Of a stretch of DNA of 64,000 nucleotides, positions 1 to 64,000 are shown in pieces (within the stretch, counting starts at the first letter, position 1; each line of letters starts with the position of its first letter). The notes beneath the pieces were generated by a model that ran no database searches, was not told where the DNA came from, and saw only the letters and a list, made by a program, of their open reading frames with translations. This DNA is from Marsupella aquatica (taxonomy: Eukaryota > Plantae > Marchantiophyta). Both the position numbers and the translations under genes were made by a program. The stretch lies in the NCBI GenBank assembly GCA_973895155.1, contig OZ316898.1, positions 21,029,292 through 21,093,291 on the forward strand. Direction: 5' to 3'.

Positions 1-3000
1 AAGAAACCCATAGTTGTATTCTCCACCCCAAGCATGCATGCTACCTAAAGACCAGGCCAGCGCAATCAAGGTCGGGTTGGCAAAGGCCGGTCCCGGACCT
101 AAGACTACGATTACAGAGGACACCCCGTTACCCTCCACGGCTGTCGAGGAGAACCGCCCATCCCGTGCAAACCCAACCCCCTCTACCAACATATTTCAAG
201 GGCTGGACGTCACCACTCTGACTCCCGCATGAGCTGAGGTCTGTCCTTGCCCAAACTTGGATGGGCATAGTCTGGAGTACTCGGAACTCTTTGCACCGGG
301 CATGTATTTGAATGGGTTGTTGGGAGACTTCTCCCAACAAATTGCGTAGGATACCGGGGAGTACATGGCACGAAAGGTGGCCTGTTTCTTCAACCAGGAA
401 TTGGTTGCAACCGTGCAAGCAGGGCATGCGCAGGCTGAGGCCGTGTCCCAAATCACATTCGGCCCCCCTACTCAATGAAAACTCGTCGTAGGTGCGGTTT
501 TACGGAATGTGCTCGAGGGGCCATAGGTTTCGGGAAAATGCAACCTACAGGCTGTACGCGGTTAGTACCCGGCCGGGGACCTCAAACACCAAACTACAGG
601 GCCCAAACTCTATCGCTCTGATTCCGGCTTACAAACTATTAAAAAAAGACTACATGAATTACCTATATCTGACAAAATTGCTACTCACGTTTCAAACGGA
701 AGGAGCTTGTTTTTTTGCATATTAGTAATACCGTGCTTTTCTTGCATGATTGTTTATTGAATGTTTTTGGTGTTGCTCTATCATTCTCATTTTAGAAAAC
801 CTGAGATAACCATGCAGCCGTAAGCCGCAGGCCACCTGCATAGGGCATAGAACGAGAGAAAGGGTTTTTTGGTTAAAACACGTGCTAACCAAAGGCCCGT
901 AGTCTCCCATAAAAGACTTGCTGTTCAAATTGAAGGATTCTAAAGGAAACCATATGACTATAATGTACCCAACTGTTTTATGCGGGCAAAAGAGAACTCT
1001 GGCGAAGATAAAGAACGGACCGAGAAAAAATAAATTTCATGAGATGACGCCGGACTTTTTATGTCAGACAAGGCCCCGCCGGACTTTTTTTTGGACACCA
1101 CAAAACCAAAATACTGTTCGACGAAGGCCGCCCGGTACTGTCAGACAAGGAGGAAAAACTCGCAAAAGTACGCAGAGGATAGAGCAGTATTGGCTTGAGT
1201 CTGCCCACTTGAAAGGCAAAGTGTCAGCAACTGCTTTGACCTCAGGTAGCGGCCACTAAAGATCAGGTGGCCAAAGCTAGGGCCCGGGCAGCCTTAGCAA
1301 AGCAAGCCGGAGCCAAAAAGGATGTTGAGATTGCACGGCTCCAAACCCAGATTGACGGTTTGAAGGGACAAGCCGTCATCTGGCAAAAGGATGTGGAGGA
1401 GGCCAACGCTTGGGCCTAGCGAGACACAACCGAGATAGACGTTCTGAAGGTGGAAGTGGCACGGATTCAAGGAGAAGCCACGAAGCAGGTCCAATTGGTG
1501 GACAAGCTGACGAGCGACGCCCAGCAACTGGAAGAGGCATGCCAGAAATCCGCGGAGGAGATGGATGTGGCAAAGCAAGAGAACAAATCTCTGCTAGACC
1601 AGGTTCAGCTGCTCAAGCAAGACGCCAAGCAGAGATTAGAATCTTAGATAGCATAGATTTGAGCACGTGGTTGTTCCGGACCCCGGCTCTTAGCATTTAG
1701 TGCACCCCCTGGTAGAGGCAAGGGGGGATTCTAGTTTTAGAATTGGGTATCCGCAGGATGTGCGGGGAGTCCCGACCTTTGTGAGTGAAAAAACACCAAG
1801 GAGGGAGGGTATGACTAAGCTTGCTGGGCGAGTGCGGAGCCGGGATCCATTGTAGTGTACGCCTCTCTGCCATTGGGCCTGTTTACTCAAGAGAGTCAAT
1901 CGTGTATGTGTGTGTAATACAGTACATTAGTTAGAAATGATAGAAAAATTATAAATTTTGAACTTTTTCTAACTCAAAAGTGCAATATAGTTACCTTTTG
2001 TAGCAATTTAGATCAACTAGACACTTTACCTAATGCTATGCTTCATTGGAGGCTATTGTTGTATTGGACAAGGATCGACAATATAAATCCTTGCTCTTTG
2101 CATGCTACCAAGAAGGAATATTGGACATCATTTGAGAAGTAATGCAGACTAGAAGATTCAAGAACCGGACTCCAAAACACTTCTTCAGCAATAATGAACT
2201 CTATATGCCTTTATGAAGATCAGTCGATCTCTGCAATTTTAGTTAAATAGTTAAAGTAGTTAGAAAAGTCTCATACTTTTCCAGGAGGTAGCCCTTACGT
2301 AGTAGAATCTACCCTGAAAGTCTAAACTCAAACCGACATGTGGTTTGAAAGTTAAAAATGTTTTTGTTTTGTTGTTTTCCAGCTTAGGCGCGAAAGCGTT
2401 TATGCGCTTATGCGCCTATGAGCTTATGCGCGAATACGCCCAACACTTGGAAATTTTTCCAGTTTTTGTTTTCTGCAACATTTTTTAACACTTTTGCCTA
2501 TTTTATTGAGTCCCTTAGGCACCTCAGAAAAGTCTCATATTTTGCTAGCATGAAGAATATACATCAGAAAACACTTTAGCAAAGTCTCACCTTTTTCTGA
2601 ATTATCTGAGAAATTAAAATTAGGATATAACCCCTATTTATTAGTTTTGCCACAATTCCACTTACAATAGTTAACCCCTGGAACATCTTTTAGTTAGTTT
2701 TTTATTCCAGGGACATTCCACTGAACCTTAGGTACTTCTATAATACAATTTTGTTACTTTACTTTTGCCCATGACCCTTAAGATATAAAAGGGCATGTCC
2801 TTTCATTATCTCTTTTCCCTTTGATTCCTGTTAGCCTATAGATAGTAGATCACATGTCATTCTTTGTGTGAAAAAATTTCATGAGCGTTGACTTGCAAGA
2901 TTGCAACTTTGTTACCTCCACCTTGTAAAGAGAACTCCATTGCATATGAGTACTTAATAAAATGATTTTTTCCCCCCTTCAAGTCTAAATGGATGAGAAG

Positions 3001-3900
3001 TTTGGACCCTTGAAGTAAAATCATTGTGAATGTTAAATCATTGGTATATGTGGAAATAGATTCCTTGTTGGTGATGTTTCACATATTCCTTAGTTCTTGA
3101 TGCATAGTTATTGGCATTGCCTTGCTTGAGCACGAGATGCTAAGAAGGATTAATTTCCAATGACTTATGACTTCAAATTTGATGATGATGGTGTCTCTTA
3201 TTCGTGACACAAAGTACCGATTGGATACAGAATTGATTGATTACTAGTCTCCACTAAGTACCTTGGAAGGAAAAGTTGAGACATGTTGATGGCATTTTAG
3301 TGATCATCCTAGTAAAGTAATCATTTCCAGAAATGTTTCTTACGGATATACCATGACCTAAATCATATCAAATGAAGTTATGTTGAGGAGTCACCTTGGT
3401 TGTTTCCTATCTCCCTCACCATACCTCAAGATTTTCATTGTGTTTTGTTAATTGATTCCATTTTGTTATTTTATTTACAATGTTAAGCAAACTTTCAAAA
3501 CTATGCCTTGTTGAGCAACCATAGTAAAAGGCTCAAATCTGTATTTTTGTTATTCAATTAGATTCAAAGATGTGCACAATAGTTCACTGAGAACACTTAA
3601 TCCGAACAACAGGCCAGAAGGCTGTCTACTCTAGATTGCGATGTGCCATGCAAGCTCAATCCTGAACCTGAGCCCGGCTCAGTCTAGATTGCAACGGCAA
3701 ATTGGACTTGAACCAATCCCGTACTTGCCTTGCAAACTCAATCCTGAACTCAACCGCCTTCACTGCACTTCATTCTTGGGGGCACATACAGATCTCACAC
3801 CTCCATTTCAGAATGGCAAGTTACGCATGCACAGTTGAATCGACTTCAAAGCTGGTACCAAGCCTAACGACGATCTACCCCAGACTGCAATGAGGCTCGG

Positions 3901-6900
3901 TGTGATGCCTAGCCAGGAATCACTAGGCCATATTAGGAGTAAAATAGGAGGGTATACAATAAACCATTAGTATAAGGGCAAAAAAACTGGGAAACCATAA
4001 ACAATTAAGGGCATACATGGAACCAAAGCCGAGGCGCAAGAGGAGTAACGGGTACTAGGTCACGATTAGGGTTAAGGCACGTAACCCTGGCAGCTGCCGG
4101 TAATCGGTACCAAGACATACAGTGCAGGCCGGAAGGAAGGGGGGGTAAGGCAAGGCAACCCAGGAGTGACAGCTCACATTCACACCTTGAGCAAGCAGAA
4201 GCCAATGACTATCAGCTGCAAAGGAGAACATGGGGGGGCATAAGCAGCTACTGAGCAATGCCAGAGAAGGGAATGAGCGATATCAATCAAGCAACACATT
4301 TTTGGGGATGCTTGTTTAAACGGGCAAGTGAGTACGTCGGGACTTACGAGGAGGAAGAATCAGGAAGAGTAGCCTGCGAGCGACAGGAGCTTGCTCGACT
4401 GTGGGAACTATAGAAGACGGCCTTCTTAGGAGGAGAATTCATCAAGGCTGAATTCTTGTGGACACCTACTGGCGACAAGCTTTACAACCTTCTAATTCAA
4501 GACAATAGAATTGTCGGCATTTGGCAAGCCATCAACAATTGCAACGACAAACATCGGGACCTGAAAGGTTGCACGGCGGCGTGGACAAAAGCAATAGTGT
4601 TGGGAGAATCTTCCGGTGCGGCTGAAATGAAGAGGAAGATGGCCAACAATGAAGAAAACACACCACCCAAGAGGACAAGGTTGGCAGTATCAAGGAAGCC
4701 GGCCGAACAGGGGAGGCAAAGAGAGGAGGAAGCCAAGGAACAAGAAGTCGACCCAGTCAATGTCATCCCTACCCGAGATGACACTTGGAAGGGATGGGCG
4801 GCAATAATACCACTGGCTGTGCAACTACATTTTGCACGAGAAGAGGATGCATGCTTTACAACCATGCAGACCAAGAAGTACTAGGGCTTCATGGCCGGAT
4901 CAGGCTTGGAGACCCTTTGTAAGACTGTCATGGCTGAAAAAGGAAGTGCCAAAATTGGACTTACTGGAATTTGTGGGATCATGGGACCACGAGACTAGCT
5001 CCACAAAGATCTATAGAAGGGACTTCTATCTCACCTCCAACGTGATTGCCGAAGTGTTTGGCTTGCCGATGGGCAACAAGGCTAAGGTAGAAGCCCGGAA
5101 GAACTTGCCGGACAAGGAGTTTAGATCGTTCCCCGGGCCGTCAACAAAGAATGGCTTTCTCCGAAGCACCTGCACCAACCCGCATATTGGAGAAATGATT
5201 GATTTCCTACGGGTAACAATGCATTGCAAAGTCTGGCCAAGGCCGGAGATTGGCAAGGCAAAGGTTTACCTGGCAGAGAGGCCAGACCCAAGCCGGGATT
5301 ACAATGGGTACCTCCTCAACCAACTCAAAAAGATATTGAGGGAGGAATAGCAGGTGATTAGCCAAGGGAGCGTGTCCCGGCTTGGTTATCACATGTTGTT
5401 GTTATGCCGGTATGCCCGGAGTCAAATCTTTGCCCCGATCCTTTCCCTACAGGCTAGAGCACCAGAAGAGGAATCAAAACCAAGGCCGGCAGCAAAGCAG
5501 TCCGACCCGCCTGACAGCCCCATGATAGCTCAGGTCTTCCGACAGGTGCCGGCAACCGGGCCGATGCAACAACCGGCCATGCAGAGCCTCCTACACATAC
5601 TGAAGAAAGAGAAGGCGGCTCTAGCACCAGAGGCAGTTAGTAGCAACGGGCACCAGAAGAACCGCTAGAGGAGAACCCATGGTCTGGGCCATAAAAAGAA
5701 GCAAAAAACAAGCCAGGGGTACGGATGTATGTAGGAGCCTCTAGTGAAGAATCAGAGGAACTGGGACCCAGGGTTCCCAGTCCTGAAAAGGAGTGCGGCA
5801 ATCAGGTGCGGGAGTCGGGAGGGCAAGCCGCACGCATGTATAATCCTTGCCAAGAGGCCGGGTTTACAGCTAGTCCTAGAGAGGACAAGCAGGCACCAGG
5901 ACGCCCAGAGGCCAGGGAATACATGGGGGAATACCATGAGGACTTGGGTTACGGGTCGGATCGCTCGGTACCAGGGTGCGGACCTGCGGCCATTTTATCC
6001 CCAAACTACCAAGAGTGGTCGGTGGGGATCCACAACAGGTGGGGAGCCCGGAGTCTCCCCCATCGGACGTACCTCCACCAATTTTTGACGGGAGACAACA
6101 GGCCGATCATAAGTTGCAGCAACAATTCAGTGACCTGGAGGAAGCAACCCTAGCCAAGGAGAAGGATTTGCTAGGCGGTGGATGGCCGGAGGACATTCGG
6201 CGACTTGCAGGGACTCAAGCCGGGCCTTTGCCCACATTTGAGGAGATATGGAGGGTGGCTTGGGAAAGAAGGCCACGTTGGGAGATGCCAACATCTCCTA
6301 ACCACTCCACCTATGCACGTTCCAGAGCCCTGGAGTATGGGAGGATGTGCGGGCTACTCGCCCTCGACATCTTTGGGGTAGAATTGGAGACAGGGCCTTT
6401 CGTTCATAAGGAGATGTTGGAGAAAAGCTGATTGGAGGACGCACTGGCCTTGGAGAGGATGAAGAAGGAGCTAGTCATCCGACGACTAAAAGAGAAGGAA
6501 GCCGAGGCTGGAGAGTTAAAGGTGGCCAAGCAGGCCTAGGACTATCATGCAGGGGCAACTAGCCCAGACTCAAGAAGACTTGACCGAAGCCCTCAAGGAG
6601 AAGGAGAAGTGGAAGCAAGAGGTGAAGAAGGTAGAGGCTTGCAACAGAGCCATAACCGAGGCCCAAAAGAAGGAGCGGGCATTGAAGGATGAGATCAAAG
6701 AATGTTGCAAGGCCCTTCATCAAAAACAAGCCAAACTTGATGAGACCCACTGGGGCATCGACAAGTTGAAGGGAGACCTGGAAGACCTGTCGCCCAACTT
6801 TCAAGCCGAGCTGCGGAAGAAGGATGACATGCTCGATCAAACCTACAACAAAATGAATAAGATCAAGTTTGATGTCGTCCATGAGCTCAACGCAGAGCTA

Positions 6901-8010
6901 AAGGCAACCCAAGAGGAGAGGGCGGCCTTACGGAAGGAGTTGGACGAGAACCTAGCAGAGTTGGAGCAAGCCCGTGGGGATTTAGACAAAACCCTGGTGG
7001 AGTTGGAGGACGCCACCCAAAAGATGGAGAATCTGCAAAGGCGGGCGAACAACCAAACTGAGCGGTTGAGGAAGCAGTCCGAGGAGCTAAATCGGCTGGC
7101 CGCAACAAGTGGACCCCCGATAGCGGCAACAGGGTTGCAGGGCGTGGTACTAACCAAGCAACAAGTCATGGTATCCTCACCCTTGCCGGAAGTAAGTGGC
7201 AAGGGGAAGGCACCAGCTGCTTGGGTGGGGAAGGACAAAAAGCGGAAGCCTTCTGGGTCAGGGAGCCATACCGTTTGTCAGGCCACCGTGGCTGAGGTGG
7301 AGAGCATGGCACCAGCCTTATGCAAGGTTGTGGCCGTCAAGGAAGCAGTCCGGGAGGTAGGCCAAGAAGACCAGTTGGGGGAGGCCATGACAGGCATCGA
7401 CCCAAGGTTGCCAACCATTGATCCGCATCAACCACAACCTTGGGAGGACGAGACAACCCGACTCATAGAACAAGCCTATGAGGAGGACCACTATGGCAAG
7501 GTAGCCGATGCCGGGAAGGAGAGTAGAGGAGCTGCAGGGGTGGGACCCCCACAGACAGAAGCCGGGCAGACAGAAGCCGGGGTGGTGGAAGCCGGACAGG
7601 CAGAAGCCGATGAAGCCTCGGCCAAAGGAGGGCAAGCATTGAGGCCTTAGTTCAACTAAGGAGAGAAAGTAAGTTTAGAAGCAGGGAGAGTTGGATGTGT
7701 TGAGCTAAGAGGGCTCTTAGCGGCTACCCAAGCTGATTGGGCATCATTTTGGGGGCGGAATCCAAACATACCTGAAGGAAGACTAATAGGAGAGATGGAA
7801 GTGAGGCCTAGAAATAAGCCGAGTACATATCTCATGACCCGATGAAGGATCTGTCCAGTATATGTGGTTAAAACGTTAGTACAATAGTGAGAGGAAAGCA
7901 GCGTCCCATGCCGATAAACCTTGGAATCGGCCTTGGCAAGCGAGAAACCGGTGGGAATCGGCTTGCTCAGGGAGGGTTCTTGGGTTTAGAGAGGCATGGG
8001 TCGCGCCACG
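3901..8010 (+). mobile_element. Unclassified TG..CA-type element, copy A (4110 bp, diverged subfamily)
   Basis: Starts TGTGATGCCTAGCCAGGAATCAC as in the other copies and ends GGCATGGGTCGCGCCACG (copy B ends GCCATGGGACGCACCACA). Flanked by CTCGG (3896-3900) and CCCGG (8011-8015), a 5-bp TSD with one mismatch. Collinear with copy B but lacks most of the sequence between the ORF end and the structured 3' block. Confidence 0.85.
4017..7650 (+). pseudogene. Disrupted ORF of copy A (PMD-like core plus coiled coil)
   Basis: ORF pieces 4456-4884, 4832-5350, 5354-5668, 5976-6431 and 6547-7650 align in order to the 1032-aa ORF of copy B (PTRDDTWKGWAA, LLEFVGSW, TCTNPHIGEMIDFLRVTMHC, KKRKPSGS). Broken by stops and frameshifts. 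Confidence 0.85.
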
Positions 8011-8499
8011 CCCGGCCTCACGCTTGCCCTGCAAGCTCAGCTCTGGCCATAAATCCCTTAGTGCTCTCTACCAGACAAAGGCCAGGACTCCCCATGGATC
8101 ATGTAGCCTTGCCAGACTAAACTGTAAATGCTCCTCTTCCTGCCCCTCAATCAATTTCTCAACCTCCCTAATGTGCTCACCGCAAATCAAATTGAAATCC
8201 TCCCCACAATTTACAATCACCAATACATCACCTATCACCAAGGCTTTGTATCAAGGGAAAAGAACCCAGTTGTGTTGCCTACTAGAAAGAGCCACAATCC
8301 AGCCTGCAAACCTAGCCAACTGTTGTTGTGAAACGTGGCTGATTACTCCCTGAGTAATAGCACAACCAAGCTCTCCCTAGCACACAACTTCCAAGCCTAG
8401 CCTTCCTTGCACAGAGCTCCTCCCTGTTGCTCAGTCTACGTGAGATCACACAACTGAAGTCCCCCCCCGCCTCTATATATCACTAGAAGAAAATAGGGC

Positions 8500-9300
8500 C
8501 CTTTATGACCAATCACCCAATGACGGAGATGAATAAATGACCAAAATTTTTAATGACACAAAAAGAATGACAGGGGAATGACTGTCCACAATGACCAATA
8601 GACTGAAATGACAAAATGTTAATTTTTTTGTCATTTTGTATAATGTCTGTAATGACTGATGCGACCAAAATGGCCCAATTTCCCTAAATGGTCAATTTAG
8701 ACACATGTCTTAAATGATGCAATTAATAACAACAATGATAAATCAGTGTTTACCAACATTATAGTCACTCTAGACAATGATTGAAATGACCAAAAATCTA
8801 TTTGGGTCATTTTGGACAACGGTGATAAATGACAAAAAATGTATTACCGTCATTTAAACCAATGGTGTTAAATGACAAAATATATGGTCAATCTGAAAAT
8901 GAGAATATATCAGTGTTTACAACAACATATTGTCATTATGTACTTCTCCCATAAATGACTAACTCTAGGGTCAATCTTGAAATTAGGACATATCAATGTT
9001 TACAAGAACATACCATCATTATGGACTTCTCTCATAAATGACTAACTCCAGAGTCAATCTTGAAATTAGGATATATCGGTGTTTACAACAACATACTGTC
9101 TTTATGGACTTGTCGCATAAATGACTAAATATAGGGTCAATCTAAAAATCACGATATATCAATGTTTACAATGACATACAGTCATTATGGACTTATTGCA
9201 TAAATGACTACTTATATAGTCATTAAAGAACCCAAGAGATATAAAGATTAAAATACTCAATAGTCATTCCAGACACCGGTCATAATTGTAGAGTCATTGA
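8500..9300. repeat. CACTA left subterminal repeat region (AATGAC/GTCATT motifs, ~60-bp subrepeats)
   Basis: Many AATGAC(C/A/T) and GTCAT(T) motifs in both orientations. ~60-bp units ATATC..TGTTTACAA..ACATA..GTCATTATGGACTT..CATAAATGACT repeated at ~8900-9215. Confidence 0.8.
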
Positions 9301-9309
9301 TATAGTTGA

Positions 9310-12192
9310 TAACCCTTCCACTAAGTGCGGGACACAATACTCATCATTGTCCTCCCACTGGTTGTGGCATTAGCAATTTGAACACATGTCTTGCATCTAC
9401 TTTAGGCATGATGCACCTAGCTTTGGGAAAATCTCTCCCAAGTCATACACCTTTGGAGTGATTTTCCAGAAGTGTCACCATATATAGATGCGCGCATACT
9501 ATCGTATCGAAAGGCAAATGAAACCTTTTTGTCTCTCCAAGAAGTAGGGCAATACCAATGGAAGGTTGTCATCCTTTGTTGTAATTGTGTCATGTTTGTG
9601 CTAGTGTTTGGATGGGGAATATTTTAATTGTAAATAAATAGTGATGGGGCATTCAAGGAGCTAGTGTAATCTTTATTGGGTCATTTCTAAAAACATTTGC
9701 ATCACAAATACCAATGACTACAGTAGGGTCATTAAATTTGTCATATGGACTATCATATAAGTCAAGCGACTGGACTTGTGGCCATTTGTGTGGTCCCTCA
9801 TGCAGTCATTAAACACAATCACAAATGACCAGTTTGGGGCTAGGGGCTGGAGGTGGGCCCTAGAGTGCCATGGGGCCCCACATAGAGGTGAGAACCCCTC
9901 CACTGGGTGTGGGACACTATACTCATCATTGTCCAACCACTAGTTGCAGCATTAGCAATTTGAACACATTTCTTTGCATTTACTTAAGGCATGATGCACC
10001 TTTGGGGAAATCACTCCCAAGTCGTATGACTTTGGAGTGATTTGCCAAAAGTGTCACCATGCATGCATACCATCACATCCAAAGGCAAATAAAAGTTGGT
10101 TTTTGGTTCTCCAAAAGGTAGTGCTGCACCAATGGAATGGGCAGGGGAGTTGTGCTTCTCAGTATGGTGTGGGTGCGGGTTTAGGGAAGAGGAATATTCC
10201 AATATTGCAAGGAATCTAAAGCTGGCTCTAGTTGGAGGTACTAGGGCCTTTATTGGGTCATATGTGAGCAATGGCCCGTCATAAATGCCAATGACTAAAA
10301 GTAGGGTCATTAAAACTATCATATGGAGAGTCATATCAGTCTAATGACTGGATTTGTGGTCATTTGAGGGGTCCCTTATGCAGTCATTAAGGAAAAGCAC
10401 AAATAACCAATTTGGGGCTAGGGGCTTGAGGTGGGCCTTAGAGTGCCATGGGGCCCCACATAGAGGTGAGAACCCCTCCACTGGGTGCGGGACACTATAC
10501 TCATCATTGTCCAACCACTAGTTGCGACATAAACACTTTGGACACATGTTTTTGCGTTTACTTGAGGCATGATGCATCTTTGGGGAAATCACTCCCAAGT
10601 CGTACGACTTTGGAGTGATTTGCCAAAAGTGCAACCATGGATGTATACCATCACATCTAAAGGCAAATAAAACCTATTTTTTGGCTCTCCAAGAGGTAGT
10701 GCTGCACCAATGGAATGGGCAGGGGAGCCGTGCTTCTCTGCATGGTGTGGGTGCGGGATTAGGGTATAGGAATATTCCAACCTTGCAAGGAATCTAAAGC
10801 TGGCTCTCTTTGGAGGTACTAGGGCCTTTATTGGGTCATATGTGAGCAATTGCCCGTCATAAATGCCAATTACTACAAGAAAGGTCATTAAAATGGTCAC
10901 ATTGGATGTCATATAAGCGGAATGACCTGAATTATTGTCATTTGAGGGGTCCCTCATGCAGTCATTAAGGAAAAGCACAAATGACCAGTTTGACACTAGG
11001 GGCTGGAGGTGGGCCCTAGAGTGCCATGTGGCCCCACATAGAGGTGAGAACCCCTCCACTGGATGCGGGACACTATACTCATCATTGTCCAACCACTAGT
11101 TGCAGCATTAGCAATTTGAACACATTTCTTTGCATTTACTTAAGGCATGATGCACCTTTGGGGAAATCACTCCCAAGTTGTACGACTTTGGAGTGATTTG
11201 CCAAAAGTGTCAAATGGGCGCATACCATCACATCCAAAGGCAAATAAAAGTTGTTTTTTGGTTCTCCAAGAGGTAGTGTTGCACCAATGGAATGGGCAAG
11301 GGAGCCGTGCTTCCTTGTATGGTGTGGGTGCGGGTTTAGAGAAGAGGAATATTCAAAACTTCCAAGGAATCTAAAGCGGGCTCTCTTTGGAGGTACTATG
11401 GCCCCCATTGGGTCATTTTTGCGCAAAGTTGTGTCATAAGTGCCAATGACTACAAATAGGGTCATTGAAATTGTCATATAGGATGTCATATAAGTCAAAT
11501 GACTGGATTTGTTGTCATTTGAAGGGTCCCTAGTGCAGTCATTGAAGACAAGCCTGAATGACCAATTTGGGGCTAAGGGCTGGAGGTCGACGCTAGAGTG
11601 CCATGTAGGCCACATAGAGCTCGCAACCCCTCCACTACGTGCCAAATACTATATTTACGATTCTCCAACCACTAGTTGCATCATTAGCACTTTGGTCTCA
11701 TTTTTGTGTTTACTTAAGGGATGATACAATCTTGGGGAAATCACTCCCAAGTCATACGACTTTGGAGTGATTTGCCAAAAGTGTCACCATTGATGCATAC
11801 CATCCTATCCAAAGGGAAATGAAGCCATTTTTTGTCTCTACAAGAAGTAGCACAACACCAATGGAAGACTATCATCCTTCCATGTAATTGTGTCATGTTT
11901 GTGCCTTTGTTTGGATGGGGAATATTCTATTTTGCAAATGAATAGTGATGGGGCAATGAAGGATGTAGTGTAATCTTTATTGGGTCATTTTTAGACAAAT
12001 TTGTGTCATAATGCCAATGACTACAAGTAGAGTCATTAAAACTGTCATATGGTATGTCATATAAGTCAAGTGACTAGACTTGTGGTCATTTGTGTGGTCC
12101 CCCATGCAGTCATTAAACAGAAGCACAAATGACCAGTTTGGGGCTAGGGGCTGAAGGTGGGCCCTAGAGTGCCATGTGGCCCCACATAGAGG
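9310..12192. repeat. Tandem array of ~578-bp units (5 copies) inside the CACTA element
   Basis: Anchor ACCCCTCCACTGGGTGCGGGACACTATACTCATCATTGTCC recurs at ~9312, 9894, 10472, 11050 and 11627. Cut at ~12192 by the copia element. Confidence 0.92.
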
Positions 12193-15100
12193 GGATGATT
12201 CACAAAATAGATTTGATAACATACATCAGTTTGATACACATTGAGAACCACTACCCAAACATCGATTCAAAAAACAATTAGACATTCTTGATACCAGAAT
12301 GACGTCGAACTCCATCGAAAAACTTCTATTTCTAGCTTTGCAAATAGATGGCAAGAATTACAATGATTGGTATATAGATGTGGAGGTCCATCTCACGGCA
12401 AAACAAATTGAAGAGGCCATACACACAGATGTTGGTGTGGATCAATACACAAAGGCACAAGCCTTGGTACTACTGAGACATCACTTAGTCGATCCTCTCA
12501 AACGCCAGTATAAGACTATACAATCCTAGATTACTCTGGGATGCATTGAAATCAAGATTCGAGCATATCACTACAATAAATGCTCTACAGGCTTGGGTTA
12601 CACTACGAGTACAAGATTTCAAATCAATAGATTTATACAACAGTGAGATGTTTAGAATCTCAAATGAACTCCAAATGTGTGGAGAACCAGTCAGTGATAA
12701 ACAGCAAATTGAGAAGACATTGGCCACATTTCACCCAACTAACTTGGTGATTTCAAATCAGTACAGGAACATGGCATTTACGACATACTCGGCGCTCATT
12801 GCACATATGCTTTTAGCAGAGCAAAATTCCATCCTCCTTATGAATAATGCAAAGGAGAGACCTCCGGGAACACTTCCTGTACCAACCAAAACTGAAACCA
12901 ACTTAGTTACACAGGATATGACAGCAGAAACGAATATGACAAATATGAATGGATACACATCAAGGGGGAGAGGTTCATACCGTGGCCGAGGAACAATGAG
13001 AGGGAGAGGTAATTTCTCCCAAAGAGGTGGAAACAATTCAAACTACAGAGGATGAGGTTGTGGAAGAATGAACAATGCAAATCAAAACAACTGGAAGAGT
13101 AACAGAGCGGATCATCAACAACAATATCGGGAGCGACAAAGACCTACCTCAAGTTATAAACAAGAGCATCCCATTACATGCAACAGGTGCGGAACTAAAG
13201 GGCACACCAAAAAGGTATGCCATGCACCTAGCCACCTAGTTCTACTTTATAAGAAGAGCTTGGATGAATCGCAATTCGAAGCTCATGGGGCTTATTTGGA
13301 GTCACCAGAGATTATACCAGAAATACATATGCTGGATTCATCATTAAATATTGAAGATCCAAATTTTTGCATTGTCGACAGCGGCACAACCCACACTATC
13401 CTTCGGGATAGTAAATATTTCCATGAAATCACCCCTTCACAAAGGAAAATAACAACTATCATGGGACCACATCAAATAGAGGAGGGTCATGGCAAAGCCA
13501 CAGTAGTTCTCCCAGAAGGAACAATAATCAACATCACATCAGCGATTTATGCCCCCAAAGCAACGAGAAACCTTCTCAACTTTAAAGACATAAGAGCGAA
13601 TAACCTACATATTCATACAGATATTCAAGACTCACGAGAAGTTCTACAAATAGTATCCCACTCATCAAAAGGCAGACTTGTTAAAGAAACTTTACAGGCT
13701 TACCCTTTAGGATACTATGCAACTCGAACTCAATGCTATCATGTTCAAACTGAATCACAGAACCTCACAGAGATCTGGCATAGACGGTTGGGACATCCTG
13801 GAACAAGCATGTTCCACATAATTGTCAATAATTCTAAAGGAGTATCAAAAGAAGTACATCCGAGAACATTCAAAGGACCATGCCTTGCTTGCTCACAGGG
13901 CAAGATGATTACTGCTCCCTCCAATTCTAAAACCAAAAATCACATACCTGCATTTCTTGAGAGACTTCATGCAGATGTTTGCGGACCCATCGATCCTCCA
14001 AGTGGCCCATTTCGCTATTTCCTGGTTGTCATAGATGCAAGCTCCAAGTGGTCAAGGGTTTCCCTATTATCAACCCGGAACCTCATTTTCTCAAGGATTC
14101 TGGCACACATTATACGGCTGAGAGCTCAATTCCCAGAATACCCAATTCGAACCCTCAGGACTGATGGAGCCGGAGAGTTCACATCAAAAACTTTTGATGA
14201 ATTTCGCCTCATCAATGGAATTGATTCACAATATAATGTACCTTATGTACATTTCCAGAATGGAATGGCTGAGTCACTTATTAAACGCATATAGCAAATA
14301 GCCCAACCTCTATTAATGCAATCTTCTCTTCCAGCGACTGCATGGGGACACGCAGTCCTACATGCTGCATCTCTTCTTCTATACAGACCATCAGCCTTCA
14401 ACAGCATTACACCTCATCAATTGGCATTTGGAAATTCTCCAGACATTTCACACTTGAGGATATTCGGATGTCAAGTCCTTGTACCAATCGTAGCCCCAAA
14501 ACGGACAAAATTAGGACTTTAGAGAAGAAAAGGCATCTATGTGGGATTCGACTCTACATCAATCTTCCGTTACATGGAACCTACCACTGCAGACATATTC
14601 AAAGCTTGATTTACAGATTGTCATTTTTATGAAACCATCTTCCCCACTCTGACATTACCGGAGGGCAAACAACAAACATTACCAAAAATATTCACCTGAC
14701 AAGCTAGTCTTGAACTTTGTCCTGATCCACACACAGATCAGGCTGAATTAGAAGTCAGAAGAATAATTCAACTTACACAGATTATGGAAGCCATACCTGA
14801 TTCATTCGCAGATACAGCGAATGTTACAAAATCCCATATCCCAGCAGCGAATACCCCATCCCGGATTCAAATTGGAACTCGGTTAGGTTCTGATCAACAA
14901 TTAAAACCCAAGAGAGGACGCCCTGTAGGGGCTGTCGATAAACAACTCAGACAAAGGCAAAAACTATCAACATCATCTGAAATGAGACCAGAAACCCATA
15001 CTCACATTTCAGAATCATATCACCCAGAGATAGCCATACATTATAATACCACTGGCCATATCTTAGATAGAACTAGAGTAATACCTGATGATCAATTTGC

Positions 15101-15435
15101 CTTTCATATATCACAGGATATTACTAACTTATCTGACCCAAAATCTGTCAAAGAAGCACAAAACCAAGCAGATTGGCCTAAATGGAAAATAGCCATGAAC
15201 TCTGAGTTAGACTCTTTGATCTCTCGAAAAGTATTTGGTCCTATAACCATTGCTACCCCAGACCAACACCTTACTGGGTACAGAATCATATTTACCAAAA
15301 AGAGGAATTCCCAAGGAGAAATTGTGAGATATAAAGCTCGACTCGTTGCAAAGGGATATACTCAAATCTATGGCACAGATTATGACCTAACTTATTCACC
15401 AGTCATGGATGTAACTACTTATCGCTACTTGATAG

Positions 15436-18400
15436 TGTGATGCCTAGACAGGAATCACTCGGCCGGTTAAGTGGGTAAAGCAGGAAGGCACCCTAGGAAC
15501 ACCTTAGTATAGGGACAAAACAAGGAAAATATAAACAATTAGGGGCAACCATGGAACCCGGGCAGAGGCCGGAGGTAAGGCTAAGGGTGAAAACCCGATT
15601 AGGGTTAGGGCGCGTTAAGCGTCGGCGGCTAGGAAGGATCAACGGGAAGAAGGACCGGCAGAGGAGAGGGGTAAGGAGCGCTTGCAGGAGATGGTGGCTC
15701 ATTTGCGAGCACGAACTAGGCAGACGACTACGGGAGGCCAACTACTGTCAGCTGCTTAGGCAAGCACTTGGGGAGAGAGTAGATACCGATGATCGACCTA
15801 AGGAGGGTATGAGCAGCGTCAATCAAGCGGCACATTTCTGGGGATGCCTGTTCGAACGGGCAACTGAGTACATCAAGACTTACGAGGACGAGGAGTCAGA
15901 AAGGGCAGCTCGAGAACGGCAGGAGCTCGCTCGATTGTGGGAGCTGCACAAGACGGCTTTCTTAGGAGGCGAACTCATCAAGGACGAGTTCCTGTGGACG
16001 CCTACTTCCAATCAACTCGACGATCTTCTGTTTTGCAAAGACAGCGTCGTCGGCATCCGAGAGGCCATCAAGAACTGCAACGACATACACTGGGAATTAA
16101 AGGGTAGCACGGAAAGGTGGACCCAGGCAATGGTGCTAGGAGAAACCTCCACGGCAGCAGAGATGAAGAGGAAGGGAGCCGTCAACGATGAAGCCACCCC
16201 GGCAAAAAGAATGAGGTCGGCGGCACCAAAGAAGCCAGCCGAGCAGCAGAGCAGGAGGCAGGGAGAAGCCGAAGAGGAGGAGGTCGATCCCATCAAGGCC
16301 ATTCCAACCAGGGATGACACCTGGAAGGGCTGGGCGGCAACCCTACCGGTGGAGGTGCAACTACATTTTGCACGGGAGGAGGATGCATGCTTTACGGCCA
16401 TGCAGACCAAGAAGTACCAAGGCTTCATGGCCGGATCCGGCTTGGAGGCCTTTGTAAGATTACCATGGCTGAAGCCGGAGGTACCGGAGTCAGACCTATT
16501 AGAATTCGTGGGGTCATGGGAACCCGAGACCAATTGCACGAGGATATATGGGAAGGATTTCTATCTTACTCCCAAGGTAATTGCCGAAGTGTTTGGCTTG
16601 CCGATAGGCAATAAGACCAAAGTTGATACCAGGAAGACCTTGCCTGACAAGGAGTTCCGGTCGTTCCCCGGGCCATCAACGAAGAATGGCTTCTTCCGGA
16701 ACACCTGCACCAACCCGCACATAGGAGAGATGATCGACTTCTTGCGGGTGACCATGCATTGTAACTTGCCGAGGGCAGAGATCGGCAAGGCACAGGTCTA
16801 TCTGGCAGAAAGGCCAGACCCAAGCCGGGACTACAACGGGTACCTCCTCAACCAATTGAAGAAGATCTTAAAGGAGGAGCAGCAGGTAATCGGCATGGGG
16901 AGCGTGTCGCGGCTTGGCTATCACATGCCGCTGTTGTGCCGGTATGCCAGAAGTCAGACTTTTGCCCCGGTACTTCCCCTGCAGGTAAGGGCACCCGAGG
17001 AAGCTCCAACGCCGAGGCCGTTGGCTGAGAAGCCTCAACCACCTGTTAGTCCTACGATCGAGCAGGTGTTTAGGCCCAGGAAGGAAGACTTGCCGATGCA
17101 GCAACCAGGCATGCAGAGTCTGCTGAAACTACTGGAGAAAGAAAAGAAATTGGCATCGGCAACAACAACGGCAACGGCAACAATGCAGGACACTACTACA
17201 GAGGTAGGCCTACACCGGCTCACAAGAGAAAACCCCTTTGCTGGAGACAAGAAGAGAATCAGGCCGGAATCCAAGCCAGGTGTTCGAATGTACGTGGGAA
17301 CCTCAAGCTCCGAATCTGAGGCAGAATTGCCTGAAGCTCCTACCGACGAAGAGGAGAGGGAGAAGCCGGACGTCCAAGAGGTAGAGGAGGCAGTGGAGGA
17401 CTGCAGCCATGATAATTCCGGCTATGGGTCGGACCATCACGTTCTAGGAGTAAGGACCTGTGGCCGGTTTGTCCCCACACTTCCAAGGGTAGTGCGAGGG
17501 GACCCCAACCAGCAGAGTAGCCCTGAGTCTCCCCCACCAGATGTTGCTCCCCCGAGCTTTGACGGCATAAAACAGACGGTGCAGGAATTTCAGGAGCGAA
17601 TCAAGCAGGAGGAAGAGGCCGCCCTGGCTAAGGAAAAGGATTTACCAGGAGGAGATTGGCCGGAGGACATCAGGCGGCTAGCCGAAAAAGGAAGCAAACC
17701 TCTAGCCACAATTGAAGAGATCCGCAGGACGGCTTGGGAGCAGAGGCCACGATGGGCGATGCCGATCACTTCTACTTACTCCACCTACGCTAAGAATAGA
17801 GCCATGGAGTATGGTGAGATGTGTGGGGAACTTGCGCTCGGCATCTTTGGAGAGGAGTTGGAGATAGGACCCTTTTTTCATAGGGAGCAGTTGGAGAAGC
17901 ACCAATTAGAAGAAGCGGTGGCTTTAGAGAGAAGCAAGAAGGACGAGGTCATTCGGCGGCTTAGGAGGATGGAAGCCGAGATTGAAGATCTAAGGGCGGC
18001 CAAGAAAGCCCAAGATGAACTGCGGATTAAACGACATGAGCTGAACATCATGCAGGGGCAGTTGGACACCGCGCAGGCTGATAATCAGAATATCAAGGAT
18101 AAACTGACTCAGACGCAGGAAGAGTTGGCCGACACGATCAAAGAGAGGGAGAAGTGGAAGCAAGAGCTGAAGAATACAGAGGAGGCCCACATAACAGCCA
18201 ACAGCCGGGCCATGGCGGAGACCCAAAGAAAGGAATGGGCGTTGAAAGGGGAGCTCGAGAAAATCCGCGGAGCCCTTGAGCAGAAGGAGGTCGAGTTAGG
18301 GAAATCCTATCAAGGGATTATGGCGCTGCAGCAGGAGCTTGCGTCCCTGACGGCCAGCTTCAAGGCCGACCTAAGGGAGAAGGACGAGATGCTCGAACAG

Positions 18401-20094
18401 ACTTACGCCAAGATGAACCAGATGGAGTCTGTCATCATTGCAGAGCTCGACAAGGAGCTAAGAGCAACCCAGGAGGAGAGGGCTACCTTGAAGAAGGAAT
18501 TGGAGGAAGCCCACAGGGAGCAGGAGGAGGCCAAAAACGAGCTGGAGGGGCACGTAAGGACCTGGATGAAACCCAAGAGGAGTTGGAGGAAATCACGAGG
18601 AAGATGGAGAACCTACAGCGGCGGGCCGACAACCAAACAGAGCGGCTGAAGAAACAAGCCGCAGTATTTAAATGCTTAGCTGCAGCAGGTCCATCTCCCG
18701 TTGGGACAAACCAGTTACCAGGGGTGGTAATTGCCGAAGGACAAGCCGTGCCAACTGCACCAGTGCCGGAAGTAAGTGGGAAGGGGAAGGGACCAGCTGC
18801 CGAGCCACCAACGAAGAAGAAGCGGAAACCTTCAGGGTCAAGGAGTAATACGACTTCACAGGCCGTGGTGATCAAGGAGGTAGACCCAGTACCGACCCCA
18901 GACAGGGTCACGGCTAAGGATCCAACTACCCTAGGGGAAGGGGAGGCCGAAGCCGAGGGAGTGGCTGAAGCCGAAGCCGTGGGAGTGGCTGAGGCCGAAG
19001 CCGTGGGTATTGCCGAGGCCGGTGTCGAGGCTGAAGCCGAAGGTGGACCCAGTCAGGCCGATGGAGAGTTGACTCGGTCAAGGGCAGGTAATCTGTCAGT
19101 AGGCGGGCCAACGGCAGTGGCTGAGGAGGAAGTGTTGGGGGCGTCCATTGAGGATCCACCACCGGTGTCGTGACGGTGCAAGGGCGCCGTTCCTTTTAGG
19201 GAGGGCGGACGTGGAGGGAGGAGGCGTGAGTGGGCAGGGCGGGCGCGGATCTCCACGTTTAGGATTAGGATCAGAACCAGGAGCGGCCCTGACACTTAGC
19301 TTAGTGGGATTGCGGTCCCACTGGTAGGAGCAACACTTGTGCTCCTGCCTTGCTGTACATAGGTAGATTCGGGCAAGTAGATTACTGTCAGGTAGATTAG
19401 GCTTACGATGCAAAGAATGGCGGATCCACTACCAAGATAAGTACCTGGGCAGCGGGGAGCTTAGGGCCTCTTCTTTAGCAAGTTTTTAGTTTGCACCAGC
19501 CGGGCTGGGATCAAGTAGTACGAGAAGCTCTCGGTTAGTCATACAGTGACCCTTGTGTATATTCATGTTTCCTCATGCCTAAGAGCTGAATAGAGTTGGC
19601 CTCACGGCTTAGTTCGCAGAACTTGTGTATGAGATGTACTGTTTGTATGGCAAGTGCATGGTATGACTCAGTCAGAATGAGTCATTTTGCTATTTGTGTG
19701 TCGCATTAACTTGTGTGAAGAGTGCCCACATCAACAGAAGGAAGGAAAGTAAGCAGGGGAGTGAGAGTTGGATGTGTCGAGCTGAGAGAGGTCTTAGCGG
19801 CTTAACCAAGCCTATTGGGGATCATTCCGGCGGCGGAATCCAAACATACCTAACAAGACGGAGGGGAAGACAGGGGAAGACAGGGGAAGGCTTATATTAG
19901 GCCGGCTACGTATCTCATGACCCGATGAAGGATCTGTCCAGTATATGTGTGTAAAATGTTAATAGTAGTAGTAGAAGGTTAGCAGCGTCCCATGCCGCTA
20001 AGCCGCGGAAACGGCCTCGCCAAGCACGAAACCTGCGGGAATCGGCTTGAGCTGGGGGGTTTCTTGGGTTTAGGGAGCCATGGGACGCACCACA
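15436..20094 (+). mobile_element. Unclassified TG..CA element, copy B (4659 bp, most intact)
   Basis: Perfect 5-bp TSD GATAG (15431-15435 and 20095-20099). Removing the element restores the copia RT frame ...TYRYLIAFAIQHKLLMHQLDV. Ends TGTGATGC / GCACCACA form a 7/8 inverted repeat. Confidence 0.95.
15551..19173 (+). CDS. ~1200-aa element protein: PMD-like domain, acidic linker, long coiled coil, NLS, low-complexity tail; one frameshift near 18550
   Basis: Open 1032-codon ORF 15551-18649 continued by the overlapping ORF 18583-19173. Copy A reads through this junction in one frame. FVGSWEPETNCTRIYGKDFYLTPKVIAEVFGLP resembles the plant mobile domain pattern WxPETHTF..GEMTITLxDVxxILGLP (by eye). 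Confidence 0.8.
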
Positions 20095-22129
20095 GATAGC
20101 ATTTGCAATCCAACACAAACTCTTAATGCATCAACTAGATGTGGTGACCGCTTATCTTTACGGTCAACTTGACACTGTGATCTATATGGAAGCTCCACCA
20201 CAGCTTATAGAACGTGTCAATTTCCATGCAAATTCAAATCATGATTCAAATATGCATAGCAACAAACATGCAAATGAATTTGACTACTTAAATAAGCTGG
20301 TACTCCACAATACCTCTAAAGCAATTGCATCCCAGGAAACTCCTGGAAATAGAAAGACCCGATTTGCTATTCAGGTTCTTCGTTCACTCTACGGCCTAAA
20401 ACAAAGTGGACGTACCTGGTACCAGCGTTTCAAAACAGAGATGATATCCATGGGATACAAAAATTCAGAGATTGCACCTTGTCTATTCATAAAGAATCAA
20501 AGACCTGAATTCATAAGAATTGCTATTTAAGTAGATGACCTCAACTTGTTTGGTACAAACAAGATGATGCAAGAATCTATACAAACGCTGAAAAGCGTAT
20601 TCAAAATGCGGGATTTAGGAAGAACTTCTTACTACATTGGACTTCAATTTGAACATTTACAAACGGGCATTCTCCTGCATCAAGAGACTTACACAAAGAA
20701 GGTGTTAAAACATTTCCATATGGACTCGTTAAAATTTGTGAAGTCCCCCATGGATATACGTACCTTGGACATACAAAAAGATATGTTCAGGAAGAGAGAA
20801 GATTTTGAACCTTTACTAGGTTCAGATATGCCATATCTTTCGGCTATCGGTGCTCTTATGTTTCTATCTAATCAAACACGACCGGACATAGCATTCGCGG
20901 TCAACTTACTCGCAAGACACAGCGCACAGCCCACTATCAAACACTAGAATGGCATTAAAAGGATATTTTGTTATCTTATTGGTACATCCGACTTTGGTTT
21001 ATACTTTCCTTATGATGCAGATTACAGTTTAACAGGATATGCTGATGCTGGCTATCTATCCAATCCACAAGATGGTAAATCTCAAACTCGATATATTTTC
21101 TTGATGGGCCCGACACCAATTTCATGGTGCAACACCAAACAGACTCTTACTACTACTTCTTCCAATCACTCTGAAATAATTGCTCTCTATGAAGCAAGTC
21201 GTGAATGTTTATGGCTACGTAAAGTCTTAGATCTTATTTTGATCAACACAGGTAAACTGAAATTATCCAAACCTACAATACTCTTCAAAGATAACATGCC
21301 TTGCATAACTCAAATCAAATCCGGATTCATCAAAGGTGAACGTACAAAACATATTGCGCCTAAATTCTTTTTCTCACACAAACAACAAGGAAAAGAAATT
21401 GATGTACAATGGATTCCAAGAAATCAGAACAAGGCAGACATCCTTACGAAATCTCTACCACCGTCCCTCCATCAATCACTAACTTATTCAATAGGAATAC
21501 GCAGCGTAACAAAGCTTTTGCAGGATACAAAGATTGAGGGGGAGATTTGACTTCCCTGATGAACGTTGCGAGAACAAACAGCACCAGCCTGATAGAACAT
21601 AAGTCGTTCGACTAACCCCTCGCGATCGACTTCCTCAAGAGCCACAGATAAAACTTGATGAATCCTCAAGAAGACGCACTGGCATCTCTCCGATTGACCC
21701 TATCACAAAGACCTAGGTAGGGAAAATGCATCTCTAACCATTGCAGCTCACCCCGGCATCGACAGTACTTGCGTGAAAGAGAACCCGCCATTCCACTCTC
21801 ATACAACCGACTTCAACACCACTTACACTCGATGGACTTCTTGCAGAACAACACCACAACCCATAATACAAACCTAAAAACATATACTCTTAACGCAATT
21901 AGTCTAGAAAAGTAAGAAATAGACAAATGCAAATACAGATTACTTTAGAAAGACACAACTTTATTTAAAAAAAAAACTTAAAGGGATGCAGGGTGGCAAT
22001 ACTCTTTCCTTCCACCAAAGAAAGTAGGAAAGGTTTTAATGAGGTTGCACCCCCATCCCCTACCTTCATATACATTGATAGAAGATTGGTTGTCATATTT
22101 TGCCTAAAATGATAACATCCAAGGGGGAG

Positions 22130-22266
22130 TGTTATACCCTAATTATGATTGGGTATACTAACTATAGTTAGAACCCATGGTTAACACCAACCAGAGTTAC
22201 CATATGTATATATTCTCTCCTTGGAATAGAAGATCATATCATTGTTGGTGTATTTGGTTTGTAACA
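22130..22266 (+). repeat. Copia 3' LTR (137 bp)
   Basis: Immediately follows the PPT. Terminal inverted TGTTA...TAACA and an internal TATATA. The CACTA satellite resumes after it. Confidence 0.8.
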
Positions 22267-22850
22267 ACTATGTCATTTTTGTGCCGACATTTGGATTTTG
22301 GATATATTCTATTAAATTTCAAAGGAATTGTAAGGGGGCACTCCGAGAGGTAGTATACTCTTCATTGGGTCATTTTCACATAATGTCTGTCATTAATGCC
22401 AATGACTACAATAAGGGTCATCTTGGTAGTCATATTGGAGGTCATTTGGAGCAATTGACTGCATATGTGGTCATTAATGAAAACACCTCAAATGAGGGTA
22501 ATCTTGGTTGTCATACTAGAGGTCAGAAGTACCAAATGACTGGAAATGTGATCTTTACAAAGGCTATTGGGGGGTGAACTTTGGAGGTACAAGGGAGTTC
22601 ATTGGGTCATTTGTGAATTAAATGGTGCTTCAATCTGAGGACTAAACGTGGGGTCACTCACGCTGTCATATTGGAAGCCATTAATGTTGGCATATTGGAG
22701 GTCATATAGTCATGGGAAGGCTCACTTGTTAATGCTTTGGTGTAATGCTCTCAAACACTCTTAGACCACATAGCCTCATATGTAGTGGTCATGTAGCATG
22801 TAAGGGTCCCGGGAAGTGGGCCCTAGACGAGGGTGCTGGCAAGGGCATGT
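22267..22850. repeat. Degenerate continuation of the CACTA internal satellite
   Basis: Diverged matches to unit motifs (ATTGGGTCATTT, GCCAATGACTACAATAAGGGTCAT, GTGGGCCCTAGA) on the far side of the copia insertion. Confidence 0.65.
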
Positions 22851-23390
22851 ACAAAATTACACTAATGTAATCCACAACACCCTCACCTCCCATGAAGGAT
22901 TAATTTGTTTGAATGAGGGTCGGGTTATGGGTTTAGGGTCAATGTGATTTTGAGCCATAACTCTAGAGCACCAAGTTAGAAAACCAAGGTTTTCCCTTGG
23001 TCCAAAAGGACCTTTTATATCGCGGGCATGATTTTTTATATATAACATTGGTCCTTAACATTCTTGTTGGCACCTACACAAACAGCCATGACCTTATGGG
23101 GGGGTTGCGACATTATAAGTTATTAACCTTGCCTTCCCTACTTAGGGCCTTATGGGGGCGTCCGGACCTTGTTATTACCCTATATAGTCAGTATTTCCCT
23201 AGGGCCTTATGGGGGGGTGGTTTACATTGTTATTAACCTAGTCTCAACTTCCCTAGGGCCTTATGTCCAGACATATGAGAGATTGTCAGAATAGAACCCT
23301 AATTCATGACCCACAATATCCACCATCCCCATCTGGAGAAATACCTTACTTTTACGGGGTTTAGGGGTCCAGCATTAGGTTTTTCCCCGT

Positions 23391-26300
23391 TGTGATGCCT
23401 AGCCAGGAATCACTAGGCCAGTTTAAATGGTAAAATCAAGAGTGTACCCTGGAAACCCATTAGTATAGTAACCAAAACATGGAAAATATAAACAATTAAG
23501 GATGACTATGGAACCCGAGCCGAGGCTGGAAGTAAGGATGCCGGGGGAGGGAAAACGATTAGGGTTAGGGCGCGCTCGGTGCCGGCGGCTAGGAGTAACC
23601 AAAGGGAGGGAAGACCAGGCAAGGGGGGGTAAGGACCGCTCGCAAGGAATGGTGGCTCATTTGCAAGCACAAACTAAGCAGGCGACTACGGGAGGCCAAC
23701 TACTATCAGCTGTTAAGGCAAGCACTCGGGGTGGGAGCAGATACCGACGATCAACTCAAGGAGGGTATGAGCAACGTAAATCAAGCGGCATATTTTTGGG
23801 GATGCCTGTTTGAACGAGCAGCTGAGTACATTGGGACCTACGAAGACCAAGAATCGGAAAGAGCAGCTTGAGAACGGCAGGAGCTCGCTCGACTGTGGGA
23901 GCTGCAGAAGTCTGCCTTCTTAGGAGGAGAACTCATCAAGGCTGAATTCCTGTGGACACCTACTAGCAACGAGCTAGACAATCTTCTGTTTTGCGAGAAC
24001 ATAATCGTCGGCATCCGGAAAGCCATCAACCGTTGCAACGACATCCACTGGGAGTTGAAGGGTGGCACAAAGCCTTTGTGAAACTACCATGGCTGAAGCC
24101 GGAGGTGCCGGATTCAGACTTATTGGAATTCGTGGGATCATGGGAGCCCGAGACCAATTCCACAAGGGTGTATGGGAAGGATTTCTATCTCACTCCCTGG
24201 ATGATTGCCAAAGTGTTTGGCTTGCCGATGGGCAACAAGACCAAAGTGGATACCAGGAAGACCTTGCCTGACAAGGAGTTCCGATTGTTCCCAGGGCCAT
24301 CAACGAAGAATGGCTTCTTCCGGAACACCTGCACCAACCCGCACATTGGAGAGATGATTGATTTCTTGCGGGTGACCATGCATTGCAACTTGTTGAGGGC
24401 AGAGATCGGCAAGGCGCAAGTCTACCTGGCGGAGAGGCCAGACCCAAGCCGGGACTACAACGGGTACCTCCTCACCCAACTAAAGAAGATCTTGAAGGAG
24501 GAACAGCAGGTCATCGGCATGGGAAGCGTGTCCCGGCTTGGCTATCACATGCCGCTATTGTGCCAGTATGCCCGAATTCAGATCTTTGTGTGGACTAGCT
24601 CAAAATAGGGTATGTAAGAAACTCATCATTTTTTTGCTTTTTGTACAAGGATAGTAAGAAATACATTTTAGCATTAGTAAAGTACTTAGGGTTTGTAACC
24701 CTAAGTCACTAAGGAAGGATAGTAGGGAATCATGGAAGGGAAAAATATGTTGTTCTAAGAAGATGTAAAGGGGTAAGTGAGGTCTTTATGGTAGGGCAGC
24801 AAATATTCTTTCCTTAGTTAGGATAGGCGACTAAGTCGGGACCGGAAAATGACCCAACACCTGACATCTAATTTTTGGCTAATATTTCTCCCATGGGTGA
24901 GGGGAGGTCCCTAGGGAACCCTGAAAAATTATGAAGTGAAGTAGGGTCTCAACCTAGGAATTGTGAGTATTTTGGCTGAACTTAAAATAACCATCTAGCG
25001 GGTCCCGGAGAAATTAGCCAAGGGGTAGATATTTTTGGTTCTAGGTTAAAATTGGGTATAGTATAGCCCATAATATCCCTTGAAAGTCTAAGAAGTAGTT
25101 TATCAACTTTGGTTAGTTTTTGGGAGCACCTCAAAGATTGGGAAAAGTAATGAAAACTATAGATGTGGGAAAACTTAGGTATTTTTAGAAAAGTCAATAC
25201 GGGGTATTTAGTGAGTTTGACAAATTCAGGAGGGAGTACTATGTCCAAGGATCCCATAACTATGCTCAGAAGTTCTTTTAGACCTATGGGTGATTTTTGG
25301 CATGGCTTTAAAAAGGGCTAGTACAAAGTTTTCTCCCGCGAGAGAACCAAATTTTTTCTAAGTGTGGAAACGCGACGACGCGGCTGCGACGAGGCTAGCA
25401 CGAGGCAGGAAGGAGTCTAAGCACGAGGGCGGCTACGAGTTGAGTGATTAGACTATGAAATCACATGGTGGAAAATCTATGGTGGGCTATTGTTGCTCCA
25501 GCACGAGATCAGCTAACTTAGGCAATGTGAAATTGATGCAGCAGCTGTCTAGTAAACGTGATCTCTGCCTGGATGCTGACAAATTGAGAAAGGGCAGGCA
25601 CTACATAGGCTATAGAGCTTGCTGCCAAGGAAAACGTGGATGCTGCTGGCTGATTCAATGTGCTGGCTGATTCAATCTGCGGGTAGGTAAGCTTGTGCTG
25701 AGTAAATTCAAAAGAGAATGGCTGGCAATTGAGAATCCATGTGCTGAGAATTGACCAGCTGCTGCAATTTACAGCAGTTGTGAGCTATGGCTACTCCTGA
25801 GCAAATCAATCACAATCCAGCCCAACAATTAGAAGGGACTCAGTCATAAATCAGAGGAGAAGCTACTGCAAAAATCAGTCAAGCAATTAGTCAAGGAATC
25901 ATCCTCAAAACAGCTGCACAATCAGGCATGATGCTAAGCTCTATAGCTTCTGGAAAGACTGGACCTTATGAGGAACTCTCTCAGGTCGACACCTGGTATA
26001 CACATAAGTGTAAACCGGGACCTATGACAGTGTAATTCGGAGCCCTTTTGCACATAAGGGATTGAGAGAAGGAAAATATCATAACTTGAGCTAGGGGCAT
26101 CCGTTGGGGCCCATATTTTTTGTGTCGATTCAAGGGAAGGTAAAACATCGTTGAGTGAAGGTAGAAACCCAGGAAAAGAAATACCTAGAGATATTTTAAA
26201 CCGTCGCCATGGGGGGGTCCCGCTAGCTTGCAAACGGGAGCTGCCAAGGGGGAATGAATACCTGATGTAGGGCCAAACACTTTGGGTACCCATACCACTT

Positions 26301-29300
26301 TAGTAAGGCTCTAGGGAAGGGTACTTACCTTTGGTCGAAGGTGCAAGGCCATCAAGTTAATAGAAGTGAGTATAGATGGTAGTTTTCTTAGGGTAGTATA
26401 AGGGGTACAAGTCAAATAAGGCCAACTTTGACTAGGCATAACTTTGGACTCAAGTACTCTTTTTGCGAGCTTTCAAGTGCGTTGGAAAGCTGATGAAGAG
26501 GACCATAAGTGGGAGCAGGTTTGGAGGTCAAAGCATGCAACTCATGTGCAGCATATTCTAGGGCTTGGAAGGAGTCAAGCAATAGGTTGTAGAGTGAGCT
26601 ATGAACTATAGTTTGGACTTGGTGTGTTAGGAGGACTTGGGGGAGGTATAGTTGGACCCCAGGTCAAGCTTGGTGTGGTGTGAAAGGAGAATAGTATATA
26701 AGGTGAAAGATTTCATTTGTTGAGGACCAGAAGTCTCATTCTTAAGTGTAAGCTCTACCTTGCAAGTTGGGGCTAAGATTGAGAACGGGAAGGAGGTCCA
26801 TGCTTAGTGTGGAGAGTGTGTAGTGACCTTTTATGTAAGGATTGAGTATACAATAAAAGGATTCTTCCAATCTTCATTGTGACCACTAAGTGTGACTAAA
26901 TGTGAAGTGTTTGAGAGCAAGAGAAGAGTCCATGCTAGGATGCAATCTTGGTCTAATCGTGAAGGGGATGTGCTGGTACACAACCAAGGCCAGGGAGGCA
27001 AGGTTAAGGTGGAGCACTACTTTGGGATTTAGAGAGGATTGTATCTTGAGGGTGGAAAGTACCTTGCTTTGTGTGAGAACCAAGAGGAAGAGTTCTTTGC
27101 AAGAAGAGTTTTTCTAAAGCTCAAGGGGGTGTGTGGACCCAAACCAAGGCCAGGGGGGGCAAGGTTAAGGGGTAACACTACCTTGAGGATCTTGAGGGGA
27201 CTTAAGCTTGAAGAGAAGAGTACTTGGGGTTCTTGGGTGTTTGTTTTAGGGTCTACTCTAAGGTGACAGCTTGGAGTGGATATCCCCCTTGCTAATCCTT
27301 GGAGTAGAGGAGAGAGAAAGAGTGGGAGTGCAAAAGTAGTCAAGGTGACTACCTCTCTAGAAGTGGAGAGTTGAAACTACTTGTGTATGGTGTACTTAGA
27401 CCTTGCATGCACATTTCAGAAGTTTTGTCAATCCTTTGTGACCCTGGTATGACATGGAGCAAGTATTAGGTAGTTTTTTAGGGGAAAAGATGCTTAAGCT
27501 CCTTGACAAGTGTTTGACACTTTGCCCCAGTACTTCCCCTACAGGCAAGGGCACCAGAGGAAGTTCCGGAACAGAGGCTGGTAGCAGAGAAACTCAACCA
27601 GCCCGCCAGTCCTACAATTGAGCAGGTGTTTCGGCCAAGGAAAGAAGACTTGCCGATGCAGCAACCCGACATGCAGAATCTGTTGAAATTACTTGAGAAG
27701 GAGACGAGAACGGCACCGGCAACGCCACCAGTACAGGATACTTCCCCAGAAGTCGGCCTAAGCCGACTTACCAGGGAAAACCCCTTTAGCGGGGCCAAGG
27801 AGAGGAGGAGGCCGGAACACGAGCCGGGAGTTTGAATGTATGTGGGAGCCTCAAGCCCCGAACCGAGGCAGAGCAGCCTAAGGCTCATGCCCACGATAAA
27901 CAGAGGGAGAAGACAGCCTGGAAGCCGGAGGAGGAACCAGGGCCCGTGAGCTGTGAGGCCATTTTCACGGCAAGACCAGGAGAACAGAGGGGGAAGCCGG
28001 TAGTCCAAGCAGCGGAGGAGGCGGTAGAAGACTACGAGAATGACGACTCCGGCTACGAGTCGGACCATCATGTTCCAGGAGTGAGGACCTGTGGCCGGTT
28101 CATCCCCACACTTCCAAGAGTAGTTCGAGGGGACCCCACCCAACAGAGTAGCCTCGAGTCTCCCCCACCAGATGTCGCTCCCCCAAGCTTTGACGGCATA
28201 AAACAGACGGCACAAGAGTTTCAAGAGCGACTTAGGGAGGAAGAGAAGGCAGCCCTGGCTAGGGAGAAAGATTTACCAGGAGGAGATTGGCCAGAGGACA
28301 TCAGGCGGTTTGCCAAAAAAAAAGTAGCTCTCCAGCCATGATAGAAGAAATCCGCAAGACGGCTTGGGAACAAAGGCCGCGATGGTTGATGCCGATGACT
28401 TCTACTTACTCCACCTATGCTGAGGATAGAGCCATGGAGTATGGAGATATGTGTGGGGAACTTGCGCTCAGCATCTTTGGGGAGGAGTTGGAGCAGGGAC
28501 CCTTTTTCCAGAGGGAGATGTTGGAGAAGCGCCGATTAGAAGAAGCGGTGGCTTTGGAGAGAAGCAAGAAGGACAAAGTCATCTATCGGCTTAGGGCAAG
28601 GGAGTTAAGGTAGAAGACCTGGCGGCAGCCAAGAAAGCCCAAGATGAGCTGCGGATTAAGCGGCATGAGCTAAACATCATGCAAGGGCAATTGGATGCCG
28701 CTCAATCTGGCAATCAGATTATCAAAGATAAACTGACTCGGACCCAAGGAGAGTTGGCTGGCGCGGTCAAGGATAGGGAGGAGTGGAAGCAGGAGCTGAA
28801 GGACGTAGAGGAGGCCCACATAACCGCCAACAACCGGGCCATGGCGGAGACCCAAAGAAGGGAGAGGGCGTTGAAGGGAGAGCTCGAGGATATCCACGGA
28901 GCCCTTGAGTAGAAGGAGGCCGAGTTAGGGAAATCCTATCAAGGGATTATTATGCTACAGCTGGAGCTTGCATCCCTGACAGCTAGCTTCAAGGCCGACC
29001 TCCATGAGAAAGACGACTAGCTTGACCAGACTTATGCCAAGATGAACAAAATGGAGTCTGAGGTCGTAACGGAGCTTGACAAGGAGCTAAGAGCAACCCA
29101 GGAGGAGAGGGCTACCTTAAAGAAGGAGTTGGAGGAAGCCCAGAAAGAGTTGGAAGAAGCCCAGAAGGAGCTGGAGGAGGCGCGCAAGGACCTGGACAAA
29201 GTGCAAGAGGAGTTGGAGGAAAGCACGCGGAAGATGGAGAACTTATAGCGGCGAGCCAACAACCAAACGGAGCGGCTGAAGAAACAAGCCGCAGTATTTA

Positions 29301-30727
29301 AGTGCTTGGCTTCATCAGGTCCAACTCCAAGTGGGGCAACCAAGTTGCCAGGAGTAGTACTGGCCAAAGGACAAGCCAAGACACTCTCACCGGTGCCGGA
29401 GGTAAGTGGCAAGGGGAAGGGACCAGCTGCCAAAATAGGGAAGAAGAAGAAGCGGAAACCTTCCGGGTCAGGGAATAACACGGCTTCTCAAGCCATTGTG
29501 ACCAAGGAGGTAAACCTGGCACCAACCTCAGGCAAGGTCACGGCAGAAGATCCAACTGCCCTAGTAGGCGGGGATGGCAAGGGCAGAGTCGGGATGCTCA
29601 GTGATGAGGCCGGTATACCAAATCCACCACTAGAAGATGTCGGGGAGGCCGTAGCCGTATCAGAGGCCGTGGCCAATGCTAAGGCCAAAACCGACGGTGG
29701 ACCTAGTCAGGCCGATGGAGAGTTGACTTGGTCCGGAGCAGGTAATCTGTCAGAGGACGGACCTACGATAGTGGCTGCGGAGAAAGTGTTGGGGGCGTCC
29801 ATTGAGGATCAGCCACCACTGCCATGACGGTGGTGGGGGGCCGCTCCTTTTAAGGGGGGCGGACGTGGAGGAAGGAGGCATGAGTGGGCGGGCTCAGATC
29901 TCCAAGTTTAGAATTAGGATCAGACCATGGAGGCGGCCCTGACACTTAGCTTAGTGGGATTACGGATCCACTGGTAAGAGCAACACTTGTGCTCCTGCCT
30001 CGCTATACATAGATAGATTACAGTTAGGATAGATTAGGCTTATGCTGCAAGGAATTGGGCGGATCCACTGCCAGGATAAGTACTTGTGTAGCGGGGAGTT
30101 CAGGGCCTTCTTCCTTAGCAAGTTTTTAGTGCACCATCAGGGCTAGGATCAAGTAGTAAAAGAAGCTCTCGGTTAGTTATACTGTGACCCTTGTGTATAT
30201 TCATGTTTCCTCATGCCTAAGAGATGAATAGAGCTGGCCTTACGGCTTAGTTCGCAGATCTTGTGTATGAGAAGTACTGTTTGTATGGCAAGTGCATAGT
30301 ATAACTCAGTCAGAAGGAGTCATTTTGCTATTTGTGTGTCGCATTAACTTGTTGAAGATTGCCCACAACAACCAAGAGAAAAGAGTAAGCAAGGTAGTAA
30401 GAGTTGGATGTGTCGAGCTGAGAGAGGTCTTAGCGGCTTACCCAAGCCAGATGGGGATCATTCCGGCGGCGGAATCCAAACATACCTAAAGCAGACAAGG
30501 AGAGGAAGACAAGGGAAGGCCTAGATTAGGCCGACTACGTATCGCATGACCCGATGAAGGATCTGTCCAGTATATGTGTGTAAAATGTTAATTGTGTTAG
30601 TAGTAATGAGTTAGCAGCGTCCCATGCCGCTAAGCCACGGAATCGGCCTCGCCAAGGGCAAAACCTGCGGGAATCGGCTTGTGTAGGGGGGTTTCTTGGG
30701 TTTGGGGAGCCATGGGATGCAACAACA
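23391..30727 (+). mobile_element. Unclassified TG..CA element, copy C (~4.4 kb plus nested 2.9-kb solo LTR); ORF pseudogenised
   Basis: Starts TGTGATGCCTAGCCAGGAATCAC and ends GCCATGGGATGCAACAACA. Flanks CCCGT (23386-23390) and CCCCT (30728-30732). ORF remnants 23502-24588 and 27525-29827 match copy B, with a ~330-bp deletion near 24070. Confidence 0.9.
24589..27519. mobile_element. Solo LTR of an unrelated family (2931 bp)
   Basis: TGTGGAC...TTTGACA ends with perfect TSD CTTTG (24584-24588, 27520-27524). Excision restores CAGATCTTTGCCCCAGTACTTCCCC as seen in copy D. No convincing coding capacity. Internal ~160-bp duplication near 26980/27140. Confidence 0.85.
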
Positions 30728-30879
30728 CCCCTCAAGTGTTCTCGCGTACCAACAGGAGCCCTTTTTCCTGAAAAAACATTGAGAGGGCAACACTCGATGT
30801 GCTCTTTTCTCATAAGTGCCTTTGTGTGCACATTGCAAGGGCTTGGGTTGTGCAACGTTGTGCATTGCCTCCACCAAGC

Positions 30880-31130
30880 TTTGACACTCTTCCGAACACA
30901 TTTTCCCCGGGAGCATAGGTTGGAGTTGCAGGAGGGGAGGAGCTGCGACACTCTTCCGAGCACATTTGCCCCGGGAGCACAGGGTGGAGTTGCAGGAGGG
31001 GAGGAGCTGCAACACTCTTCCGTGCACAGGTTGGAGTTGCCCCAGGAGCACAGGTTGGAGTTGCGGGAGGGGAGGAGTTGCGTGAGGTTGGAGGTGCGGA
31101 AGGGAAGAGTTGCGGAAGGGAAGAGCCAAA
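30880..31130 (+). repeat. GC-rich minisatellite GAGCACAGGTTGGAGTTGC(AGGAGGGGAGGAGCTGC)
   Basis: 4-6 imperfect tandem copies upstream of the CACTA transposase. Confidence 0.75.
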
Positions 31131-33136
31131 CTTAATCAGAAAGAGTCGAGCAACAAGCTGCAGGTCACGAGCTGCGGGTGAGGAGCTACGATCGGCAACA
31201 AGCTGCGCAAGGTGGATGCGGAAGGCATTTGCGCGCTGGGGACCCCGATTATTGTGGAAGGCGATTGCTATGGAAGCTTGTGGAGGCAGTGAAAGCAGGG
31301 AGGAAATCATTCTTGCTGCGGAAGTTTGACGATAGCTTCTTGAAGAGGTTGTGGAGTTTAAAAGGGCAGGTGCTGAACCGGGAGCCAGTTGTTTGTTTGG
31401 TCTCAGCATTCGTTTCTTTAAGTGGGTGCGAGCTGCTTGTGGAAGGGGAGAGGTGACCTGATTGCGGACGGGGAGAAGGCAAGCTGCTTGCGGAAGGGGA
31501 GAGGTCCAGCAGCTGCTTGCGAAAGGGGAGAGGGCAACTCATTGCGGAAGCTGAGAGTGCAAGCTACTTGCAGAAGGCAACAGAGCGCAAGCTGCTACCT
31601 GCAAGTTGAGGCCTGCTAGCTTCCGCCTCAAAGGTATGACCTTATTCCCATTGGCGCCCATGCTGTGATTTGCCTGGTTGCTCTGTGCTCTCCACTTCCG
31701 GCTCCACCCCAGCCTGGGACCTGCAATGTGCTGTGTTGGGACTTGTGTTGCTGTGTGCCAGAGCTCTCTGCTTATGTTTTTTCTCTATCTATCCCTCTCC
31801 ATTTGCTACATGTTCTTTGATCTTCTATTCTATTGCCATTTGCTACATGTTCTTTGAGTTTGTTGAGTTTGGTTGTCCACCTTCTTGCCCTCTGTAGCCT
31901 TTTGCATCACAAGTGCCTGCATTTCCTTCCCTGTCCCATGCTAGCTCCACTGCAACCTTCCACTGCTATCTATGCTGATTCCTTCCACTACTACAAAATT
32001 CTGCTTTGCAATGACATCCCAATGCTCATATGTCCCAGTAAAATTTGGGTAGACATAAGTATTAGGCGCGGAGTCTTCTCTCTCTGCCTGCCCAAGATCA
32101 GGGTTTACTGGTTCTAATTGCTGATTCAGTCCCCGTTTAGAAAGACCTAAGAAATTTAACTATCTTCGAGCTTTATTGTTTGTTTTGGCAAAATCTTCCC
32201 TTGCGGCCAGCAGCTGAGGCCCAACGTCCACAATCTTCGAGACATTTTTCAAGACATAGGTAAGCTGGCTGGGGAATGCCTTTCTCCTCAATCTCAAGAG
32301 ATGATTTTTCTGGAGTCTGCTCACGTATTGCTCTTGCTTGTCCAGAACCTGAATGGCTGCGTGCACTGCACAAGGACTGCCTGCTGTTTATCCAACAGAG
32401 GGGATTTGCCCATGATCGAACAATTTGGGATCACTCAGCGCATGGGCAGTCCAAGAAGGGGATGTTTTACTGTCCTGACCATGACATTGACCCTACACTA
32501 GGCACTCCTGCTAGGAGCCACATATCTTGGATTTGATTGAGGCTGGATGGAACACAAACTTGAGATAGAGCTTTTTGATGGTTTCACGTGGACTTAAACA
32601 ATTTTCAGAGTGCTAGAACATGTGGACTATTTATATGCAGTTTGATGAACTCCTCATGTATACACACTCTACGACAGTGCATTGCGGATTGAGGCAATTA
32701 ATTTTGAGAAATCAACTTTACTATCTTTTCCAGGGTAGGATTCCGATTTTCATGCATGTGCTTTGAGTGTGACTCGGGTCATTGTTGATGTCTAAACTTC
32801 ACTTGTAAATTTGTCACTGGTGTCACAAACATTACTTATTCCAGACCTGTCTGCTCACATTCCTAATAGGCAAACAAATACTGGAAATGATGAAGGCACA
32901 GAGATTTACATTCATAGTATCATTCTGATGACACTGTATGTGATGCTCTATTTGTATGCAAGAAGGAGAAGGTGCCCCACTATAGTGGATTTGAGAAACT
33001 GGGCTCTATGGGTTTGAGCAATTGGACTGTGGTTGGCATCAGTTGTACAATTGTGACGGTAGGCCCAATTTTGTATGCATGTCACACTGATTCAGTTTGA
33101 AAATCATAGTTTGAATACAATTTCAATCAAGCTAGC

Positions 33137-36100
33137 ATGGCACAATTGCCACAGAATACGTTAGGTGTGGGTAGAACTCCAAAGTTGCCGCTCTTCCATC
33201 CAGCTAGAGTACAACATCGTGATGATGCTTTGTGGGTTCGAGAACAGAAGGCCTGCCACAAGAGTGGGGACCATAAGATGTACTGCCCTTGTGTGAACTG
33301 CAAAGGGAATTATAGGACTAATCGGAATACTGCTAGACTGCACCTTATTAAACATGGTCGGTACCCTGCATGTCGAATGTGGGTGGGAGAGGGGCAGGAC
33401 TCTTCTGATGAAGAGTGGGGTGCTGACTACATGTCACAACATGGCCCTAAGGCATTGAGGGTAGCAAACGTTCAGCAGGCAACCTGTGCACAACTGTAGA
33501 TGTTGAAGAACATTTATTTGTAGATGTTCCAGAGTATCCAACTGTGGATTTTCAAGAACATCCAACTATTGATGTCAAAGAACATATCAGGGCTCTACTG
33601 GAAGAAACATTGTTGAGAACTAGTGAAGAATCCCCTGAGCATGAACTAGATGATCAGGACCGTTTGGACTTGGATTTTGTACTTGGGGATGATGAGAGTG
33701 AAGGAGGTGCCCATCTTGTAAACCCCCTTGAAACCTCCAAAACTCCTGTGGAGACTGATCCTGCACAGTTATCTTTAGATGCAGCAATGCAACCTTTGTT
33801 CCCAGGCAGCAAAATAGATGTTGTGTCATTCATGTTGCTTCTGATGAACATCTGTCATGGCCATGGATTCTCAAACAAAGGAGTGAATGCATTGTTGTCT
33901 TTGATGGGGGAGCATGGTATGCCTATAGAGCGTAAGCTGCCCAAGAACTTATATGCTGCAAAGCAGCTATTGAGAAAGCTTGGCTTGGATTATGAGAGAA
34001 TCCCTGTCTGTGAGAAAGGTTGCATGCTCTTTAGGGGTGAGAATGCCAAGTTAGAAAACTGTTCAGCGTGTCAGCAGCCCAAGATGAAGAGAGTGGGGAA
34101 TTCATTACAGGCAAGGAAGGTGGTGCGGTATTTCCCTATAATTCCTAGATTGAAGAGATTGTATGCCACTGCTGGTACATCTAAACTCATGACTTGGCAT
34201 CATGAGAATAGAAGCACAGACAACATGGTTTGGCACGCAGCAGATTTGAAGGCTTGGAAGCATGTGGATACAAATATTGATTGGAAATTTGCAGCTGAAC
34301 CAAGGAATGTGCGATTTGGGTTGGCACTTGATGGGGTGAATCCCTTTGGGAATAATTCCACAGCTTGGTCTACCTGGCCAATACTGTTGTTGAATTACAA
34401 TTTACCTCCTTGGCTTACCACCAAGAAGTTCTTTGTCATGCTAGCTATGCTGATTCCAGGACCTGATTCAGTAACATAGGAACAACTGGACATAATATTG
34501 GGCCCATTCTATGAGGAGCTGAGCTGTTGTGGAAGAAAGGAGTGCCCTGCTTTGACAAATTGCCATGCCCAAGATTGTCTCAACACTTCAACCTTAGGGC
34601 TGTGCTATTGTGGACAATCAATGATTACCCTGCATATGGTTTAATATCTGGACAACAACACTCTGGATACAAAGGATGTGTCATCTGTGGGCCAAAATGT
34701 GTGGCACGTGGTTCTAAGCACTTGCAGAAATTAGAGTACAGTGGCCACCGTCGATGGTTAGCAGCAAGGCATCTTTTTCGTAGACCAGATAGTGCACAAT
34801 ACTTTGATGGTGCAATTGAGAGTCGACCTGCACCGTGTAGAATGACAAGCTCTGATAGAAAGAAGTGGGGAGACGAGACAACAAAATATTTGAAGAAGGG
34901 AGGAACCAAGGTTGAGGATGAGACATGCCCCATAAAGGTGCATGGAGTGAAGAGGGCTACTGGTCTGTACAAGTTGCCCTATTGGAATGTAAGACTCCAT
35001 ACTACTACAATGAATTTCTGCAATCTCTTCATATGACTTTGAAATATATTTGCTTCATATACTTCCTGTAGCCGAGATTTTGTAATTGTTGTATTCAATG
35101 CATTAATTTCTGAATTGTGTCCACTGCACAAACTACTGCCCAGTGATGCCAAAAGTTGTATTCAATGCCCTAATTTCTGAATTGTGTGTCCACTGCAGAA
35201 ACTACTCATTAACCATTGTCTAGATCCCATGCACTGTGAGAAGAATTGAATCTTGCACACAACATTGTGCACACTATCATTGGGACCAAGGACACTCCTT
35301 CTGTGAGAGAAGACATGAAGCTCTTAAAGGTGCGCCAACACCTATGGCTTGTACCCAATCCAGCTCCCAAGCGTAACGATGACAAATTGTTGATGCCCCC
35401 AGCCCCATATTGCCTGAGCAAGAAGGAAAGAACAAGGGTCTTGGAGGTGTTATTGACCTTGAAAGGGCCCACTGGTTTTTCAAGTTCTTTGGCAAAGTGT
35501 GTTACAAAATCCAAGAAACTCTCTAGGTTGAAATCACATGATTTCCACCAACTCATGCAACAGATTCTCCCTCTGGCAACAATGGGATTACTTGATGAAG
35601 GGGTTTGCTTGGCCATAGCTGGGGTGAGCAATATCTATTGCCAGATCTGTACGAAGGTATGGGACCCTTCAATGTATGAGAATTTGATGATGGATGTTGC
35701 ATTCACTCTCTGCATTTTGGAAATCCATTTTCCACCAAGCTTCTTTGATGTCATGACCCATTTAATGATTCACCTAGTGGAGGAATTAGACTTGTGTGGC
35801 CCAGTTATAGGCAGATGGATGTACCCAATAGAGAGGAACCTGAAGGTATTGAAGGGTTATGTACGAAACAAGGCACGTCCAGAGGCTTCTATGGTTGAAG
35901 GCTATGTATTAGATGAGTCTTTGGGATTCCTTTATGAATACATGATTGATGCAAAGGGAGAGGGAAAATGAACCTGGGAGTTGGAGGAGGATGCTGGCGT
36001 TGTAGGCATTGTTCTGGAAGGGGCTGCAAAGGCGATAACTTTGGATTGGTCTGAAATGATTGGAGAATGAAGAGACAGTGGCTCCATGGTACAGGTACAT

Positions 36101-37068
36101 AAACCCTAAACCCTCCTATCCTTAGGCATATGGATCATAATTATGTTGCCCCATTGTGTTTGTATATTCATGGTGGATCGTGCACTAATGTCTTCAGTGT
36201 TGTTGTTGCCATGCAGGATATATGATGCTACCAATGAGACTGTTACCAAACGAAGAGTGGATTTCCCGAAGGAATGGATGAGGAAGCCTGCCAATCAAAG
36301 AAAACCAGTGGAATTTCCCGCTGACTGCCAAGAATTGCCACCTTTCAGGGAATGGTTTCAAACATTAGTCAATACCCATAATTTTGAGAAAGAGTTTGAG
36401 CGATCATTACTATCTGCATACTCCACACCACCTAGTTTGAAGGCATGACTGTATAGGGCATGCAGAGCCTATGGGCACCATTGGAGGACTATTCCATCCT
36501 TGGGGTGTTTGAGTGATTGTGATTCTGGTGCTTTCAACACTTTTGATTCTGGGATGAGTTCTACATTCACTGAGAGGCGAGTGGACAGGTCTGGTGCAAC
36601 CATAGAAGAATTTGTACAATATGTAGGGGCCTTGACAGATATCTTGGTACTGAATTACGGCAGCTTGAGGAAAGAGATGATTCTTTTCAAAGGGAAATGG
36701 GCAGATCCATCACGGACTCCTCTTCCAGTATGAGGTATTCCGAGTCTGGTCTTTGGCAGGTGAATTTCCATAGAGAACTGGGTGTGTCCAAGAAAATGGA
36801 TTACATTTTCCCAAAGCAAGTGGAGCAGGTTTTCTTCCACCCCAATGAGAAGGGGATAGCATGGAGAACAATCCTCCACAAAGAATCCAGGTCCACAAGG
36901 GTGTTAGGTGATTACACAGACGTTGATTTCCATGCTACAATGGAAAATAATGCCAAATTACACATTGAATTGGCTAGTAGGTCCAGAGCAAATCCAGGAC
37001 CAAGTACTGGTCCCAAACGAGGCAAAGATGTAGAGGGATCTGCAAGAAAGGGCAGGCCTAAGCAGTGA
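33137..37068 (+). pseudogene. CACTA transposase (TnpD / Tnp2 family), intron-containing, with premature stops
   Basis: N-terminal CPCVNC zinc motif; FAAEPRNVRFGLALDGVNPF...NYNLPPW...MLIPGP (Transposase_21-type); WTINDYPAYG; after a GT..AG intron (34989-35198) HCLDPMHCEKN; LKSHDFH; FPPSFFDVMTHLMIHL...RWMYPIER...VRNKARPEASMVEGY (DUF4218-type); last exon with YIFPKQVEQVFF. Stops at ~33497, 34477, 35969 and 36446. Confidence 0.92.
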
Positions 37069-37841
37069 ATAGGTTTTAGGTGTGTGAAGTCCATAGATGG
37101 ACTACATGTATGGACTATATATGAAATCAGACTAATGGTAACACCCTATTCATTAAAAGTGTATATTATTTTGTTCACTTTTAGGCCTCTAAATGTTCAC
37201 TTTTTGGTCTCAAAATGTACACTTTTTAAACCCAAAAGGTACACTATGATGCAATACTCTACACCTAAATGATCAATTGTAAACCTGAGGGGGCAAAAAT
37301 GATCTTGACTGTAATGAGTCTCATCCTAGTTCATTTACAAAGGATGAACATGGTGGTACATTTGATGGCCATCAACTTTATTTCTTGCCCAATTGTACAC
37401 TTTTTGAAGGCCAAATGTACACTTTCTATTGCCCAAATGTTCATTAATTAAATAATAATTCACTTTTAATGAATAGATTGACTTTACCCATTTGTGCAAT
37501 TGGTGAATGCAGCCTGTGAAAGGAAGATTGTAGGGGTTGTCACATTCTGTGAATCCTTATGAGGAGGCCCAAAAGCGGAACATAGAGCATAATGTCATAA
37601 TTATGCGTGATCTAGGACTGGGGCCAGACTACATGCTGATGTGTGTGTTAATATGTCTGTTGCAAATTTGATTCAGTAGATGGAGTTGTCAGGTTCATGT
37701 TCTATTTTCATATTCCAGATTGGTCTCATACTATATAGTATGGATCCTGTACATAAGTACTAGTGTTACGGTGTTGTAGATTCATTTTGCATGTATGTTT
37801 GATCTGCATTGGTGTATGTTGATGATTGCTTTGTTCCTTAG

Positions 37842-40681
37842 AGGCCCAACCACACATGTACAACAAGAGAGAGGAAAGCCTACTTTGGTGAAAGGTACTT
37901 CATATTAACTGAAACATTGCCAAAGAGGAGGAGCTCTAGACTATCAGAAGTTACCAAGGTGAACATGGCAGAGTCTGGTGATGATGGCTATGGTTCTCCT
38001 TCTGAGTATGACATTGAGGATTCTGACATTGGAGGGTCAGAACCAGAGAGTGAACAACAGGTAATGCTTGAACTTCATCATCCTAATAGGAAGGGATCCT
38101 TGTCCCTTTTTCAAATTATATGTTGATATGCTTACGTTGTCCATGATGTAGGTACAGAAACAAAATCGTGGTCCTAAGAAGACTGGGCCTGGTGGAGATG
38201 GGCTGGTGAGATGTTGGAAAGACCCAGACACTGGACTCTTATATGAAAGTGAGTGGATTGTACTGTTCTACTTTTCAGGTGTGTTTGGAAGTTGATATTC
38301 TACTTGGAAATGAAATTAATTGAAGTGCTTTGGTGTTATCTGTTTGTTTAGTGGTTCCATCAGCATCTGAATGCAGATCAGGTCAATCTGATGTACTACA
38401 TTCCAGAGGATCTTCAGGTAATACACAATCTGCTCGTCATGCATATGCAAGTGCATTTGCTCAACTTTTCAATCATGTACATATTTTTTGATTGAATGCA
38501 TGTGTGTGCATTGCAGGCGGGGCCTCTGAGATGCGTAGGGAACGAAGGCATGCTAAGAAGTAGTTTGATAATACTGCCAAACAACAAAGGGATCGCGGAG
38601 ATTTGCCCAAACACATTAAAGTGAGTATTGTACTTTTTTTGAATGTAGATTTAGACAAATCTGATCCTCTCTGTTGTTGTGTGTATAAAACCTGGACTCT
38701 GCATAAATTCTAGAGTTATGAATTGACATTGTCTGTGAAATGCAGATTTATGACAATGATATTGATTATTCTGATGGCAACAAACAATACTGGCTAGAGG
38801 AACTTTGTGGCAACGTACTCAGAGTCTTTGATGTATCAAAGCCAAAATGGACTGATCATCCACAAGTTCATACAACCACAGTGTGGAATAACATGACAAC
38901 TGAGTGGAAGTATGTGGGTGGGGAAGTTATTAACACCAAATTCCAGAGTCATTGTCGTGGCATATTGAAGAGAGCGTCATAAAATGCATGTTTACTGGAA
39001 GAAAGTTTGTAATGAGGATCCAACCAAACCTGGGCCATCTGGTGTTGATCCAAAGAAATGGGCAGCTTTGGTATCTCATTTTACCAGTCCAGCATTCATA
39101 TCTTTGAGTAAACAGATGACTGATAAAAGAGCATGAGTGCAAGATACCTCTCACTTTGGAAGAGGAGGGCATGCTGTAGCAGCAAAGAGAATGGTAAATT
39201 GTCTATCATTTTCACTATCAATTATGTCTTGTTTGTGAATCTTGATGAAAACAGACTCTGTGATTCTCATTCATTGTGTGTTTGAACAGAAGTAGAAGAG
39301 AGGATCAAGCCCAGGTATATCTGACCTGAAAGAAAACCATGGTAGTCAGGGTTCATTGCCAAAGGTGACAATGAGCCCATCATTTGCAAGTGCAAAAGGT
39401 CAGACTGGTAGTTTTGTGGGAGCAAAGGTGAGCCCGTCATTGGCAAGTGGGGAGGGTAAAAGTGCTAGCTTACTGGGGCGAGGATACAGACATGGATCAG
39501 CCGTGAGTATTGTCATACCAATTTGATTTGTACATCATTCTCCATTTGACAGAGTGTTGTGTCGTTTGTAAGTTTGACAGTGAGAATGTTGTGTTGGTTT
39601 GTGGTTCATTTACAGACCCACATTCAAAAGAGGAGATCACTGCCATTGGGGCTATGAAATTGGATGTCGTTGAGTTGAAAGGCATTGTGAGGGAGTTGAC
39701 AAATATGATGACTATGTGGATGGCACATCACACCAGTCATGCACAAGTTCCAACGGTTGTGCCTAGTCATAGTAAGTTGACTACAGCTACCAAAGAAGGT
39801 AGTAGAAAGCGATCTCTTACTTTTTCAGGCGATAATGAAGGTAAAATTCTCTATCATGTATACACTGTCCATTCAATGTAATTATTGTGATGTGTATATG
39901 TCATTGTATGTTTATAATGTTCTTGCATGTTTTTAGTGTGATTATATGTTGCTGGTGTATACATGTTTGTTTATGCATTTCTTTTGTGTGTGTTTTATGA
40001 CAGCATCTTTAGGGGAGCCTCCTGTGTCGCAAGGAAGACCAACTGACATAGCTAATAGTACTCTGAAGCAAACTGAATTGGAACTGAACCTTTTGCCATC
40101 TAAGTTGCCCAAAGAAGCAATTTCAGATGCCTTTCACTTGCCAGAGGATAAGTCAACTCAGTTGACACCAGATGTAACCCCAGAATCATCTGAGTTGCCA
40201 AAAGAAACTCCTGTTCCAAGTGAGCAGGATGACACTCCATCAACTAGAAAGGGAAAGAAGAAAAGGAAGAAAGGATCCTCAGCAAATGCATCACCTGCAC
40301 AGAAGAAACTAATGCAGTCTCCTAACCCCATTGCAAAGGTAAATGTGTGTTTGATTTGAGTGTTCTTCTATCTTTCAATTTCTGTTTATTGCATTTTTAA
40401 CAAAATGTGTTGTTCACAGTTTGCAAGAGGAGATTTGGTGAAGATGAAGAGCGTTGTGGACAATTCCATGATAGTGGCAGAAGGTGAGGGTGACAAGGCT
40501 GCCAGGAGAAGATAAGTTTCATTGTGCAGATTTTGAAAGCCCTTTCTTGCAAGTGCGTGTAATTGAAGTGTTTGTAGATGTGGCATTGCCATTTGCCAAT
40601 GCAGGGGAGAACCAGTCTAAATTATCTGATGTGAAAGGGATGAATGCCCTATGGAACTCTAGATTGCTTAAGAAGCAATAG
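37842..40681 (+). pseudogene. CACTA second gene (TnpA/ORF2-like), multi-exon, degenerate
   Basis: Series of short GT..AG-bounded exons downstream of TnpD. The last exon IVAEG..H...LQVRVIEVFVDVALPF...LSDVKGMNALW resembles the C-terminal TNP1/EN/SPM-type domain. Boundaries approximate. Confidence 0.6.
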
Positions 40682-41039
40682 AAATAGGACTCTGTCATGA
40701 AACACTAGACATGATAGAATGACATCTCTGTTTTTCTATAAACATGCAGAGTGATTGGTATGTCAGGTTGTAACAATTGACAATCTAATATTATTGATGT
40801 CAATGTAATTTTGTTTCATAAATTTTCATTGAGTTCAATAGTTACTGTGAGACTTATGAAGGTATCTTGTATGAATGTCCATTGGATTTGTGATATATCG
40901 AATGTTTCTTTAAGTTTTCATTCAGCAAATCTATTGAATGGCTTTGTAATGTATGATTTTTGAATGACATGAAGTTTTATCTATCATGATCACTTAAATT
41001 TGAATTTCTCCAAATCATTGAATACTTCACCTGAATGAT

Positions 41040-41741
41040 TGGCTAGAATGACTGATGTAATGGTCATTATCCACAACTATCTTTGTGACCAATATGACTC
41101 AACTCTGGTCATTAAAGACATAGACTTAATGATTCAAAGAATGACATATACAATGACCGCTCTCATGGTCATTATAAACAAGTCCACTATGACTCACTTT
41201 ATGTCATTCAAGACATGTCATTAATGACTAATGTGTATCTTTATGTGTCTCCTCCCAATTGAACCACGTGTCTCAATATGACTTGTTTATACCGTAGTCA
41301 TTTTGGACACATCCAAAATGACCCAAATATATTGCCAAATGGTGAATCCTCTTTGAACCACGTGTCACTATTTGATTTGTTATATAATATACGTCATTTT
41401 GGACAAGTCCCAAATGACCAATGTTATTTGATTTTTGATTGCCATGTGTTGTTGTGTGATTGGGTACGGGGACCATCGACGGTCGACGGCAATTGACTGT
41501 CGATGGTGATTTGTGTCGTCATTTTGGACCGTTCAGCATTTATGACCATATCATAAAAATGGTCATTTAGGATAGTATGAAATGACCACATGTTTTAGCG
41601 TCATTTTTCCAAAAGGACCGAGACCAAAATGTCCGTTGTGACGCGTCTGGAAAGACGAGAACGAATGCGTCATTGTTTTGTTAAAAAGACCTGATTAATA
41701 GTCATTGTTTCCGTCATAAAATAGATTGTTTTCTACTAGTG
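41040..41741. repeat. CACTA right subterminal repeats and TIR
   Basis: Dense ATGAC/GTCATT motifs ending in TTTTCTACTAGTG. Confidence 0.8.
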
Positions 41742-42159
41742 CTCCCGGGGGGCTGCTCTATATACTCTCACACTGAGCCCAAATGGGTGGATACTACGCT
41801 GTTGGAGCCCCATCCCAGCCCTAACAGAGTCGCCACTATCTCTAACTACTGAACCCTAACTCACAGCTTTATTCTATCTCGAATTGGCTATGTACTTTGG
41901 ATTTGGCCCTCCTCCGTAGTTTTTGCGAGCTTGCGCCTCCTCTCACAATTTCTCTATTCAACCATCTGCTGTGTGGATAGCAGCGTTGGAAGCGGCTTGA
42001 GCTCCTCTTCCAACGAGGTCAATTATAGCCGATTTGGGCAAATGCAGAGAAAGTTATGCCCCCGCAACCGAGAGGGGGTATACACTATTGCGCTAACCCA
42101 AGTTTGACTATCCTATCTAACCCGAGTATAGCTAACCCATGGCCTCGGGCTAAGACGCT

Positions 42160-42420
42160 ATTCGTGTCCGTTGTCCGTGTCTGTTGTCCGTGTCTGTTGT
42201 CTGTGCCCATTGTCCGTGTTTGCTATCCGTGTCCATTGTCGGTGTTTGCTATCCGTGTTCGCTAACCTCTATCTGTATCCGTATCCGCTATCCGCTATCC
42301 GTGTCCATTGTTCGAGTCCGCTATCCGTGTTTGCTAACCTCTATCCGTATCCTCTATCCGTGTCCGCTAACCTCTATCCGTATCCATTATCCACTATCCG
42401 CTATCCGTATCCGCTACCTT
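42160..42420. repeat. Minisatellite (TATCCGTGTCCGCTAACCTC / TGTCCG-type units)
   Basis: Repeated TATCCG/TGTCCG hexamers with larger subunits. Confidence 0.8.
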
Positions 42421-45400
42421 GGGTTACACACTAACCCATCACACTAATAAGATCATATCTTTCTTAATACACCTCCGTTTTGAGAGTGTTTTATATCGAT
42501 TTTACTCGCCTTGACCAGATGTTTCCAATGCTCTTTACAGATCCAGATTTGGTGACATATTGAAAGAGATATGGTCGCCGACCACCCACGACATAGCTTT
42601 TTATTTCCCTAACATTCTAAGACTAGACTATGAACCACTAACCTAACTAACAAAATGAAGCTACATGTACCCAAGACATTCAGATTTCATCATGAGAACA
42701 ATCACCATACCACACAGCTTCATATTCAGCTATGGAGACTTGCTTCCTTGAATTACCACGCCTATCTCAGTACCGGTGTCTTGAAGAGCCTCCATGCTCC
42801 ATCTTGCTTGTCAAGAAGATGGTATGCTTGAAGAGTTGAATCCTCTCTTCCCCAGTTTCTCCTTTGTTGCCTTGACAGTGACTAACTCCACTATGTATGC
42901 CTTGGTTGTGCAGTCTTCAAGCTTAAATACCTTTATCCCTACTCTTAACGCCATGATTGCCCTTATTCTTGCCATCTTGCTAATTGTTATGCAATATCAA
43001 TAGCTACTCCTTGCATACAGCAGCCTAGTTAATCAGATTAAAGAATAAGGACCATGTCATCGGCATCACAAGTGGGATAGAGAAGACCAAGAAACGTCTC
43101 GTTCATGCTCACACCGACCTTTTTGGGATTGTTCATTGAATGCAAAAAGTGGAAGTTTAGTGCAGAACACAAACTTGACTGAACACACAACATAGGACCT
43201 AAAAACAAGCCACAAACATTGCCTGGATACTCAAATGACCATGCGCATTCCCGTTTACCAAAGTACTCCCGATCAATGGTTGTCATGACACACTAATAGA
43301 TCTATTATCCTGATGCACAGAGAATAGTGGTTGAGACAAACTGTGAAATTCATGGGAAGATGAGACAATCCCGCCCAATTAATATAGTCTCCAACCAATC
43401 ACGTTCATGATCTAAGGTGAGACATGACACACAACAATTGCTGATGCAGAGATCTTAGAATCGTCTCAATCCAAGGAATGAAACATCTCACGACATCATG
43501 TACAATGTTCACTTCATTCAACCATACACTGAATGCGTTACCTTCAGGCCAAAAATGGAACAGAGTCCACAATGGCTACCCAACTTGATGAAAGTTGTAG
43601 AGTATAACTTGTACTCCACGTCACAGCTCCAACCTCCATGGTCACTCCTCCCGGCGAGCTCTCAAGTCCTTGCAAAGGTCCTGAGAGGGCGAGAGTGTGC
43701 AATTTATGTCAAATTACATTGCGATACAAGGACCTATGAGCTATGGCTGGAGTTGGGACTTAGAAGCAGTGACTTGAGAGTCGGGAGACTTGAGAGCAGT
43801 GACTTGAGACCCTAAACCCAACCTCTACCTCACTCAGGAGAAAATGCAAAGTTGGCAATGTGACAATTGGAAGCTGAAGACACATGTAATGTACACAGTA
43901 GGCCACCAATGCTTGTAGCTCCTTCAACGATCGGAAATGATATTGGTGACAACAATGAAGTTGTCATTTTTGTATATTGAATCCCTAAACAACCCAATAA
44001 GTAGACAATTCATGCACGTAGCTCCTTCAATGGTTGACAGTGAATATATTCAGAGTCAAAAGCAAAGCTTGGACATGTGACTATGCTAGACGTTTACACG
44101 GGGGAGGATCTAGTTCACTTATGAGACCGCAGCTCAAACAGCTCAACTCTCTGTAACCGTAGCTCAAAGAGCTCAACTCTCAGTGACCCCAGCTCAAACA
44201 GGTCAACTCTCAGTGCCCGCACTTGAAACTCAATTTGCTGAAACTCAGAAGGTCAAAGTGACTATTGCATGAGTAAGAACACCCTTTACCTCACTGGTGC
44301 CGAAAGCTCTCACAGGGGCTGTCACATTTCTCAGAAGTACTCTGTCACTAAACAAGAAACATGTGAAACTTGACTCCAGCTCCGGCTCCAAGTAAACAAG
44401 CTGGACTGCCGCGACAAGTTCCTGGTTCCTAATCCTAGTTTGCAGCTGAACGTTGAAGCAACTCTCATAAAGCTTTTTATCCATTGGCAATCACTACCTT
44501 ATCATTTCAGCCTTATTATCTCATTGTGCAAACCTGGATGTCACGGGGCATCTTGGGAGGTGAATGCAGCTAAGCAAAAGCTACAACATCTATTGCAAGC
44601 CGGTTCATGCAGATGGCAAGTTAAAGTCAAGCTTGAAATACACTTACAGCCGGCCGAATGTCAATAGCGCTCACTGTAAAAGGTTGAGATGTTGTCAATG
44701 ACGGTAGCGCATTTTCTTATCCCTTCCACCTCACCAGTTGTAGCCCACACTCATGTTTAGAAAAATTTGCGCTGGTGAAACTTGGCCGGAACCTGAGTCA
44801 AAAACAGCTTCACAGCACAAAGAAGTCAACCAAACTTGCAGCCGCGAGGTCACATAGCAAAGATAGGGGATTGCAGCCTTACATGGGCTGATGCAGCACC
44901 AAGCCGCTCAAACTGAAGCTGCGTAGTAATCCGTAGCAGTATGTGAAGCTGAGCAACAATCCCCCGCTATTGCAATGTGATGGCAACTCAATCTTCAACT
45001 CACTTCCAACCCAGCTCCACTTGAAAGCCTCCTAGTCGGACTGCAATGTACATCCAAAGGCGATCAATGCAATGTCTCCAGGCCTGGAGTCCCACTTTGC
45101 AAGAACAGTCCAAATGCACACCAAACCGCAATGAGAAGCTCCTGGTTCTCGATCCCAGGTTGCAGCTGAACGTCAAATTGACTCTCCCAGCTTGAAGGAA
45201 CAAGTGCCTCCTACAGTGCCTTGCGCAGTGGCAAACGCCTCCTGCAGTGCCTCCCACAGTGCCTATGATCAATGCTAAACACATACAATGGCTGAATGTT
45301 GCCTACGACTCACATTCTGTTTTGTCTATGCAACACCCTAAACTCGCTCTTCTTGCCTCCTACTACTCCCATTGCAGTCGGGATTGCAATTTGTCAATGC

Positions 45401-46478
45401 AGCTTCAGCCTTAGTGATCGACAAACTGCCCCCTTTTTTCCCTCGCAAAGAATGCGCGATCAGCTCCTCGTCCGCAAATCCAAAGGAATCCAAGGCGCAA
45501 TGGGAGTTGGCGTGAAGGAATCCATTAAACCCTAAACCTGGTTTAATGTGCCCATATTTGTTTTCAACCGTCAGATCATCCTTTGATTAAGTTTACGACC
45601 GTCAGATCCTTGCTTGATTAATTAAGGTAAGGACTGTCACAAGTTCTTATGCTCATTCCATGAGCATAGTGTGTGGGGTGCCATTATCAGATATGTCTAA
45701 TTATAACATGTAGACATGCCAAGTACATGGAGGTTCCAGCTGCATTCCCAGTTCTTGGTGATTTTGAACCTTTAATTAAAGGAATCTAGATGGAACAATG
45801 TGTGGAGGGGGTACATGACGGTATGTATGCATGGCATGGCGTGCAATAAGTAAAAATAACCTGCCCTTGCATATGTGAGAGTTAGAGATAACCAAGGAGA
45901 TAACTTCAAATGTACCCATTTAGACACAAAAATGAGTCCAATTAATATTACATGCATGCCATTGTGGGACCCTAGCTAGTTGGGATTATTTTGTTATGTT
46001 GTAACACTTGTAAACTTGTGGCACACATATGTTGTAATTCAGTCTACTCTAATGTAGAGTATATATTTGAGATCTGTTAGCATTGACATTGACCAAGGAC
46101 CTTTACTTACCTTGTAGAGTTGCGTACTCACACAATATCCCGAGGGCATCTCCTTTAGTCCCATTGACAACTAAGAAAATTAGGATATATCCTAAATGGT
46201 ATGTGTTGGGCGGGGTCAAATGTGGTTAGATTGTGGTGTTAAACCCTAAGGCTCTCTTACATATATAACGCTCTATTGTAGAGGGAGTCACTTATACAAC
46301 TTCATTCTTGTTGGCTGAACTTAGTTATAGTTGCAACTTCCCCAATAGTTATAGAAATGACTTCCCAAGAATTCTCCAAAACTCAGTCCACAACTTGTAA
46401 CTATAATGACACCCAAAACCTAGGAGTCACAAATTTTGCAAGGTCTCATTAGAGTCACTTAAGGCAGGGTCTCAGAAT

Positions 46479-46497
46479 GGGCCGGTTTCTTCTAGTG
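46479..46497 (-). mobile_element. Orphan CACTA terminal inverted repeat (right end)
   Basis: GGGCCGGTTTCTTCTAGTG is the reverse complement of CACTAGAAGAAACCGGCCC, close to the left end at 59732 (CACTAGTAGAAACCGCCCC). Partner end not identified. Confidence 0.6.
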
Positions 46498-46524
46498 GTC
46501 CTCAAGCCCTAAACCCTAAACTCC

Positions 46525-47138
46525 GACCAGTACATGAATGCTTGAGCCCTCTGAAATGCAAGACACACCTGGTAGAGCTCCAAGGTGAAGTGCATAGGGA
46601 GGTATAGCAAAGGAATTTGTCAAGACACTACAACATATTTGACACTTTTGCGAAGGCAATTTTGTCGACCCTCTTGACTTTCCAATGGGCGGGCTTGGCA
46701 TAATTTGCGAACTGAACTGCATTGCACTTTGCGATTCTATCACTATCGTAAATGTCTCATTTGAAGTGAGTTGTATCGCTAAAAAGTTGCGAAGCATGTG
46801 GGCTTGCACTTTTCACCGAAATGCTCAGAATGGAAAGGCGGCTTACAAAGATGCCACAACCGCTCGACAACTCCGAAACCGATTCATAAAAATATTTGCA
46901 AAGTTGTGTGGATTGCAAATGTTTTGCACGAGTTTGTGCTTCAAAAGTTTAAGAAGGTGGATGGATGGCAGTTTTGCAAAAAGCGGGGAATATGAAACTT
47001 GTGATTAAAAACAGGTTGCAAAGCTGAGAAGTGAATAGTATGGACCAGTACATGAATGCCTGAGCCCTCTGAAATGCAAGACATGTCTGGTAGAGCTCTG
47101 AGGTGAACTGCATAGGGAGGTATAGCAAGGAATTTGTC
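46525..47138 (+). repeat. Pair of ~96-bp direct repeats (46525-46621, 47043-47138)
   Basis: GACCAGTACATGAATGC(T/C)TGAGCCCTCTGAAATGCAAGAC...GCATAGGGAGGTATAGCAA(A)GGAATTTGTC occurs twice, 518 bp apart. Confidence 0.85.
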
Positions 47139-47499
47139 TACACGCCCTCAAATCAATTGCACCACCCCTATGCAGGATAGTGAATGCCCGAGCAGTCTGA
47201 ATTGCAAGACACACTCCAACAAAACAAGACCCTATGCATGATAAGTAGTCCTCAGTACATTTGGGTTACACTGAAGGGAGCATAAGTGGGTTCAGGGGTC
47301 CAACAGATTTGGCAAAACAGGTCGCCCTACGACTGAGGGCCAAGCCAGATGCGTGAATAGGACAATTCCTTTCGAGCATTTTACAAGTCTTTTGTTCATT
47401 TTTGTGTACTCAAGGGCATAGTTCAGGTGTGTAGTTGTCAATATAGATCAAGTGAAGTAAAGGAGGTTTACACTTTCTTCAGGCTGAGCTGAAGCTGCC

Positions 47500-48190
47500 A
47501 TGAGCAACTTCAACCAGGCACAGAATTTTTTGGGATGCCTTTTCAAAGAGGCTCATAAATTCGTGGCAACTTATGTGTAGGTGGAGCCGGGGGCAGAACT
47601 AGGACGAGCTGCAAGAGAGAGGCAAGAGTATATCAACTGTGGCAGTTGTGGAAGACAGTTTTTTGGGAGGCGAGCTGATCAAGATTTCATTCCTCTGCGC
47701 TCCCACAAGGAACGAGCTTGACCAGCTATTATTGTGCAAGGGCAGTGTAGTAGGCATAAAGGCCGTCATATACAGGAATTCATTCCTCTGCACTCCCACA
47801 AGGAACGGGCTTGACCAGCTATTATTGTGCAAGGGCAGTGTAGTAAAGGGCCGCCATCTACAGGTTTACCGTTCAAGCATTGGAAGCCATCACGGACTAC
47901 TGTAGCTTGGACAAACGAGATCGTTCTTGGAGACGAATTTAGGACACAAGGAATGGAAAGGTAGGAGGTAATGCTGAGGCGTCTGGGGCACCAAAGAAGG
48001 CTAGTTCCGCTTAATCAGTCAAATAGCCAGGCAACAGCAACACCAAGCCAAAAGGAGCCAAAACCAGATCCTGAGTTTGAAGCAACAGTGGAGACTTCAC
48101 CACAAGACGATGATAAGTGGTTGGGCTCAAAGCATTCCAGTGGTTTTGCAGATGCAGTAGGGTTTTGCCTCATCGGCCATTTCCACACTT
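47500..48190 (+). pseudogene. Old, diverged fragment of the unclassified element's ORF (N-terminal part)
   Basis: MSNFNQAQNFLGCLFKEAHKFVATY and FLGGELIKISFLCAPTRNELDQLLLCKGSVVGI match copy B MSSVNQAAHFWGCLFERATEYIKTY and FLGGELIKDEFLWTPTSNQLDDLLFCKDSVVGI. Internal ~65-bp duplication; no termini seen. Confidence 0.8.
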
Positions 48191-49424
48191 GCTAGCAAAA
48201 ATTCCTGTTTGCTCGCATCATACAATACCTCATTGGTTGAGTTTTGACTGCCAACAATTGAGGAAAACAACTCACATTGACATTCCATTGTCAAGAGATG
48301 CACAAATTAAAGTTCAAGATTGATTGCTGCCTGGACTGATTACGTTAGTTCAAAGGAAGAATGGTGTCCTTCCACCACACATCTTCAACATCATTCTCAC
48401 CCAAGAAAATTCAAACCCAAAAGAAGAGATAACAGATTAATCTCTCTTAAGACCTCCTTCTCCAAGATGAATCGATTTTCTTGAGGTAGGCATGGGCCCA
48501 GCAGAAGCAACAGACACATGCTAATCCACTATTCCTTGCAGAACTGTGCTCCTTCTCCGTTCACGTGCACTGTCTATGAGCTTGCAGATTTCTATCATGC
48601 CTCAACGTAGCAAAATTTCTACTGCGAATACAGCCCACTTTCCTGCCTTGTCCGTTGACCCTTGACGATAGCAGTGTACAGTGCATCATTCTCATTCTCA
48701 CATAATTTGAGGACTTACTCCTTCTCTAAAGCCGGAGTAGTTAACATGCTTTAGAGCACCTTTCACGACTTATCTTGTGAATCTGCGAAACTCAGAACAG
48801 TTGAGTTGCGGATGGAACTCTTCATATTGGTTGAATTCAACTGTCGACGACTAAGTTCGAAGCAGAAGAACACGGCTACCTTCCTAGAATTGAATTGTCT
48901 AGTCTCCCACCTACATCATCAAGCTGTATCAGATCTGGACACATCGGAGGAGCCAAGGCTTTCTCTCCAAGTCAATTAACTCTAAAACTGATTGCTTAAA
49001 GTTTTATGATAGTGGAGGTTGCCATCAGCGAATTTTATCTTCATGCCCTTATTTTACCGTCTCATGTCAGCAAAGTGAGTTCCCTTCCAGTACTATGTTC
49101 ATGGCAAGGCAGCTACTGTATGCAAACCCTTCTTCTAATCTAACAACAAAATGTAACGAAGAAATCAACAAACTTTCTACATAGCAGGCTAAGAGCTTGA
49201 TTTCACGGATCTACGATTTCGACTCTCCACTAAACTCGCGTAACATTTCTCTTACATGAACAGGTCTTTCAGCCAGAAGAGTGCTACTTACAACTCCTAA
49301 TTGCAGAATCTCAAATTAATGTTACAGAATTGCAGCAACGAAAATCTGACCTGTATCTGCACAGCCAGCGAGTACTGCTGTAGAGTCACTTTCCAGCCAG
49401 CCCAACACAGCTTTCAGTCTGGAT

Positions 49425-52400
49425 TCACCAGTAATCACCACAAGAACACATTCCATCTTTGAAATGGTGGAACCGATTTGCATCCCTCGCAATAATCTCG
49501 CGTCCGGTCACCTTAGAGATATACTTGGTTGCTGAGTGGCAATCCGAACACACCCGAAGGTTCTTACTTACACGAATTGGTTCTCCCCAAGGTAGGTGCA
49601 TGAGTCCGTAAACAATAGCCAACTTCTCACTATGAGAGCAAAGAGCTAGCTCTTTATCCTCCTCATTCATATCATGCAACACAAGCTGCGTATCCGGAAT
49701 GTAGCCTTCAGCCTTCAGTTTTTCACTCAATTTTTTCAGCTCAGTATAGATCGCCTCCGCTTCTGGGTGAGATGTATCCCCCACAACAAATTCATGGATC
49801 TTGTTATCAACTTCAATCCAGCTACGCCCTGGCTCCTTCCAAACACCTCTCTCTTGCATCATAGTCCGCACAGATGACACCTTCTTCCACTTCCCAGCTG
49901 CGGCGTAGATATTGGACAGAAGCACATACGTAGAAGCCTTACCGGGCTCCAACTTGAAAAGCTCGTTAGCGGCCAGTTCGCCCAGCTCCACGTTACCGTA
50001 AGTTCGACAAGCCCCAAGCAAAGCTGTCCAAGTTACATCATTTGGTTCGATCGGCATCTTACTGATGAACTGCTTTGCTTCCTCCAAGTGTCCCGCCCGC
50101 CCAAGAATATCCACCATGAGGTTATAGTGAACAACAGTACGTTCGATACCATAATCTTGCGTCATAGCTGAAAAGATTCTACGGCCATCATCAACAAGGC
50201 CTCCATGAGAACACGCTGACAACACAGCTATGAATGACGTCTCGATGGGCTGCACATGGTCTGCATTCATTTTTCTGAAAAGTTCCAGGGCTTCATGCCC
50301 ATGTCCGTGTTGTGCAAGTCCACCGATCATTATGTTCCATGTGATTACATCGCGTTTCCCGAGTCTGTCAAAAACTTGTTGGGCGTCATCTATACTGCCA
50401 CTCTTTGCATACATGTGAACGAGTGCGTTGCCCACACGAACATCCGACTCCAGTCCGGCATTGCTAGCGTGGCCATGAACCTCCTTCACCCACTCCAAAG
50501 CCCCCGCACTTGCAGATGCATTCAGGATGCTCAGATAAGTGATTGCATCTGGTTCAAAGCCTTCCCGTCTCATTTGGAGAAACAACCGATATGCTTCATG
50601 CCCACATCCATGTTGTGCAAGTGCTCCTATCATTACATTCCATGTGACTGCATTGCGTTTCTCCATTCTGTCAAAAACCAGTCGGGCATCATCTATACTG
50701 CCACTCTTTGCATACATGTGAATGAGTGCACTGCCCACACGCAACTCCGACTCCAGTCCGGCTTTGCTAGCGTGGCCATGAACCTCCTTCACCCACTCCA
50801 AAGCCCCAGCACTTGTAGATGCATTCAGGATGCTCAGATAAGTGATTGCATCTGGTTCGAAGCCTTGCAGTCTCATTTGGAGAAACAATCGATATGCTTC
50901 ATACCAAGATCCATGTTGTGCAAGTCCCCCAATCATGGTATTCCATGTGACAACATCACGTTTCTTCATTCTGTCGAAAACCAGTCGGGCATCATCTATA
51001 CTCCCACTCTTTGCATACATGTGAATGAGTGCACTCCCCACACGCAAATTGGACTCCAGTCCGGCTTTGCTAGCGTGGCCATGAACGTCCTTCACCCACT
51101 CCAAAGGCCCCGCACTTGTAGATGCATTCAGGATGCTCAGATAAGTGATTGCATCTGGTTCGAAGCCTTCCAGTCTCATTTGGAGAAACAATCGGTATGC
51201 TTCATGCCCACATCCATGTTGTGCAAGTGCTCCTATCATTACATTCCATGTGATTACATCTCGTTTCTCCATTCTGTCGAAAACCAGTCGAGCATCATCT
51301 ATACTGCCACTCTGTGCATACATGTGAACGAGTGCATTGCCCACACGCACATCCGACTCCAGTCCGGCTTTGCTAGCGTGGCCATGAACCTCCTTCACCC
51401 ACTCCAAAGCCCCCGCACTTGCAGATGCATTCAGGATGCTCAGATAAGTGAATGCATCTGGTTCAAAGCCTGCCCGTCTCATTTGGAGAAACAATCGGTA
51501 TGCTTCATGCCCACATCCATGTTGTGCAAGTGCTCCTATCATTACATTCCATGTGATTACATCTCGTTTCTCCATTCTGTCAAAAACCTGTCGAGCATCA
51601 CCTATACTGCCACTCTGTGCATACATGTGAACCAGCGCAGAGCCCACACGCAAATTGGACTCCAGTCCGGCTTTGCTAGCGTGGCCATGAACCTCCTTCA
51701 CCCACTCCAAAGCCCCCGCACTTGCAGATGCATTCAGAATACTCGCATAAGTGAATGCATCTGGTTCAAAGCCTTCCCGTCTCATTTGGAGAAACAATCG
51801 ATATGCTTCGTGCCCACATCCATGTCGTGAAAGTCCTCCTATCATTACATTCCATGTGATTACGTCGCGTTTCTCCATTCTGTCAAAAACCAGTCGGGCG
51901 TCACCTATCCTGCCACTCTCTGCATACATGTGAACCAGCGCAGAGCCCACACGCAAATCTGACTCCAGTCCCGCTTTCCTAGCGTGGCCATGAACGTCCT
52001 TCACCCATGCCAAACCCCCATCACATGCGGATGCATTCAGGATGCTCGTATAGGTGATTGCATTTGGTTCGAAGCCATCCCGTCTCATTTGGAGGAATAG
52101 TCGATATGCTTCCACACCATCACCACGTTCTGCCCATGCTCCAATCATAACATTCCATGTAATGACATTTCGATTAGTCAACTTTTCAAAAACTTTCCTT
52201 GCCTCGGTGAGGCACCCACATTTAGCGTACATCAGTACGAGAGCAGACCCTACATGCAAGTCCGATTCAAAGCCGGCATGTCGAATACACTGATGAATTT
52301 CTTTTCCCCAATTGAGAGCTAATGGGCTTGAACATGCATTCAGGATGCTCAGATACGTGATCGCATTCGGCTTCATGCCTTCTTGGCGCATTAGATTGAA

Positions 52401-52895
52401 AATTTCGAGTGCAGATTCAACAAGATCACTCCTAGCGTATCCCGCAAGCATGCTGGTCCAAGTAATAACACTCTTCTTCTGAATTTGATCAAAAACTCTA
52501 CGTGCATCGGATAAACCTCCGCATTTGATATACACATTCAAAAGCGTGATTGCCACATATGGATTTTCGTGAATTCCACTCTCGATAATGCAATCATGAA
52601 TTTGCTTGGCTCCTGAAAGGTCTTTCTGTTGCAAGCACATTTGCAGAACTTTAACATATGTGTACAAGTCTATAGCATTGCCTCGCTGTAGACGATCTTT
52701 CAACATAGCAATTGTTTGACCCGTGGTACCAGGATGCATATGCCTACTGCCAATCCCTTTTGCAGTGACTGGAGACCGATCTCTCGTGCAATAACTAACA
52801 TTAGATGGAAATCTGCAGTGAGTAACCAAATTCGCCCTTGCCTTAACCCACGCTGGGGTCGACCATCCATCCACCCAAACTGCTAGTCTTGTCAA
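49425..52895 (-). CDS. PLS-class pentatricopeptide repeat protein with E1/E2 and DYW deaminase domain (organellar C-to-U RNA editing factor)
   Basis: About 26 P/L/S motifs, PG box (EPGRSWIEV), HSEKLA, KNLRVCSDCH and terminal CSCGDYW. The ORF-track start is TTG and the first ATG is at 52739. An acceptor-like GCTGACAG near 52932 suggests the N-terminus comes from an upstream exon. Confidence 0.96.
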   Translation of the reverse strand: MTRLAVWVDGWSTPAWVKARANLVTHCRFPSNVSYCTRDRSPVTAKGIGSRHMHPGTTGQTIAMLKDRLQRGNAIDLYTYVKVLQMCLQQKDLSGAKQIHDCIIESGIHENPYVAITLLNVYIKCGGLSDARRVFDQIQKKSVITWTSMLAGYARSDLVESALEIFNLMRQEGMKPNAITYLSILNACSSPLALNWGKEIHQCIRHAGFESDLHVGSALVLMYAKCGCLTEARKVFEKLTNRNVITWNVMIGAWAERGDGVEAYRLFLQMRRDGFEPNAITYTSILNASACDGGLAWVKDVHGHARKAGLESDLRVGSALVHMYAESGRIGDARLVFDRMEKRDVITWNVMIGGLSRHGCGHEAYRLFLQMRREGFEPDAFTYASILNASASAGALEWVKEVHGHASKAGLESNLRVGSALVHMYAQSGSIGDARQVFDRMEKRDVITWNVMIGALAQHGCGHEAYRLFLQMRRAGFEPDAFTYLSILNASASAGALEWVKEVHGHASKAGLESDVRVGNALVHMYAQSGSIDDARLVFDRMEKRDVITWNVMIGALAQHGCGHEAYRLFLQMRLEGFEPDAITYLSILNASTSAGPLEWVKDVHGHASKAGLESNLRVGSALIHMYAKSGSIDDARLVFDRMKKRDVVTWNTMIGGLAQHGSWYEAYRLFLQMRLQGFEPDAITYLSILNASTSAGALEWVKEVHGHASKAGLESELRVGSALIHMYAKSGSIDDARLVFDRMEKRNAVTWNVMIGALAQHGCGHEAYRLFLQMRREGFEPDAITYLSILNASASAGALEWVKEVHGHASNAGLESDVRVGNALVHMYAKSGSIDDAQQVFDRLGKRDVITWNIMIGGLAQHGHGHEALELFRKMNADHVQPIETSFIAVLSACSHGGLVDDGRRIFSAMTQDYGIERTVVHYNLMVDILGRAGHLEEAKQFISKMPIEPNDVTWTALLGACRTYGNVELGELAANELFKLEPGKASTYVLLSNIYAAAGKWKKVSSVRTMMQERGVWKEPGRSWIEVDNKIHEFVVGDTSHPEAEAIYTELKKLSEKLKAEGYIPDTQLVLHDMNEEDKELALCSHSEKLAIVYGLMHLPWGEPIRVSKNLRVCSDCHSATKYISKVTGREIIARDANRFHHFKDGMCSCGDYW

Positions 52896-55166
52896 CTTCT
52901 GATTGAACTCAGGTGCTCTGGGCCTCCTCTGTCAGCACCACAACCCACGATCAGATCTGCTACCAGGATAAAATCCAGGAGATTCCACGAGGTGCAATGA
53001 ATTTGTAGTTATTTCTTGACGACTATGTTTCCAGTGATCTTTCTACAATGAGTGTTCAGAAATGGATAGCAGACCGGTAAGCCTCTCGAGTTCTAGGGTG
53101 CATTCCTACCTCCCTCCAAAGATCTCGAGTTCTAGGCTGCATTCCTACCTCCCTCCAAAGATGTATTTTCTTGTCTCCCTTGCTCTGCTGTGATCTTTGG
53201 TACAGATAACTTGCAAAAGTTAAATGACTCCTTTCCAACTGAGAGTAACGGCTATCTGTCAAGAATGCAATGATCTTAGAATAGAATATTGAAATAATTG
53301 TGAAAGGCATATCCAGGTATCAACAAGCTCGTTCCTTCTCCCGTATTTCACTGTACCCACAGAAAGGACAGAGAGCCTATCGAATTGGTACTAAAATACT
53401 TCAGCCAGAAGTCACATGTTATCCTTGGGTTGTGTACAGGACAGACTCTTAGGGCATCTTGACAGGCGTTCATTTGTAAGTTGCCTACACTGTCCTTTCT
53501 GCGCTATACACAAACCAGAATCTCAGGTTTCTGAAAAGAGACTACTTAGAAATAAAGCCTAGCCATCATCTGTAGAATCCATTGTGATTAGACACAGATG
53601 ACATGAACGTGAAAGCGCTTCCCTCCCTCTCCTACAATTCAGAAATAAAGGCTATCCATCATTCTTTAACTTGGCTGTTATACAATCCGTGAAGAGACAC
53701 ATACGTCATGAATGTAACAGCCTCCCCTCCCCACGGCCCGCCCCTCCCCTCCACCCACCCTGTGCTTTTTAACATGAAAGAAGAATCAAACTTGAAGTTC
53801 AACTCAAGTCTTGATCACATAAGCCTCATAGCAGGAAATTCCCGCAACTATAAATGTCACACCGTGGTGCTGGAACAAGAGTTTCTGTCTAAAAGTAGGT
53901 ACGCATAACGATGAAATCGCTCTTCAGTCTCATTACCTGAAGGCCGTGTACAAGAACAATGGCGGATGCCAATACCAATCAAACCGGAAGATGAAGGATA
54001 AACTCTGCAAATCAAACGTCTTTGTTGAGAATGTATTCAAGGTCGTTTGGTCACATCAAATCCAACAAAATGACATGCATACAAAATTAATCATACCTGG
54101 CTGAGGACTGTTGCCTAAAGCGGTCCATATCCAAAAGTTCCATCGAGTCAGCTCCGTTCCCGTGCCGGGAATACGGAGCTCAATGGTACAGTTTTGAGAA
54201 ATACGATCTTACCTGTTTGACAAAGGTTCAAATCAGTCTAAGTAGTGCAATCTTGCAGAGCCCTCAAATTTCAAGTCTCCTCTTTCCTTCCCATGGACTA
54301 AGGAAAGAATATTCATTACGCGAAGGCTCTGTTGGGGAAACCTTGCCCTGGCAGAGGAATCTCAGCTCAGCGTAACAGTTGGAGGAAGCCCTAGAAGCAT
54401 AGCAGTAGCGGTATCTTCTCCAGGATCAATTCCTCCTGCTGGACCTTTTACGAATCATCCCAGCTTTGCCATCAAAACTTGAGAATCAAAACTACAAGTT
54501 TTGAGAAGTAAAAGTATGAGAAGATCTTCCATCCAAACCCCAAAGCAACCCACCGTCATACCTGCATATTGCCCTCTGAAAAACTATGGCGCGAGTGCTC
54601 TTGTTTATCGCCCTCCAAGAAAGAACCCTTTCCAACTGAAGTGTCCTGGATACCAAACGGAGAATTGACGACATTTCTTCAAAGAAGAACTTGTGAAGTG
54701 TTATGCAGACCGTGTAAGTAGCAAATTGGGCAGGCTCGACAATTCGTTCAGAACAACAAGTTGAAGCAAGTGGCAACAAAATTGATCTAGATTGTGACGG
54801 GAAATCAGGAGACGGGCAGCAGGAGACGTCATGCAAGAAATGAGCAGGACTTGAACCAGGATGGACAGTATCCCGGGCTGAAAAAGAGATTCTGTCCCGC
54901 TCCTTGGGCGCTCAGAGGTGAGAAGTATAGTTGCCCAGCAATCTAAGGTCGAAACGCAGAAGAACATCCAGTATAGCTAGGGCCTTACTAGGAATTCTCT
55001 GCCCAAAGGACATGACGACAGGCCGTGTAAAAGTGGTAACGCGAACCTAACAGGGATCACTGGATTCGTCAGCATGTAGCTACGCACAGCTCGATACCAA
55101 CTCCCCGAGAAGCAACTATAGCAATTCAGCAATCCAGCAATCCGAAGCCACTACGACAAGTAGTTC

Positions 55167-55870
55167 TTAGCAGATTGTGAATTCTACAAGGATTGTTAGC
55201 TCATTAAATTGTTCCCTTAATATTGTCTTTTCCAACTTATAAGTTGGTGTTAGTGGTAATTCCTGCTGATTATCTTCTTCATTTCTTGTTGTAGCTGTCC
55301 TTTCAGTTACCTCACTGGTATTTGGTCCTGCTGTCACTTGTGCTCCCTCACTCATTTTCTGAACACCCTAAACACACACCCTAAACCCTACACCCTTCTC
55401 TGCATTGTGGAGCTATACATAACAACAGTTAATTCCACTTTAGCCTTTGAAATAACCTCTACCAATTTCTTTATTATCTCTTGGTTCTTCCCTTAATGAT
55501 TCATCACTTATTGGGTCTTCCTCATGTGACACTCTGATTTCTTCTTTAAAACTCTCATCAGACTCTAAAATTTCAGCTCCATCTTCTATTCTATCATCCA
55601 AACCCATTAATCTTCTGGTCTTGGTAGCAATTCACTTTGTTGATGTTGTCGGATTTGTTCTGCTGTGTCTCGTGTTGTAGTGTCCAATTGTTCCCAACTG
55701 GTACTCGGTACTCCACTCGTGGACGGTAGAGCTAACACGATTGGTGGCTCTACCGGTTGTGACATAGTCACTATATTCACATCCATTGTCTGAATTCTTA
55801 CATGATTAACTGGTGCTTTAGTTTGTGCTTCGGTTCTTTCTTTATTATGTTGCACCCATGCATAATTCAC
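55167..55870 (-). pseudogene. Possible decayed retroelement gag/protease-linker fragment
   Basis: Purine-rich minus-strand ORF pieces (MDVNIVTMSQ..., YKLEKTILREQFNELTI) with retroelement-like composition. No catalytic motif. Confidence 0.3.
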
Positions 55871-57349
55871 ACTTAGCCCCTCTTATATGTCCGGGCTTCC
55901 CACAATAATAGCAAGTAAGGGGAGGTCTTTCTCCCCCTTCCCTGAAGTTCCTCTTATTTGAATATTGTCTGTCAGGATTCCTTGGAATTCATTTTTTCTT
56001 AAATAAAGAATGAAATAAATAATTATACTTCAGGATATATTCTTTATGTGTGTACGACCCCCTAAATTTTGTTGCTCGTAGTAAAGTAATCATTTTAAAA
56101 TGCTAAACCCTTTCAGGGTATTACAAACACTTAATGAACAGCTGTTGTTTGGTTCCTAACCAGAACAATCTTTATGGTACAACCCCTGGCCGAGTTATGA
56201 GTATACACCAGGCTGCAAGTAGTCAATTCAGACCAGTGGCAGAAGAATAATCATTATGCCTCGAGTAACTCGGAAGTGTGACTCATTTATGCCCTGTTTG
56301 GCCTTGATGGGCAAATGAGGGGTCTGGACCCCGTCATTTGTCATCCGGCACACCCCGGTCGTCCCACCCCTGTCCCGACACCGTCCCAACCCTGTCCCAA
56401 CCCGATCCCGACCTGGTCCTCACCCCACCCAATTTGTCATGCCAAGGGACAGTGCCTCTTGTGCACATCGGCATGTCCCTCGCATGCCCGCTAGGTATGT
56501 AGTTAGGGCTAGTGTACTACTTGAGTTAGCAACATGTTCTTATAACAAATTCCAGGCGTTCTTGAAGTAAACGCACTTGTTAGTGTGACACCAGGACTTT
56601 GCTTGCTTAGGGCATGTCTTTCTTTGTTGGTTTTCAGTTCTTCTTCAATCGCTGTTGAAAGAGCTCAGACAGTGCTCGTCGGTTCCGTACACGGGATTCA
56701 CATAGTGATTCGTTAGATGCTCTCGGCCAATCTTGGCATCCCGCCGGTTTTTGATTCAGTACGATAGTTTCTCTTGAGCCTTTTATTCAAGAAGAACTGC
56801 CAGTGAAGGGAAGAAGATCGGAGACATGTTTCTTAGCTGCTCGTGTCGGTCTGGACAATTTTTGTCAAAGCCAATGCAATTTCTTTGAAGCAAAATCAAG
56901 CTATGGAGTTAGAGTTAGATTTTTCCTTGTATACACATCACTTATGTGTATACACTTAAACTCTCGGACTGGCGGAGTACACCCAGGACGAGACAAGGGG
57001 AGCGCTTCTCAATTTCCGGAGGGTTTTGCATTTTCAGGGGCCCAAGTTTTTCTTTCCCGACCGCAACTTACTTCACGACCTGCTGCTGCCGATTGCTGCA
57101 TTGACTATCAACTGTTGCTACTGGTTGCCACTGCCACTGTCAACTGCCACAACCCATCCACAACCTTTGGTGTTTTTTGGTGCTTATATAGGCCAATTTT
57201 TGGTGTTTGCCGGCTGTCGCGCGACTACTTCCCGGCTGCCTCGACCACCGTGCGACCACCTCCCAAGTGCATAGGGTTGCACGCCTGTTTCTCCCCCTCA
57301 CAGCGCCCTTCCCTTCCTTTTTTTGTTTTGCCACAGTGCCAGTAATTAA

Positions 57350-57900
57350 AGCAGCCAAGGGAGGGGGAGCAACTCCCTTCCTTTTTGCCCTCCCACAAGC
57401 AAGCGAGAGGGCATGGAGGGCACGAGGCCCTATGGAGAATTAATGCAGGGAGGGAGGAGGGGAGCAGGAGCACAAGGAGAGGGCACACGGCCCTATGAAG
57501 CATTAAAGGGAGGAGGGGGAGTACATTCAACTCCCTCTCTCAGGAGTCACACTTTCACCAGGGCACGAGGCCCACGGAACCTTTCAGGAGGGAAGAGGAG
57601 TACATACGACTCCTTCCCTCAGAAGTCCTCCTACAGGGCACAAAGCCCATCCAGCAGCATTAAGGAGGGGAGGGGGAAGCGAGTGTCAAGAGAGGGCTTG
57701 AGGCCCTAGGCAGCATTAAAGGAGGGGAGGGGAGTTCAATTCGAACTCTCTCACACGGGAGTTTTGTGCCAGGGCACGAGGCCTAAATTACATTTATAAA
57801 GGAGGGGAGGGGAGTTTGTAGCCTCCCTCTTTGGGAGCTCATAAGGAGGGGGGAGGGTGCACGAAGCCCTATGCAGTGCCCGAGCCCATTAAGGGGCCCG
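57350..57900 (+). repeat. Purine-rich ~60-bp minisatellite (GGGCACGAGGCCC...ATTAAAGGGAGGAGGGGGAG) upstream of gag
   Basis: About 7-8 imperfect copies; probably LTR/leader of the retroelement at 58403. Confidence 0.7.
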
Positions 57901-58402
57901 TTTCTTCTTCCTCGCCTCACCGGCTCCCCATTTCCATTTTCTTTTTGCCTTGCCCTTCGCCACCCGATTGTCAGTGAATAGGGCACCAGTTCTCCTTTTT
58001 GCCTTGCTGCTACCATTGCGAGTTGTCTCCGTATTTCTTTCTCGGGGTCTGATCGCTACATAGGGATGCGAGCCCGGTTTGTGTAGACACCTCTCGCTTG
58101 TGCATGCACATTGGGGACCCCTTTCGCCGTTTCCTCTTGGTTTCGTTTGCTTCATTATTTTGACCCTTTTAGGCAAGGCCGGTATACACATCGGGGCCAA
58201 TTTCATTATGTTTAGCCCCGGCCTCCTTGCCTCACACCGTTTGCTTCATTGTGGGTTAATTTTCTAGCCTTGGGACTGCCATTTCTTTTTCTTGTCAATT
58301 TCTTTCCCGACAGCACCTCATACCACCAGAAAAAGAGGGGGGGCGGAGACATATCCTGTTGCTACCATTTCCAATTTGGCATCTCGGGTACTGTCACACA
58401 GC

Positions 58403-59731
58403 ATGTCAGCAGATGAGCCGAGAGGTAGCAGCTCATCGCCACCAACACCCCGGTACCACTTACGGAGTGATCCACGACCGTTGGTGCCAATTTCATTGGA
58501 ATCTCAACAATTTTGATGGCATCAACAAATAGCAGCACCACCCACACCATGCAACCCTTCTGCTACATTTGGCAGTCGCTTAACAACTACCCCAAAGCCT
58601 ACTATTGCTTCTTTGCCCTTTACTCCTCCTGCATCAGTGGTTGTTCCAGCTTCACCGACATACAACATGGATGTCGGCCACTCATCTGGCCGCATTGAGC
58701 GCTTCAGCGGGCGGCTAGGCACTATTTCTTTGCGTGAGTTCAAATCCACTTTCTACACTATCGTTTACAAATTGGAGTCAAAGTATGGCAGCAATTTCAC
58801 AAATGCATTTGCATTTAAGCAACTAGCCAGGTATGTGCACCATGAGGCTTTGGATGTGTATGAGCAGCACTCTCAATGGCTGCTTGCTGTCATGAAATTG
58901 CCTAACCCTGCCTATGCCAATGCAATTGCGGCAGCCTCATAATTGGCCTTACAGAATGCCATTGCAGCCCATGCTGCTGCTCTTGCCACTTCCCCTCCTA
59001 CTCCAGTTCCTACCACTGCGCCAGTTACTCCCACTATCTTGGCACAGGCTACATCGGGCATTTCTCCCGCCATTGATTCCCCTGCCTTTGCTGATCCAGT
59101 GGTGGCTGAGTTTTTCCAGGTTCTTGAATTGGAATTCCCAATCAAGAGTGCTGACAAAATCATGTAGTTGGCCACCTTTGTGAGGTAGCGCGATGAAACA
59201 TTGAAGATGATGTACCGTCGACTTCTCAAGCTGAAGGACAACACTCAGAGCATCACTACCTGGAGGCTGCTCATTGCTATCTTCGTGCATTGGAGGGCAC
59301 ACCAGCTCTCCATTTGCAAGTGTTGCAGCAAGTATTCTCAGAGTTTGGAGACAGCTACACATTGCTCAATGTCTATGACACTGCTGAGAAACTTGAGTTG
59401 GCCCATGCACATTATGAGGCTAGTATTGCACGTCCACCGCAATCAAGGTACCAGGCTGCTGCCCCTACATTGGCCACTCCTTCCTGTGTGCCACAGTATG
59501 GTTCCAAGACCAAGCCATCACATGCTGCTTTTATGTTGCCATCTTGCAACTACTGTGGTAACCCTAATCACAAAGCTAATGAATGTGATATTGTTGCTGA
59601 GGACATGTCTTGTGATTTTTGCGGGAAAGTGGGCCACTTGGAGGCAGTTTGTTTTGCCAAATTCCTAGAGAGGAAGCAGCTACAACAGCAGGCCCCTCAT
59701 CCTGCTCCTGCTTCCACTCCCCCACCAGCTA
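58403..59731 (+). pseudogene. Ty3/gypsy-type gag remnant truncated by a CACTA insertion
   Basis: RYHLRS N-terminus, IERFSG..LREFK capsid-like segment, and two zinc knuckles CNYCGNPNHKANEC and CDFCGKVGHLEAVC. Stops and frameshifts; sequence switches to CACTA at 59732. Confidence 0.75.
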
Positions 59732-62700
59732 CACTAGTAGAAACCGCCCCATTTCGTGACCAGACCACTTGTGATAGGGGTGACCACGCAAGTGCAAACT
59801 TTGAACATCGGTCTTATTTTTGAGGCGCCATAAGACTCGATAGTCATCAGTAGTCATGAGTATGACAACCTAAGACCATTGAACTTTTTAAAAATCATGA
59901 TCTATTGAATGAGCGATTCAAGTATGACTACATAGTCATACTTAGTCAACATAAGACAATGGCCAATAGTAAGCCAAGTCCAAATTTAGTCAACAAAATT
60001 GACTTGTCCATTAATTTTCATTGTGGCCATTGAACACTACGACAAAATAATGTAGTGCCATATGCCTGGTTAAGGGAAATTTACCCGACCCCATACACAT
60101 TCTGAGCCATGGGATTACGCTTTACACAGCCATTTCATGAACTATATGCAAGGGGCATAAGGGTTTGCTAGGGAGGCTTTTTTGTGGTTTGGGGTTACAT
60201 GAAGTGCAATTTAGGCCTAACTCATCCACATGCATATAACCCTTCCTGCCAAAGTTTAGGGTTGGTTTTAGCAAGACACCTAAAGGGGGTTTAGGGGGGG
60301 GTTATATCACAAGGGTGTGGGGGGTTATATCTCACGGGGGAGGGGGTTTAATCAAAGGACACACACCATTGGATGGAGTTCATCGCCACCATCCATAACT
60401 TTTCCGTTCCTGCGTCCCGTTTAGTTGCACATGTCATCCCTTCCTTCGATTGGGTCCCGAGAGAGTTTGCAAACACCAAGGCGGAAGTGCATCATCTCTT
60501 TGCTTGTGGCTGGCTAGGGTGCCCATTTCCTTCACTTTCCCTTGATGTTTACGAGTGCTTTTGTTTTACTTTCAGCTCATTGTGGTGGTGTGGGTCCCGT
60601 CCATTGCTGTGTGTTCCATCGCTGCATGCTGGACACATCTGAGTCTTCCGTTGCTCAAGTATGCATTCATAGCTGCTTCAAGGGAGGTGATCACTACTGC
60701 TGCGGAAGGAGGGAGTCAGTCGGGAGTTTTGCTACTGCTGCGGAAGGCAACGCTGAAGCTTTACTCATGCGGGACCTGTGTGGGAGGCATAAAGACTTAG
60801 GATCAAAGCCCAACGCTGTCTAATCTCACTGCTTAGGGTGAAAGGAACTATATTTTGCATTATGGAGGTTGGGTCCCAACGTGATCAACGTCTGTTGTGG
60901 CGCAGTCCACCTCAGGTGCTGCGATTCATGTAAGTTGGTTTGCTGCTGTAGGCAATTGGTATTTTATGGCACATTAGTGGCTAGGCTTATAAGCTGTGGA
61001 CTCGGATGAATATGCATGTTTGGTGAAAGCGTCACTCAGTTTGGTCATTTGTGTCTTCGGTGTGGTGTTTTGTATGCTGCCCTATTTTACCACCACCTTA
61101 CTGTTCACATTGTGGCTCCATTCGCACCACATTTTGCATTGTAGAGGTCCTATAGCCTTCTCTGAAACCTCACACTCACACTCACACCATAAATTGTGTC
61201 TAACTTAGTGACAAGACCTCTATCTGCACAGATGCCAACCTTGCCGCTGGAATCCATATGTTCACAGTGCTTGCTCGGGCAGACTGGGAGCCAAGAGTTT
61301 GGAGCCAGGAGCTGAGGGTTGAGGGATCTTGGAGCTACAAGGTGGGACTTTAGTTGGGAGCCGCGAGCTGATACCACGCAACTGTCAGTGAGGTCATTTC
61401 AGTTGTTGGGTGCCGGAACTGATCACTTCCCTTTGCTTCATCGCTCATTTCCTTTGCACATGATCCCATTATTTAGCCATCTATAAGCTGCGATAGTCAT
61501 TTAGTCTATTTCCACCCACATTCGTCCTTGAAGATGTTTTAGGTCTCAGGCTAGACTCTGTGATGCCTAGCCTGGAATCACTAGGGCAGTTTAAATGGTA
61601 AAGTCTGGAGTGTACCCTGGAAACACATTAGTATAGTAACCAAAACATGGAAAATATAAACAAATAAGGGTGACTTTGGAACCCGAGCCGAGGCCGGAAG
61701 TAAGGATGCCGGGGGAGGGAAAACGATTAGGGTTAGGGCGCGCTCGGTGCCGGCGGCTAGGAGTAACCAATGGGAGGGAAGACCAGGCAAAGGGGGGGGT
61801 AAGGACCGATCGCAAGGAATGGTAGCTCATTTGCAAGCACGAGCTAAGCAAACGACTACGGGAGGCCAACTACTATCAGCTGCTTAGGCAAGCAATCTGG
61901 GTGGGAGCAGATACTGACGATCAACTCAAGAAGGGTATGTCAAGCAACGTCAATCAAGCGACACATTTTTGGGGATGCCTGTTTGAACGGGCAGCTGAGT
62001 ACATTGGGACCTACGAAGACCAAGAATCAGAAAGAGCAGCTCGAGAATGGCAGGAGCTTGCTCGATTGTGAGAACTGCAGAAGTCTGCCTTCTTAGGAGG
62101 AGAACTCATCAAGGCTGAATTTCTGTGGACACCTACTGGCAACGAGCTAGACGATCTTCTATTTTGCGAGAACAGAATCGTCGGCATCTGGGAAGCCATC
62201 AACCGCTGCAATGACATCCATTGGGAGTTGAAGGGTAGCATGGAGGGGTGGACAAAGGCAACAGTGCTAGGAGAAACATCCACAACATCGCTATGAAGAG
62301 GAAAGGGGCTAACAACAAAGAGACCACCCTTGCAAAAAGAACGAGGTCGGCGGCACCAAGGAAGCTAGTAGAGCAGGGAAGAAGGAGGCAGGCAGAAGCC
62401 AAGGAGGAGGAGGTTGACCCCATCAATGTCGTTCCAACAAAAGATGACACCTGGAAGGGCTCGGCGACGATCCTCCTCGAGGAAGTGCAATTACACTTTG
62501 CACGAGAAGAGGATGCATGCTTTACGACTATATATGCAGACTCAGAAGTACTAGGGCTTCATGGCCGGATCCATCTTGGAAGCCTTTGTGAAATTACCAT
62601 GGCTAAAGCCGAAAGTGCCGGATTCAAACTTATTAGAATTCATGGGATCATGGGAGCCCGAGAACAATTCCACAAGGGTGTATGGGAAGGATTTCTATCT

Positions 62701-64000
62701 CACTCCCCGAGTGATTGCCGAAGTGTTTGGCTTGCCGATGGGCAACAAGACCAAAGTGGATACCAGGAAGACCTTGCCTGACAAGGAGTTCCGATCGTTC
62801 CCAGGGTCATCAACAAAGAATGGCTTCTTTCAGAACACCTGCACCAACCCACACATTGGAGAGATGATCAATTTCTTGTGGGTGACCATGCATTGTAACT
62901 TGCCGAGGGCAGAGATCGGCAAGGCACAGGTCTACCTGGCGGAGAGGCCAAACCCAAGCCGAGACTACAACGGGTACCTCCTCACCCAACTAAAGAAGAT
63001 CTTGAAGGAGGAACAGCAGGTCATCGGCATGGGAAGCGTGTCCTGGCTTGGCTATCACATGCCGCTGTTATGCCGGTATGCCCAAAGTCAGATCTTTGCC
63101 CCAGTACTTCCCCAGTAGGCAAGGTCACTAGAGGAAGTTCCGGAACAGAGGCCGGTAGCAGAGAAACCCAACCAGCCCGCCAGTCCTACAATCAAGCAGG
63201 TGTTTCGGCCAAGGAAAGAAGACTTGCCAATGCAGCAACCCGACATGCAGATTCTACTGAAATTACTGGAGAAGGAGAAGAGGACGGCAACGGCACCAGT
63301 ATAGGACACTTCCCCAGAAGTCGGCCTAAGCCAACTTACCAGGGAAAACCCCTTTACCAGGGCCAAGGAGAGGAGGAGGCCGGAACACGAGCCGGGAGTT
63401 TGAATGTATGTGGGAGCCTCAAGCCCCAAATCCGAGGTAGAGCAGCCTAAGGCTCCTGCCCACGGTAAATAGAGGGAGAAGACAGCCTGGAGGTCGGAGG
63501 AGGAACCAGGGCCTGTGAGCTGTGAGGCCATTTTCATGGCAAGACCAGGAGAACAAAGGGGGAAGCCGGTAGTCCAAGCAGCGGAGGAGCCGGTAGAAGA
63601 CTACAACCATGACGACTCTGGCTACGGGTCGGACCATCATGTTCCAGGAATAAGGACCTGTGGCCGGTTTATCCCCACGCTTCCCAGAGTCGTTAGAGGG
63701 GACCCCACCCAACAGAGTAGCCCCGAGTCTCCCCCAACAGATGTCGCTCCCCCGAGCTTTGACGGCATAAAACAGACGGCACAAGAGTTTCAAGAGCGAC
63801 TCAAGGAGGAAGAGAAGGCAGCCTTGGCTAGAGAGAAAGATTTACCAGGAGGAGATTGGCCAGAGGACATCAGGCGGCTTGCCAAAAAAAGAAGCAACCC
63901 TCTAGCCATGATTGAAGAGATCCGCAAGGCGGCTTGGGAACAGAGGCCGCGGTGGTTAATGCCGATGACTTCTACTTACTCCACCTATGCTAAGGATAGA
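59732..64000 (+). mobile_element. Second CACTA element, left end (extent beyond ~60100 uncertain)
   Basis: CACTAGTAGAAACCGCCCC followed by TGACC/AGTCAT subterminal motifs (59750-60050). Predicted TSD CTA. Confidence 0.65.
61559..64000 (+). mobile_element. Unclassified TG..CA element, copy D (runs off the window; ORF disrupted)
   Basis: Starts TGTGATGCCTAGCCTGGAATCAC and is nearly identical to copy C over the 5' end and ORF. Left flank GACTC (61554-61558). Confidence 0.92.

Follow-up and report, generated by a model that had tools for sequence, protein, structure and literature searches.

A mobile DNA unit of 4.1-4.7 kb occurs in four copies (A-D) in the window, i.e., the whole 64,000-nt stretch of the Marsupella aquatica genome that was analysed. 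The unit is probably the solo LTR of a Ty3-type retrotransposon, whose LTR took in an accessory gene with a predicted VANC/plant-mobile-domain fold.

Copies of the unit and their boundaries

In agreement with the first-pass annotation, the four copies have a common 5' start (TGTGATGCCTAG), located at positions 3901 (A), 15436 (B), 23391 (C) and 61559 (D). The three complete copies end at positions 8010 (A), 20094 (B) and 30727 (C), whereas D exceeds the window. The 3' end, at first described as identical in these three copies, actually differs among them: B terminates in ...GCACCACA, C in ...GCAACAACA and A in ...GCGCCACG. The termini are of the TG...CA type with a short imperfect inverted repeat, which in B is TGTGATGC/GCACCACA (7/8); C ends in ...ACA and A in ...ACG. 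Copy B (15436..20094, + strand, 4659 bp) is the least decayed and sits in a copia RT frame. Copy A (3901..8010, + strand, 4110 bp) is decayed and represents a divergent subfamily, while copy C (23391..30727, + strand) carries a 334-bp deletion and a nested insertion. Copy D (61559..64000, + strand), which is cut by the window end, is 93% identical to C, and its 5' flank is GACTC, with no polypurine tract.

Each complete copy is bounded by a different 5-bp TSD, as previously noted: GATAG/GATAG in B (5/5; 15431..15435 and 20095-20099), CTCGG/CCCGG in A (4/5), and CCCGT/CCCCT in C (4/5). Their joint chance is about 2e-7, assuming equal base frequencies. The duplication of B is also visible in the copia RT frame that this copy splits: the frame continues past the site with a repeat of exactly 5 bases, which rules out a longer MULE-type TSD. 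The flanks of the four copies are unrelated to one another. Fixed ends and 5-bp duplications thus uphold the integrase-type footprint that had been recognized; the length of the TSDs and the ends of the unit rule out CACTA, Helitron/Replitron, DIRS and LINE elements, judged on the features of these families.

Terminal direct repeats and long TIRs had been reported as absent, and the comparison of the terminal 400 bp of each unit confirmed it, neither direct nor inverted similarity being above shuffles (three units by two tests, lowest tail 0.05) and no terminal inverted match extending beyond the 7/8 bp of B. No PBS-like site was seen near a paired boundary, and thus no paired-LTR (TRIM/LARD) layout. 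The seven unit ends visible in the window showed neither a PBS nor a PPT, nor any linked gag-pol or full-length element, and no two unit copies within the window surround a PBS-internal region-PPT arrangement. A decayed gag-like frame lying 1.7 kb upstream of D was discarded as the internal region of this copy, because it has no unit 3' end upstream and no PPT.

Two other sequences of the window deserve mention. The insertion nested in copy C (24589..27519, 2931 bp) is unrelated to the unit, has TG...CA ends and a perfect TSD (CTTTG), contains no stop-free frame longer than 121 codons, and is likely another large solo LTR. At 47500..48130 (+ strand) lies a decayed piece of a more distantly related gene, which begins at the ATG equivalent to M87 (see below); no unit ends were found around it.

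The gene, its predicted fold and the non-coding parts

The single ORF of about 1200 codons, covering about 80% of the unit, that the first-pass annotation had described is not intact in any of the four copies. In B it is split into 1032 codons (15551-18649) and 189 codons of a different frame (18604-19173), with the break near 18549; A, C and D each contain several stops and frame-breaking indels. Moreover, codons 1-86 evolve neutrally (dN/dS 0.82-0.95), so that the likely start is M87 at position 15809, which leaves a gene of about 1,120 codons (3.4 kb) accounting for about 72% of the unit. In B, the main coding frame from this likely start spans 15809..18649 (+ strand, 946 codons) and has been under purifying selection, and the C-terminal piece (18604..19173, + strand) is out of frame. 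Pairwise dN/dS is 0.08-0.26 in every domain past codon 86, with the exception of a short linker and the tail: 0.14-0.15 in the helical domain 1 (15809..16150, + strand), 0.08-0.15 in domain 2 (16304..16972, + strand), whose predicted fold is VANC/PMD/Athila-ORF1-like, and 0.21-0.25 in a long charged, proline-free stretch predicted to form a coiled coil (17948..18545, + strand). On single branches, dN/dS is 0.05 for the internal one, 0.06-0.09 for B and 0.20-0.25 for A, C and D; in the polarised codon set, the stops are confined to terminal branches. As long as the family replicated, purifying selection acted strongly on the gene past codon 86 (dN/dS mostly 0.05-0.26), and decay came after insertion. 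The conservation of a gene devoid of a mobility function would fit travel inside a replicating element.

The protein is not without known features. An AlphaFold2 model of residues 240-484 reached a pLDDT of 74.8 and a pTM of 0.76, although only one of the five models was confident (the others scored 41-53). The fold search with this model retrieved 3 of 48,161 chains at Z of at least 2, the best being the VANC21-DNA structure 9LNK (Z 6.7, rmsd 4.5, 190 aligned residues) and the next one having a Z of 2.5; 9LNJ (Z 7.0, rmsd 5.0, 194 aligned) was the sole match among 348 re-aligned chains. The match to VANC21 is moderate (Z below 8, identity 7-10%, rmsd 4.5-5.0). ESM Atlas features pointed to Transposase_32 (0.89) and ATHILA (0.87), both below 0.9 and hence to be taken as leads only, and gave no usable match for domain 1. 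A longer two-domain model (pLDDT 58) yielded generic helical-hairpin matches, VANC21 being absent among the best 50 matches listed. Foldseek against the PDB and viral models (BFVD) retrieved nothing at E<=0.001; in the Pfam comparison with the VANC, PMD, Athila-ORF1 and Transposase_32 families, none of the 23 aligned members matched at E<=10; PDB sequence searches disclosed nothing meaningful and no recombinase. Published work describes structural homology between VANC and MAIN/PMD (PMC13547354), names Ty3/Gypsy elements as the only encoders of PMD-A (PMC5418596), and relates Transposase_32 to Athila ORF-1 (PMC11728184). On the whole, the prediction for the core domain (domain 2) is a VANC/plant-mobile-domain fold, and a long coiled coil is predicted after it; such a fold would be that of a known transposon accessory protein and not of an integrase. 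Beyond domain 2, the gene product is low-complexity, acidic or coiled-coil. The reported lack of gag, RT, integrase and transposase holds by Pfam in the two ORFs of B, and no transposase or integrase fold, the result named at the outset as contrary to the annotation, appears in the models of the two N-terminal domains (residues up to 484).

A full HMMER scan gave 21 matches at E<=0.001 among 1.84 billion sequences; one (P0012) was discarded as a spurious bacterial repeat protein and three (P0006, P0007 and P0009) match domain 1 and were excluded from the domain-2 alignment. The only named relatives come from a liverwort, Calypogeia fissa (CAM6090539.1 and CAM6122807.1). Word-index protein searches returned no match, the one covering lengths of 1379-3935 aa being a weak test. 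The metagenome DNA pattern search disclosed no loci; 3 of 240 candidates (L001-L003) came up as related metagenome loci, but blastn aligned none of them to the unit at E<=1, and L001 is a bacterial locus with helicase-like and sigma-like frames. No viral contig matched by protein (0/127 and 0/12), three viral-contig DNA matches of only 18-20 bases were taken as chance, and none of 54 prokaryote genomes has true copies.

The 5' non-coding part (15436..15808, + strand, 373 bp) has a conserved terminus and TTAGGG boxes, and is likely the promoter of the ORF; at unit position 95, B, C and D share the motif TATAAA, which is CATAAA in A. Downstream of the gene, a T/TGTA-richer stretch (19174..19737, + strand), not aligned in copy A, is likely the 3' UTR/polyadenylation region. 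It is followed by a conserved terminal block (19738..20094, + strand), which includes a 34-bp invariant stretch and is 77% identical between A and B, to be compared with synonymous sites differing at 50-60% between the same copies. The block contains a long terminal stem-loop (19975..20094, + strand), the strongest among 51 windows along B and a new observation with respect to the first-pass annotation. Its z-scores are -5.3 (B), -6.3 (A) and -1.9 (C) on the + strand, and -3.8, -4.5 and -0.6, respectively, on the minus strand; the hairpin keeps G-U pairs that are workable on the + strand only, even though the strand difference in the sliding scan is small (-4.4 vs -4.0 on the minus strand). 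Covariation within the hairpin is not significant with three sequences. No candidate target motif is significantly repeated in the non-coding parts, unlike VANC targets (PMC5735166): the best k-mer, TTAGG, occurs 11 times versus 2.8 expected, and 16% of shuffles match this with some 5-mer. Tandem repeats are only short and low-copy (at 19361 and 19862), no Rfam families were detected in 15300-31000, and the tRNA scan found no genes.

Origin of the unit and alternative explanations

The first-pass annotation had hesitated between an LTR carrying a gene and a new type of element. Since the ORF is predicted to be related to transposon accessory proteins (VANC/PMD, Athila ORF-1 and Transposase_32), the balance moves towards a Ty3-type LTR, and a categorically new element is less favoured. 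According to this solo-LTR reading, the full element would comprise two such LTRs around PBS-gag-pol-PPT, for a length of about 15 kb or more, and would be reverse-transcribed and integrated; recombination between both very long LTRs would then eliminate gag-pol and leave a single TSD-bounded LTR. The most likely place of the gene is U3, where a promoter of its own would lie close to the 5' end; the last 360 bp, conserved and including the hairpin, might represent the core promoter, R and U5. The size and footprint of the unit are compatible with this scheme, as is the second large TG...CA unit with a 5-bp TSD nested in copy C. According to a survey of plant LTR elements (PMC6317226), the TSD is 5 bp long in 93.4% of those surveyed, and extra ORFs as well as LTRs of up to about 5 kb occur in the largest non-chromovirus ones. 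In rice, Retrosat2, with LTRs of 3.2 kb, counts 429 solos versus 162 complete copies (PMC3485330), so that three solos out of three are unremarkable here. The extra ORFs of plants as published are located in the internal region (PMC7264820, PMC6317226); an exact-phrase, open-access literature search for an ORF inside a plant LTR retrieved only retroviral or unrelated papers, which is weak evidence of absence.

The same solo LTR might also be read in the opposite orientation, a variant that accounts for a minor share of the preferred reading and is in itself unlikely. In this case, the gene would be a Retand/Grande-type accessory ORF, antisense and engulfed by U3, and R-U5 would lie at the 15436 end. 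Over its first 373 bp, the unit is indeed pyrimidine-rich on the minus strand, with a telo-box-like motif and a T-rich tract before the terminal CA, a composition resembling that of plant R-U5 regions; on the other hand, the hairpin folds better on the + strand and has + strand-specific G-U pairs, with the small difference in the sliding scan already mentioned. Beside 3' LTRs, extra ORFs that run antisense and have a promoter of their own are frequent (PMC7264820).

It is rather unlikely, yet worth considering, that the unit is by itself the complete element, non-autonomous and never paired with a second copy around gag-pol. An integrase-like enzyme, either an LTR integrase or a transposase of the Ginger type, would then move the entire unit in trans, and the VANC-like gene would be kept because it unsilences its own family. 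All three complete copies are indeed single and TSD-bounded, with PBS or PPT at no end; sequence-specific anti-silencing would account for purifying selection without mobility genes (PMC5735166), Ginger2 is reported to have TG...CA ends and TSDs of 4-5 bp (PMC10045372; 6 bp in PMC6839031), and the strong terminal hairpin could serve as a replication/recognition signal. However, with TIRs of only 7/8 bp and no terminal direct repeats, the unit offers no obvious substrate for cut-and-paste or LTR strand transfer, GingerRoot has TIRs of 100-150 bp and 6-bp TSDs (PMC6839031), and long LTRs normally show high solo ratios. The ORF might otherwise be the unit's own unrecognized transposase, which would make the unit a new kind of autonomous DNA transposon. 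A single long conserved ORF between fixed ends would agree with this, the fold models cover residues up to 484 of about 1,120, and domain 1 has no family match; nevertheless, this appears quite improbable, since the domain with the strongest conservation has a mostly helical predicted structure that matches a non-catalytic accessory fold, the remainder is low-complexity, acidic or coiled-coil, and neither Pfam nor PDB sequence matches disclosed a recombinase. As for duplicates of a host gene (either a domesticated PMD-like gene or segmental duplications), angiosperms do possess PMD host genes (PMC5418596), but each copy has its own TSD, fixed ends and unrelated flanks, and one of them interrupts a copia RT frame. 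Besides, none of the four is intact, and it is on the internal branch and on B that selection is strongest; this origin is hardly credible, and the TSDs refute it for these copies.

Coming back to the solo LTR, the protein would likely be nuclear, form oligomers through its coiled coil and bind DNA/chromatin of its own family; a VANC-style counter-silencing is the best single guess for its function, to be taken as tentative. Solo-LTR formation is considered one of the main routes by which plants delete retrotransposon genes, and such deletion would not affect an LTR made up of a 3.4-kb gene and its promoter. The idea that solo formation leaves the gene intact survives only as a potential, given that all four resident copies are broken. 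Going further, a seed-free-plant Ty3 family might host a complete VANC-like sequence-specific anti-silencing gene in its LTR, recombination leaving a self-contained cassette that unsilences its own family; this full scenario is possible but doubtful. If true, host recombination, which normally disarms retrotransposons, would spare a self-contained anti-silencing cassette, and the VANC/PMD fold would have been in transposon service from early land plants on, well before the VANC of dicots. Units lacking gag-pol and paired repeats are easily overlooked or wrongly annotated as host genes. What the extra ORFs of plant LTR elements do is unsettled in the literature (PMC7264820). The predicted structural link between a seed-free-plant element and VANC21 bears on whether PMD/VANC was at first a domain of transposons or of hosts, a point left open by PMC5418596 and explained by host-to-transposon capture in PMC13547354.

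Comparison with known systems

A gene inside an LTR is also found in MMTV (sag). The sag gene is located in U3 and is much smaller than the gene of the unit, belongs to an animal retrovirus and has an unrelated function. GingerRoot and Ginger2 share with the unit an integrase-like footprint and occur in seed-free plants (PMC6839031); unlike it, they have long TIRs, mostly 6-bp TSDs and TA...TA ends, and a DDE transposase, none of which was seen here, the transposase being sought by Pfam and PDB sequence search. The rice elements Retrosat2, RIRE3 and RIRE8 resemble the unit in their very long LTRs (over 3.2 kb), in solos outnumbering full copies and in an extra ORF (PMC3485330), but their ORF0 lies upstream of gag-pol, is treated apart from the LTR and is grass-specific.

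The Ty3 non-chromovirus elements (Athila/Tat/Ogre/Retand) carry extra ORFs with PMD (PF10536), Transposase_28, Athila ORF-1 (PF03078) or Transposase_32 (PF20167) domains. The unit is like them in its 5-bp TSD, TG...CA ends and a length within the LTR range (up to about 5 kb in the survey cited above), as well as in an accessory ORF with a predicted related globular domain and a coiled coil; it differs in that their extra ORFs are internal, whereas here the ORF makes up 72% of a TSD-bounded unit, and in a sequence similarity to their domains that is under Pfam detection.

VANC21, an anti-silencing protein of the Mutator-like VANDAL transposons of Arabidopsis (PDB 9LNK/9LNJ), is distinguished from the unit's protein by an identity of 7-10%, and the unit by its LTR-type footprint with an exact 5-bp duplication, by the lack of a transposase gene (MuDR), and by no tandem target arrays seen in it. 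The likeness lies in the predicted core fold (about 190 residues, Z 6.7-7.0) and in a layout of conserved core, coiled coil and low-complexity regions that vary (PMC13547354, PMC5735166). VANC is described as dicot-specific (PMC13547354), whereas the only named relatives of the protein under study are those from a liverwort.

Copies of the unit and their insertion footprint

A self-BLAST of the window disclosed four copies of the unit, a repeated mobile sequence of 4.1-4.7 kb, all on the + strand: A (3901-8010), B (15436-20094, the least decayed), C (23391-30727) and D (61559 to the window end). The first homologous base is identical in all four, the 3' limit of homology agrees to within 1-2 bases in A, B and C, and the flanks on both sides are unrelated. 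The target-site duplications (TSDs) of the three complete copies match at 5/5, 4/5 and 4/5 positions (joint chance ~2e-7), so that the common 5' end and 5-bp TSDs claimed by the first-pass annotation are borne out. Copy B interrupts a Ty1/copia reverse-transcriptase frame; the frame continues on the far side after a repeat of exactly five bases, and the TSD length is thereby set at 5. From this footprint we infer that the insertions were made by an integrase. The reported lack of terminal direct repeats and long TIRs also holds, the similarity in 400-bp end-to-end comparisons being not above that of shuffles and the inverted match between the ends being limited to 7/8.

The Ty1/copia element hosting copy B (12300-22500) contains gag, integrase and RT/RH, and its flanks resemble a neighbouring tandem array (9300-12195) of about five ~580-bp units that are 74-82% identical, with repeats of 83 bp and 43 bp ahead of it (8784-9210); the array looks like a satellite or the subterminal region of a transposon.

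Reading frame, selection and non-coding parts

The unit had been credited with one ~1200-codon ORF. A single long conserved gene is indeed present, but an intact version was found in none of the copies in the window: in copy B the gene is split near 18549 into a frame of 1032 codons and a piece of 189 codons read in a different frame. Aligned to B, copy A shows nine frame-breaking indels and seven stops (some may be alignment noise), copy C five indels (one being B's own break) and five stops, and copy D three indels (one being the window end) and five stops. Pairwise dN/dS against B is 0.82-0.95 in codons 1-86 and lower from codon 87 on (0.14-0.15 in codons 87-200, 0.08-0.15 in 246-475, 0.17-0.26 in 476-998 and 0.35-0.54 in the tail; the short linker gives 0.39 in D and is undefined in A), and for this reason the gene likely starts at the methionine of codon 87 (15809). 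A distant fragment at 47500 starts at the same methionine. This decayed fragment of a distant relative (47500-48130) covers domain 1 (the region of codons 87-200) and the linker. It contains an internal duplication of 93 bp, and a sequence resembling a splice acceptor lies immediately 5' of its ATG; the unit ends were not found in it.

With changes polarised, dN/dS on the internal branch is 0.05 (162 codons, 18 synonymous changes and four non-synonymous), compared with 0.06-0.09 for B and 0.20-0.25 for A, C and D. A gene selected during replication and then released after insertion shows this pattern.

The 5' 373 bp of the unit carry a TATAAA box in B, C and D. Conserved GGTAAG donor-like sites are also located in this non-coding part (15577-15670), with acceptor-like sites preceding the likely start, and a 5' UTR intron is possible. 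A T/TGTA-richer stretch lies 3' of the stop codon, followed by a block of 356 bp in which A and B share 77% identity, compared with 50-60% divergence at synonymous sites. The last 120 nt form one long stem-loop reaching the terminus, with z of -5.3 (B), -6.3 (A) and -1.9 (C) on the + strand and of -3.8, -4.5 and -0.6, respectively, on the minus strand; in a scan of B in 51 windows it is the only outlier (-4.4, the next value being -2.6). Its inner helix is 94% paired across three copies with G-U pairs conserved, and covariation in these copies was not above shuffles (127/500). No candidate binding motif was significantly repeated in the non-coding parts of the unit.

The CpG observed/expected ratio of the copies (0.55-0.68, compared with 0.21 in a CACTA element, 0.30 in the nested unit inserted in copy C, 0.53 in the copia element and 0.73 in a PPR gene) fits a lighter methylation, a comparison confounded by coding constraint. 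The CACTA/EnSpm transposase (33000-41740; Transposase_21, DUF4218, Transpos_assoc) is decayed, and a motif resembling a TAGTG end lies near 41740; a degenerate, microsatellite-like TATCCG/TGTCCG array occupies 42163-42416. The PPR gene (49425-52739, minus strand) is intronless, of the DYW type and 1104 codons long; it consists of 6.2 tandem copies of a 303-bp repeat (90% identity), so this RNA-editing factor has recently expanded internally. The PPR frame, together with the CACTA and copia elements, identifies the host as a land plant.

Relatives and predicted fold of the protein

Pfam yielded nothing but weak coiled-coil noise, in agreement with the earlier statement that the ORF lacks recognisable mobility-gene motifs. 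Residues 87-480, used as query in a full HMMER scan, retrieved 21 matches (best, 41% identity across 225 residues), 20 being plausible relatives and one spurious; two of the ten looked up were named, both from the liverwort Calypogeia fissa, which makes a seed-free host likely. In the ESM Atlas, the top cluster for residues 240-480 is unnamed (0.92), and they adjoin Streptophyta clusters of Transposase_32 (0.89) and ATHILA ORF-1 (0.87), both below the tool's 0.9 line. No family was assigned to domain 1. From residue 485 onward the sequence is of low complexity, acidic, or charged and devoid of proline; clusters of basic residues (206-222 and at 567) are possible nuclear signals.

Of five AlphaFold2 models of residues 240-484 (domain 2; 23 sequences), one attained a pLDDT of 74.8 and a pTM of 0.76. 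Foldseek itself gave no significant match for it. Exhaustive structure alignment against 48,161 PDB representatives left only three chains above Z 2, the top one being DNA-bound VANC21 (9LNK; Z 6.7, rmsd 4.5, 190 aligned, 10% identity), followed by Z 2.5 and 2.0; a second VANC21 crystal form (Z 7.0) was the sole match among 348 re-aligned Foldseek candidates. VANC, the anti-silencing protein of Arabidopsis VANDAL transposons, is described in the consulted sections of PMC13547354 as structurally homologous to the plant mobile domain (PMD) protein MAIN, and both VANC and the Athila domain are modelled there as oligomers via coiled coils; the ESM Atlas and VANC21 leads therefore agree. A VANC-like fold of this region is thus predicted with good confidence.

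Nature of the unit and comparison with known elements

Recombination between two LTRs would leave a unit without terminal direct repeats or TIRs. The largest plant LTRs reach ~5 kb, a range that includes the unit, and the extra ORFs of Ogre, Retand and Athila have PMD, Transposase_28 and Athila ORF-1 as their main domains (both from the portion of PMC6317226 consulted); the Ty3 lineages with the largest LTRs carry genes of this kind, and PMD-A is restricted to Gypsy elements, as stated in an excerpt of PMC5418596. In families with long LTRs solos predominate; in Retrosat2 they outnumber complete copies by 2.6 to 1 (excerpt of PMC3485330). The nested unit (24589-27519; 2931 bp, TG...CA, perfect TSD CTTTG), unrelated to its host copy C and with no long ORF or terminal hairpin, is likely another large solo LTR. 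End structure, length, kind of gene, the Retrosat2 excess and this second solo-like unit speak for solo LTRs from a Ty3-type family whose accessory gene resides in the LTR, a reading that, taken jointly with the fold, we regard as somewhat probable. The simplest layout would place the gene in U3, co-oriented with the LTR; an antisense layout is a sub-case.

The copies might instead be non-autonomous units moved in trans, and no full-length element, PBS or PPT was seen in the window; however, with neither terminal direct repeats nor TIRs, strand transfer or excision has no evident substrate, and we deem this unlikely. That the ORF encodes an unrecognised transposase appears very improbable: a transposase or integrase fold had been named as the finding that would contradict the first-pass reading, and the model of residues 240-484 matches VANC21 instead (Z 6.7-7.0). 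A decayed frame resembling gag (58517-59820), which has a CCHC knuckle but is not followed by pol, lies 1.7 kb upstream of D and is not linked to the unit. No true copies were found in metagenome, viral or prokaryote collections.

Judging from the predicted fold alone, the best single guess for the function is counter-silencing, as shown for VANC (in part of PMC5735166), a tentative assignment; that the unit is an LTR-resident anti-silencer is more doubtful still. The fold match offers a testable link to anti-silencing.

The unit is real, and its separate parts (solo LTRs, giant LTRs, PMD/Athila-type extra ORFs) are already known; the gene-within-LTR arrangement was not found in print. A literature search for LTRs containing an ORF brought up nothing but papers on retroviruses or unrelated subjects, the available text of a review (PMC7264820) places plant extra ORFs in the internal region, and such an element is absent from the available portions of PMC11728184, PMC13468544, PMC12859917, PMC7251063, PMC7466625, PMC12885004, PMC6839031, PMC10045372 and PMC10508981. 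Since it has no RT, the unit is not filed under a named Ty3 lineage; VANC systems have a MULE carrier, whereas the unit has none, and for this reason it is not filed among them either.

Follow-up and report, generated by a model that had tools for sequence, protein, structure and literature searches.

A gene under selection within a likely solo LTR encodes a predicted nuclear protein with a possible PMD/DUF1985-type domain

The window analysed here, a stretch of 64,000 bases, contains four copies (A–D; Table 1) of a repeat unit that carries a selected gene of ~1,120 codons. We regard the unit as probably a solo LTR, composed of a 4.5-kb U3 with the gene in sense orientation and a short R/U5. 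The fuller reading, that the LTR derives from a large Gypsy element and that its gene encodes a nuclear accessory protein combining a likely PMD/DUF1985-type domain with a coiled coil, has in our estimation an even chance of being correct. The surprising part is the position of the gene inside a likely LTR; in plant Gypsy elements, extra ORFs are already known to be common, and in the parts of the literature at hand they lie between or beside gag-pol and do not fill the LTR.

Table 1. Copies of the repeat unit in the window and the parts of copy B
Feature	Coordinates	Strand	Remarks
Copy B	15436..20094	+	4,659-bp unit; starts TGTG, ends CACA; sits in Copia RT
Copy A	3901..8010	+	Diverged subfamily; TSD CTCGG/CCCGG; ~490 bp missing from its 3' non-coding part
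Copy C	23391..30727	+	TSD CCCGT/CCCCT; internal deletion of 334 bp; 2.9-kb insertion at 24589-27519
Copy D	61559..64000	+	Runs off the window end
Left TSD of copy B	15431..15435	+	GATAG
Right TSD of copy B	20095..20099	+	GATAG
Leader, non-coding	15436..15808	+	No codon-position bias
N-terminal block	15809..16108	+	~100 aa from the true ATG; dN/dS 0.14-0.27
Conserved core domain	16328..16960	+	Helix, beta-hairpin, helix, then further helices
Linker, acidic/proline-rich low complexity, and second moderately conserved block	16961..17980	+	dN/dS 0.17-0.62
Long coiled coil, predicted	17981..18600	+	Coiled-coil Pfam matches sub-threshold; frameshift of B inside
C-terminal part of the gene	18604..19173	+	Coiled-coil end, KKKRK basic patch, low-complexity tail, stop
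3' non-coding region	19174..19984	+	UG-rich stretch; TATA-like box ~19938-19955
Terminal hairpin, 104 nt	19985..20088	+	Conserved at the right end of the unit

The copies were found by BLAST of the unit around the core within the window, of which the family occupies 15,612 bases (24%). All four start with TG; B and C end with CA, and A ends with CG. Each of the three complete copies is flanked by a 5-bp TSD, matching in five of five letters for B and in four of five for A and for C (chance of a match 0.001 for the perfect TSD and 0.016 for each of the others). In the decayed Copia that hosts copy B (~12300-21600; gag, protease, integrase, RT), profile position 67 is the last one matched by RVT_2 on the left of the unit and 68 the first on its right. 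Within the unit we detected no internal direct repeats longer than 18 bp, no inverted pairs of at least 60 bp, and hence no long terminal inverted repeats, and no Pfam match to gag/pol or a transposase.

Depth summed over the unit in public contigs was 167,000–948,000 in run X1 and 297,000–1,293,000 in run X2, compared with 700–3,500 for the flanks; summed contig depth is not equal to copy number and marks a very abundant repeat, which in both runs lies about two orders of magnitude above the flanking Copia. Part of the unit was present in 15 of the 17 runs listed (10 studies), and at least half of it in six. In contigs of run X2, the right end (20094-20096) was joined back into the unit body, which suggests that copies of the unit insert into each other. 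Nested in copy C is an unrelated TG...CA unit (24589-27519) with a perfect 5-bp TSD, CTTTG; since neither a terminal repeat pair nor, in two frames, a Pfam match was detected in it, this too is likely a solo LTR.

Peptide motifs singled out in a preliminary description of this DNA, which proposed a conserved element protein resembling the plant mobile domain (PMD), all occur in frame in copy B, at 16328-16960, within a 1032-codon ORF. Over its first 86 codons, that ORF lacks third-position bias, as does the 3' non-coding control, and an ATG at 15809 is common to all four copies. We therefore take this ATG as the true start and the gene as extending from 15809 to 19173, ~1,120 codons. The residues ~260–470 to which the core had been assigned thus mark the right region but are numbered from the wrong start, corresponding to about 174–384 in the real protein.

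The core is the best conserved coding part, as had been proposed: its identity to B is 81/90/88% in A/C/D, compared with 75/83/83% in the N-terminal block and 64/81/81% in what remains of the ORF; the last 350 non-coding bases nearly match the core, at 78/88%. The synonymous difference cited as an example, CGG GAG in B versus CGA GAA in A and D, is located at 16373-16378, a site deleted in C. Between B and A, changes in the core number 24, 16 and 73 at the first, second and third codon positions, respectively, so that the third position dominates. Core dN/dS, anticipated to lie well below 1, was 0.09, 0.12, 0.15, 0.16, 0.16 and 0.35 in the six pairs of window copies (NG86), with bootstrap intervals below 1 in all six. 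On this evidence the ORF was indeed selected during the spread of the family; selection is not a trait of the core in particular, since the whole ORF shows it, with dN/dS of 0.07–0.62 in 27 region-pair tests and a single interval (C–D, linker) that includes 1.

All four copies are damaged. Copy B carries a frameshift near 18.55 kb, the equivalent of which is crossed in one frame by an ORF of copy A (6547-7650), and A, C and D contain five, four and five stop codons, respectively, when read in the frame of B. Their sequences mark them as remnants of lineages under selection as they spread. Neither the N-terminal block nor the stretch 17450-17980 has a Pfam match. A decayed, distant relative of the N-terminal block lies at 47500-48130, where the core domain was not detected; its upstream sequence differs and ends, by eye, in a pyrimidine-rich AG.

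Other features of the window include a decayed CACTA element (~33100-37100; Transposase_21, DUF4218), tandem arrays with periods of 83 and 578 bp (8870-12330 and 22390-22560), an 88-bp part of the latter recurring at 22.4 kb, and a gag-like remnant bearing a CCHC zinc knuckle (58400-59830), apparently no kin of the unit. An intact PLS-E-DYW PPR gene of the RNA-editing type (49425-52739, minus strand; 1,104 aa) contains seven 303-bp repeats, six of them 84–91% alike; we take its wording to be like that of moss PPR genes. On the strength of this gene, the host, a land plant, would be moss-like.

The leader contains three motifs present in all four copies, TTAGTATA (15504), a TATA-like ATAAACAA (15531) and a telobox-like TTAGGGTTARGGC (15599). 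Because the TATA-like motif is kept in every copy, a promoter of the gene's own is suggested, and the leader likely comprises this promoter and the 5' UTR. The telobox-like motif (also at 4066, 23559 and 61727) is retained throughout although the leaders are only 59–80% alike; teloboxes are plant promoter and Polycomb-related motifs. At the opposite end, the second TATA-like box is found in all three copies that reach it, just before the terminal hairpin. The hairpin, with z scores of -5.3 (B), -6.3 (A) and -1.9 (C) and 40 predicted pairs, two of which have changes on both sides, is likely an R/U5 leader structure. We envisage that integrase would insert full elements and that LTR-LTR recombination would then leave solo copies. 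The gene, situated in a very long U3, would be read either from the upstream TATA-like promoter that the LTR itself supplies or, within genomic RNA, from the 3' end. With a TATA-like promoter of its own, a U3 gene would therefore make each LTR a promoter-gene-terminator cassette.

An LTR would require some copies to continue past the unit into an internal region that they have in common. At 20094, loose ends were encountered in 33 records of run X2, at an agreement of 0.39, and in 4 records of run X3, which stems from another organism and study, at an agreement of 0.58; a loose-end row was among the rows listed (24 of 1,447 and 24 of 815) for two of six runs. Starting at an identical offset, 4 bases past the unit end, both sets agree over 11 letters in a row, nine of which were retained in a lower-stringency repeat of X2 (37 records, agreement 0.37), and the 11 letters have no close match in the window. 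A shared continuation of this kind would fit a common internal region. The continuation presumably resembles a tRNA-Asn-type PBS of non-chromovirus Gypsy elements; the majority line past 20094 is without the canonical TGG, its agreement is low, and the window has no tRNA gene for comparison. On the left, PPT side, one weak row of loose ends was among those listed, with 4 records at an agreement of 0.52.

Alternatively, the unit could be a complete non-autonomous element, moved by a recombination-free route or by an integrase-like transposase, as in Ginger-type elements, which are DNA transposons with such an enzyme. All three complete copies are lone units with TSDs, their ends bear short imperfect inverted repeats (8/10 by eye), and no gag-pol was seen. 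We nevertheless consider this alternative improbable, given the lack of long terminal inverted repeats and a continuation past the right end that is common to two studies and unexpected for a complete element. In Retrosat2, for which the available part of one study reports LTRs >3.2 kb, solo LTRs are more numerous than complete copies, at 429 versus 162 (2.6:1; per chromosome up to 10.5:1; PMC3485330). Excerpts of another give up to ~5 kb for plant non-chromovirus LTRs and 5 bp for 93.4% of TSDs (PMC6317226). A solo LTR remains our preferred reading of the unit.

The core belongs to an unnamed protein family. Searches yielded 15 protein matches at E<=0.001, of which 14 are genuine. One unnamed relative of 787 aa (P0022), whose cluster also occurs in NCBI, ENA and JGI metagenome sources, has the order core, low-complexity linker, long coiled coil, with ~22% identity in the core. 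No PF10536 (PMD) row was found among six window proteins, the 15 matches and six cluster members, and the same three sets of proteins gave no Pfam match to DUF1985, DUF287, Transposase_28, Transposase_32 or ATHILA ORF-1. The motif W-x-P-E-T...T-x8-G-L is present ungapped in B and arose in none of 20,000 shuffles, but the pattern was taken from the motif of the preliminary description itself; among 15 relatives its P, E and G vary, and F60, T71, G75, L80, F89 and L91 are retained. C-terminal PMD motifs (W-E, W-x-P-Y, R-Q-F-G) are absent by eye in comparison with the available part of a PMD supplement, and the family core spans ~190 aa before low-complexity sequence begins, compared with an expected ~300–380 aa for a PMD.

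A structure model of the core comprises a helix (54–62), a hairpin (70–79) and a helix (82–88) at pLDDT about 70–80. In a fold search, the VANC21-DNA structure ranked second of 48,161; the match was weak and below significance, and its alignment (151 residues) was the longest among the 25 matches listed. DUF1985 was the best named Atlas family, a language-model lead (Atlas leads 0.89 and 0.88). The PMD of MAIN/MAIL1 and the DUF1985 of VANC have been reported as structural homologs (10.1101/2024.09.27.615353; PMC13547354). From these models, the core likely adopts a remote PMD/DUF1985-like fold. The VANC21 rank and the DUF1985 lead render a superfamily link plausible, and the earlier interpretation is partly supported; the PMD label itself is not earned. 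That the core is instead a lineage-specific domain without PMD/DUF1985 kinship, the likeness in motif and the VANC21 rank having arisen by chance, strikes us as less likely, since the PMD idea predates the searches, in which the one solved structure tied to PMD in the literature at hand came so near the top, and since an independent method placed DUF1985 first among named families.

Three basic patches (KRMR, KRIR, KKKRK) are present in the protein and hydrophobic segments are absent (19-residue Kyte-Doolittle means of at most 0.84 and 0.98); it is therefore likely soluble and nuclear. The same hydropathy maxima make an Env-like protein, which the sense orientation and the coiled coil could otherwise recall, as discussed for some plant eORFs, exceedingly improbable. 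By analogy with VANC21 and VANDAL21, the core might bind the family's own DNA or chromatin while the coiled coil might oligomerise, thereby keeping copies transcribed, a role that we put forward tentatively. We found no VANC-like target arrays, in that no 8–9-mer recurred three times or more within the non-coding parts of both B and C. This result also speaks for a protein that acts on RNA or particles and not on silencing, by exporting genomic RNA, importing the pre-integration complex into the nucleus or choosing target sites. A long coiled coil and basic patches would suit a scaffold or import role, and plant Gypsy eORFs are, in the accessible part of a review, without any known function, with retroviral accessory roles proposed (PMC7264820). 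Set against these points, the only structural and language-model leads are VANC, DUF1985 and PMD, whose studied members act on chromatin, and we hold an RNA or particle role to be somewhat less probable than the VANC-like one.

A gene within an LTR occurs twice in each element and outlasts the formation of solo LTRs, so that removal of the element would leave the gene; and since the unit accounts for so much of the window and is very deep in two runs, it offers a candidate retrotransposon anti-silencing factor that can be put to the test. At its boldest, and in our view doubtful, the proposal would be that the LTR of the dominant Gypsy family of a moss-like plant holds a VANC-like anti-silencing gene, that solo LTRs, although they arise by recombination, through which hosts usually delete retrotransposons, protect the family in trans as self-contained cassettes, and that the PMD/DUF1985 fold served retrotransposons before there were seed plants and predates both MAIN/MAIL1 and VANC. 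If the domain is of the PMD/DUF1985 type, it bears on the origin of PMD, from retrotransposon or host, a question left open in PMC5418596.

Our literature search, in which most subscription journals lay outside the scope and sources were partly accessible, brought up no case of a long selected ORF that takes up the LTR of a plant retrotransposon. PMD is the commonest non-canonical Gypsy domain in the available part of one survey (PMC9289625) and occurs in 57% of Ogre elements in that of another (PMC6317226). According to the accessible text of PMC4408406, eORFs with PMD and coiled coil belong to Tat lineages IV and V, where they either lie upstream of gag or are antisense and 3'-terminal, and an eORF is reported as absent from moss Tat-like elements, which our unit would contradict provided that the host is a moss. 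Likewise in partly available sources, the TRP28 ORFs of Retand are antisense and in the internal region (PMC11963269), and the extra ORFs reviewed in PMC7264820 belong to that region. The Tat/Ogre extra ORFs (Tat III–V), as far as the same excerpts describe them (PMC4408406, PMC6317226), resemble the present gene in a globular domain followed by a coiled coil, a very long LTR, a 5-bp TSD and their place as accessory ORFs in non-chromovirus Gypsy elements, a class that is likely for our unit; they are described at the positions given above, whereas the ORF of copy B fills the LTR-like unit and is without a PF10536 match. Retrosat2, RIRE3 and RIRE8, according to the part of PMC3485330 available, share LTRs >3 kb, many solo LTRs and an extra ORF of unknown function, but this ORF0 is upstream of gag-pol, is treated apart from the LTR and is grass-specific.

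Among proteins, MAIN/MAIL1 (PMC5418596) have in common with the N-terminal motif the ungapped W-x16-T-x8-GL spacing; they are host genes with a PMD of ~350 aa, and the WxPET letters are not conserved across our family. VANC21 (PDB 9LNK; PMC5735166), the weak fold match, is likewise a TE-encoded accessory protein, and its reported oligomerisation through a coiled coil (PMC13547354) has a counterpart in the coiled coil predicted here. VANC proteins combine DUF1985 with DUF287, belong to VANDAL (MULE) DNA transposons and are reported as dicot-specific, in contrast to a TG...CA unit with a 5-bp TSD and no transposase. In layout alone, the unit is like MMTV, a vertebrate retrovirus with an unrelated protein, where, in the available part of PMC9412291, a whole accessory gene (sag/naf) is likewise contained in U3 together with an LTR-internal promoter.
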